Below, piece by piece: positions 1 through 36,980 of a DNA stretch of 36,980 bases (position 1 is the stretch's first letter; every line of letters begins with the position of its first letter). The notes below the pieces were generated by a model. That model saw only the letters and a program-made list of their open reading frames with translations, searched no databases and was not told the DNA's origin. The stretch lies in the IMG/VR virus record IMGVR_UViG_2713896902_000002, positions 1 through 36,980 of that record; one strand, written 5' to 3'. Both the position numbers and the translations under genes were made by a program. Source of the DNA: a virus (taxonomy: Duplodnaviria > Heunggongvirae > Uroviricota > Caudoviricetes).

Positions 1-1005
1 TTAATCCCCCGTGGACACTGCGTGGACACTCACGCCACCTTTCAGCGGATTAAGGACCACCGCATCCTGCAGGTAATCCGGTGCAAAATGTGCATATGCC
101 ATTGTTTGCTGAATGGTTGCGTGGCCAAGAATCTTCTGAAGCGCAATAATGTTTCCTCCGTTCATCACAAAATGGCTGGCGAACGTATGCCGCAGCACAT
201 GTGCAGCCTGGCCTTTTGGTAAATCGGGCTTAACTCTTTTCAGCGCCAGGCAGAATTCCCGGTACTTCACCTCAAACAAGCCGCCTGTTTCTCTGGTTTT
301 GATCGCCTCACAAACTGCCTGCGAAATTGGCACTGTTCTCTTTCGGCCATTTTTGGTTTCAAGAAACGTCACTCGGTTATGAACTATCTGTTCACCACGG
401 AGCTTACAGGCTTCACTCCAGCGCGCTCCAGTGCTTAAACACAAAAGAGCAACACGCCAGTAATCGCCCTCCAGTATATCGAGCAATAACGCAACTTCCT
501 TCTGGGACAGGAAAGCCATTTCTCGCGGGGATACATAAAGAATGGAGATCCCCCTTACCGGATGTTCTGCATCCCAAAGGCCTATTCTTTTCAGAACAGT
601 AAACATGCCGGATAGTCGGTTCATGTACCTGTTAGCAGATGACGGTTTCAATCCAGCAGCTATCTTTTGAGAACGCCACGCGATAATTTTCAGCTTATCA
701 AGATCCATAGCCTGCATATCAGCGCCAAGCTCATTGATTATGTTGCGCAGTTGTTTTCGGTCTTCTTCCGCCTTACGCCTGTGTTGACCGTGATACATCC
801 ACCACAACTCAAGCAAATCATTTAGCGTTCGGCGATCACGGTAGCCCTGTATATATTCCCGCTTTTCAGCGTTCGCCATGATGTAGCGTTCAGTGGCCAC
901 CGCTACCGATTTTTTGTCAAATACCTTACGCACGCGCTTTCCCTTGCGTCCGTTCGGCCTGATGTCCAGCAAATAACGACCATCTTCGAGCTTCTTAATT
1001 GACAT
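1..1005 (-). CDS. int: P2-type tyrosine integrase (ORF extends to 1020; ATG at MSIKKL preferred)
   Basis: Translation MSIKKLEDGRYLLDIRPNGRKGKR... closely parallels remembered P2 Int (MAIKKLDDGRYEVDIRPTGRNGKR...); contains ARWSE, HVLRHTFAS and MAYAHFAP catalytic-region motifs; C-terminus VSVHAVSTGD resembles P2 ESVHTVSTVE. Confidence 0.93.
   Translation of the reverse strand: MSIKKLEDGRYLLDIRPNGRKGKRVRKVFDKKSVAVATERYIMANAEKREYIQGYRDRRTLNDLLELWWMYHGQHRRKAEEDRKQLRNIINELGADMQAMDLDKLKIIAWRSQKIAAGLKPSSANRYMNRLSGMFTVLKRIGLWDAEHPVRGISILYVSPREMAFLSQKEVALLLDILEGDYWRVALLCLSTGARWSEACKLRGEQIVHNRVTFLETKNGRKRTVPISQAVCEAIKTRETGGLFEVKYREFCLALKRVKPDLPKGQAAHVLRHTFASHFVMNGGNIIALQKILGHATIQQTMAYAHFAPDYLQDAVVLNPLKGGVSVHAVSTGD
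11..33. other. candidate attL core (direct repeat partner of 35802..35824), overlapping the int 3' end
   Basis: gtggacactgcgtggacactcac matches gtggtcactgcgtggacacgcac at 35802..35824 at 21 of 23 positions, direct orientation. Confidence 0.45.
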
Positions 1006-1101
1006 TGCGAAGCCCTCCAATGAACCGCTCTACAATTTCTCCAGCCTCTTTCCAGCAATAATCAGACCAGACAAAGAGCAGGTCTAACCAGTTTTCTGGC
1101 C

Positions 1102-1422
1102 TTAGCGGGGTGATTTTTGGTTTGTTTCGATTGAAACCTGATCGCCCTCCGAATCGAAGAAGCCATCAAGAGAGAGAGGCGGAGCTATCTGTCCCGTCGC
1201 AGCATTAGTTTGATTAAACATCACCCAATCCGAATACTTCCGAAAACGAGGATGATTCAAAATCAGGAGTAACGTTTCTCCAGGTATCATTCTTCCCAAT
1301 ATTTCATAATTTTTGAGATTGTTTTGAGATACCCCTGTCACCTCTTCCATCTCTCTACGTGACAATCCCTCTGCCTCTCGAATCAGGCGAAGTTTTTCTC
1401 CAAGGCTTGATTTATGGATCAT
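1102..1422 (-). CDS. C: P2 C-type immunity repressor (alternative GTG start at 1440)
   Basis: Small protein divergent from cox; C-terminal RFRKYSDWVMFNQTNAATGQIAPPL resembles remembered P2 C (QFTKYTLWFMTNQIAPESGQIAPAL). Confidence 0.8.
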   Translation of the reverse strand: MIHKSSLGEKLRLIREAEGLSRREMEEVTGVSQNNLKNYEILGRMIPGETLLLILNHPRFRKYSDWVMFNQTNAATGQIAPPLSLDGFFDSEGDQVSIETNQKSPR

Positions 1423-1440
1423 ATGTGATCTAAACTCCAC

Positions 1441-1537
1441 ACTATTAGGTTACATGTAATACAAAACATTCAAATAGCCCAAATAAGCCTATATAAGCCA
1501 TTTTGGGCCATTTGGACGAATTAAGGAGATTACCACA
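1441..1537. promoter_or_regulatory. divergent Pc/Pe immunity switch region with candidate operator repeats
   Basis: Intergenic region between divergent C and cox; direct repeats AATAAGCC / TATAAGCC and a partial dyad (agcccaaat ... atttgggcc); cox RBS aaggag upstream of ATG 1538. Confidence 0.4.
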
Positions 1538-1825
1538 ATGAGCGAATCAGAGCTTGAGGGGTTCATTCAGGTAGCACCATATCCACTTGAAGCGGTGCCA
1601 TATCAACTATTTGCCAAGATGATTGGTCGCAAAGAATCAACCGTCAGAACCATGATTGACGCTGCAAAGTTACCAACGATTGACTTTGTGAAACCAGGTT
1701 CAGTGAAGACGCGAGCATCAGAAAACTGGGTATATCTGCCAGCATTTAACGCAGGTATGCGCAAAGCGTTTTTTGATCAGCCGAAAGAACGCCGCGATGC
1801 TTGGTTGTTGTGGCTGGGGCTTTAA
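1538..1825 (+). CDS. cox: Cox-like excisionase / transcriptional regulator
   Basis: ENWVYLPAFNAGMRKAF...RDAWLLWLGL resembles remembered P2 Cox (EYWVYLPAWNNGLKLAY...RDGWLMWLGL); divergent from C. Confidence 0.85.
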   Translation: MSESELEGFIQVAPYPLEAVPYQLFAKMIGRKESTVRTMIDAAKLPTIDFVKPGSVKTRASENWVYLPAFNAGMRKAFFDQPKERRDAWLLWLGL

Positions 1826-1831
1826 TCATAA

Positions 1832-2038
1832 ATGACCAGCAATATCACCAGCGCCATTTTGGACCTTGTGTTCCTAGAAGTGGGTGTAATAGCGATTTAT
1901 CTGCTTAGCAAGCTAACAGGACAAAAAGAACGCTTTATTGTTCTCAACGTTCATTACCTCGCCGCTTATGCCAGAGGTCTTTTTCCGATCACCATTGGTG
2001 CGGTGCTCATAGCGTTTGTTATTTGGCTCATCGGGTAG
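1832..2038 (+). CDS. small hydrophobic protein (position-equivalent to P2 orf78)
   Basis: 68-aa ORF immediately after cox, two hydrophobic segments; synteny only. Confidence 0.4.
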   Translation: MTSNITSAILDLVFLEVGVIAIYLLSKLTGQKERFIVLNVHYLAAYARGLFPITIGAVLIAFVIWLIG

Positions 2039-2049
2039 AGGCACGAAAA

Positions 2050-2508
2050 ATGAATAAGCAACAGCGAAATGGCAAGCCCCATAACACGGGATTTCGTCGC
2101 AATTACTTTGAAAATGGGCGTTATGCCGGGGAAGTAAATAGGTACGGAGTTTTTGACATGAAGCAACAGTGCAATTCTTCACAGCAATGCTTCCGCAACG
2201 GGGCGGAACGCCATGCTAACCGTTTCACTACCAGTGCATCGCGTAGCAACTCTCGCTACAGCCTGAGCGAAACACACGCCACACCTGATGGCCATCCCGT
2301 AAAACAAATTGGTGAACACACCTGGCTGATTGAGAAAGCTGGAATCGTGGTTCACAGATGCCAACGCAACCCATTTACCGGAAACCGCATTTTTGCTCTG
2401 AGCAACGGCGACAATCAGTTTGGACAGGATTTCACGTTGTACGAAGCTCTGCGCACGGTTGATCGTCTGCTGCGTGGACAGAATTTCATTAAACAGGCTG
2501 ATTTATAA
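2050..2508 (+). CDS. hypothetical early protein (position-equivalent to P2 gene B)
   Basis: ORF with RBS gagg before ATG 2050; assignment by synteny only (cox - orf - B-position - small orfs - A). Confidence 0.5.
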   Translation: MNKQQRNGKPHNTGFRRNYFENGRYAGEVNRYGVFDMKQQCNSSQQCFRNGAERHANRFTTSASRSNSRYSLSETHATPDGHPVKQIGEHTWLIEKAGIVVHRCQRNPFTGNRIFALSNGDNQFGQDFTLYEALRTVDRLLRGQNFIKQADL

Positions 2509-2518
2509 CAGGTGCTTT

Positions 2519-2797
2519 ATGACCAAAGACCATGCTCAGGGTGTATTTATCCGCTTTATTGATTTTCGCGGTGAGCTGTTGTTGCGCGCATCAGCTATTG
2601 ATGGAGTGGTTCCGGTAGATAAAAGCACGGCCACTTACATTTATCTGAACGGCACACGCCTGACCGTAGAGATTCCATATCAACCCGTATGCGAAATTAT
2701 TAGCGAAGCTGAAAAAGCACGTCAGGTTAATGGCGATAAACCCTATCTCGAAATTATCTGCATGGATTCAGAAGCTGAAATTCAGAAGGCAGATTAA
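2519..2797 (+). CDS. hypothetical early protein
   Basis: ORF beginning MTKDHAQGVFIRFIDFRGELLL; tightly packed after preceding gene. Confidence 0.5.
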   Translation: MTKDHAQGVFIRFIDFRGELLLRASAIDGVVPVDKSTATYIYLNGTRLTVEIPYQPVCEIISEAEKARQVNGDKPYLEIICMDSEAEIQKAD

Positions 2798-2808
2798 AGG
2801 GCGTTGCG

Positions 2809-3051
2809 ATGGATAAAGAATATAAAACTCTCGTCAATAAAGCACTTGAGCGCTTTCATTTTCGCTTAAACGCATCAGGCGCTCATGCTGAACGCGCAGC
2901 CCGAGAGTCATTGACCAGAGCTATCAAGAGTATATACGACACGGCTTTTTACGTTGACGACCCGGACGCGCTCGACGAGCTTTCCGTACTCGTCTGCGCC
3001 GCAGAAAACGGGGACCATATTGAGCCATATAAACTGGGAAATATTGCATGA
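2809..3051 (+). CDS. hypothetical early protein
   Basis: 80-aa ORF, tightly packed in early operon. Confidence 0.5.
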   Translation: MDKEYKTLVNKALERFHFRLNASGAHAERAARESLTRAIKSIYDTAFYVDDPDALDELSVLVCAAENGDHIEPYKLGNIA

Positions 3052-3161
3052 GTATATTTATCTCATGGCTTGTTCTGATTATTTCGGTGGCCTGCACTAT
3101 TGGGGTTATGCGAATTATTAATTCAGTAAAAAAGATTGAACGCTTTTTCACTGAAGAATAA
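3048..3161 (+). CDS. small membrane peptide (37 aa) MSIFISWLVLIISVACTIGVMRIINSVKKIERFFTEE
   Basis: ATGA start/stop overlap with upstream gene; single hydrophobic helix; below the ORF-track length cutoff. Confidence 0.3.
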   Translation: MSIFISWLVLIISVACTIGVMRIINSVKKIERFFTEE

Positions 3162-3247
3162 CCGCGCAAATAAGACTCCAGGTTAAATAAGAAAATGTGA
3201 AAACAATCCGCATTCGCGGAGGTATTCGCACACGCCAAGGAGGCGTA

Positions 3248-3451
3248 ATGGCAATTAAGCATTTTCCTGTCGTTCGTTTCACCTCCAGAGGACGTGAATA
3301 CGAAGTTGACGAACGCCTGATTACCACAATCGACAAACACCGTTCAGAAAAGGATGCACATCACATCTATCTCACTGACGGTACTTACTTCTGCGCCACC
3401 AACGTGGTGCAGGTGAATCTTATCAGACAGGTACAGGAGTCACGCAGATGA
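3248..3451 (+). CDS. hypothetical early protein
   Basis: Strong RBS aggagg before ATG 3248 (MAIKHFPVVRF...); ATGA overlap with next gene. Confidence 0.55.
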   Translation: MAIKHFPVVRFTSRGREYEVDERLITTIDKHRSEKDAHHIYLTDGTYFCATNVVQVNLIRQVQESRR

Positions 3452-3693
3452 CCATTCTGGACTACATCGCTGCCAATCCGGGTTGTAGCGGTGGAGAAAT
3501 CGCCGCAGCACTGAATACACCAACCACAACCATTAATGCGGAGCTACGCCGTCTCTGGCGCAGCGGTTCAGTCATAAGAAAAGAGCGCAAAACAGGCGGT
3601 CGCTTTTCTTATCAGGTAAACCCGATGCCGTTTGGGTGTAGCAACCCACTAACCCAGATGTTCAACCAGCTACTGAGGGAAATCAGAGCATGA
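3448..3693 (+). CDS. small winged-helix-like DNA-binding protein (predicted)
   Basis: 81 aa; MTILDYIAANPGCSGGEIAAALNTPTTTINAELRRLWRSGSV pattern typical of wHTH regulators. Confidence 0.5.
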   Translation: MTILDYIAANPGCSGGEIAAALNTPTTTINAELRRLWRSGSVIRKERKTGGRFSYQVNPMPFGCSNPLTQMFNQLLREIRA

Positions 3694-3834
3694 GCACCTC
3701 CTGCAGCCGGAAACCACGTCGGGCTTCAGCAGCTCATCCGGCAGCAAAACAAACTCCGTTAATTCCTGTTCCGGGCCTTTCCTGCACCTTGCGGCAAGAG
3801 GCCTTCGCACATCTGCAACAAGAGGATTGCCGCA

Positions 3835-4200
3835 ATGATTCTCGCCGAAGACTTTTTTGATTACCTGCTGAAAACCGAGCGCGATTTTGGTATTCGCGTT
3901 CTCGACCGCTATGCAATGTATCTGAAATCACTGCCGGAACAGCAGCTCCCGGACGGCCAGATTGTTATTGACGGGCGCTACATGGTTGGTAGCTGCCAGG
4001 AGGATTACACACTTTCCCGCATCGAAAGCGGCACGCCTTCCGTACTGGGTATTTACCAGCGAACTTCATCTCTGATTGCTGATGTAATTGCTGACAGCAT
4101 TCGCATAACACACCGTTATGCCAGCACAGAGAGCACCATGCAGGAAATCCAGCGGCTGGCTACCGTCTGCCACAATGCACTGAGCGGAAAGACGGAGTAG
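3835..4200 (+). CDS. hypothetical early protein
   Basis: 121-aa ORF with RBS gagga; immediately precedes gene A. Confidence 0.5.
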   Translation: MILAEDFFDYLLKTERDFGIRVLDRYAMYLKSLPEQQLPDGQIVIDGRYMVGSCQEDYTLSRIESGTPSVLGIYQRTSSLIADVIADSIRITHRYASTESTMQEIQRLATVCHNALSGKTE

Positions 4201-4205
4201 TCGGC

Positions 4206-7028
4206 GTGGCAACGGAGTACATCAGAGACTGGCAACAACCACGCCATGCAGTCGGTCGCGAGGGGACGGGGGAGCCTGTCCGTCCCTCCCTTCTTTCTTC
4301 CTGGCTGGATGCCTACCGGGCAGAGAACGAGCGCCGCCAGGAAATGGCTGATGCGGCGTTCTCTGCCGCACCGCTGGGCAATCTGATTAATAAAAGCCTG
4401 GACGCACAGGAAAAACAGGACAAAGCCATCACACTGGCAAGAGAAGCCAGAAAACAGGCACGCGGCGCGGTGGATGAAGCAATTGCCGCACTACGTCTGC
4501 TGCCGTCCTATCTGCGTGATCCGCTTATCCGCCATCTCTCTTTCCTGCGCAAAAAACAGGAATCCGATCGTCAGAAAGGCAAAAAGAGCTGGCAGGCTGA
4601 ACGCTACGCGCGCGGAACCCTGCGCAAAATATTCGAACGTCTGGAGCGCACCGACAGACGCTGGCTGACACCGGGTTATCGCTCCCTTGCCGGGCGTGAA
4701 CGCCTGGATGATTTACTTTACCTGCCGCAACTCAACAAACACCAGATACAGACGCTGGCCGTCATGACAGCGGCGATGTTCAGCAGCACCTTCGAAAAAC
4801 TCTGCGATGACTTTGGCGCGACCGATGGCGAGCTGACCATGGATATAACGCTGAAGGCGTATCAGATGCTGGCCCGCATGGCGTTACATCTGCACACAGT
4901 GCCGCCGCATTATGACGCACTGACAACAGACAAAGACCGGAAGAACGAACCGGACACGGAGCTGCTGCCGGGTGCAATCCTCCGCCTGACCTGTGCGGAC
5001 TGGTGGAAACGCAAATTGTGGCTTTTACGTTGCGAATGGAGAGAGGAACAACTCCGCGCTGCCTGTCTGGTTTCCAGAAAAACATCGCCCTATCTGAGTC
5101 AGGAGGCATTAAGTGAATTTCGCGCACAGCGCGAGAAAACACGCGATTTCCTGAAAAGTTTCATGCTGGAAAATGAAGACGGGTTCACGATTGATCTCGA
5201 GACGGTGTATTACGCGGGAGTAAGTAACCCGGTCCACCGTAAGGCAGAAATGATGGCCACCATGAAGGGACTGGAACTTCTGGCCGAAGCCCGTGGCGAC
5301 AGAGCGGTATTTCTGACCGTTACCTGTCCGTCAAAATATCACGCAACAACGGAGAACGGTCATCCGAATCCCAAATGGAACGGCGCCACCATGCGCGATT
5401 CCAGCGATTACCTGGTTAACACTTTTTTTAAGGCGGTCCGCAAAAAACTGAATCGCGACGGCCTGCGCTGGTATGGCATCCGCACGGTGGAGCCACACCA
5501 TGACGGCACCGTGCACTGGCACATGATGGTCTTTGCACATCCTGAAGAAATCGACAGCATCGTGGACATCACCCGTGATATTGCCATTCGCGAAGACCGC
5601 CACGAGCTGGGCAATGACATAACTCCGCGCTTTAAGGCAGAGTACGTCGACGGTTCGAAAGGTACGCCGACCAGCTACATCGCCACCTACATCGGAAAGA
5701 ACCTGGACAGCCGCGCCGTGGATGGCATTGACCCGAAAACAGGCAAGCCACGCGTTGATCACGAAACCGGAAAATCAATGGCCGAGAGCGTGGAACGCGC
5801 CATCGGCTGGGCGCGCCTTCACCGCGTCCGCCAGTTCCAGTTCTTTGGTATCCCCTCCCGTCAGGTATGGCGTGAACTCCGCCGCCTTGCCAGTCAGATG
5901 GCCCGCAACCCGGAAGGTCCACAACGTCTGGAAAATGACGCAATGGATGCGGTACTCGCTGCCGCTGATGCCGGGTGTTTTGCCACCTACATTGAGAAAC
6001 AGGGTGGCGTACTTGTTCCACGCAAGGATTACCTGATTCGCACCGCCTACGACCTCGCAGAAGAGCTGAACGATTACGGCGAGCAAAGCGTACAGATTTA
6101 CGGGATCTGGTCGCCACAAATCGGGGAATCTTCCCGCGTGTGCACGCACCCGGATAACTGGAAGCTGGTAAGACGTAAACCGGAAGCGGAAGACAGCGCC
6201 AACGAAAATGGTTTTGACCTTCAGGGCGGCCCTGCCGCCCCTTGGACTCGTGGCAATAACTGTCCCCGTGTACAGGAAACGAACAACAACGGGACAGAAC
6301 AGCCGGAAGAACGGCCAGCACCGTGGCCGCAGCTCCCTGATGGCGTTGAAGTGAACGAATGGATGCGCTCACTGAAACGGCACGAACGCCGGGCGCTGAT
6401 GCGTTCGCTTCGTGACAAACAGGCAAAAAACAGCAGTGATGAAATGCAGAGCTGGACACAGAGCCGCAAACAGCAGCGGCCTTTGCCTGATAACCACGAA
6501 TTACTCGCTAAAGAATGGCGGGAATCTGCCGAATCTCTCGGCCTGCATATCGGTGAACAGCAGATGCAGCACCTGTTACGGGGCGGCAGCCTGTACGTTG
6601 ACGGCAGCATCATTGCACCGCAGGGATTTGAAATTGTACGCAAACCGGATACCCGCCCGGACAGCCGAATCACGCAGCTCTGGCAGCGCCTGAGCCGTAA
6701 TCACGGCGTAAGCAGCACAGAGATCCGCCATAACCCGGTCGCCAGCTATCTGGAACAACTGGGGGCATCAGACCCCGAAGCCGCCGCACGTCTGGCATCC
6801 ACACTTCAGCAGGACCAGAACACCATGAAAACCCCCGTTACCGTGTTTTCTGACATGCTGCGCGCCATCCGTGACGCAGAGCACGCACAGAGAATCAGTG
6901 AAACCACTGAACGCGCCCACCGCAAAGCAGACCTGCTGCGGGGTAGCCTGACCAGTGGAAACAAAAAACAGACAGAAACGGGACTCACAAATCCCGTAAA
7001 TGAGCAAAAAACGCGCCGCGATATATGA
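4206..7028 (+). CDS. A: P2 gpA-family rolling-circle replication initiator (HUH endonuclease), GTG start, extended C-terminus
   Basis: 940-aa ORF; HUH motif in GTVHWHMMVF and tyrosine-containing YIATYIGKN; position after early genes as in P2. Confidence 0.88.
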   Translation: MATEYIRDWQQPRHAVGREGTGEPVRPSLLSSWLDAYRAENERRQEMADAAFSAAPLGNLINKSLDAQEKQDKAITLAREARKQARGAVDEAIAALRLLPSYLRDPLIRHLSFLRKKQESDRQKGKKSWQAERYARGTLRKIFERLERTDRRWLTPGYRSLAGRERLDDLLYLPQLNKHQIQTLAVMTAAMFSSTFEKLCDDFGATDGELTMDITLKAYQMLARMALHLHTVPPHYDALTTDKDRKNEPDTELLPGAILRLTCADWWKRKLWLLRCEWREEQLRAACLVSRKTSPYLSQEALSEFRAQREKTRDFLKSFMLENEDGFTIDLETVYYAGVSNPVHRKAEMMATMKGLELLAEARGDRAVFLTVTCPSKYHATTENGHPNPKWNGATMRDSSDYLVNTFFKAVRKKLNRDGLRWYGIRTVEPHHDGTVHWHMMVFAHPEEIDSIVDITRDIAIREDRHELGNDITPRFKAEYVDGSKGTPTSYIATYIGKNLDSRAVDGIDPKTGKPRVDHETGKSMAESVERAIGWARLHRVRQFQFFGIPSRQVWRELRRLASQMARNPEGPQRLENDAMDAVLAAADAGCFATYIEKQGGVLVPRKDYLIRTAYDLAEELNDYGEQSVQIYGIWSPQIGESSRVCTHPDNWKLVRRKPEAEDSANENGFDLQGGPAAPWTRGNNCPRVQETNNNGTEQPEERPAPWPQLPDGVEVNEWMRSLKRHERRALMRSLRDKQAKNSSDEMQSWTQSRKQQRPLPDNHELLAKEWRESAESLGLHIGEQQMQHLLRGGSLYVDGSIIAPQGFEIVRKPDTRPDSRITQLWQRLSRNHGVSSTEIRHNPVASYLEQLGASDPEAAARLASTLQQDQNTMKTPVTVFSDMLRAIRDAEHAQRISETTERAHRKADLLRGSLTSGNKKQTETGLTNPVNEQKTRRDI

Positions 7029-7073
7029 AGCGCGCACAAAACAGGCAAAAGCGGGATTTAAAAATCCTGTAAC
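6979..7073. repeat. two imperfect 22-bp repeats, each an internal dyad (cgggactcacaaatcccgtaaa / cgggatttaaaaatcctgtaac), upstream of parM
   Basis: Seen at 6979..7000 and 7052..7073, about 73 bp apart, spanning the end of A and the parM leader; candidate ParR operator/centromere. Confidence 0.3.
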
Positions 7074-7104
7074 CGATTAATTAATCAACATAAGGAAAAG
7101 CTAC

Positions 7105-8064
7105 ATGAAAATTTGTATCGACGACGGCTCCACCAACATCAAGCTGGCATGGACTGAGAACGGCGAACGCAGCAACGCCATCAGCCCGAACAGCTTCAAG
7201 TCGGAATGGTCTGCGCCGTTCGGTGGCACGCAGCCCGCGAACTACATGCTTGATGGCGTGCGCTATGGTTTTGATCCGGTCAGCGATCGCTTTGTCCAGA
7301 CGACCGACACGCAATACCAGTACAGCGATGTGAATGTAATCGCCATTCACCACGCGCTGGTCAAATCAGGCATCACACCACAGGAAGTGGATGTGGTTGT
7401 CACCCTGCCACTGAGCGAATATTTCGACACAAACGCACAGCCGGACATGGCCAACATCAACCGCAAAAAAGCGAACGTTATGCGCCCGGTGGAGTACCAG
7501 AACGGCAAAGCATTCACTATCCGTAACGTACGGGTTATGCCTGAATCCATTCCGGCTGGCTTTAAAGCACTGGCTGACATGAGTCCGTTTGAATCCCTGC
7601 TGATTGTGGATTTAGGCGGAACCACGCTGGATGTGGCAAAGGTTCAGGGACAACTGGCAGGTATCAGCCAGGTGTTTTGCGATCCACACGTAGGCGTTTC
7701 CCTGATGGCCGATGCCGTACTGTCGGTGATGGCCACTAACGGTATGCGTACCAGCCACCACATCGCCAATACCATTATCGAACATCGCCATGATGAAGCC
7801 TGGCTGCGCCAGCACATCCACAATGACGCGCATTACGACAACCTGATGGCGGTTATTCGTGAAAAGGAAGAAACACTGAAACAACGCGTGATCCGCGCGC
7901 TGGCGGTTTTTTCGGGTTACGGGCGGGTGATGGTTGTCGGTGGAGGGGCGGAGATTGTGGCACCCGCTATCCGCAAAGCCTGCGGAGTTAATGCGACTTT
8001 CATCGCGGACGGGGTGCCACAGTATGCTCTGGTTAATGGGCTGTACGCAATGGACAAGGAGTAA
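7105..8064 (+). CDS. parM: ParM/StbA-family actin-like segregation ATPase
   Basis: MKICIDDGSTNIKLAW...YQYSDVNVIAIHHAL...VMPESIPAGF...LIVDLGGTTLDV...VMVVGGGAEI tracks remembered plasmid R1 ParM (MLVFIDDGSTNIKLQW...WQYSDVNVVAVHHAL...VMPESIPAGY...LIIDLGGTTLDI...VMVIGGGAEI). Confidence 0.85.
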   Translation: MKICIDDGSTNIKLAWTENGERSNAISPNSFKSEWSAPFGGTQPANYMLDGVRYGFDPVSDRFVQTTDTQYQYSDVNVIAIHHALVKSGITPQEVDVVVTLPLSEYFDTNAQPDMANINRKKANVMRPVEYQNGKAFTIRNVRVMPESIPAGFKALADMSPFESLLIVDLGGTTLDVAKVQGQLAGISQVFCDPHVGVSLMADAVLSVMATNGMRTSHHIANTIIEHRHDEAWLRQHIHNDAHYDNLMAVIREKEETLKQRVIRALAVFSGYGRVMVVGGGAEIVAPAIRKACGVNATFIADGVPQYALVNGLYAMDKE

Positions 8065-8068
8065 ACCA

Positions 8069-8380
8069 ATGACGACACCAACCAGACGGATAAGTTTCTA
8101 TCTGAAGCCTGCGGCCGTCAAGAACGAAAGCGAAGCATGCGCCTGGCTGGACAGCCTTACACCAGAAGCCCGCAAAAGCGGCCAACGCGTGGCTTTTCTG
8201 GCCGGGCTGGCACTTCTGAAAATGGATCCAGCAGAGGCTTACCGACTGGCTGCATGGGCTGACGATGAGGCGTTATCTGTGACACAAACCAGGACAGAAC
8301 GCCCCGTGTCACAGCCAGTACCAACCGCACAGATAACCAGTCAGATGGCCGGAAATATCCGGGCGCTATTTCCTGAGTAA
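8069..8380 (+). CDS. parR: ParR-like ribbon-helix-helix centromere-binding protein
   Basis: RBS caaggag then ATG 8069; RRISFYLKPAAVKNE...LDSLTPEARKSGQRVAFLAGLALLKMDP...IRALFPE resembles remembered R1 ParR (RRTIAFKLNPDVNQ...LDSIPQGERSRLNRAALTAGLALYRQDP...LRSLFPKE). Confidence 0.7.
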   Translation: MTTPTRRISFYLKPAAVKNESEACAWLDSLTPEARKSGQRVAFLAGLALLKMDPAEAYRLAAWADDEALSVTQTRTERPVSQPVPTAQITSQMAGNIRALFPE

Positions 8381-8386
8381 GCAGAG

Positions 8387-8407
8387 CCAGGGCGGAAACC
8401 GCCCTGG
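8387..8407 (+). terminator. perfect stem-loop ccagggcgg-aaa-ccgccctgg after parR (no T-tract)
   Basis: 9-bp perfect stem directly after parR stop; no U-run, so intrinsic terminator function uncertain. Confidence 0.35.
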
Positions 8408-8561
8408 ATGTAATCAGCAGAGAGTGTGAACCCACACCACATCACGCTCCATGAAATTTGCATAATTTAACTATGATTTTTGCAACTCTCCATTCATAAT
8501 GTTAGTAATAATTAACCAATCTAAACCCATAAGAGCCACCATTGTTAAATTCAGGTGACGT

Positions 8562-9707
8562 ATGAACATTCAACAGCGTATAGCAGAACGCTTGGTTCAG
8601 GCCAGAAACGACGCAGGAATGAGTGCAAGCGCCGTCGCAGATGCGATCGGTGTTGTTCGTCAAACCTACAGTAAGTTTGAGCAGGCGCTAGGCGTCCCAA
8701 GCGTTACCCAACTCATCATGCTCTGCAAGATTTTCGATAAGCCTATCGGGTATTTTTATGAGCAAGATGATGGCGAGTTTCGTTTTGCAATGCGAGCAGA
8801 TAGTCCGGATTTGTTGGATGCCAAACTTCGCAATGAGTTGATTGAAAAGTTAAAAAATATCAATGCAATTGAGGAAGCTGCTGATGCTAATTTGCCAGAA
8901 GATCTTCCTAACTCAATGCCTATTTTTACCGCCAAAGCAGAAGATTTGCGAAGAGTCGAAGATAAGGCTATGGAAGAACGTTTCCGTCTTGGTATAGGAA
9001 ACGCTACTTGCGTTGGTGACATTGTAGCCATTTTGGAAGCATCGGATATTCGAGTAATCCCGTTCAATCGCGAAGAAACCGATAAAGGGATGGTATTCGG
9101 ATTTTCTGCGTTTTCGAACAAATACGGTACCGCGATTTATGTAAATGTTCACGATAGCATTTCAATAGAACGTCAAATCTTCAGTATTTGCCATGAATAT
9201 GCTCATCTTATCTTCCACCGTGATGAGTATGATGGCCCTGCTAAAAGCTATAAAACCAATGGCAAAGCAATTTCACCGGAAGAAAAAGTTGCTAATCACT
9301 TTGCTGCTTGTTTTTTGGTACCAGAAAGCGCATTGCGAAAACAATTCGTCATGCAAGGTGGTGGATGGGCGTATGAGGAAACCGTCCTTAGACTAAAAAG
9401 CATTTTCAGAGTATCAGCCACTTGCATCATCGATCGTCTTAGTAAATGTAATTTAATTAATCAACAAAACACTAGATACCTATGGGCAACCGCCAATCGT
9501 AAAGGTTGGAAGAGACACGAGCCAAATCCCATTAGGGAAGCACTAAATTATAAAGGCCGCCTAACCGTCTTATCGCGTAAAGCATGGGAAGCCGGTTCCG
9601 CGTCGGAAACCTTCATATCTGAACTTTTAGAATTAGACAGAAAAGCTCTCAGCAATCTTCTGGATGAATGGTACGACGAACAGGAGGCCGGAGAGGATGC
9701 CGTTTGA
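8562..9707 (+). CDS. Xre-family HTH fused to ImmA/IrrE-type (M78-like, COG2856) zinc metallopeptidase
   Basis: N-terminal HTH (MNIQQRIAERLVQARNDAGMSASAVADAIGVVRQTYSKFEQALGVPSVTQL); HEXXH in SICHEYAHLIFH; AT-rich upstream region, RBS aggtga; visibly AT-richer than flanking phage genes. Confidence 0.8.
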   Translation: MNIQQRIAERLVQARNDAGMSASAVADAIGVVRQTYSKFEQALGVPSVTQLIMLCKIFDKPIGYFYEQDDGEFRFAMRADSPDLLDAKLRNELIEKLKNINAIEEAADANLPEDLPNSMPIFTAKAEDLRRVEDKAMEERFRLGIGNATCVGDIVAILEASDIRVIPFNREETDKGMVFGFSAFSNKYGTAIYVNVHDSISIERQIFSICHEYAHLIFHRDEYDGPAKSYKTNGKAISPEEKVANHFAACFLVPESALRKQFVMQGGGWAYEETVLRLKSIFRVSATCIIDRLSKCNLINQQNTRYLWATANRKGWKRHEPNPIREALNYKGRLTVLSRKAWEAGSASETFISELLELDRKALSNLLDEWYDEQEAGEDAV

Positions 9708-10215
9708 ATGCCCCAGATGTGTTATCGATACGAATGTACTGTCTGATTTTTACGAAGGTAAATGCTTAGATCTTATCTGGCAAATTTACCCGGGTGGTGT
9801 GTGGATTGACCCCTATGTCTGCGAGGAACTAAAAGCTAAATACAATCTTGATGTTCAGGAACAGCTTACACGCCTGCAACTTCCATACAATTTCACCAAT
9901 GATTACGAACCTGAACATTTTATTGAAATGGCTGAGATAAAAAATCGCAGGAGAGCATTGAAGTATGCGGACATAAGCTGCGTTGTTAACGCGAGAATAC
10001 ATGATGCAACATGTCTTTCGGCGGATAATGCGGTTTATAAAACGTGTGCGGAACGCGGTGTAAAAGCCGCCCGCCACGGAGGGCTACTTCAAGAGGCTGT
10101 GCGCAGGAGACTTATCCACAAACAACAAGCCTTAATGCATTTCCAATTTTTCCTAGATCGTGGGTTAACGATGAAATCTTCTGTTCGAGAACAGATTCTT
10201 GCCAGTTTCGAATGA
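9697..10215 (+). CDS. PIN-like domain nuclease (predicted effector/toxin); alternative start 9664
   Basis: Start overlaps end of the HTH-peptidase gene (RBS caggagg); N-terminal VIDTNVL strand with Asp, later ADISCVVNARIHDATCLSADNAVY fitting the PIN D..IAA.A...L.T.D pattern. Confidence 0.55.
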   Translation: MPFECPRCVIDTNVLSDFYEGKCLDLIWQIYPGGVWIDPYVCEELKAKYNLDVQEQLTRLQLPYNFTNDYEPEHFIEMAEIKNRRRALKYADISCVVNARIHDATCLSADNAVYKTCAERGVKAARHGGLLQEAVRRRLIHKQQALMHFQFFLDRGLTMKSSVREQILASFE

Positions 10216-10248
10216 ATCCAAATCTCTCTTGCCATATTGGATTATATT

Positions 10249-10274
10249 GAGCCGCAATAGCGGCTCTTTTTTTT
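10249..10274 (+). terminator. rho-independent terminator (gagccgcaatagcggctc + T8)
   Basis: Hairpin followed by tttttttt directly after the PIN-like gene stop. Confidence 0.75.
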
Positions 10275-10290
10275 GTTTATTTATAACAAG

Positions 10291-10324
10291 TGCGCAATGC
10301 ACAATTGTGCACAAATTTGCACAA
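10291..10324. repeat. TGCACAA direct-repeat array at 10-bp phasing with embedded perfect palindrome TGCACAATTGTGCA
   Basis: tgcgcaa tgcacaattgtgcacaaatttgcacaa: heptamer at 10298, 10308, 10318 plus variant at 10291; palindrome 10298..10311. Confidence 0.5.
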
Positions 10325-10697
10325 TTTTTTTGAACGACTTTTTACCCTTCCAGCCCGCATGGTGGCTGGTTCCGTCAAGGATCCGTGCGTGCACAAAAAA
10401 AACGCATTTTTTCTGCGCGCAGGTGACGGGGGAACAGCCCGCGTTTCAGGGGGTAAATAGCATTCCCCGAACGATGTCGCAGAGACACAACAGAATGGCT
10501 GTATTTCTCACGCTGAGCATGAAAAAACGTGAGGGCTTTTGATTTGATGGGGTGACAGATAAGGCCGTCAGAATCGCACTGAGGCGGCGAGAACATGCAG
10601 TCAACACGGTAGGATTGCGTAAGAGCCTGACCGTCGATGATGGCAATAAGCTGGAAGACGTCGTGAAATTATTTGATTGATACAGGAGCTGGAGAGT

Positions 10698-10740
10698 CGG
10701 GGCATAAATTTTTTATGCCCCGGCGAGGCAGCAGACAAGC
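10698..10740. other. candidate cos region: 11-bp-stem hairpin followed by GGCGAGGC... 19-mer
   Basis: cggggcataaa-ttt-tttatgccccg hairpin, then ggcgaggcagcagacaagc whose first 8 nt match remembered P2/186 cohesive ends (GGCGAGGCGGGGAAAGCAC); located between hotspot and Q as in P2. Confidence 0.3.
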
Positions 10741-10824
10741 GAAGCGCGTCAGTGATACAGCACCTTGCCGACCATCATTCATGGGCGCAAAATACACACA
10801 AAGGAAATCAATGGAGGCTGTCTT

Positions 10825-11349
10825 ATGGTCATTAATTACAAGCAGTTAAGAGAAAAACGAGATCAGGTAAAGGAGAGTTTTCGCCGCAATGAAGACCTGA
10901 CCCCGCTTGTACGCATTGCCCAGGGAATTGTTGATGCTTATGAAATCTCGCTGGAGCTGCCATCACAGACCTGGACAGATAGCGACGGTAATCGCCAGCA
11001 TTACGTTTCATGCGGACTGGAAACAGCAGAAGGGTTTCGCAGAATGCCTTTATCCCAGATTCCTGCCGCTACCCCCAAAGCAAGAGGCAGCAATGATGAG
11101 CGAAAACTGACTTTCAGTATTGAAACAGTTGTTGACGACACACCTGGCGAAGTCGCATTCGTGCTCACTCCCCTTTCGATCACAATGTATAACGATGAAA
11201 TACAGGTTCGCGTTAATAATAATATCGTGCCACTTAAAGAAGGTAATTCCCCCTACACCACCGTTTGTGAAGCGATTCAATATTACGTTCTCTCTGAAAT
11301 TGATAATCTCAGACCTGACGGCACCCGGAAAATGGTTCAACTCTGGTAA
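10825..11349 (+). CDS. hypothetical protein (moron between candidate cos and portal gene); ORF extends to 10765
   Basis: RBS ggagg before ATG 10825; ORF convergent with Q and ending at a bidirectional terminator; no recognisable motifs. Confidence 0.5.
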   Translation: MVINYKQLREKRDQVKESFRRNEDLTPLVRIAQGIVDAYEISLELPSQTWTDSDGNRQHYVSCGLETAEGFRRMPLSQIPAATPKARGSNDERKLTFSIETVVDDTPGEVAFVLTPLSITMYNDEIQVRVNNNIVPLKEGNSPYTTVCEAIQYYVLSEIDNLRPDGTRKMVQLW

Positions 11350-11355
11350 AAAGGA

Positions 11356-11380
11356 CAGCCCCATCACGGGGCTGTTTTTT
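11356..11380 (+). terminator. bidirectional rho-independent terminator (cagcccc-atcac-ggggctg + T6)
   Basis: Hairpin flanked by A-run upstream and T-run downstream; overlaps the last codons of Q. Confidence 0.7.
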
Positions 11381-12410
11381 CATCAAGCAGTGCGTAAGGG
11401 TTAAAGCGGATCACCTCTTCGCCAAGCCAGTCATTGATGTGCTTCATGGCCTCCATGACGGGCATCAGCTCGTTAATTGCGTAAACCCGCGCAGCCTTCT
11501 CCACATCACCAAACGCACTTTTTTCGCCCGGCATCGCCCCCATCAGTTGCGGCGGAACGCGGTGCGCAGCCAGCACATCATCACGGGACGCCGCCTTAAC
11601 ATTCATGAACTCATCCTTTGCGGTGATCTGCTGGAACGGCAAAATTTGCACACCTTCTTTACCCCCGTTGGGCGCATGAATGAGCACGTTTTTAAACGCA
11701 CCACCACCACGCGCACCCTGTAGCGTTTCTTTCAGGGAGTCCATGCTTTCGCGGTCTACCCGTGCTGCACCGATGTAGACGATGCACCCGGCGTGGGATC
11801 CATTGTCGTAATACAGCTTTCTGAACGCGTCCGCCGAATGAGACAGGCTGGCCGAGAGTAATGCGCCGAGATATTCCGGCATGCCGTAGATTTCCTGGTT
11901 AATATCCGGGTTCATCAGGTGGCACACTTTGCCAGGGCGAAACTGAAACGCATCCTTGCCATCCTGCACATACCACCACGATTCGAGATCGCTTCCGCGG
12001 CGCATGTATTTCGCCAGTGCGTGTCGTAATTTCAGCGGTTCGCCGAGCATATTGCTTCGAAGTTCAAGGAATGCGTTACCGAACACAAACCAGTCCAGCG
12101 CCAGCGCCGAGAAATCCTGCCGGGAAAGCAGCGGGTGCGGGATATAGCAACCGAGCAATACATTGCGCTTAAAGTAAAGCGCAGACTGATGCCAGGACGT
12201 TTGCCGGGCAGCTCTTGCCAGACCGTACCAGTCCACCGGGGTTTCATACCACCGACCGTTATCGGCACAGTACATATTGTCCAGCAGGTCATGCCCGGTC
12301 AGGCGATAAGGACCATCAAATGTGAACGCGCTGAGCGACGATTCTTTCCTGAGCGCATCAGCGAGATCAATGCGTGAACTCATGCGCACTTTTTTATTTT
12401 TTCTGCTCAT
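11364..12410 (-). CDS. Q: portal protein (P2 gpQ family)
   Basis: 348-aa ORF at the P2 portal position, leftward, downstream of P; typical length. Confidence 0.85.
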   Translation of the reverse strand: MSRKNKKVRMSSRIDLADALRKESSLSAFTFDGPYRLTGHDLLDNMYCADNGRWYETPVDWYGLARAARQTSWHQSALYFKRNVLLGCYIPHPLLSRQDFSALALDWFVFGNAFLELRSNMLGEPLKLRHALAKYMRRGSDLESWWYVQDGKDAFQFRPGKVCHLMNPDINQEIYGMPEYLGALLSASLSHSADAFRKLYYDNGSHAGCIVYIGAARVDRESMDSLKETLQGARGGGAFKNVLIHAPNGGKEGVQILPFQQITAKDEFMNVKAASRDDVLAAHRVPPQLMGAMPGEKSAFGDVEKAARVYAINELMPVMEAMKHINDWLGEEVIRFNPYALLDEKTAP

Positions 12411-14161
12411 CAGAACTCCATAACCGTGAAACGCTCGTTTTCTCCTTCGCCGCCAATCGGTTCGTTAATGACAGCAAGCATGGTTGCCCAGGCCAGGTCG
12501 CCGTGGCTGATCCCCCTCGCGCGGTCCGTTTCGTAAGTGATGAAACCCCCCGCTGTTTTCACCTTACGCACGGCATTAAAGGCTGCGACCAGCTCGCGTT
12601 CGGCGCGATCGTATTCCCACCGCCCGGCACGCATTATTTGCAGCATTTTCAGTACCAGCGACCGTTTTGATGACAGCGTGAAGGTGTACGGAATAGCAGC
12701 AGGGAAAAACCGTTTCACTATCTGATAAACAGCCTCCCCGTTCCCGCCCGTCACATCAATGCCGATGTGTTCCACGTTGTAGCGATACGTGAAATCTTCA
12801 ATGACTCTGGCCTGTTCTTCAAACTCCAGCCCCTGAACGCGTCGCGTCTCCACCGTTCGAAAACGGCCACCAGGAACAGCCGGAGGAACCACCACGGATA
12901 CAGCGCCGCTGTCGCCGTTGCCACTGCTGCCGTTTGCGTCATACCCAATCCATACCGGACGATTCCCCATCGGGCGGGGAGCAAAAGGTTTCCAGTCTTT
13001 CCAGTCGTCGTATCCGTCAACACCGCAGCCAATCAGGATATTCAGGTTAAATGCCGATTCCCCTTCGCGGACAAACTCACACATATAGAGATTGAGGAAC
13101 TCGTCTTCGGTGTTTTCATCACGAATTTCGTCAATATCGGTGTGTTTCCAGCCGTGATTAACCACGTCTTCCAGCGTGACAATTTGCCGCCACGTCCGGT
13201 CAGGGCAGATAAGCCCGTTATGCAGCGTTTTCCAGTCCACAGAAAAACGCTGGCGTTTATGCGTGGCCTTTTTCTCGTTCCAGCGGTCGCCGTTCCAGTA
13301 GACGTATGCCTCATGCGTTTCGGTGGATGGCGTGGAGAAGTAGGTACGCCGCAGTCCGCTGAGGGTTGCCATAGCGCCAGCCACCTTGCGCAGTTCAGCA
13401 AAGCGACTGACCCAGAAAAATTCATCAAAATAAAAATTACCCGTGTAGGACTGCGCCGTCGCCGCAGAAGTGCCGAGAAAATGCAGCTCTGCGCCGTTGG
13501 AGAGGATGATTTTATCGCCCCCTTTCAGCTCAACATCAACTTCAGATGCAGTCTTCTGAATAATGCTTTTAAACTGGAACGCCTGACGACGCGACGCAGA
13601 CAAAAAAATCTGGTTACGCTGGTAAGGTTGCGCCACATCGTCACGCAGCGCCATCAGCAGTGCTTCCTGTGCAAAATACCAGGTCGCCCCAATCTGTCGG
13701 GATTTCAGGATCATTCTGTTACGTATCCCGGCTTCCCTGCAAAGGGTCAGGGAGTCAAACCAGCCCCGCTGATGCCACTCCAGCCTGCTGATGATTTTTT
13801 CCCGCAGTGCGGCAATCTGTTCCGGCGTGAAATGATTTTTAAGTTTTTTCGCCCGGCCTTTCTTTCCTGTGGCCGTCGCATCCGGCTGGCCATCATGCAG
13901 TTTTTTAAGCTGCCGGGTCAGCAGGTCTATTTCTTTGAAGTCACCACCTGTTTTATTCTGTTTTTCAGTAAGCTGGATGAGGCGCGCATCGATGGACTGC
14001 GTGACACGCTGCACGGGTGGCGTTTCATCCCACTGGTCGCGTTTTTTCCACGCATAAATCGTGTTCGGGTTTATTCCCATCAGACGTGATATTTCTGCGG
14101 GCGGATAACCCTGCCAGTAAAGTTGCCGCGCACGCTGGCGCACAAAAGCGTCCTGAATCAT
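12410..14161 (-). CDS. P: terminase large (ATPase) subunit (P2 gpP family)
   Basis: 583-aa ORF divergent from O; P2 Q-P/O-N-M-L organisation. Confidence 0.88.
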   Translation of the reverse strand: MIQDAFVRQRARQLYWQGYPPAEISRLMGINPNTIYAWKKRDQWDETPPVQRVTQSIDARLIQLTEKQNKTGGDFKEIDLLTRQLKKLHDGQPDATATGKKGRAKKLKNHFTPEQIAALREKIISRLEWHQRGWFDSLTLCREAGIRNRMILKSRQIGATWYFAQEALLMALRDDVAQPYQRNQIFLSASRRQAFQFKSIIQKTASEVDVELKGGDKIILSNGAELHFLGTSAATAQSYTGNFYFDEFFWVSRFAELRKVAGAMATLSGLRRTYFSTPSTETHEAYVYWNGDRWNEKKATHKRQRFSVDWKTLHNGLICPDRTWRQIVTLEDVVNHGWKHTDIDEIRDENTEDEFLNLYMCEFVREGESAFNLNILIGCGVDGYDDWKDWKPFAPRPMGNRPVWIGYDANGSSGNGDSGAVSVVVPPAVPGGRFRTVETRRVQGLEFEEQARVIEDFTYRYNVEHIGIDVTGGNGEAVYQIVKRFFPAAIPYTFTLSSKRSLVLKMLQIMRAGRWEYDRAERELVAAFNAVRKVKTAGGFITYETDRARGISHGDLAWATMLAVINEPIGGEGENERFTVMEF

Positions 14162-14315
14162 TGCTCCCCCTGAGTAATTACAGGAAGATTACCCGCGCGC
14201 GAAACTGTTCTCCTTAACCCCCTGTTCTGGCCGTTTTCTTACAACAAAAGCCCTTTGTATCAGCCTGTTACGCTTTGCCATCATGACCGAAGAACCAGTC
14301 AGAGGGGCAAAAACT
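14162..14315. promoter_or_regulatory. divergent late-promoter region between P and O (P_P / P_O equivalent)
   Basis: Position by analogy with P2; I could not find a clean TGT-N12-ACA activator site by eye. Confidence 0.3.
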
Positions 14316-15152
14316 ATGGCTAATGAAAAAAAGACATCCCGCAAAAAGTTTCGCGTGGCTGTCTCTGGATCAACTGTTGATGGTCGCGAAATCAGTCCGG
14401 TGCATCTGCGTGAAGCCGCTGAGAACTTCGACCCGGATGTTTACGCCGCCCGCGTGAACGTTGAGCACTATCTCTCGCCATGCCCGTCAAGCGAATTTTC
14501 CGCAATGGGCGATGTTACCGCACTGAGTACGGAAGACATTACGGAAGGTCCGCTGGCCGGGCGTACTGCGCTGTATGCAGAAATCGAACCGACCGAGCGC
14601 ATGAAGAAGCTTGTCGCTGACGGCAAGAAAATTTATTCCAGTATCGAACTGCACCCGCAGTTCTCCGTTAACGGGCGCGCCTATCTGGTCGGGCTGGCGA
14701 TGACCGACACCCCAGCAAGCCTAGGCACTGAACGTCTGAAATTCACGGCACAGCAACGTCAGGCAGTGATGAAATTCAACAGTGTCCAGGGTGAGGCTCC
14801 GCTTATCTCCGAAGCCATCGAGTCTGAAATCATCGAAATGGCAGAACAACGCCAGGAAGAAGGCGCCCAGTGGTTTAACCGCATAATGGGAATTATTGGC
14901 CGTAGCCGCAAAGCGGATGACGCCAGTTTTTCCCGTATTCAGGAAGCGGTGGAAGGCGTCGCAACGTCACAGGCCGACATTATCGACCGTTTTAATGCAC
15001 TGGAAGCCCGCCATAAGCAGGACAGCCAGAAAATCACTTCACTGACCACAGAGCTGACAGCACTGAAGGGAAAACTGCGCACGCAGGACGGCGATCCGCA
15101 GAACCGGTTCACCGCAACGGGCGCAGCCTCCGACCAGCTGGCTGACTTCTGA
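14316..15152 (+). CDS. O: capsid scaffolding protein (P2 gpO family); ORF opens at 14283
   Basis: MANEKKTSRKKFRVAVSGSTVDGREISPVHLREAAENFDPDVY resembles remembered P2 gpO N-terminus; LVGLAMTDTPASLGTE matches YLVGLAVTDDPASLGTE. Confidence 0.85.
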   Translation: MANEKKTSRKKFRVAVSGSTVDGREISPVHLREAAENFDPDVYAARVNVEHYLSPCPSSEFSAMGDVTALSTEDITEGPLAGRTALYAEIEPTERMKKLVADGKKIYSSIELHPQFSVNGRAYLVGLAMTDTPASLGTERLKFTAQQRQAVMKFNSVQGEAPLISEAIESEIIEMAEQRQEEGAQWFNRIMGIIGRSRKADDASFSRIQEAVEGVATSQADIIDRFNALEARHKQDSQKITSLTTELTALKGKLRTQDGDPQNRFTATGAASDQLADF

Positions 15153-15175
15153 CAAGACAAAGGAGCAAATTTTTT

Positions 15176-16228
15176 ATGAATCTGGTGATGTCAGATAATG
15201 CCCGTAACAAGCTGGGCTGCTACATGACGCAACAGGCGTCGCTTAACAATATCCCGGTTTCTGCGCTGGTATCGCGCTTTACCGTCAATCCGGCGGTACA
15301 ACAGCGTTTTGAAAACGCCTCAAAGGAAAGTACCGAATTTACGAAAAGAATTAACGTGATCGGCGTGACCGACCAGAAAGGCGAAAAAATCCTCCTGGAC
15401 ACCACAGGACCGATTGCGCGCACGAATACCAGTTATGACGGCACGGACCGCCGCAACCCGATTAACGTTGTTGACCTGAAGTCCCGCCAGTACCAGTGCG
15501 AACAGGTGAACTACGACACGTTTATTTCGTATCCGCAGCTTGATGCCTGGTCAGCGCACAGCGATTTTCAGACCCGCATCAGTGCACAGATTGCCCGACA
15601 GGTGGCGCTTGACCGCATCATGATCGGCTTCAACGGCACATCACACGCGGAAAAATCCAACTTCAGCACCAACCAACTGCTTCAGGACGTTAACGTGGGC
15701 TGGCTGGAGCATATCCGCAACCACGCCAGCGAGCGCGTGATGAACGATGTGACGCTGACCTCCCGCAACATGGACAACACGGTGGCACACGCGGGTAAGT
15801 ATGCCAACGCTGATGCACTGGTACAGGATGCGCGTTCATCCCTGCTGGATGAATGGCACAAGGACGCAGACGACCTCGTGGTGATTATGGGACGCAACCT
15901 GTTTAACTCGCTGCGCCTGCCTGTTCTGAACAGCATCAGCGGTCAGAGCCCGAACGCCGAATTACTTGCCGGACAGCTCATCCTGTCATCGCGCACCATT
16001 GGCGGGCTGGATGTATTCCTTGCGCCGTTCTTCCCGGATGCAGCGATGCTGATCACCTCGTTCAATAACCTGTCCATTTACTGGCAGAAGGGCTCCATGC
16101 GTCGCCTGATGAAAGACGAGCCGGAGTACAACCGTATCGCCACCTACCAGTCCATCAATGACGCTTATGTCGTTGAAGATTACGGCAAGTGCGCGATGGT
16201 CACTGGCCTGAAGTTCGCCGACAGCTAA
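15176..16228 (+). CDS. N: major capsid protein (P2 gpN family)
   Basis: 350-aa ORF after scaffold gene; position and size as P2 N. Confidence 0.85.
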   Translation: MNLVMSDNARNKLGCYMTQQASLNNIPVSALVSRFTVNPAVQQRFENASKESTEFTKRINVIGVTDQKGEKILLDTTGPIARTNTSYDGTDRRNPINVVDLKSRQYQCEQVNYDTFISYPQLDAWSAHSDFQTRISAQIARQVALDRIMIGFNGTSHAEKSNFSTNQLLQDVNVGWLEHIRNHASERVMNDVTLTSRNMDNTVAHAGKYANADALVQDARSSLLDEWHKDADDLVVIMGRNLFNSLRLPVLNSISGQSPNAELLAGQLILSSRTIGGLDVFLAPFFPDAAMLITSFNNLSIYWQKGSMRRLMKDEPEYNRIATYQSINDAYVVEDYGKCAMVTGLKFADS

Positions 16229-16273
16229 TCAACTCATGGCGGGCATCATGCCCGCCTGTAACGGAGAGAGAAA

Positions 16274-17074
16274 ATGATTACTCCTGCACAGCAACACTGG
16301 CAGAACGTGATGGCACAGCGCGCAGGCCGGGCGAATGAAGGTGTTGACCACGCCGCACGTACCGCGCATGAAGAGGTTCTGTATCGTCTGCGTCTGGCAC
16401 AGGCCCGGCTTAAGGGCGTACAGGCCAGAAGCGCGAAAGCCGCCATCAAAAAAGAGTTGTTGCCGGACTTTTCCGGCTGGATTGAGGGAACGCTGGAGGC
16501 TGACGGCGGGCAACAGGACGAAGTGATTGCCACGCTGATGGTGTGGGCGATTGACTGTGGCGATCTTCCGCTGGCGCTGCGTATTGGTGCGTATGTGGTC
16601 CGTCACAACCTCATCATGCCGGATAACTTTGGTCGTACTGCTGCCACAGTGCTGACCGAAGAAATCTGCAACCCAATACTGACGCAGGCCGGAACGGATG
16701 CCGACGCGGATTTATCCGCCTTTATCGAACCACTGGACACACTTTGGGAAATTGTCGCCAACCAGGACATGCCGGACGAAGTGCGCGCCAAATTATGCAA
16801 GGCGTGCGCCTTTGCCCGCCGTGGCCTGACCGATGCGGACAGCATGGCCTCATCACTGAAGCTGCTGCGCGAAGCGATGCACCTGAACCCGAACGCAGGT
16901 GTGAAACGCGAGATTGCAACCCTTTCCCGCGCCCTGAAAAAAGCCGATTCCGCAGCCGCACCGGAAGACGCCAGCACACCGCAGGCGCAGGACGAAAGCA
17001 GCAAAAGTAAAAAGACAACGCGGAAGCCTGCAACACGAAAAACCACCGCGACGCAGAAGGCGAAGCGCGGTTAA
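16274..17074 (+). CDS. M: terminase small/endonuclease subunit (P2 gpM family)
   Basis: KKELLPDFSGW...MPDEVRAKL...GVKREI resembles remembered P2 gpM (KKRELLPFW...MPDEVRAKL...GVKKEI); basic C-terminus. Confidence 0.85.
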   Translation: MITPAQQHWQNVMAQRAGRANEGVDHAARTAHEEVLYRLRLAQARLKGVQARSAKAAIKKELLPDFSGWIEGTLEADGGQQDEVIATLMVWAIDCGDLPLALRIGAYVVRHNLIMPDNFGRTAATVLTEEICNPILTQAGTDADADLSAFIEPLDTLWEIVANQDMPDEVRAKLCKACAFARRGLTDADSMASSLKLLREAMHLNPNAGVKREIATLSRALKKADSAAAPEDASTPQAQDESSKSKKTTRKPATRKTTATQKAKRG

Positions 17075-17175
17075 CGACTGACCCCGTCAGCGGGCGGCGT
17101 GCGCGGTGTTCCGGTTTGACTCCGTGACCGTTTACACCGCACACCCACCGCCCGATTTTTTCAGGAGTGAATCCC

Positions 17176-17670
17176 ATGAGTATGGTTGCCAGAACCGAAA
17201 CACGCCCCGCAGAGGATGACATCACCGATACCGATGATGGCGACACTCGCATTTCAGCAGGGGCATTCTGGCCGGATATTGTGCTGCGTGAGCTGCGTCT
17301 GGCGGTACGACTGCCGGGCCGCGTGACCACCTCCCGCCTGCTGCATACCGCCACCGGGGCGGTGGCCCACGTTACCCGTGAGCTGGAAGCGTGGCAGCAG
17401 GAACAGCAGGCAGCCGGACACGAAACACTGGCCGATGTCCCGGCGCCATTAATTAACGGAGAAAGCGTCAATCTCTGGCACTGGCGCAATGCGGTTTACA
17501 CCGCCACCCGTGCCCTGATTCTGGAACGTTACCGCGATGCGGACACAACGGACAAGGGCGAGCGCCGGGCAGATGCACTGGACGCGCAGACCGCAGACTT
17601 ATGGTGCGATGTGAGCTGGGCCATCTCTGACATTCTGGGACGGCCACGACTGTTTGCGGAGTTGTGCTGA
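17176..17670 (+). CDS. L: head completion/stabilisation protein (P2 gpL family); ORF opens at GTG 17167
   Basis: RBS aggag then ATG 17176; FWPDIVLRELR... and ...WCDVSWAIS...GRPR resemble remembered P2 gpL. Confidence 0.8.
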   Translation: MSMVARTETRPAEDDITDTDDGDTRISAGAFWPDIVLRELRLAVRLPGRVTTSRLLHTATGAVAHVTRELEAWQQEQQAAGHETLADVPAPLINGESVNLWHWRNAVYTATRALILERYRDADTTDKGERRADALDAQTADLWCDVSWAISDILGRPRLFAELC

Positions 17671-17870
17671 TGAAAGTGCAGGCACTGGCAGGCGACACCG
17701 TGGATTCGCTCTGTTTCCGGCACTACGGCACGACGCAGGGCGTCACCGAAAAGGTGCTGGATGCCAACCCCGGACTCTGCCGACAGGTGTTTCTGGAAGC
17801 CGGGCAGGAAGTGGAAGCGCCGGAGCCGGAGAAGAAGAAACGGGAAATGATTCAGTTGTGGGGGAAGTAG
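17670..17870 (+). CDS. X: tail protein X (LysM-like, P2 gpX family)
   Basis: MKVQALAGDTVDSLCFRHYGTTQGVTEKVLDANPGL resembles remembered P2 X (MKTFALQGDTLDAICVRYYGRTEGVVETVLAANPGL). Confidence 0.8.
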   Translation: MKVQALAGDTVDSLCFRHYGTTQGVTEKVLDANPGLCRQVFLEAGQEVEAPEPEKKKREMIQLWGK

Positions 17871-17872
17871 CA

Positions 17873-18196
17873 GTGAGCACCATTCAAACAGGGATCACAG
17901 AGCAGATTATTGCGTGGCTCTTTGACCACCTGCCAACGGTGTATGCAGCAGGTGCAGCGGTCAGCATTTCCGCGCTGATGAGTCTTTATGACGGACGAAC
18001 ACTGGTTCAGACCGTAACGGGATCGCTGGCGTGCGGCGTTCTTGCCATGGCCGTGGCCGGGTCGTTGCGCTTCTTCGGCGTTCCTGAGGATGCCGTGACG
18101 TTTTTCGGCGCATCAATCGGCTTTATGGGCGCAGAAAAAGCACGCGACAAGATTATTGCCGCCTTTAACCGCATAACCCAAAAGAGAGACGAATAG
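17873..18196 (+). CDS. putative holin (P2 Y position)
   Basis: GTG start after X; hydrophobic segments; sits between X and the endolysin. Confidence 0.5.
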   Translation: MSTIQTGITEQIIAWLFDHLPTVYAAGAAVSISALMSLYDGRTLVQTVTGSLACGVLAMAVAGSLRFFGVPEDAVTFFGASIGFMGAEKARDKIIAAFNRITQKRDE

Positions 18197-18251
18197 GCCG
18201 CAGGCTTTAAAGCCGGTAATCACCATAAAAATCATTCACAGAGGTGACGAA

Positions 18252-18797
18252 ATGAAATCGAAAGACGAAATTTTTGATGCCGTTCTGGGCAAAGAAGGCG
18301 GCTACGTCAATCACCCGGATGACAGAGGTGGTCCGACCAAATGGGGCATCACTGAAAAGGTGGCACGGGCGCACGGATACCGTGGCGATATGCGTGATTT
18401 AACGCGCGGACAGGCACTGGAAATCCTTGAGGCTGATTACTGGTACGGACCGCGTTTTGATCAGATAGCGAAGCTGTCCCCGGATATTGCCGCAGAACTG
18501 TGTGACACTGGAGTAAATATGGGGCCGTCTGTGGCAACCAGAATGCTTCAACGCTGGCTGAACGTATTCAATCAGGGCGGGAGGCTGTATCCCGATATGG
18601 ACACGGACGGACGCACTGGCCCACGCACGATTAACGCATTGCGTGCATATCTGGAAAAACGCGGTCGGGACGGCGAGATGGTGATGCTAACAGCACTGAA
18701 CTGTACACAGGGTGAACGCTATCTGGAGCTGGCGGAAAAACGCGAAGCCAGTGAGTCGTTTGTCTACGGCTGGATGAAAGCGCGGGTATCCGTATAA
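18252..18797 (+). CDS. endolysin, GH108-type muramidase with C-terminal peptidoglycan-binding domain (predicted)
   Basis: N-terminal LGKEGGYVNHPDDRGGPTKWGIT signature typical of GH108 (COG3926-like) phage lysins. Confidence 0.7.
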   Translation: MKSKDEIFDAVLGKEGGYVNHPDDRGGPTKWGITEKVARAHGYRGDMRDLTRGQALEILEADYWYGPRFDQIAKLSPDIAAELCDTGVNMGPSVATRMLQRWLNVFNQGGRLYPDMDTDGRTGPRTINALRAYLEKRGRDGEMVMLTALNCTQGERYLELAEKREASESFVYGWMKARVSV

Positions 18798-18878
18798 AGC
18801 GTCGGCACCGCTTCCCTGCCCTCCAGGACGAACCGGAGTAACGCCAGCAGTAATAACTGAACAACGAGGACAACAGCC

Positions 18879-19346
18879 ATGCTGAAAACTGATTCCCTGC
18901 GTGAAGCCATGACCCGTTCGTGCCGATGGTGTCACGCCAACCCGGAGAAATTCACCATTTTCGTGGAGAGCGGCAACATTGAAACGACCGGAGAAACACC
19001 CTCGTTTGTTTACCGCTATCAGATGGTGATGTTTGTCATGGATTACGCCGGAGAGCTGGACGACCTGACGCTGCCGCTGCTGGCGTGGTTGTCGGAGAAT
19101 CAGCCACAGTTGTTGCTCAATCCGGAGCGCAATCAGGACATCAAATTTTCTGCCGTTATCAATGACGATGACAGCGCTGACCTCCTGTTTACGCTTCCCC
19201 TGCGGGAGCGCGTTCGCGTCACGCGCAGCAGTCAGGGCACACCGCAGGCAGAACACCTGCCGGAGCCCAAACCCCGCCTGCCCTCTTCCGAAGGCGACTG
19301 GTCGCATGTATTCCAGGATGTGACGTGGGGTGAAAACGATGGATAA
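18879..19346 (+). CDS. R: tail completion protein (P2 gpR family)
   Basis: 155-aa ORF at the R position before S and V. Confidence 0.7.
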   Translation: MLKTDSLREAMTRSCRWCHANPEKFTIFVESGNIETTGETPSFVYRYQMVMFVMDYAGELDDLTLPLLAWLSENQPQLLLNPERNQDIKFSAVINDDDSADLLFTLPLRERVRVTRSSQGTPQAEHLPEPKPRLPSSEGDWSHVFQDVTWGENDG

Positions 19347-19974
19347 GGCATTCACCCACGTGGATGAAACCTTTGAGGCCATCCGCGACAGCCTGAATCA
19401 GCAGGCCATCAACAACATCGCCAGAAAGCTGGCACAGGATTTACGTCGTTCCCAGCAGGCACGTATCCGGTCGCAGAAAGCACCGGACGGAACTGCATGG
19501 ACACCACGCAGACGCCGCGTTACCCGGATACAGGAGCGCATTCGCTTTATCTGGAATAACGAAACACGCACGCTGAAAAACTGGCATCACGACACAGGGA
19601 AATACGGGCGAACCATCACCGGGTGGGATGAGGATAAAAACAACATCCGCACGTTTTACCGGGATGACATCGACCGCTTTCTGAAAATACGCACCCGGCG
19701 CATCAACCAGGACAGCACAAAACGCGTCCCCATGTTCGTGAAACTGCGCACCGCCCGTTACCTGAAAGCCCGCGCAGATGCTTCCGGTGTGACGGTGGGT
19801 TACAGCGGCGTGGCCGCACGTATTGCACGCGTTCATCAGTTCGGTGAACGTGATCAGGTTGCGCCGGGCATTTTCACCGATTACCCGGTACGTGAGCTGC
19901 TGGGTATCAGTCCGGCAGACGAACGTCTGATTTATAACACGGTGCTGGGCCGGATTGCGGAGGCAGTACAGTGA
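19339..19974 (+). CDS. S: virion morphogenesis / tail completion protein (P2 gpS family); ORF opens at GTG 19330
   Basis: ORF overlapping R stop; position in P2-type order. Confidence 0.7.
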   Translation: MDKAFTHVDETFEAIRDSLNQQAINNIARKLAQDLRRSQQARIRSQKAPDGTAWTPRRRRVTRIQERIRFIWNNETRTLKNWHHDTGKYGRTITGWDEDKNNIRTFYRDDIDRFLKIRTRRINQDSTKRVPMFVKLRTARYLKARADASGVTVGYSGVAARIARVHQFGERDQVAPGIFTDYPVRELLGISPADERLIYNTVLGRIAEAVQ

Positions 19975-20552
19975 ACGCAGAACTTATGAGGCTGCTGAGC
20001 AATATCATCCGCACCGGGATCATCTCTGAAGTTGATGAGAAATCCTGGTGCGTGCGGGTCCGCAGCGGCGGACTGGAAACAGGCTGGCTGCGCTGGAACA
20101 CCACGCGCGCGGGTGCCTTCAATGTGTGGCTGCCGCCATCACCAGGCGAACAGGTGGTCATTGCCTGCATCGGCGGCAATCCAGAAACCGCCCTGATAAT
20201 TGGCAGCCTGTGGAGCGATGACATTCCGGCACCGGGCAAAAGCCTGAAAGAAATCGTGGTCAGCGCACCGGATGGCGCGGTGTTCCGCTACGACGCGGAC
20301 GCAGGCGCACTGAGCGCCAGCGGCATGAAAACGGCTACCCTGCAGGCATCCGTCAGCGTGAAACTGGACACGCCCGTCGTGGAGTGCACAAACCTTCTGA
20401 AAACAGCCGAGATTGACGTCACAAAAGGGGGAAAGATGAGCGGCAATATCACGCACAGCGGCGGCGACTTCACCTCCAACGGCGTGACCGTACACACGCA
20501 CAGGCATGGCGGCGTGGAAAGCGGCGGCAGCACAACAGGAGGCCCGCAGTGA
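19971..20552 (+). CDS. V: baseplate spike protein (P2 gpV family)
   Basis: 193-aa ORF, ATGA-coupled to S, glycine-rich C-terminus; P2 V-W-J-I order follows. Confidence 0.85.
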   Translation: MNAELMRLLSNIIRTGIISEVDEKSWCVRVRSGGLETGWLRWNTTRAGAFNVWLPPSPGEQVVIACIGGNPETALIIGSLWSDDIPAPGKSLKEIVVSAPDGAVFRYDADAGALSASGMKTATLQASVSVKLDTPVVECTNLLKTAEIDVTKGGKMSGNITHSGGDFTSNGVTVHTHRHGGVESGGSTTGGPQ

Positions 20553-20899
20553 CAACCCGCTACACAGGAATGAACCCGGACGGGACGGGAAACCTGAACG
20601 ATATGGAGCACCTGAAACAGTCAGTCAGGGACATCCTGACCACCCCGCTGGCCAGCCGGGTTATGCGACGGGAATATGGCAGTCTTGTCCCTGATTTGAT
20701 TGACGAACCCATGAATAACACCACGCGTCTGCAATGCATGAGTGCTGCTGTGATTGCACTGACACGATGGGAGCCACGCATTGCCCTGAACGCCATTGAT
20801 GTTGTCTGGAAGGCGGGAGGCCGCGCCGGGGTGACACTATCGGGTACTGTCATTCAGACCCTGCAGAATGTTGAATTAACCATCACGCTGAGGGAATAA
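20549..20899 (+). CDS. W: baseplate protein W (gp25-like)
   Basis: 116-aa ORF ATGA-coupled to V. Confidence 0.8.
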   Translation: MTTRYTGMNPDGTGNLNDMEHLKQSVRDILTTPLASRVMRREYGSLVPDLIDEPMNNTTRLQCMSAAVIALTRWEPRIALNAIDVVWKAGGRAGVTLSGTVIQTLQNVELTITLRE

Positions 20900-20902
20900 A
20901 TC

Positions 20903-21760
20903 ATGCCTGCCGTTGACCTTTCCCAGTTACCGGAACCCGCCATCATCGCGGAGCCTGATTTTGAGGCAATTCTGGCTGACACAAAGGCCAGGATGATTGC
21001 GGCTTATCCCGCCGGACAGCGTGAAGCCGTCTCCGCCGCGCTGGAGCTGGAATCGGAACCTCTGAACGTTATCGCCCAGACAACAGCGTTTCGTGAAATG
21101 CTGTTACGTCAGCGAATCAACGAGGGCGCACGCGCCTGCATGTTAAGCCACAGCACCGGGACAGACCTGGACAACCTCGCGGGCAATATGAACACAAAGC
21201 GCCTGACCATCACTCCGGCAACGGATACCACCGACGCGGTGATGGAAAGCGACACCTCGCTGAGACTGCGGGCGCAGCGGGCGTATGATGGCCTGAGCGT
21301 TGCTGGCCCGTCAGGCGCATACGAGTATTTTGCCCGCAGCGCCAGCGGTCTGGTACGTGATGCGCGGGCCATCAGTCCGTCTCCGGCAAATGTGACGGTT
21401 TCCATCCTGTCCACTGAAGGCGACGGAACAGCAACGGAGGCGTTGCTTAATACCGTTCGCGCCGTTCTGAATGCAGAGGATACCCGCCCGGTGGCCGACC
21501 GTCTGACCGTACAGAGCGCCAGAATCGTGACATGGCGGCTGAATGCAAAACTGTACTTTTACCCCGGCCCGGAATCCGAACCTATTCTGACCGCGGCGGA
21601 ATCATCATTCAGGGAGTGGCTGTCTGAGCAGGGACTTATCGGTCAGGACGTGGCGCTGTCAGCCATTGCCGCCGCACTGCATGTGCACGGCGTGCAACGC
21701 GTGGAGATAACCGAACCCACACAGAATCTGGCCATCAGCGAAGGTGGGCGCAATGAGTAA
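20903..21760 (+). CDS. J: baseplate wedge protein J
   Basis: 285-aa ORF at P2 J position. Confidence 0.85.
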   Translation: MPAVDLSQLPEPAIIAEPDFEAILADTKARMIAAYPAGQREAVSAALELESEPLNVIAQTTAFREMLLRQRINEGARACMLSHSTGTDLDNLAGNMNTKRLTITPATDTTDAVMESDTSLRLRAQRAYDGLSVAGPSGAYEYFARSASGLVRDARAISPSPANVTVSILSTEGDGTATEALLNTVRAVLNAEDTRPVADRLTVQSARIVTWRLNAKLYFYPGPESEPILTAAESSFREWLSEQGLIGQDVALSAIAAALHVHGVQRVEITEPTQNLAISEGGRNE

Positions 21761-22283
21761 TTCGCTGTTACCGCCATCAGCCAGCAATTTCATGCGTTGT
21801 GCCGAAGCCGTCGGAACGCGCATTACAGACATTCCGGTAGACCTCAACACGCTGTGGTCGCCGGACACATGCCCGGTGCATCTGCTGCCTTATCTCGCCT
21901 GGGCGTTTTCCGTTGACCGCTGGGACCGCAACTGGCCGGAGGAAACAAAGCGCCAGGTGATTCGCGATGCGTGGCTGATACACCGACACAAGGGGACCAT
22001 CAGCGCACTGCGCCGGGCCATTGAGCCGCTGGGATACCTCATTCGCGTGTCTGAGTGGTGGGAGTTCGGCGGAGAACCGGGAACATTTACCGTTGAAGTC
22101 GGCACACTGGACAGTGGCGTGACGGAGGAAATGTATCTGGAAATGGAGCGGTTGATTGCTGATGCCCGCCCGGTCAGCCGCCACATGACAGGGCTGAATA
22201 TCATTCAGGAAATCCCGGGGGATATTTTCGCAGCGGCGGCAACTTATGACGGTGAAGTTATTACCATTTATCCGGACGATTAA
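21753..22283 (+). CDS. I: baseplate protein I; ORF opens at GTG 21744
   Basis: Overlaps J stop; position and size as P2 I. Confidence 0.8.
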   Translation: MSNSLLPPSASNFMRCAEAVGTRITDIPVDLNTLWSPDTCPVHLLPYLAWAFSVDRWDRNWPEETKRQVIRDAWLIHRHKGTISALRRAIEPLGYLIRVSEWWEFGGEPGTFTVEVGTLDSGVTEEMYLEMERLIADARPVSRHMTGLNIIQEIPGDIFAAAATYDGEVITIYPDD

Positions 22284-22285
22284 GC

Positions 22286-24379
22286 ATGACCACAACACGA
22301 AAATTTAAAACCGTTATCACCGATACGGGTGCAAAAAAATTAGCACAGGCAGCCGCACCAGATGGCAACCCCGTCCGCCTGACACATATGGCCGTGGGTG
22401 ATGGTGGCGGTACTTTACCAACGCCAGACAGTAAGCAGACCCGTCTTGTGCATGAGGTGTGGCGACATACCGTTAATCGCGTCACCCTGGACGCAACACA
22501 TCAGAACCGCATTATTGCGGAGCTGGTTATTCCTCCAGAAACGGGCGGATTCTGGATCCGGGAAATTGGTGTGTTTGATGAGCACGGCGATTTAATTGCG
22601 GTGGGCAATACTGCCGAAAGTTACAAGCCAGCCGTTGCCGAAGGGTCCGGGCGTGCGCAAACATTTCGCACCATCCTGGCCGTATCCAGCACGGCCACCG
22701 TGGCGCTTACCGTGGATAACACCATGGTGATGGCCACAGTGGATTACGTGGATGACAAACTGAAAGAGCATGAACAGTCACGACGTCACCCGGATGCCTC
22801 GCTGACCGCAAAAGGTTTTACTCAGTTAAGCAGTGCGACCAACAGTACGTCTGAAGCACTGGCCGCAACGCCGAAAGCGGTAAAGGCCGCCTATGACCTT
22901 GCCAACGGGAAATATACTGCACAGGACGCCACCACAGCGCGAAAAGGCCTTGTCCAGCTCAGTAGTGCAACCAACAGCCCCTCTGAAACGCTGGCTGCGA
23001 CGCCAAAAGCTGTTAAGACGGTAATGGATGAAACGAACAAGAAAGCGCCGCTGTCGAGTCCGGCACTCACCGGAACGCCAACCGCACCAACTGCGCCAAA
23101 GGGTACTAACAATACTCAGATAGCAAACACGGCGTTCGTTATGGCCGCGATTGCCGCACTTGTAGACTCATCACCTGACGCACTGAATACGCTGAACGAG
23201 CTGGCTGCGGCGCTGGGCAACGACCCGAACTTTGCTACAACCATGACAAATATGTTGGCGGGTAAGCAACCGAAGGACGCCACCCTGACGGCGCTGGCCG
23301 GGCTTGCTACTGCGGCAGACAGATTTCCGTATTTTACGGGAAACGACACTGCCAGCCTTGCCACTCTGACAAAAGTCGGGCGGGATATTCTGGCTAAAGC
23401 GACCGTTGCCGCTGTTATCGAATACCTCGGTTTGCAGGAAACGGTAAATCAGGCTGCTGGCGCATTGCAGAAAAACCAGAACGGCGCAGATATTCCAAAC
23501 AAAGATAAATTTACGCAAACAATAGGTGCTTGCCGCTCTTTTCATGGCTTTATTAGCACAGGTGCAGGGAACTGGACAACGGCACAATTTATCGAATGGC
23601 TGGAATCTCAATGGGCTTTCAATCATCCATACTGGATGTGTAAATGCTCATGGTCATACGGCAATAATAAAATTATTACTGACACCGGATGTGGACTTAT
23701 TCACCTTGCGGGTTGTGTTATTGAAGTTATGGGCCATAAAGGCGCCATGACCATTCGTATAACCACACCGAGTACCTCTAGCGGGGGTGGCACTACGAAT
23801 GCGCAATTTATATATATTAACCACGGTTCAGAGTATTTACCTGGCTGGAGACGTGACTACAACACGAAAAATCAGCAGGCCGCTTTTGCTTTAGAGCAAA
23901 CAGGAAGCACTGTTGGAAATGATAAAGCAGTTGGCTGGAACTGGAATAGCGGGGTATATAACGCAAATATTGGTGGCGCATCGACATTAATCCTCCACTT
24001 CAATATGAACGCGGGTAGCTGCCCTGCTGTTCAATTCCGTGTGAATTATAAGAATGGCGGTATTTATTATCGTTCAGCGCGTGATGGTTATGGCTTCGAG
24101 GCTGACTGGTCAGAGTTTTACACCACAACCCGAAAACCATCAGCGGCAGATGTTGGGGCATATACTAAAGCGGAATGTAATACGCGGTTTATTACAGGTA
24201 TCCGATTAGGTACAAAATCGTCAGCGCAAACATGGAATGGCCCGGGCTGGGGCGATAAATCTGGTTACGTTGTTACAGGTTCCGTTAACTCAAACAAAGA
24301 TGAACTTATTGATACAACACAGGCAAGGCCAGTGCAATATTGTATCAATGGCACCTGGTATAATGCGGGAAGTATTTAA
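22286..24379 (+). CDS. H: tail fibre protein H (constant N-terminal part plus currently expressed variable C-terminal part)
   Basis: 697-aa ORF; internal repeat SSATNS-SE-LAATPKAVK typical of tail fibres; crossover site lies inside the gene at about codon 377. Confidence 0.9.
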   Translation: MTTTRKFKTVITDTGAKKLAQAAAPDGNPVRLTHMAVGDGGGTLPTPDSKQTRLVHEVWRHTVNRVTLDATHQNRIIAELVIPPETGGFWIREIGVFDEHGDLIAVGNTAESYKPAVAEGSGRAQTFRTILAVSSTATVALTVDNTMVMATVDYVDDKLKEHEQSRRHPDASLTAKGFTQLSSATNSTSEALAATPKAVKAAYDLANGKYTAQDATTARKGLVQLSSATNSPSETLAATPKAVKTVMDETNKKAPLSSPALTGTPTAPTAPKGTNNTQIANTAFVMAAIAALVDSSPDALNTLNELAAALGNDPNFATTMTNMLAGKQPKDATLTALAGLATAADRFPYFTGNDTASLATLTKVGRDILAKATVAAVIEYLGLQETVNQAAGALQKNQNGADIPNKDKFTQTIGACRSFHGFISTGAGNWTTAQFIEWLESQWAFNHPYWMCKCSWSYGNNKIITDTGCGLIHLAGCVIEVMGHKGAMTIRITTPSTSSGGGTTNAQFIYINHGSEYLPGWRRDYNTKNQQAAFALEQTGSTVGNDKAVGWNWNSGVYNANIGGASTLILHFNMNAGSCPAVQFRVNYKNGGIYYRSARDGYGFEADWSEFYTTTRKPSAADVGAYTKAECNTRFITGIRLGTKSSAQTWNGPGWGDKSGYVVTGSVNSNKDELIDTTQARPVQYCINGTWYNAGSI
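23415..23440. other. left gix/hix-like inversion crossover site inside H (ttatcgaatacctcggtttgcaggaa)
   Basis: 23 of 26 identical to the reverse complement of the site at 26335..26360; homology extends about 40 bp; encodes YLGLQETVN shared with the alternative fibre segment. Confidence 0.75.
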
Positions 24380-24381
24380 TT

Positions 24382-24915
24382 ATGATGCATTTAAAAAATA
24401 TCAAATCAGGAAACCCCAAAACCGTAGAACAATATGAATTAACACGACAATTTGGCGTTGTCTGGTTGTATTCTGATGACGGTAGAAACTGGTATGAGGA
24501 ACAGAAAAACTTTCAGGAAGATACAATAAAATTTGCTTACACTGCCGATGGAATCATTGTGGCTATAGATAAGGATGTATCGACAATTAATCCTGAAGGT
24601 TTAAGCGTTGTTGAGGTTCCTGATATTACAGCCAATAGGCGGGTCGATATTTCTGGTAACTGGATGTTCAAAGATGGCGCAGTGATAAAGCGGGAATATA
24701 CCGAAGAAGAACAGAGACAACAGGCGGAAAATGAGAAGCAAAATCTGTTACAACTCGTCAGGGATAAAACTCAGCTATGGGATTCTCAGCTACGACTTGG
24801 AATTATTTCTGCTGAGAACAAACAAAAATTGACCGAGTGGCTGCTCTACGCGCAGAAAGTGGAGTCTACGGATACCTCTGTCCTGCCAGTAACGTTTCCC
24901 GAACAACCAGAATGA
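24382..24915 (+). CDS. G: tail fibre assembly chaperone G (within invertible segment)
   Basis: [21 protein letters not shown]...; paralogous to the oppositely oriented G' copy. Confidence 0.85.
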   Translation: MMHLKNIKSGNPKTVEQYELTRQFGVVWLYSDDGRNWYEEQKNFQEDTIKFAYTADGIIVAIDKDVSTINPEGLSVVEVPDITANRRVDISGNWMFKDGAVIKREYTEEEQRQQAENEKQNLLQLVRDKTQLWDSQLRLGIISAENKQKLTEWLLYAQKVESTDTSVLPVTFPEQPE

Positions 24916-24942
24916 GAGAAGGCCCGCATCGGGCCTTAATTT

Positions 24943-25470
24943 TTACTCTGGTTTTTGTGGCCATTCTGGCTTTGCCGTATCCACGCGGCTGACCAGAACG
25001 CTGTAGCGTTCCCAGGCTTCCAGTCGTGTACGTTCCTCATCTGTTGCCATATTCAGCCTGACAGCACGTTCCAGAAGCTGGATGACTGATTCAGCTTCTG
25101 AAAGTAACGCGGCCTTTTGTGATTCGGCCTGTTGTTGCTGTTCGTCTGCTGTATAAATCCGCTTAACCACAGTTCCGTCCTTAAACACCCACTTCCCTGA
25201 ATCATCGGCACGACGATTGGCTGTTATATCGGGAATCTCAACGACGCTAAAGCCTTCGGGATTAAGTGTTGAGGCATCTTTGGTTATGGCAACAATAATA
25301 TTATTTTCGTCGTATACAATCTTTATGGTGTCGTCCTGAAAGTTATTTACTTCCTCATACCAGTTTTTACCGTCTTCGGACCATAACCAGATAACATCAA
25401 AAATTTTTGTTAGCTGATATTGTTCTTTTGTTTTTGGATTTCCGGACTTAATATTTTTTAAATGCTGCAT
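24943..25470 (-). CDS. alternative tail fibre assembly chaperone G' (opposite orientation)
   Basis: [21 protein letters not shown]..., paralog of G, convergent with it. Confidence 0.8.
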
Positions 25471-25473
25471 AAT

Positions 25474-26334
25474 TTACACCTGTGCGACGTTATACCATGT
25501 GCCATTGATGTATTTTTGTATTGGTCTGAAGATGGCTTCATCATCGCCATCTACTTCACCAATGATTCTTAATCCGGTAATTGCGTGTCCGGCTTTTTCA
25601 TAACGACCACCACGCGCCATCAATTGAACAACACGCGTACCCAGGCGAACATCTTTTACATAGCGTGAATCAAAATTCCCCCAGTTGCTGGGCTGTATCT
25701 GACCGTTAACAGAAAATATTACCGAGTTATCTGTATTTCGCTGGCTATAGAAATGCCATCCTGCCTCATCGCCTAACTCTGCAACTACTGGACGGGTTGA
25801 AGCACCCCATAAATTAAACGTTGCATTCTTTGTGGAGGTGTTGGAGCTGGATAGCGAGAACTTTTTACTATCACCTGCCTGAATGTTTTTAAAAGCAATA
25901 GCAACTCCATTCTGAAAGCGGAATACTCGCTGACTATTAGCGTAAACATCCAGAATACCATCACCATTCTGTTTGAATCCGGTGTCATTATCACCAAGAA
26001 CAATAGAGCTACCACCTAACGCATTCGTCGTACCAACTCCAAGACTGCCATTAATGACGGCATTTACCAGAATATTTAGTGCATCCCATTTCAGCGTCAT
26101 CAGGTCTTTTGTTGTGGTGCTCTGGCGGCTTCTCCATTTGAAATATTCATTGCCGTTATCTCCCGTTTCAAACCACATGAATGAATCGGTGTCACCATCG
26201 GCATCATTTTTAAATCCAATCTTTGCCCAGTCAGTATTTCGAATCCAGGCAAGAATTGAGTCGTTTTCAAAAGTAAGTCCACCGGACAAGGTATCGCCTG
26301 TCTTTTGGACGGCGTTACCAGCCTTGTTTACCGT
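25474..26334 (-). CDS. alternative variable C-terminal tail fibre segment H'v (silent; no start of its own)
   Basis: Minus-strand ORF begins at the crossover with ...LGLQETVNKAG... matching H; ends ...YINGTWYNVAQV like the H terminus ...CINGTWYNAGSI. Confidence 0.7.
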   Translation of the reverse strand, partial: TVNKAGNAVQKTGDTLSGGLTFENDSILAWIRNTDWAKIGFKNDADGDTDSFMWFETGDNGNEYFKWRSRQSTTTKDLMTLKWDALNILVNAVINGSLGVGTTNALGGSSIVLGDNDTGFKQNGDGILDVYANSQRVFRFQNGVAIAFKNIQAGDSKKFSLSSSNTSTKNATFNLWGASTRPVVAELGDEAGWHFYSQRNTDNSVIFSVNGQIQPSNWGNFDSRYVKDVRLGTRVVQLMARGGRYEKAGHAITGLRIIGEVDGDDEAIFRPIQKYINGTWYNVAQV

Positions 26335-26360
26335 TTCCTGTAAACCGAGGTTTTTGATAA
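26335..26360. other. right gix/hix-like inversion crossover site (TTCCTGTAAACCGAGGTTTTTGATAA)
   Basis: Near-exact match to remembered Gin/Hin-family recombination sites; inverted relative to the 23415 site; 55 bp upstream of the invertase start. Confidence 0.8.
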
Positions 26361-26414
26361 TGGCCGTTTCTGGCCAGCGTGGCATGATTTGTGCTTTTGA
26401 GCGGGAGATTCAAC

Positions 26415-26567
26415 GTGCTGATTGGCTATGTACGCGTGTCAACAAATGACCAGAACACGGATTTGCAACGCAATGCACTCAATAGCGCAGGATGTGAACT
26501 GATTTTTGAAGATAAAATCAGCGGAACAACTGAGAAGACCAGAGGAAACAAAAAACCGCCAATCTGA
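26415..26567 (+). pseudogene. truncated serine DNA invertase (Gin/Hin/Cin/Pin family), N-terminal 50 codons only
   Basis: [38 protein letters not shown]... matches the invertase N-terminus including catalytic-Ser region, then stops; full-length proteins are about 190 aa. Confidence 0.75.
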
Positions 26568-26589
26568 TCATTAGCGGTTTTGCGTTAAA

Positions 26590-27078
26590 TCAGAACAACC
26601 CTTTAACTGAACTGGCCGCGCTGTTAAGGGATGATGTCACCTTATCTTTGAAGCCTGACAGCATATCGCTGAACGATGAGGATTGCAGGCGTTCCCGTAA
26701 ATCCTCATCACAGCGTTCAAGGGTCAGGGAAAACTCTATCTTTTTCGCTTTCCCGTAGCGATCCAGTTCAGAGCGGGTCGTGCTCGTTTCGGTCAGAACA
26801 TACATACCGTAAATCTGCCCGACACCATCAATCAGAGGCCACGGGCGCCCCACATACGCCTGCGTGGTCAGCAGCGACAGCGACACTTCGCCGCCTGTAA
26901 TCTCAGGATAAAGCACGCCGGAAAGAACGATGCGATCATCACCTGCACCGATATACTGCCAGCTTGCTGAACGGTTAATGCGCTCGTTTTTCACATGCCG
27001 CCAGCTTTTGTTTTGCTGTAACTGCTGATGCGGCAATGTGCGCAACTCAAAAACAAACATGCCGTAGACCATCATCAT
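26590..27078 (-). CDS. U: tail protein U (P2 gpU family)
   Basis: MMMVYGMFVFELRTLPHQQLQQNKSWRH resembles remembered P2 gpU N-terminus (MMMVLGLFVF.LRT.PYQE.QR..SWRH). Confidence 0.85.
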   Translation of the reverse strand: MMMVYGMFVFELRTLPHQQLQQNKSWRHVKNERINRSASWQYIGAGDDRIVLSGVLYPEITGGEVSLSLLTTQAYVGRPWPLIDGVGQIYGMYVLTETSTTRSELDRYGKAKKIEFSLTLERCDEDLRERLQSSSFSDMLSGFKDKVTSSLNSAASSVKGLF

Positions 27079-27090
27079 GGCCAGGCCTCC

Positions 27091-29943
27091 TTACTCTTTA
27101 TCGTAAAAGCTGCCACGCCCGGCACGGGCGCGACGGTCCATTTCCGCCCTGACCATTTCCCCGACCAGTTTCGCCAGTTCGCGGGGATTCTGCGTAACAA
27201 CGTTATGCAGATGGACATGGATTTCACCACAAAATCCGGAGGCAACAGGCTCCCGGTTACGGGAAGTTGCAGGAACTGATGCCACAGGAGATCGTATGGC
27301 CTCCGCCACCGAACGGGAGCTGGCCGCAACAACAGGGACCAGCGCCGGAGGCAGCGGAGCCGGAACCACGGGTGTGATATTAATTGCGGGGGCGGGCTTA
27401 CTGACCTGCGCAATCTTCCGCTCCTGCCACTCCCCACGAACAGCAAGTGCGCGGGGCAAGCTCTTAAAGACAATATCGCCGGGGCCGATACGCTTTTTCG
27501 TCTCATCAACCAGCTTGCCTGTGTTATCTGCAATTTTGCTGAGCCTGCGCAGCGTGCCTGTATTATTGTCTGTGAGCGGCTTGCCCCCTTTGGGGTTATC
27601 GCCTTTGGGTTTATCCCCTTCAGGAGCTTTCCCCGCAGGCTTCGGCGGATTGATTTTCGCGATGTCTCCCTGAAACAGAGCAACTTTTTCCTGAAGAGCG
27701 GCCGCACGCTGTGCGTCTTCGATTTTCTTGCGCGCCCTTTCCGCTTCATCCGGAAGGACGCCAAGTTTTTCCAGTATCCATGCCAGCGTATCCAGCAGCA
27801 TTTTGGCAGGCGTCAGGACAAGCTGTAACGCACCTCCAAGAACATTGCCGAATACCTCGCCAGCACTGGTGCATTTATCCAGCGTTTCCTTGCTGGATTC
27901 CATCGGTGACAGCAGCGATGTAAACCAGTTAAAGACCTGAATCACGCCATCACGAACCAGTTCGAAAACAGGACCAAACCGTTCAAAGGTTTCACGCAAC
28001 GGAGCCAGCCGCTCCATAATCCCGTTGAACACCCCGATATAAAACGCCTTGATGGGTTCCCAGTATTTCCAGATGAGAACCGCCGCAGCCACAAACGCTG
28101 CAACAATCAACCCGACCGGGCTGAACAGTGCCCCGACAGCGCCCCCCAGTAACGAGATGGCCCCCGTCACCATTCCCCATAGCGCTGGCAGAACTCTGAC
28201 AGCATTCATTGAGCCGGTCAGAAGGGAAAAGCCAAGACGCAGTTTTGCCAGCGGGCCAGCAAGCACCCCAAGAGCAAGCGACAACGAGCCAACCGTTGCA
28301 GTCATTGCCAGCAGCGCACCGCCTGCTATCAGTAACTGGCGCGTCAGTGCCGGATGAGCCTGCGCCAGTGCCGTAACTCCGGCAACCACTTTTGTGAGCC
28401 ACTGCGTGACAGAACGCAGTGGACCGTCAATCAGATCCGCAATGCGGATACGCAGCCCTTCCCATGCACTGCCGAGTGATTTCAGGTCGCCATCAAGGTT
28501 ATTGGCCATAACCTTTGCCGTGCGTTCAGCCTCACCACGTGCCCCCTCAAGCTCTTTTCTCAGTTTGGGCAGGGAACCGTTACCCGCCGCATCAACGAGG
28601 GCCATAAGCGATGTAAAGGCCTCCTGTCCGGCGATGTCCTTAAAGAAAGATACCCGGTCAACTTCCCCGTATTTACGGGTGGCTTTATAAAGGTCGGCCA
28701 GCACATCCTCCATCGGGCGCATTTTGCCGTTCGCGTCAGAGACAGACACCCCCAGCTCTTTCAGGGCATCAGCCGCAACTTTTGGTGGCGATGCCAGACG
28801 AGCCAGGCTGGCACGCAACGCCGTACCTGCATCACTCCCCCTGATCCCCATATTCGCCAGCACGCCCGCCATCGCTGCGGCCTGCTCCAGCGATATTCCC
28901 AGCTTACCCGCCACCGGGCCTGCATATTTCATGGTTTCGCCCAGCGCGCGAAGGTCGGTGTTAGTACGGGTAAACGCCGCAGTAAGTGTGTCACCGACCC
29001 GGTCCATCTGGTCAGCAGAGAGGCCGAACTGCGTCAGGATATTGGAGCCTATATCAGCCGTCTCGCCGAGTTCGACGCCACCTGCCAGCGCCATATTAAG
29101 AACACCGGGCAATGCGGCCTGAATGGCCTGCGGAGTAAAACCAGCCATTGCCAGAAAGCTCTGCCCACTGGCGGCATCACTCGCAGTAAACTGCGTTTCA
29201 GAGCCGAGCTTTAGCGCCTGCTCACGCAGCGCCTTAAACTGCGGGCTGTTCTGGTCAATTCGCGTCAGCGCCTGCACACGGGACATCTCTTTCCCGAATC
29301 CGATAGCGGGCTGCAAAAAGCGCCCGGCAGCATAGCCGCCAGCCGCTGCCGCACCAGTTGCCAGCGCACAACCTGTTTTCAGTTTTCCCGCTGTTTCCTG
29401 CGCGCGTGAATACCGCTCACGCGCACGCGTTACACGCGCAAGCGCCTGCCGTTCGCGTTCAAGCTGGTTGTTGTACTGTTCGGTGCGTCTGATGGCCTGC
29501 TGGATGGTGTTATCGCTGCCTGTCAGGGAAATACCGTGGCGTTTCAGTTCTCCGCCAAGCTCCCGCATTTTCTGGATTTCCCGTGCGCGAGATTCATTCA
29601 GGCGTTCAAGCCGGGTACTTAACTGCTGCATCAGCCTTTGTTGTTTTTCGCTGAGCACAGTACCCGTGCGTTGTAACTGGTGAAGGGCGTTAAGCTGGCG
29701 TCGTGCTTTCACGATGCCGCCATCCGCTTTACTGACAGCATCGCGGGCACGCTCAAATGAACGCGCCTGACGCTCGAGATTTTTGATTGCCCCCTGCGTT
29801 CGCTGGATGGAGTCACCAAGTTGCCCCATCAGGCGGCGGACGTTTTCGGTGGGTCGGGTCAGCCTGTCTACAGCACTGAAGGCGACCCGAATGTCAAGAG
29901 TCTTCATTGTCTGCATTCCCACTGCGAAGTGCCGCCCGCTCAC
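27091..29943 (-). CDS. T: tail tape measure protein (P2 gpT family)
   Basis: 950-aa ORF, coiled-coil N-terminus, Ala/Gly-rich hydrophobic central region; between E and U. Confidence 0.9.
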   Translation of the reverse strand: MSGRHFAVGMQTMKTLDIRVAFSAVDRLTRPTENVRRLMGQLGDSIQRTQGAIKNLERQARSFERARDAVSKADGGIVKARRQLNALHQLQRTGTVLSEKQQRLMQQLSTRLERLNESRAREIQKMRELGGELKRHGISLTGSDNTIQQAIRRTEQYNNQLERERQALARVTRARERYSRAQETAGKLKTGCALATGAAAAGGYAAGRFLQPAIGFGKEMSRVQALTRIDQNSPQFKALREQALKLGSETQFTASDAASGQSFLAMAGFTPQAIQAALPGVLNMALAGGVELGETADIGSNILTQFGLSADQMDRVGDTLTAAFTRTNTDLRALGETMKYAGPVAGKLGISLEQAAAMAGVLANMGIRGSDAGTALRASLARLASPPKVAADALKELGVSVSDANGKMRPMEDVLADLYKATRKYGEVDRVSFFKDIAGQEAFTSLMALVDAAGNGSLPKLRKELEGARGEAERTAKVMANNLDGDLKSLGSAWEGLRIRIADLIDGPLRSVTQWLTKVVAGVTALAQAHPALTRQLLIAGGALLAMTATVGSLSLALGVLAGPLAKLRLGFSLLTGSMNAVRVLPALWGMVTGAISLLGGAVGALFSPVGLIVAAFVAAAVLIWKYWEPIKAFYIGVFNGIMERLAPLRETFERFGPVFELVRDGVIQVFNWFTSLLSPMESSKETLDKCTSAGEVFGNVLGGALQLVLTPAKMLLDTLAWILEKLGVLPDEAERARKKIEDAQRAAALQEKVALFQGDIAKINPPKPAGKAPEGDKPKGDNPKGGKPLTDNNTGTLRRLSKIADNTGKLVDETKKRIGPGDIVFKSLPRALAVRGEWQERKIAQVSKPAPAINITPVVPAPLPPALVPVVAASSRSVAEAIRSPVASVPATSRNREPVASGFCGEIHVHLHNVVTQNPRELAKLVGEMVRAEMDRRARAGRGSFYDKE

Positions 29944-30130
29944 GCCAGCTAACCACTTCGCCGGGCGTCATCATGAAGATTTCGGCGGGCGACCAGTTAA
30001 AAATAACGGCAATATCTGCCACAAAGTCTTCTATGTGCTCAAAGCACACAACCGTGATCAGGCTTCCGTCGCCTGTTCGTTCTTCCCGCCAGAGTCCGCA
30101 CCGCTCATAAAATTTACGGCAACCACACAT
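29894..30130 (-). CDS. E' extension frame of the E+E' tail chaperone (reached by programmed -1 frameshift from E)
   Basis: -1 frame ORF overlapping the 3' end of E and the 5' end of T, the conserved G/GT-like arrangement; exact slip site not determined. Confidence 0.5.
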   Translation of the reverse strand: MCGCRKFYERCGLWREERTGDGSLITVVCFEHIEDFVADIAVIFNWSPAEIFMMTPGEVVSWRERAALRSGNADNEDS

Positions 30131-30426
30131 AACTGAATAAAGTCACGGGATGCCATTTTTTTGAGGGTCACTTCATCCAGCCGCGGGGACGTCACGCGTG
30201 ACAGCAGCGTAAACATGGCTTCCGCTTTCAGATTCAGCACATCAGACAGCGACAAATCTCGCAGAGATCCAGCCTGCTCAATAGCCCCGGTGATCTCCAC
30301 ATACGTGATTTTTTCACCACCGCGCTCAACTGGCCGGGTAAGTTTTACGCCGCGCTCGCTGGTTTCTTTCGCAGTATCAGCAACCACCACAGCGTTTTCA
30401 GTATCGGTATTTTTCGTCTCTTTCAT
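30058..30426 (-). CDS. E: tail assembly chaperone E (P2 gpE family)
   Basis: 122-aa acidic ORF between FII and T. Confidence 0.7.
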   Translation of the reverse strand: MKETKNTDTENAVVVADTAKETSERGVKLTRPVERGGEKITYVEITGAIEQAGSLRDLSLSDVLNLKAEAMFTLLSRVTSPRLDEVTLKKMASRDFIQLCVVAVNFMSGADSGGKNEQATEA

Positions 30427-30480
30427 CAGAAAACTCCTTTCAGTCAGAGGCGACGCACTGCGCCGCCTGCATATTACTTA

Positions 30481-30993
30481 TCAGCCAAGCCCAAGCGCGG
30501 AGCGGATGCGGCCGGGTACAATGTCCTTGCCGTCCTTCCGGTAAATGAAGTTCAGCAGGTCAATTTCCCACACCGGGCGATCGTTAACGCTCAGTTTGTA
30601 GTAGGTGTTTTTGATGGCATAAGTGTGTGATGTGGCTTCGCCCTGTTTGGCTTCCCCCATATCAATTTCTGTCACACGCCCGCGCATCTCAATTTCATAC
30701 AGGTCGCTTTCTGCATCGGTGTAGTATTCCCCTGCAAAACGCAGCAATGTGCCGTCAATTGTTCCGCCATATTTAAGGAACAACGCACGAACGGCGCCCC
30801 CCATGACAAAACTCGCATCAAGCGCGGAATCGTCCAGGCCGAGGTCGATACTCACCGCCCCCATCATGCCGCCGCCACGATAGTTGTCGGTTTTACGTGT
30901 CAGTTTGGGTAAAGTAACGGACGTCACCTTTCCCACTTCATTTTCACCATCCACAAACAGCGTAAAAAAGCGAAGATGTTTTGGTACAGCCAT
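30481..30993 (-). CDS. FII: tail tube protein (P2 gpFII family)
   Basis: VTLPKLTRKTDNYRGGGMMGAVSIDLGLDD...LRFAGEY resembles remembered P2 FII (VTLPKLTRKLENYRGAGMNG..VDLGLDD...IRFAGSY). Confidence 0.9.
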   Translation of the reverse strand: MAVPKHLRFFTLFVDGENEVGKVTSVTLPKLTRKTDNYRGGGMMGAVSIDLGLDDSALDASFVMGGAVRALFLKYGGTIDGTLLRFAGEYYTDAESDLYEIEMRGRVTEIDMGEAKQGEATSHTYAIKNTYYKLSVNDRPVWEIDLLNFIYRKDGKDIVPGRIRSALGLG

Positions 30994-32177
30994 TAAGCAC
31001 CTCCAAGCACCGCAAATGCGGGGCCAAAGAACTCATCAGTGAACGCCTGGTAAAGCTCCATATCTTCCAGTGGAGGTACAGGCGTATATTTGTAGCGAAT
31101 ACGCACGCGCCCCTGCCGCAATTCTGTGGTGCTGTTATCCACGATGTCATACCAGCACGACGCGCCAATCAGTTTCCCGGCTGTGACCAGCGAATCCAGT
31201 TTTGCCCTGATGGCACTGACAACGTCCTTCACGTTCGCGGGCGTCAGTGGGCTGTCAATGGTTTCAAACTGCGCTTCCGCAATTGAGTCAGCCAGTATCT
31301 GCGCGGTGCGGGTATACACCTCAAAGATGTAGGCGTTCGTTTCCGGCGTACGGTTGCCCCAGAAGCGGAACCCGTTGCGGCGAATGATGGTGGTGATTTC
31401 CTTGTTGTTGAGGCTGTTGGCGTCACTGTCCTCAGCCTGTAACGACCAGAAAACATGTTTTGACATGCCCAGGACATTTTTAACCGGAACGTTGGACAGC
31501 GATTTGTGCCAGCCCTGCTCGTGGTCAATATACGCACGAAGGCCGCACGCATAGGCAGGCGCGGGGAAAACCTCATTCTCGCCACTTTTCGGGTTGTAAG
31601 CGATAAAATCCGGCCACAGGAGCATCACCTCGCGTTCGCTGAATTTTTCACGGTACGCAATGGCTTCAGCCATCGTGTTACAGCCATTACAGGAGGCATA
31701 CACAAACGCACGCAGTTTACCTGCAATCACGCACAGGGACTTTGTCACCGCCTCCGTGTCCAGCCCCGGCGCGGCCAGAATACGCGGACGGTATCCGATG
31801 CTTTCATCCTGCTCTGCAACAAGCAGCGCATACATCCCCGTATAGCTGCCGTCCTCTTCAGAACCACCGATAACCAGTTGATCCTGTGTTTTTCCGTCCT
31901 CTTCTTTGTGCTCAGCCACGCGAACCACAATCACTTTTGTGCTCACCTGGTCTGCAATGGGTTTCAGCGCACGGTACAGCGTCCCCGTTGTCCCGCATTT
32001 TCCCAGCACGTCATTGACGCGGGTCACTAATGCAGGCTTGTTCAGCGGGAACAGCTTCGCGTCCGCATCGTCCGCCGTTGCCACGATACCGATAACGCTG
32101 GAATCAACGTCGTTAATTGCTGTTACCAGGTCGGTACTTTCCGTAACGCGGGCGCCATGAAAGCGAGTTTCACTCAT
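30993..32177 (-). CDS. FI: tail sheath protein (P2 gpFI family)
   Basis: ...ADDADAKLFPLNKPAL...GTLYRALKPIADQ...YTPVPPLEDM resembles remembered P2 FI (...ASDADAETFPLNKPVL...GTLAASLQAIADQ...YTPVPPLENL). Confidence 0.9.
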   Translation of the reverse strand: MSETRFHGARVTESTDLVTAINDVDSSVIGIVATADDADAKLFPLNKPALVTRVNDVLGKCGTTGTLYRALKPIADQVSTKVIVVRVAEHKEEDGKTQDQLVIGGSEEDGSYTGMYALLVAEQDESIGYRPRILAAPGLDTEAVTKSLCVIAGKLRAFVYASCNGCNTMAEAIAYREKFSEREVMLLWPDFIAYNPKSGENEVFPAPAYACGLRAYIDHEQGWHKSLSNVPVKNVLGMSKHVFWSLQAEDSDANSLNNKEITTIIRRNGFRFWGNRTPETNAYIFEVYTRTAQILADSIAEAQFETIDSPLTPANVKDVVSAIRAKLDSLVTAGKLIGASCWYDIVDNSTTELRQGRVRIRYKYTPVPPLEDMELYQAFTDEFFGPAFAVLGGA

Positions 32178-32334
32178 AGCTTCAGCCCCTTGTATCCGTT
32201 AAATGATTCGGCAACAATCATCACCCACCACGCGCGTAATCTCACCCCTGCGCCGTTCTTGCCGCCCGGCGACAACAAAAAGCAGTAACCCCACCCTCAC
32301 ACACATGCGACCATGCTGTACAGGGAGGAAGCGG

Positions 32335-33444
32335 ATGATTGACACCACCATGCAACTGTTCAGCCAGAACACCGACCCCGTGAAAATGCCTGATTTTGAT
32401 ATTCTCGCGGAGGGAGAAACACTGTCCGGTGTGGCAGAGCGCCTGATGAGTCTGTCACTGACCGACAACAGGGGATTTGAAGCGGACCAGCTCACCATCA
32501 CGCTGGATGATGCGGATGGTCAGTTGCAGCTACCACCACGGGGTACACGCCTGACGGTTCTCATTGGCTGGAAAGGCGAACCGCTGACAGAAAAAGGCAC
32601 TTACATTGTTGATGAAATCGCTCACGAAGGACCGCCGGACAGGCTGACTGTTTCAGCCAGAAGCGCAGATTTTCGGGATGAGTTTAACGTCAAACGCGAA
32701 GTGTCCTGGCATGATGTGACCGTTGAACGCGTGGTGTCTGCAATTGCTCACCGATACGGCCTGAAACCGCAAATCAGCGAAATGCTGATGGATATTGAAA
32801 TCGACCACGCCGACCAGACCGAAGAAAGCGACATGTCCTTCCTGACGCGCATGGCGGAAATGCTGGGCGCAATCACCACGGTAAAAAGCGGTAATCTGTT
32901 ATTCATCATGCCAGGCGGTGGCGTGAACGCACAGGGCCAGCCGTTGCCATCGTTCGCCATCACACGCAGCAGCGGCGATCGCCATCAGTTTCGTATTGCT
33001 GACCGCGAGGCGTATACGGGTGTACGCGCCTACTGGCTTGATCTTAATTACGGGAAAAAGAAAAAAGTCAGCGTGAAACGCCGCAAATCGTCAAAACCGA
33101 AAAAGGAGAAAAGCAGCAGCCGGGAAGGCAACTATATGGAAGGTGCGGAAGGCAACGTGTTTGTGTTACGCAGGACATACCAGAATGAACAGTCTGCAAG
33201 ACGCGCGGCGGCGGCAAAGTGGCAGCAGCTACAACGCGGAGCCGCATCATTCTCCATCACGCTGGCGCGTGGCCGTGCAGAACTCTACCCCGAAATGCAT
33301 GGCACGGTGGCAGGCTTCAAAAGCGACATCGACAATCAGGACTGGATTATTGCAAAAGCCGAGCACACCATTGATAACAGTGGCTTTACCACGCAGCTTG
33401 AGCTTGAAGCAAAAATCCCGGAATGGATAGCAGAAACGGAGTAA
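32335..33444 (+). CDS. D: tail protein D (late gene D family); ORF opens at 32203
   Basis: RBS gggagg then ATG 32335; DNRGFEAD, GWKGEP, FRDEF motifs typical of gpD-family proteins. Confidence 0.85.
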   Translation: MIDTTMQLFSQNTDPVKMPDFDILAEGETLSGVAERLMSLSLTDNRGFEADQLTITLDDADGQLQLPPRGTRLTVLIGWKGEPLTEKGTYIVDEIAHEGPPDRLTVSARSADFRDEFNVKREVSWHDVTVERVVSAIAHRYGLKPQISEMLMDIEIDHADQTEESDMSFLTRMAEMLGAITTVKSGNLLFIMPGGGVNAQGQPLPSFAITRSSGDRHQFRIADREAYTGVRAYWLDLNYGKKKKVSVKRRKSSKPKKEKSSSREGNYMEGAEGNVFVLRRTYQNEQSARRAAAAKWQQLQRGAASFSITLARGRAELYPEMHGTVAGFKSDIDNQDWIIAKAEHTIDNSGFTTQLELEAKIPEWIAETE

Positions 33445-33531
33445 ACAAATTAACGCTCTTACAACACAAAACCCAATCAAACAACTCGCTCTATGCCAAG
33501 AGCGAGTACTGTTATAGATACCAATTGACGT

Positions 33532-33960
33532 CTATACATTTATCCCATCCTGCAAAATCTCAACCACTTCAAATTCCTCTGCAATCAATTCCATATCTTC
33601 AGAAAAATAGCCTTCTCGGACAAAAAATCGCTGATGCTCTTTCTGCCAGTATTCAAGGCTTAAATCTCCTTCGCCTTCTTTGCGGGCAAACACCTCAGTG
33701 ACATCGCAAAAACGCACTAATCGCATTGAAACTAACCGGATTACACAGACAGGAACATTCTGACCATCAAGAATAATGCTATAGTTTCCAATCTTAGGGG
33801 CAGATTCATCCTGCAAATAAGAGATTAAAGAACCACAGGAGGCTGTTTTAACCCCTTTTTTTATCAAGCCAGCAAGCTCGCTAGCCAACTCAGGACTGTC
33901 CCCCATTTGCCAAGCATCTGCACCAGGGTATTTTCTTTTTATTTCCTCAATCGTAACCAT
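33532..33960 (-). CDS. ASCH (PUA-like) domain protein, AT-rich moron; ORF extends to 33978
   Basis: C-terminal FARKEGEGDLSLEYWQKEHQRFFVREGYF pattern typical of ASCH; opposite strand to D/ogr; visibly AT-richer. Confidence 0.55.
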   Translation of the reverse strand: MVTIEEIKRKYPGADAWQMGDSPELASELAGLIKKGVKTASCGSLISYLQDESAPKIGNYSIILDGQNVPVCVIRLVSMRLVRFCDVTEVFARKEGEGDLSLEYWQKEHQRFFVREGYFSEDMELIAEEFEVVEILQDGINV

Positions 33961-34174
33961 TACCACCCTCTTACACATCTATGAAAAGAAATATTGTACT
34001 GTTTTAGCATGTTCCACACCTACATTACCAATAACGATTTTACCCAGATAACGAGGCCTGTCATTCGCTCAATGCAAACCATCAGATTTGGTTGTTCTAG
34101 TTACGTAAACTATTAGTTGGAGTCTGAGCTGGTGCAACTTAAAATAGCAATATTAGCATGTTAAGGGGGTTTCC

Positions 34175-34435
34175 ATGTTTCGTTGTCCGCTTTGTGGCGC
34201 ATCTGCCAGAATACGCACCAGTCGTTCGGAAAATGATTCAGATACCGTACGGAAAAAATATTACCAGTGTAACAACCTGGAATGCGGCGTATCTTTCACC
34301 ACACTGGAAGCCTTCGACAAATTCACATCCAGACACGCCCCCGGCGTCCACTCTTCAGAGGGCATCCCGTGGAATGAGCTGCCAGCTTCGCACAGGGGAA
34401 GCAGTCAGATGAGTTTGCCATTACCTCATAACTGA
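34175..34435 (+). CDS. ogr: Ogr/Delta-type zinc-finger late-gene activator
   Basis: MFRCPLCGASARIRTSR...KYYQCNNLECGVSFTTLEAF resembles remembered P2 Ogr (MFHCPLCQHAAHARTSR...RYHQCQNVNCSATFITYES); Cys4 arrangement; RBS aaggggg. Confidence 0.85.
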   Translation: MFRCPLCGASARIRTSRSENDSDTVRKKYYQCNNLECGVSFTTLEAFDKFTSRHAPGVHSSEGIPWNELPASHRGSSQMSLPLPHN

Positions 34436-34581
34436 CAGCAGGGAGAAATACGGGAGAACCCCAAATAAGGCAGGGATGCAGGAAGATCGCATAAAAAAAC
34501 AAACATAATGTTTTATTTTGAGCATTAATAATATTATTTTCTCAGGTAAGAGTTCAGTACTAATAAAAATATGAGGAGCGC

Positions 34582-34719
34582 ATGTCATCCAACAATATAT
34601 TTATTCTCATTATCTGCATAATTATAACCCTTTCCATATGGATATTATACGGTTCACTGTGCGAATTAAGAGCGCTCATGTGGGGAGACGAGTTTACAGA
34701 TTTTTTGCAATGCAAATAA
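34582..34719 (+). CDS. Hok/Gef-family-like small membrane toxin (45 aa)
   Basis: MSSNNIFILIICIIITLSIWILYGSLCELRALMWGDEFTDFLQCK: N-terminal TM helix then SLCELR and EF..FL, comparable to Hok KSLCEIR...EVAAFM; RBS gaggag. Confidence 0.4.
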   Translation: MSSNNIFILIICIIITLSIWILYGSLCELRALMWGDEFTDFLQCK

Positions 34720-34992
34720 TAAGAAAGCGAATAATATAAGGTTCGCTCTTACAATTGCATAATTTAACTAAAAAAAATCGCCATACTCCGCTATTTTCGC
34801 AACACGCGGGATTGTCGGGGTGTTCCAAAAGAGATAGATTACGCACGGGTGCCTTTCGGCTGATGGCTGGAGGGAATACCCGAAGGCCGGATGTGGAAAG
34901 GCCCCGGAAAACATCTCTGTTTAACCGAGGCCCTGACCATCTACCCTAAGCAAGTGATAGGTTAGCGCCTCCCCGAAAAAGGAGCAAGCGCT

Positions 34993-35133
34993 ATGTCGCA
35001 AAAATCGCTTACGGCCATCACGTTCTGCGTGACGGTAATCCTCATCATCTGGATGCTGCACGGTTCGCTATGTGAAATACGGATGAGCTTCTGGGGAGCG
35101 GAGTTTGCGGCGTTCTTACAGTGTAAGCAGTAA
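34993..35133 (+). CDS. Hok/Gef-family-like small membrane toxin (46 aa), paralog of 34582..34719
   Basis: MSQKSLTAITFCVTVILIIWMLHGSLCEIRMSFWGAEFAAFLQCKQ: exact SLCEIR motif; RBS aaggag; GC-rich structured leader upstream. Confidence 0.45.
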   Translation: MSQKSLTAITFCVTVILIIWMLHGSLCEIRMSFWGAEFAAFLQCKQ

Positions 35134-35269
35134 GGAAACCGCGACGGGGGAGCAATCCCCCGTCAATCGGTTGCCAGGGTAAGGCCGAAATGGCACCCAA
35201 ATTTAAATTGAGGCCCATCAGTAAAAAGAGGTGGGCTTAACGCTTGTTTAAATTTGAAAGGAACTCTTT

Positions 35270-35566
35270 ATGAGTGAAATGGTATTTTGTCGCGGATGCG
35301 GCAAGGAAATACATAAAGATGCCACATCTTGCCCCAATTGTGGAGCACCTCAAAGAACAGCAAGTTCAAAAAGCAGAATAACAGCCGCACTACTGGCTTT
35401 CTTTTTAGGTGGTCTTGGCGCACACAAATTTTATTTAGGTAAAGTGGGGCAAGGATTTCTTTACCTTATTTTTTGCTGGACATTCATCCCGGCAATCGTG
35501 GCTTTTATTGAGTTTTTTATCTATCTGTGCACCTCAGATGAAGATTTCGCCCGCAAATACGGCTGA
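35270..35566 (+). CDS. zinc-ribbon plus TM2-domain membrane protein
   Basis: N-terminal CxxC-x-CPNC zinc ribbon (CRGCGKEIHKDATSCPNCG) followed by LLAFFLGGLGAHKFYLGK, a TM2-domain signature. Confidence 0.6.
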   Translation: MSEMVFCRGCGKEIHKDATSCPNCGAPQRTASSKSRITAALLAFFLGGLGAHKFYLGKVGQGFLYLIFCWTFIPAIVAFIEFFIYLCTSDEDFARKYG

Positions 35567-35592
35567 CACCTAACGGACGAATCAGAATGACA

Positions 35593-35624
35593 AACCCGCA
35601 GCGTAAAACTGCGGGTTTTCTTTT
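35593..35624 (+). terminator. rho-independent terminator (aacccgcag-cgtaaaa-ctgcgggtt + T-rich tail)
   Basis: 9-bp stem then ttttctttt directly after the TM2 gene. Confidence 0.75.
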
Positions 35625-35801
35625 GGTCCCCCCCTCACTAATGAGGGCACCATTCATAAGCAATAAGCATAACAAATCAATTTGTTATCATATCGGCAGC
35701 ATTAACCACATAGGAGGCGCCGCAAATGATGCAAAATATACGATGCAAAAATTGCAACGAACCATAAGACAAAGCCCGCAATGCTGCGGGCTTACTCTAC
35801 C

Positions 35802-35824
35802 TCTCGAAAATGTGGTCACTGCGT
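35802..35824. other. candidate attR core (direct repeat partner of 11..33)
   Basis: gtggtcactgcgtggacacgcac; 21 of 23 identical to 11..33; preceded by perfect hairpin aagcccgca-atgc-tgcgggctt (35771..35792). Confidence 0.45.
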
Positions 35825-35996
35825 GGACACGCACTGATATAAATCCTTTTATATCAATAAATTAAATCAACATCTTTTTCATCAACAAGGATTTTCACGT
35901 TTGTGGTACCTGTATGAGACGAGAGTTAACCAAACAAGTGTGCCATAATCTCGCGCCCAGGCATACTTGCGATGATTTCAGGTATAAGGATACATA

Positions 35997-36980
35997 ATGA
36001 TACAACCTATTTCCGGCCCTCCTCCCGGGCAACTGCCAGACCGGGAAAACAGCGCAGGCAATCAGCCTTTATCCAGTCTGCAACGTACCGCCCTGGAAAG
36101 CTTGATGACCAAAGTAACCTCGCTGACGCAACAACAGAGAGCGGAGTTATGGGCCGGCATCAAACACGACATCGGCCTGCCAGGCGATTCACCTTTACTC
36201 TCGCGCCACTTCCCCGCTGCGGAACATAACCTCGCGCAACGTCTGCTTGCCGCGCAAAAGAGCTATTCTGCTCGTCGGCTTTTAGCCCAGTTAGGGGAAT
36301 ATTTACGGTTGGGAAATAACCGTCAGGCGGTTACGGATTACATCCGAAATAACTTTGGTCAGACACCGCTTAACCAACTCTCGCCAGAACAATTAAAGAC
36401 CATTCTTAACCTGTTACAGGAAGGGAAAATGGTTATTCCTCAACCACAGCAACGTCAGGCTACCGATCGTCCTTTATTACCGGCGGAGCATAATACGCTT
36501 AAACAACTGGTGACTAAACTCGCCGCGGCGACAGGGGAACCCAGCAAGCAGATCTGGCAGTCGATGCTGGAGCTTTCTGGTGTGAAAGATGGCGAACTAA
36601 TCCCGGCAAAACTGTTTAACCATCTGGTCACCTGGTTGCAGGCGCGTCAGAGCTTAAGCCAACAAAATACCCCGACGCTGGAATCGCTTCAGATGGCGCT
36701 AAAGAAACCGCTGGATACCAACGAGCTGGCAGCACTATCTGCGTATATCGAGCAAAAATATGGCCTTTCCGCGCAATCCGTCCTTTCTTCTGTACAGGCT
36801 GAGGATATCCTGAACCAGCTCTATCAACGGCGGGTTAAAGGGATTGATCCACGAGACATCCAGCCACTGCTCAATCCCTTTCCACCATTAATGAACACAT
36901 TGCAAAATATGGCGACACGTCCCAGCGTGTGGATTTTGTTAGTCGCCATCCTCATCATGCTGGTCTGGCTGGTACGTTAA
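35997..36980 (+). CDS. flk: host flagellar regulator Flk (C-terminally membrane-anchored)
   Basis: MIQPISGPPPGQ... with Gln-rich body and C-terminal hydrophobic anchor WILLVAILIMLVWLVR, as in enterobacterial Flk; identification from memory. Confidence 0.65.
   Translation: MIQPISGPPPGQLPDRENSAGNQPLSSLQRTALESLMTKVTSLTQQQRAELWAGIKHDIGLPGDSPLLSRHFPAAEHNLAQRLLAAQKSYSARRLLAQLGEYLRLGNNRQAVTDYIRNNFGQTPLNQLSPEQLKTILNLLQEGKMVIPQPQQRQATDRPLLPAEHNTLKQLVTKLAAATGEPSKQIWQSMLELSGVKDGELIPAKLFNHLVTWLQARQSLSQQNTPTLESLQMALKKPLDTNELAALSAYIEQKYGLSAQSVLSSVQAEDILNQLYQRRVKGIDPRDIQPLLNPFPPLMNTLQNMATRPSVWILLVAILIMLVWLVR

Follow-up and report, generated by a model that had tools for sequence, protein, structure and literature searches.

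Hok, the toxin of plasmid R1, is a HOK_GEF membrane peptide of about 50 residues translated from an mRNA of about 350 nt whose two ends are joined by a tac/fbi-like helix (PMC9841398). Upon removal of the 3′ end, an alternative hairpin forms at the 5′ end; the ribosome-binding site (RBS) is sequestered, a stem-loop stabilises the 3′ end, and the promoter of the antisense RNA Sok overlaps the SD region of the toxin gene. Translation of the leader frame mok is needed for translation of hok in this paradigm, and a hok copy without Sok is lethal even as a single copy on the chromosome (PMC9841398). The only experimental study of a prophage-borne hok module that we found in the literature concerns hokW-sokW of the Stx2 prophage Sp5, an experimentally established type I toxin-antitoxin system whose toxin, after induction, speeds lysis and phage release (PMC8621323).

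Here we analyse two genes in a 36,980-nt stretch of Caudoviricetes DNA (hereafter the window; IMG/VR record IMGVR_UViG_2713896902_000002). Two unlike members of the Hok family, ORF1 (34582–34719) and ORF2 (34993–35133), both on the plus strand, are carried as cargo of an Escherichia albertii P2-like prophage (assembly GCA_003027535.1) between ogr and attR. The coordinates of both reading frames were verified. The att repeat of about 25 nt has copies at 10–33 and 35811–35836, and the right copy bounds the pair, which bears out the original prediction that these genes are prophage cargo. ORF2 resembles R1 hok in its peptide and in the predicted mRNA length, closing helix, alternative 5′ hairpin, sequestered RBS and 3′ stem-loop, with a candidate antisense promoter at the equal relative position; it differs in having its own strong SD, no conserved mok frame and a score against the Rfam model RF01794 that is under the gathering score. 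ORF1 has the peptide fold and the 3′ stem-loop in common with R1 hok, and none of the RNA control elements.

The left neighbour of ORF1 is ogr (34175–34435, plus strand; Pfam Ogr_Delta, 59 bits), the late-gene activator. No plus-strand terminator was found in 34380–35300, and hence none between ogr and ORF1. In a Salmonella P2-like prophage, ogr is transcribed in lysogens under all the conditions tested (PMC7067206). ORF1 itself lies in an AT-rich segment of 365 bp (34436–34800, plus strand; 32–36% GC) that is missing from the related E. coli and P88-like prophages; blastn retrieved nothing like it from 5426 E. coli genomes. Megablast and phage matches to the region begin only at 34801–34827, and in the layouts of EcPF40 and P88 the hok promoter directly follows ogr.

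ORF2 and its predicted hok-type mRNA

ORF2 encodes a 46-residue peptide of the Hok/Gef family, MSQKSLTAITFCVTVILIIWMLHGSLCEIRMSFWGAEFAAFLQCKQ, which scores 30.1 bits against Pfam HOK_GEF (PF01848), above the 22-bit gathering threshold, and matches PHROG 251 ('MokW-like host killing') with an E-value of 2.5e-23. Hok/Gef family protein is the name of 68 protein clusters, and an ORF2-type gene is annotated as Hok/Gef in 1557 of the 5426 E. coli genomes and likewise in P88-like and Stx phages. The 46-residue subfamily to which ORF2 belongs is carried by P88-like (Xuanwuvirus) phages, Stx phages, IncI/IncF plasmids and the chromosomes of E. coli, Salmonella and Klebsiella. At the DNA level ORF2 is 92–95% identical to its counterparts in P88-like phages and E. 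coli prophages, which have the same ogr-hok-TM2 order, and 74–82% identical to those of Stx phages. Other carriers of the subfamily are devoid of ORF1 and have the hok promoter directly after ogr. The best named equivalog of both ORFs is HokA (NCBIfam NF007290; 35.8 bits for ORF2 and 19.6 bits for ORF1), an identity that was rejected for either of them, the scores being far under the 89-bit cut-off.

Our literature search returned no experiment on this subfamily. ORF2 and hokW-sokW are both prophage-borne hok-type modules, and no other system offers as good a functional precedent for ORF2, or possibly for ORF1, as the latter. HokW differs from ORF2 in having 51 residues and in beginning with MKQQKAM, as encoded in the cloning primer YO-357 (PMC8621323). 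The ORF2-type gene is a locus separate from hokW in the same Stx phages (VT2-Sakai 44767–44835). HokW presumably represents the HokD/RelF-like branch.

A GC-rich, hairpin-rich leader that could carry a fold-back structure or an antisense RNA had been proposed for ORF2, and the analysis bears this out for the composition and the fold-back and finds a Sok-like antisense promoter as well. The leader has 55% GC, and 34847–35006 matches the Rfam sok/hok leader model RF01794 with an E-value of 6e-8 and 43.5 bits, against a gathering score of 59. Relatives score 30–57 bits; the whole subfamily falls just short of the curated score, although covariation supports its structure. The predicted promoter of the ORF2 mRNA (34812–34840, plus strand; TTGTCG, 17-nt spacer, TAGATT) has the top score in the region and is conserved in 9 homologues; the transcription start predicted from it, 34847, falls exactly where the Rfam model has its position 1. 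The predicted full-length unit spans 34847–35198 on the plus strand (352 nt), and the 13 homologous units measure 344–357 nt. In unrelated contexts, namely Stx phages and plasmids, the unit of homology is 34835–35198, exactly from promoter to fbi.

A consensus fold was computed with RNAalifold from 13 units of E. coli, phages, plasmids, Salmonella and Klebsiella. In this structure 96.6% of the cells are paired versus 35–40% with slid partners, and compensatory changes occur in 18 pairs versus 1–7 in the slid controls. In the minimum-energy fold of the ORF2 unit, a tac-like 5′ arm (34847–34861) pairs with 35184–35198 over 15 bp; the fbi-like 3′ arm (35183–35198) is also the end point of all between-locus homology. 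RNAalifold independently recovers this closing helix, in which both partners of the alignment-column pairs 10/353, 11/352, 12/351 and 13/350 change from the E. coli type to the Salmonella/Klebsiella type; columns 10–14 and 349–353 correspond to 34856–34860 and 35184–35188 of the window. The ORF2 mRNA is thus predicted to possess a long-range 5′-3′ closing helix supported by covariation. When the 3′ end is absent, the 5′ arm refolds with 34896–34905. A further hairpin (34969–34998, plus strand; helices 6–8, 97–100% paired) encloses the AGGAG of ORF2, and the start-codon region pairs with the AEFAAF codons in the consensus structure. Past the stop codon lies a 3′ stem-loop (35136–35172, plus strand; helices 13–14) with outer AACCG/CGGTT and inner GACGGGGGA/TCCCCCGTC arms, in which five pairs are compensatory. 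A mok-like frame was sought as well and rejected: leader ORFs of 9 homologues vary in frame, length and stop, and none of them reaches the hok start.

On the minus strand, a candidate Sok-like promoter occupies 34959–34987, with a −35 hexamer TTGCTC at 34987–34982, a 17-nt spacer and a −10 hexamer TAACCT at 34964–34959. Hexamers and spacing are invariant or nearly so in 9–13 homologues, phi296 having TTGACT. We take the geometry of this promoter to be that of the R1 Sok promoter, by analogy. It would give rise to an RNA of about 60 nt (34890–34952, minus strand; ends inferred) with a putative weak U-tract and a GC-rich hairpin at 34934–34898; the complement of this hairpin is helix 5 of the consensus structure, and it corresponds to the central hairpin of the Rfam model. 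Taken together, the sequence features identify ORF2 as a predicted ordinary Hok/Gef gene within a complete canonical hok/sok-type module.

ORF1, a divergent relative of ORF2

ORF1 (PSY39067.1) encodes a divergent Hok-like peptide of 45 residues, MSSNNIFILIICIIITLSIWILYGSLCELRALMWGDEFTDFLQCK. Its score of 18.8 bits against PF01848 is under the 22-bit threshold, as are those of its clade (16.9 bits for the copy on the E. albertii IncF plasmid pEA5_1, no match at all for the homologue P0002), and the NCBIfam Hok models give 18–20 bits versus cut-offs of 73–89. Against PHROG 251, ORF1 has an E-value of 3e-9. When 1.84 billion representatives were searched exhaustively with a profile, the matches were mainly this Hok subfamily, and 6 of the 8 others carry the GSLCE…FLQCK motif. 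ORF1 is 49% identical to ORF2 from end to end with zero gaps (pairwise E-value 4e-17), a similarity far above chance for peptides of 45 residues. We consider the two to be true paralogues, as had been supposed, and ORF1 to be a divergent Hok/Gef relative whose homology is demonstrable despite sub-threshold family scores. The supposed Hok/Gef kinship of both peptides hence stands, for ORF2 directly by its Pfam score and for ORF1 via ORF2 and PHROG 251.

Both peptides fit the Hok layout of about 50 residues with one N-terminal transmembrane (TM) helix and a tail with conserved cysteines. The hydrophobic stretch covers residues 8–22 in each (Kyte-Doolittle 15-residue mean 3.2 for ORF1 and 2.7 for ORF2) and is followed by GSLCE[LI]R and EF..FLQCK. 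C27 and C44 are invariant among 12 aligned sequences, and ORF1 has 9 invariant residues in common with the whole subfamily, both cysteines included. An N-terminal lysine, present in every ORF2-type sequence, is missing from the ORF1-type peptides. Good RBSs had been claimed for both genes: ORF2 has AGGAG (34980–34984) 8 nt before the ATG, and ORF1 has GAGGAG (34573–34578) at a short spacing of only 3 nt.

Only three ORF1-type sequences are known, from this prophage, from pEA5_1 and from a contig of 38% GC designated L003, and all are intact. Two of them are proteins among 5.8 billion clusters; the third, an unannotated plasmid copy, came from tblastn against plasmids. Scans with back-translated peptide patterns (genome_contigs, metagenome_contigs and viral_contigs) and with a degenerate DNA pattern (metagenome_contigs and viral_contigs) yielded no further relatives, and tblastn against phages gave ORF2-type genes only. 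The dN/dS of ORF1 is 0.085 versus the pEA5_1 copy and 0.117 versus the L003 homologue, with an excess of synonymous changes in both comparisons (binomial P = 1.6e-4 and 6e-5), which marks ORF1 as a real gene under purifying selection (dN/dS about 0.1).

The order of ogr remnant, ORF1 and ORF2 is the same on pEA5_1 as in the window. ORF1 is intact there and ORF2 has decayed: its promoter is gone through a 38-bp deletion, codon 2 is a stop, 15 bp of coding sequence are deleted, and the 3′ hairpin and fbi are lost. The L003 homologue is located downstream of fimbrial genes with unrelated flanks and no hok nearby; neither a search of genome_contigs with the PapD-like chaperone of that contig nor blastn of it against plasmids gave a match. 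Since ORF1 is intact beside a dead ORF2 in the one case and in the absence of a neighbouring hok in the other, it does not seem to depend on a Hok partner.

Origin and control of ORF1

The pair had originally been read as a duplicated hok/sok-like locus. Of this reading, the hok RNA architecture could be found in ORF2 only, and a tandem duplication of the complete locus, with a fold-back leader and an antisense antitoxin for each copy, now appears very unlikely. Such duplications do exist in the subfamily: in Salmonella enterica L017 and L018, two Hok genes of 46 residues stand head to tail about 490 bp apart, each unit with its own Rfam sok-leader match, and the units of L017 are 91% identical. 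Both Salmonella copies are complete with leaders, whereas the upstream copy in the window is leaderless and has 49% protein identity to its neighbour. Some traces in the window also fit a duplication. The 365-bp segment has roughly the length of a hok unit, the two units resemble each other in DNA between codon 19 and a point about 10 nt beyond the stop codon, and the sequence just past the ogr stop is loosely like the ogr-hok junction of P88. Directly past the ORF1 stop, a stem-loop (34721–34750, plus strand; AAG.AGCGAA/TTCGCT.CTT) that folds in the window and in pEA5_1 lacks a U-tract and begins as far past its stop codon as the 3′ stem-loop does in hok-type units. However, local alignments of the ORF1 flanks with the ORF2 promoter, leader and 3′ fold-back score no better than shuffles, the ORF1 region has no Rfam match at E-values up to 10, and no closing 5′-3′ helix is common to the folds of the three homologues. 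The flanks of the L003 homologue are entirely different. Synonymous sites between the coding sequences of ORF1 and ORF2 are saturated and their GC contents differ (34% versus 50%, or 50–55% with the ORF2 leader), which argues against any recent tandem duplication. As far as the sequence can tell, ORF1 is without a detectable hok-type leader, fold-back or antisense partner.

Some control of ORF1 that escaped our search probably exists, because an unregulated Hok-like toxin would be hard to keep, given the lethality of R1 hok without Sok (PMC9841398). On the same ground, that an antitoxin-less toxin of this kind should be counter-selected, ORF1 might be a complete type I module of an unrecognised sort, controlled by a cis-antisense RNA of its own or by some other small regulator unlike Sok; we rate this as unlikely. 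All three homologues have weak minus-strand promoter-like sites (about 6 bits) 60–79 nt ahead of the ATG, and another is found in the 5′ part of ORF1 in the window (TGGAAA, 16-nt spacer, GATAAT). Furthermore, the flanks of ORF1 are about 80% identical between the window and pEA5_1, against 66% at synonymous sites. Sites of about 6 bits are, however, common in AT-rich DNA; the one within the ORF is not retained in pEA5_1 or L003, the candidate terminators near ORF1 are not conserved, one being removed by a 17-bp deletion in pEA5_1, and there is no non-coding conservation around ORF1 between L003 and the window. A conserved SD-sequestering hairpin was rejected as well, being seen in the window and L003 and lost in pEA5_1. 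Since only three ORF1-type sequences exist, comparisons aimed at detecting a conserved small RNA or structure have next to no power. Regulation in trans was also considered. Cross-regulation by the Sok-like RNA of ORF2 was dismissed, since its duplex with ORF1 is energetically no stronger than those formed with shuffled targets (z = +0.76), and so was a complementary region elsewhere in the window, for which the sole find, an AT-rich direct match of 15 nt at 25294 that slightly exceeds the matches in shuffles, was judged to be low-complexity chance. No recognisable promoter was found for ORF1. Late promoters of the Ogr type carry the dyad TGT-N12-ACA, and none was seen by eye in 34436–34581.

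The missing promoter and the short SD spacing, together with the sub-threshold family scores and the extreme rarity of ORF1 (two proteins among the 5.8 billion clusters plus one plasmid copy), are what would be expected of a functionless decaying relic or a chance ORF. This is the least probable of the readings considered here, given that all three copies are intact with a low dN/dS and a significant synonymous excess, that the 9 invariant residues of the subfamily include both cysteines, and that ORF1 on pEA5_1 persists where the adjacent canonical hok gathered four disabling lesions. It is also improbable, to about the degree of a tandem duplication, that ORF1 is a non-toxic domesticated derivative of Hok, possibly a membrane peptide that acts at the protein level to modulate or neutralise the Hok next to it. 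The missing N-terminal lysine would suit this idea, the K2E change in R1 Hok having abolished detectable protein (PMC9841398), and so would the tolerance of ORF1 with no visible antitoxin. Nevertheless, ORF1 is kept beside a dead ORF2 and where no hok is nearby, and it has conserved the TM helix and the two cysteines that toxic members have.

Proposed mechanism and biological meaning

The explanation that we favour, and regard as probable, is that ORF2 forms a canonical hok/sok module next to an orphan, AT-rich Hok-like gene, ORF1. A good sigma-70 promoter would drive the ORF2 mRNA from about 34847, and the full-length transcript, with its 15-bp end helix and its buried RBS and start codon, would be translationally inert. 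On the model of R1 hok, the 3′ arm would then be slowly trimmed away, allowing the 5′ end to refold into a translatable mRNA for a presumably toxic peptide, unless the short antisense RNA from the minus-strand promoter at 34987–34959 pairs with the leader and leads to decay without translation. Unlike R1, this subfamily would use its own strong SD in place of the mok frame. The lack of mok counts against this explanation, in that it does not account for a block of translation by an antisense RNA pairing 27 nt ahead of the SD.

ORF1, which lies between ogr and the hok promoter, would have a separate, AT-rich origin and be independent of the ORF2 module. Its transcription is most likely weak, whether as read-through of ogr or driven by a poor promoter, and its SD spacing of 3 nt would make for poor translation, so that the peptide may be confined to certain conditions, for example lytic development. 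A stronger version, that the ORF1 clade is a Hok-derived peptide freed from RNA antitoxin control and read through from ogr, acting as an effector of lysis or abortive infection, or else modulating Hok-type toxins while not being toxic itself, seems to us distinctly unlikely. As for the role of the locus, maintenance of the prophage or abortive infection had been suggested, and the precedent of hokW-sokW points instead to help with lysis and release after induction (PMC8621323).

The locus is mostly known biology, with ORF1 as a modest curiosity. What is new about ORF2 is that a widespread subfamily of 46 residues appears to have the full hok mRNA architecture without a conserved mok frame, and escapes detection at the Rfam gathering score. 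ORF1 looks like a selected Hok-like gene that lacks the RNA safeguards thought indispensable and that outlives the canonical module adjoining it. Were ORF1 toxic, one would have to ask how a type I toxin can be tolerated when its antitoxin is missing; were it harmless, it would exemplify a domesticated Hok fold. Should ORF1 indeed be wired to ogr, it would illustrate a route by which a type I toxin may become an ordinary regulated phage gene.

Prophage setting and the two Hok/Gef-like genes

The window is identical to a contig of Escherichia albertii (GCA_003027535.1), in which the Pfam Flk_N match for the host gene flk was found. The prophage is P2-like. An att repeat of roughly 25 nt lies at both of its ends (10-33 and 35811-35836), and flk (35997-36980, + strand) starts ~160 bp past attR and continues to the window's final base; taken together, these positions put the right end of the prophage shortly before flk. 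In the right arm, ogr (34175-34435, +; Pfam Ogr_Delta) is upstream of ORF1 (34582-34719, +; 45 aa) and ORF2 (34993-35133, +; 46 aa). Between the hok module and attR lies a gene for a 98-aa protein (35270-35566, +) that combines an N-terminal zinc-ribbon with a TM2 domain (Pfam TM2, 69 bits). The hok-TM2 pair is also found 3′ of ogr in E. coli prophages, which makes the TM2 gene a second conserved cargo gene. On the opposite strand, at 33532-33978 (-) between a gpD-like tail gene and ogr, lies a gene for an ASCH-domain protein (80 bits), which looks like further right-arm cargo.

The peptides of ORF1 and ORF2 can be aligned from end to end with no gaps (49% identity, E 4e-17), and have in common a hydrophobic helix (residues 8-22) and the motifs GSLCE[LI]R and EF..FLQCK. 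Their resemblance is therefore not due to chance, and the pair of paralogous Hok/Gef-like ORFs described in the original prediction is borne out.

ORF2 and its hok-type unit

ORF2 passes the Pfam HOK_GEF model (30.1 bits, with a gathering score of 22), matches PHROG 251 with an E-value of 2.5e-23, and belongs to 68 protein clusters that carry the NCBI name 'Hok/Gef family protein' and come from E. coli, Shigella, Salmonella and Klebsiella. The DNA at ~34801-35198 shares 92-95% identity with P88-like phages and E. coli P2-like prophages, with the order ogr-hok-TM2 kept, while the identity to the Stx-phage locus is 74-82%; an ORF2-type locus is present in 1557 of 5426 complete E. coli genomes. 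Homology in unrelated contexts always spans 34835-35198, from the promoter -10 box to the last base of the conserved GGCACCC motif.

The promoter of ORF2 (TTGTCG, 17 nt, TAGATT) has the top score in the region, and its predicted start, 34847, coincides with position 1 of the Rfam sok/hok-leader model (RF01794), which matches 34847-35006 (E 6e-8). When 34847-35198 was folded, the first 15 bases paired with 35184-35198 in a 15-bp helix and the Shine-Dalgarno (SD) sequence was enclosed in a hairpin; with the 3′ end removed, the 5′ end refolded locally onto 34896-34905. The mRNA thus follows the same logic as plasmid R1 hok (PMC9841398), in which tac and fbi are the 5′ and 3′ arms of the fold-back. 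An alignment of 13 full hok units (344-357 nt; from the window, P88, four Stx/related phages, two plasmids, Klebsiella oxytoca and four Salmonella copies) was analyzed by RNAalifold, which independently recovered the closing helix, the SD hairpin and the 3′ stem-loop, together with a 14-bp helix that joins the start-codon region to the AEFAAF codons. In the consensus structure 96.6% of cells were paired and 18 pairs were changed on both sides, against 35-40% and 1-7, respectively, when the 3′ partners were slid by 1-3 columns. Four covarying pairs are located in the closing helix; they read CGGC/GCCG in E. coli-type units and CGAC/GTCG in Salmonella-type units. The start-codon/AEFAAF helix joins columns 153-168 of the alignment (A6) with columns 258-273 (window 34993-35008 with 35092-35107), and this pairing is the probable reason that GCGGAGTTTGCGGCGTTC hardly varies as DNA across ORF2-type genes. 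Folding and covariation support the hairpin-rich, fold-back leader suggested for ORF2.

On the minus strand, a predicted promoter that is invariant or nearly so among homologues (-35 TTGCTC at 34987-34982, 17-nt spacer, -10 TAACCT at 34964-34959) is followed by a GC-rich hairpin at 34934-34898. This arrangement fits a putative Sok-like antisense RNA of ~60 nt (ends inferred). R1 hok has mok, whereas no conserved mok was found in the ORF2 subfamily, which has its own strong SD instead; the leader ORFs of nine homologues vary in frame and length, and none reaches the hok start. The subfamily leaders (the window with 43.5 bits, and L012, L013, L015, L017 and L018) score 30-57 bits in RF01794, all below the gathering score of 59, so that despite their covariation they are missed by standard annotation.

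Several individual loci deserve mention. A Salmonella unit (L015, ~1330-1710) lacks the 5′ GGGTGCC tac element but has the 3′ GTCGTAAGGCACCC fbi element; its transcript, if one is made, would be unable to form the closing helix. The hok of the Stx2a phage Stx2_EH2011 (L010) has an 8-bp deletion right after the start codon, giving a frameshift (MPQNSQHF...), and this copy is a pseudogene although the rest of its unit is conserved. Within ~150 bp downstream of hok in a Salmonella P2-like prophage (L013), the sRNA STnc540 gives a strong hit (172 bits; 1795-1992, -) that adjoins ihfA/pheT, presumably in host sequence flanking the attachment site. ORF2 is, in sum, an ordinary Hok/Gef gene within a complete hok-type unit, which is already-known biology; the minor additions are a subfamily without mok and an Rfam threshold that overlooks it.

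ORF1, a rare gene apart from the hok module

ORF1 scores 18.8 bits in Pfam, under the cut-off, is also under the NCBIfam cut-offs, and matches PHROG 251 with an E-value of 3e-9. Among 5.8 billion protein clusters it is represented by two proteins: PSY39067.1, which is ORF1 itself and bears the existing name 'hok/gef family protein', and a 69% identical, 49-aa protein from a Logan contig, whose gene has unrelated flanks and lies downstream of fimbrial usher/chaperone-type genes. When 1.84 billion representatives were searched exhaustively with a profile, most of the additional hits were ORF2-type Hok proteins, and a repetitive 506-aa protein also scored. A third, unannotated copy was located by tblastn on the E. 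albertii plasmid pEA5_1, and no further relatives turned up in scans of contig collections from genomes, metagenomes and viruses. ORF1 lies within a 365-bp segment of 32-36% GC, which has a blastn match in none of the 5426 E. coli genomes and is inserted at the exact ogr/hok-promoter junction of related prophages.

The pEA5_1 copy is the most informative comparison. This IncF conjugative plasmid (NZ_CP117576, 3735-4470) carries a P2-like right-arm fragment, with parM/stability genes on one side and a RelE toxin gene on the other, in the order ogr 3′ remnant (last ~70 bp), intact ORF1 and pseudogenised hok module. The ORF2 copy has lost its promoter through a 38-bp deletion, has a stop at codon 2, is short by 15 bp of coding sequence covering the conserved LHGSLCE stretch, and lacks the 3′ hairpin and fbi. 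An intact ORF1 beside four such disabling lesions argues that ORF1 is maintained independently of the hok/sok module. The window and pEA5_1 copies differ by 9 synonymous and 4 non-synonymous changes (dN/dS 0.085; binomial P of the synonymous excess, 1.6e-4), and dN/dS against the Logan homologue is 0.117 (P 6e-5). Judged from its sequence, ORF1 is a real gene.

The hok control elements were not detected around ORF1. There was no Rfam match up to E 10 over ORF1 and none in its pEA5_1 and Logan copies, and the similarity of its flanks to the hok promoter, leader and 3′ UTR did not exceed that of shuffled sequence. DNA similarity between the two units is limited to codons 19-45 plus ~10 nt, ending at the post-stop stem-loop, which begins at an equal offset in both. 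The start-codon/AEFAAF helix of ORF2-type mRNAs is absent from ORF1, where the matching residues are EFTDF; it is exactly at the helix-forming residues that ORF1-type genes differ (TDF/KDF). The predicted Sok-like RNA has no special complementarity to the ORF1 mRNA. Promoter- and terminator-like sites near ORF1 are weak and mostly not conserved, and an SD-enclosing hairpin occurs in two ORF1 homologues and is missing from the third. The region upstream of ORF1 (34527-34541) and the tail-fibre region (25294-25308) share an AT-rich direct repeat of 15 nt without mismatch, AATAATATTATTTTC; it exceeds the best match in 100 shuffles by one base and is probably low-complexity chance.

Expression, function and the nature of the locus

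No terminator was found between ogr and ORF1, and the ogr of a Salmonella P2-like prophage is transcribed in the lysogen under every condition tested (PMC7067206); read-through from ogr is thus a plausible candidate source of ORF1 mRNA. Since R1 hok without Sok is lethal even as a single chromosomal copy (PMC9841398), ORF1 would have to be barely expressed, controlled by something undetected, or not toxic. A non-toxic product would be consistent with the absence of the N-terminal lysine, which is present in all ORF2-type peptides and missing from ORF1. For ORF2, the one experimental precedent found for prophage hok function is hokW-sokW of the Stx2 prophage Sp5, in which the antisense RNA vanishes on induction and HokW speeds lysis and doubles phage release (PMC8621323). 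HokW (51 aa, beginning MKQQKAM) is encoded at a locus separate from the ORF2-type gene of the same Stx phages, so its function is transferred to ORF2 by analogy.

The original prediction had interpreted the two ORFs as a duplicated hok/sok-like locus. True tandem duplications of complete ORF2-subfamily units do exist in Salmonella, and ORF1 is unlike them. Two Salmonella enterica loci (L017, 1354-2201; L018, 1355-2201) carry complete units paired head-to-tail, each unit with its own Rfam sok-leader match; the L017 units are 91% identical to each other and separated by a 137-bp spacer. ORF1, lacking hok control elements and differing in composition and age, does not support a duplication: the interpretation holds for ORF2 as a complete hok-type unit and is not supported for ORF1 as a second module. 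The locus is one canonical module and one orphan Hok-like gene, stacked at the ogr-attR cargo site, and ORF1 is a new, very rare and divergent member of the Hok family, unusual in its absence of RNA control.

Follow-up and report, generated by a model that had tools for sequence, protein, structure and literature searches.

The two 23-base repeats near the ends of the window, meaning here the whole analysed stretch of 36,980 nucleotides, are very probably the P and P' arm-type sites of a heterobivalent P2-type integrase, flanking a separate 20-bp att core; this assignment draws on homology to the annotated sites of phage P2 and on position. The core, TTTTCATCAACAAGGATTTT, is present as its attR copy at 35876..35895 (plus strand) and is identical in attL, attR, attB (of the E. 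albertii type strain and E. coli K-12) and attP of phage Chuche. The window was identified as a P2-like prophage, in which genes for an HTH repressor and cox adjoin int. The int gene (1..1005, minus strand) codes for a P2-type tyrosine integrase of 334 amino acids with the Pfam domains Int_N and Phage_integrase. At the other end, an ogr/delta-type late activator gene is present (34175..34435, plus strand; Pfam Ogr_Delta, 3.7e-16), and the host gene flk, assigned by homology to host genomes, forms the right host arm (35997..36980, plus strand).

Direct comparison revealed that the left copy at 11..33 (GTGGACACTGCGTGGACACTCAC) is matched in direct orientation at 21 of 23 bases by the sequence at 35812..35834 (GTGGTCACTGCGTGGACACGCAC). 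A first-pass annotation of this DNA had reported the same degree of identity, but had placed the right copy at 35802..35824, which is off by 10 and agrees at 3 of 23 bases in register. The similarity of the two 23-mers ends exactly at their edges on both sides. In an exhaustive diagonal scan, this was the only direct pair with at least 21 of 23 identical bases in the window, while no such pair was obtained in 12 first-order Markov surrogates; the motif GTGGWCAYTGYGTGGAC occurs at two places in the window, which are the two copies, with 0.03 expected. This indicated that the repeat is real and not a product of chance. The pair is absent from the top 20 families of a general repeat finder run on the window, so it was verified by the direct comparison and the diagonal scan. 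Each 23-mer consists of two GTGG(A/T)CA(C) units with a start-to-start spacing of 11 bp, corresponding to one helical turn.

The left copy is the predicted P' arm-type Int-binding site (11..33, plus strand) and contains two direct GTGGACAC units at 11..18 and 22..29, with a spacing of 11 bp. As noted before, it encodes the last Int residues: it is embedded in the last codons of int on the minus strand, where it encodes GVSVHAVST of the C-terminal sequence ..GVSVHAVSTGD*. The right copy corresponds to the predicted P arm-type Int-binding site (35811..35834, plus strand), with TGTGGTCAC at 35811..35819 and GTGGACAC at 35823..35830. It lies 163-185 bp upstream of flk, the ATG of which is located at 35997, in agreement with the earlier estimate of about 170 bp. 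The perfect hairpin that had been seen before the right copy was also found, with 18 bp in between; it has a 9-bp stem (35772..35793, terminator-like on the minus strand, -18.8 kcal/mol, z = -3.1) and closes the cargo region immediately left of the conserved P arm. The stretch from the P arm to the core contains a perfect IHF-consensus site, TATCAATAAATTA (35852..35864, plus strand). With four matches in the window compared to 1.5 expected, the match to the IHF consensus is weak evidence taken alone; the site lies inside the block AAATCCTTTTAT(A/T)TCAA, which is common to the annotated IHF-protected region of P2.

In P2 (NC_001895), the order of elements is ogr, a terminator, the Int P arm at 24293-24320, IHF, the attP core, the Cox sites and the Int P' arm at 24470-24496. 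According to the RefSeq annotation, this P' arm is located within the int coding sequence (24462-25475). The order terminator, P arm, IHF, core and P' arm is shared by P2 and the window, and in both the P' arm begins 8-10 nt from the int end, inside the coding sequence. The arms themselves are nearly identical, the P arm being TGTGGTCAATGTGTGGAC in P2 and TGTGGTCACTGCGTGGAC in the window, and the P' arm TGTGGACACTGTGTGGACAC in P2 and CGTGGACACTGCGTGGACAC in the window. The AAATCCTTTTAT.TCAA block is common to both, and the P2 terminator just before the P arm occupies a position equivalent to that of the hairpin at 35772..35793. The cores, in contrast, are unrelated (27 bp, AAAAAATAAGCCCGTGTAAGGGAGATT, in P2; TTTTCATCAACAAGGATTTT in the window). 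Core and P' arm are separated by about 190 bp in this phage and by about 87 bp in P2. In P2, ogr is the last gene before attP and immediately adjacent to the P arm, whereas about 1.4 kb of cargo separates the two in the window.

For P2-type integrases, the arm sites have been described (Nilsson 2011) as two or more direct repeats of the type tgTGGaCa to either side of the core, and this pattern was found on both sides of the core in the attP reconstructed for the window prophage. The reconstructed attP of 398 bp contains exactly four GTGG(A/T)CA heptamers, in one orientation and arranged in two pairs. The P side carries the units GTGGTCA and GTGGACA, and the P' side carries GTGGACA twice; all units have the same orientation, and the spacing is 11 bp. 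For the P arm, the window was aligned with P2, two free phages and five E. coli relatives that differ in cargo. Here, the arm units and the AAATCCTTTTAT.TCAA block were invariant, while the cores of P2 and of the window group were unrelated. The P arm is kept in all relatives regardless of their cargo, and the region from 35803 to the core forms a conserved unit.

These comparisons also bear on two other explanations. The repeat is short and its left copy is coding, which would fit a repeat that arose by chance or from coding constraint and does not take part in recombination. Such an origin is highly improbable, since the pair is the sole one at its level of identity, with none in the surrogates and an expectation of 0.03 for the motif, since the non-coding right copy is kept across different cargo and as far as P2, and since position and order agree with the annotated sites of P2. 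Because the P' copy lies in coding sequence, constraint on the SVHxVST tail of the protein could account for part of its conservation. Over 23 bases, the right copy is similar to the int 3' end, and might be read as what remains of an earlier integration, with a fragment of a second int 3' end left by a tandem or decayed prophage. This is even less probable: the similarity does not extend one base past the 23-mer on either side, the same layout is found in the active sequenced phages P88_4B11, Chuche and P2, and all relatives keep the region from 35803 to the core as one conserved unit.

The arm-site assignment is consistent with the sequence of the integrase. Over the full length, the window Int is 50% identical to P2 Int, with 30 of 45 residues identical in the N-terminal arm-binding region (residues 1-45). 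Both proteins have the conserved tail SVH(A/T)VST, which is encoded by the P' arm units. In lambda attP, the heterobivalent Int binds the arm-type sites P1, P2 and P'1-3, which are separate from the core (PMC3448106). As proposed for the window prophage, a separate N-terminal domain binds the arms, bending by IHF bridges them to the core, and integration splits the arms between attL and attR (PMC3448106). Lambda differs from the window in the arm consensus and in the number and layout of the sites, its arms are not inside int, and Xis/Fis are used rather than Cox. The sequence GRYxxDIR is kept in the window Int and fits the Y/D/R discriminators (PMC3448106), if the numbering of the alignment is offset by 5. 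With respect to Cox, P2 contains annotated Cox sites, whereas the search for P2-type cox boxes (TTAAASNCM) in the P' spacer, which lies outside the window, and in the Pc/Pe region gave scattered, isolated one-mismatch matches and no array. The Cox protein of this phage may recognise a different box from that of P2. Shortly after the int stop codon, the P' spacer contains an inverted repeat (GATACTGAA...TTCAGTATTG, window coordinates of about -65..-30), which could be an int terminator or a protein-binding site.

The left end of the prophage was reached in GCA_005404225.1 (Escherichia albertii), found by an exact match to the Int protein, which is identical to window 1..7005 (7005 bases) and continues leftward. 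Beyond the int end, it carries the remainder of pdxB. The attL copy of the 20-mer TTTTCATCAACAAGGATTTT is located at window coordinates -201..-182, outside the window, and is identical to the copy at 35876..35895. Inspection of the sequence left of base 1, which had been proposed as a check of the earlier reading, revealed that the host arm begins past this 20-mer and not at the 23-mer. When the two host arms were joined through one core copy, 814 of 820 positions were identical to the pdxB-flk region of NBRC 107761, the E. albertii type strain, with no indel; the six differences are all SNPs and lie away from the junction. The empty site of NBRC 107761 contains a single core copy in pdxB codons 2-7, and the phage genes are absent. 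An empty site with a single core copy upstream of flk had been anticipated, and it exists; however, the core in it is TTTTCATCAACAAGGATTTT and not the 23-mer. From the core rightward (778 bases available), the window is 99.5% identical to NBRC 107761. In E. coli K-12, pdxB (minus strand) directly abuts flk, and attB is identical to that of E. albertii. Homology of K-12 to the window starts at about 35876, within TTTTCATCAACAAGGATTTTCAC, which represents the GTG start and codons 2-7 of pdxB on the minus strand.

As judged from the junction sequences and the reconstructed empty site, the host is E. albertii, the true att core is the 20-mer TTTTCATCAACAAGGATTTT, and attL lies outside the window. 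The integrated unit comprises 36,077 bp and is located within the 5' end of pdxB. At attR, the orphaned 5' end of host pdxB (35854..35898, minus strand) consists of the native GTG and codons 2-7, fused to phage DNA (MKILVDEKDVDLIY*). At attL, a phage Shine-Dalgarno sequence and a TTG codon are in frame with pdxB (GGAG-N7-TTG; also written GGAGCC-N-TTG), and pdxB is called as 385 amino acids in lysogens versus 378 amino acids in K-12.

Both attP and attB contain a crossover core in a single copy. In the free phages P88_4B11 and Chuche, both 23-mers were identified in a single molecule, about 290 bp apart and flanking the core TTTTCATCAACAAGGATTTT; one lies about 41 bp before the core and the other about 190 bp after it, inside the int 3' end. 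In the empty pdxB-flk sites of NBRC 107761 and K-12, the 23-mer was not found, and TTTTCATCAACAAGGATTTT alone is present. With two copies in attP and none in attB, the 23-mer is not such a core, and the boundaries of the prophage lie at the 20-mer instead; the 23-mers are located 192 bp (left) and 41 bp (right) inside the host/prophage boundaries. The int 3' end lies 182 bp inside the prophage and is the same in free phages and in the prophage, including the stop codon. Since it is unchanged in attP, the C-terminus of Int is phage-encoded, which is at variance with its proposed completion by host DNA. A location of the att core directly after ogr was also considered and rejected: the host junction is at 35876..35895, and homology, judged between cargo variants and with free phages, runs through hok to the P arm.

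The same core has been described for phage PhiSM. Magaziner et al. 2019 (PMC6456863) mapped its 17-bp core, ATCCTTGTTGATGAAAA, experimentally to a position 6 bp inside pdxB. In the same work, a phage-borne TTG start and Shine-Dalgarno sequence were described as rescuing pdxB, and growth of lysogens on minimal medium was shown (PMC6456863). Window 35876..35892, inside the 20-mer TTTTCATCAACAAGGATTTT, is the reverse complement of ATCCTTGTTGATGAAAA. On the DNA level, int of the window is 97.4% identical to that of PhiSM, 96% to that of P88_4B11 and 91% to that of Chuche, with PhiSM, P88_4B11 and PhiR44_2 in the range of 96-98% and the pdxB-integrating group as a whole in that of 91-97%. PhiSM from Citrobacter rodentium and the Xuanwuvirus group (P88, P88_4B11, PhiR44_2 and Chuche) are pdxB integrators like the window prophage, with the same core, the same TTG/Shine-Dalgarno rebuild of pdxB, the same arm sites and the same P' spacer. 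The host differs, being Escherichia albertii for the window and C. rodentium for PhiSM, and the identity block at the Escherichia attB is 20 bp, compared to the 17 bp reported for PhiSM. A related integrase gene, mostly with 95-99% DNA identity, was found in 326 of 5426 complete E. coli genomes.

The reading of the first-pass annotation, by which the 23-mer is the att core, with prophage ends near 11 and 35834 and an Int C-terminus that host DNA completes, accounts for a significant direct repeat close to both prophage ends but is refuted, and the least credible of all, in view of two copies in free phage DNA and none in the empty attB of NBRC 107761 and K-12, boundaries that map to the 20-mer at -201..-182 and 35876..35895, an int 3' end that is unaltered in attP, and a published core for the near-identical PhiSM integrase that is the pdxB 17-mer.

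Within the core, strand exchange would fall between about 35882 and 35892, as estimated from two related sequences. In E. coli CMZE027, position 6 of the core is a phage-type C at attR (TTTTCCTCAACAAGGATTTT), as in attP of P88_4B11, and the host A at attL, which maps the crossover to the right of this position. The E. coli plasmid p720632_86 (L005, about 3990..4092) contains a Zn-ribbon/TagO cargo followed by the P arm and core positions 1-17. Homology ends there, and unrelated DNA with a truncated topoisomerase-repeat gene is present after core nt 17. This segment looks like the remnant attR of an integration at a secondary site with the 17-mer. Another sequence with an Escherichia-type attR (P arm, core and pdxB start) at its end is a 4.2-kb contig from a metagenome-assembled genome labelled 'Planococcaceae bacterium' (Firmicutes), which is probably a contamination or the result of mis-binning.

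With the 23-mers as arm-type sites, the circular attP would contain, in order, the P arm, 41 bp with the IHF site, the core TTTTCATCAACAAGGATTTT, 192 bp, and the P' arm in int. The junction predicted by the arm-site model would read ...GTGGTCACTGCGTGGACACGCAC-41 nt-TTTTCATCAACAAGGATTTT-TAACCC...-192 nt in all-GTGGACACTGCGTGGACAC... (int end). By homology with P2 and lambda, the N-terminal domain of Int would bind the arm sites, and the core-binding and catalytic domains would act on the core. IHF would bend the P arm, so that one Int could bridge arm and core, and Cox would work on the P' side for excision. Recombination of attP with the identical 20-bp attB in pdxB codons 2-7 would split attP, with the P' arm and int going to attL and the P arm to attR. 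Once split in this way, the arm sites would resemble a direct repeat at the prophage ends. At attL, pdxB would be rebuilt with the TTG start and the Shine-Dalgarno sequence that the prophage supplies. While the positions, copy numbers, junctions and the homology to P2 are observed, Int binding, IHF binding and the position of strand exchange are predictions from them.

The arrangement of P and P' arms is already annotated in P2, and the pdxB core and the phage-supplied pdxB start have already been published for PhiSM. The practical value of the present assignment lies in correct annotation, and it does not imply new biology. The terminal direct repeat that stands out most in a P2-like prophage can consist of the integrase arm sites and not of the crossover core. 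Boundary calls made from the best terminal repeat can be tens to hundreds of bases off, and can suggest spurious gene fusions.

Between ogr and the P arm, the window contains three cargo genes on the plus strand, a first hok-like ORF (34582..34719), a second, Hok/Gef-type ORF identified by Pfam (34993..35133), and a gene for a zinc-ribbon/TM2 protein (35270..35566; Pfam). Both hok-like ORFs and the TM2 gene, like ogr, are absent from the empty pdxB-flk site of NBRC 107761; since they lie between attL and attR, they are prophage cargo. The earlier view of these genes as phage cargo was thus confirmed, but the end of the prophage is not at about 35824 as assumed, because the core at 35876..35895 lies about 50-70 bp further. 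As an argument against this origin, the first-pass annotation had named related strains that retain the cargo beside flk in the absence of the prophage; in COL60J, AH21B066 and CMZE027, phage genes were found beside the cargo. CMZE027 was at first considered as a case of prophage-less cargo, with RES/Zn-ribbon/TagO genes beside flk and without ogr, and was rejected when a wider view revealed a complete prophage from int to ogr. The second hok with its leader was found in free phage genomes, and the TM2 gene is present in the same slot in the prophage of E. coli COL60J. Deposited phage genomes contained neither the TM2 gene nor the first hok-like ORF, both of which were found in prophages only.

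The slot 34440..35800, between the conserved hok and the P arm, appears as a site of cargo exchange, with homology resuming at about 35795-35803. TM2 and zinc-ribbon cargo is present in the window and in E. coli COL60J, Zn-ribbon and TagO in AH21B066 and P88_4B11, a RES toxin with Zn-ribbon and TagO in CMZE027, and Com with a DNA methyltransferase in phage Chuche. Compared to the Xuanwuvirus group, with its Zn-ribbon/TagO or Com/methyltransferase genes, the window differs in carrying TM2 and the extra hok-like ORF between hok and the P arm. The conserved region from about 35795-35803 to the core may serve as a fixed right anchor, at the left of which unrelated cassettes are swapped in. Int could also exert feedback on its gene through the P' units in the last int codons; these units are conserved both as DNA and as SVHxVST between two Ints that are just 50% identical. 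A joint reading, in which a P-arm-anchored hotspot with new cargo is combined with Int feedback via the P' arm, is a speculative proposal and rather unlikely to hold. If the hotspot reading were true, the zinc-ribbon/TM2 protein and the additional hok-like ORF would represent new cargo for superinfection exclusion or defence. Neither proposal has a bearing on the att core claimed for the 23-mer.

The hok-like ORF at 34582..34719 is about half identical, as judged by eye, to the second Hok, and scores 18.8 bits compared to a Pfam cutoff of 22 bits. It is located in a patch of 35% GC (within 34440..34800) that is missing from the E. coli relatives and from deposited phage genomes. Between gpD and ogr, a gene for an ASCH-domain protein was identified on the minus strand (33532..33978; Pfam 1.9e-22). 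In the E. coli relatives, the gpD-ogr position is occupied by an unrelated hypothetical gene of 1023 nt, which suggested a second variable slot. Further cargo (7105..10215) follows the replication gene, where P2 has tin/old. It consists of the genes for a ParM-like actin (7105..8064), an RmrA-like protein with HTH and M78 peptidase domains (8562..9707; PADLOC RmrA, 2.8e-35), and a PIN-domain protein (9664..10215), the last of which overlaps the RmrA-like gene. The RmrA-like and PIN genes may form a Rosmer-like toxin-antitoxin or defence pair.
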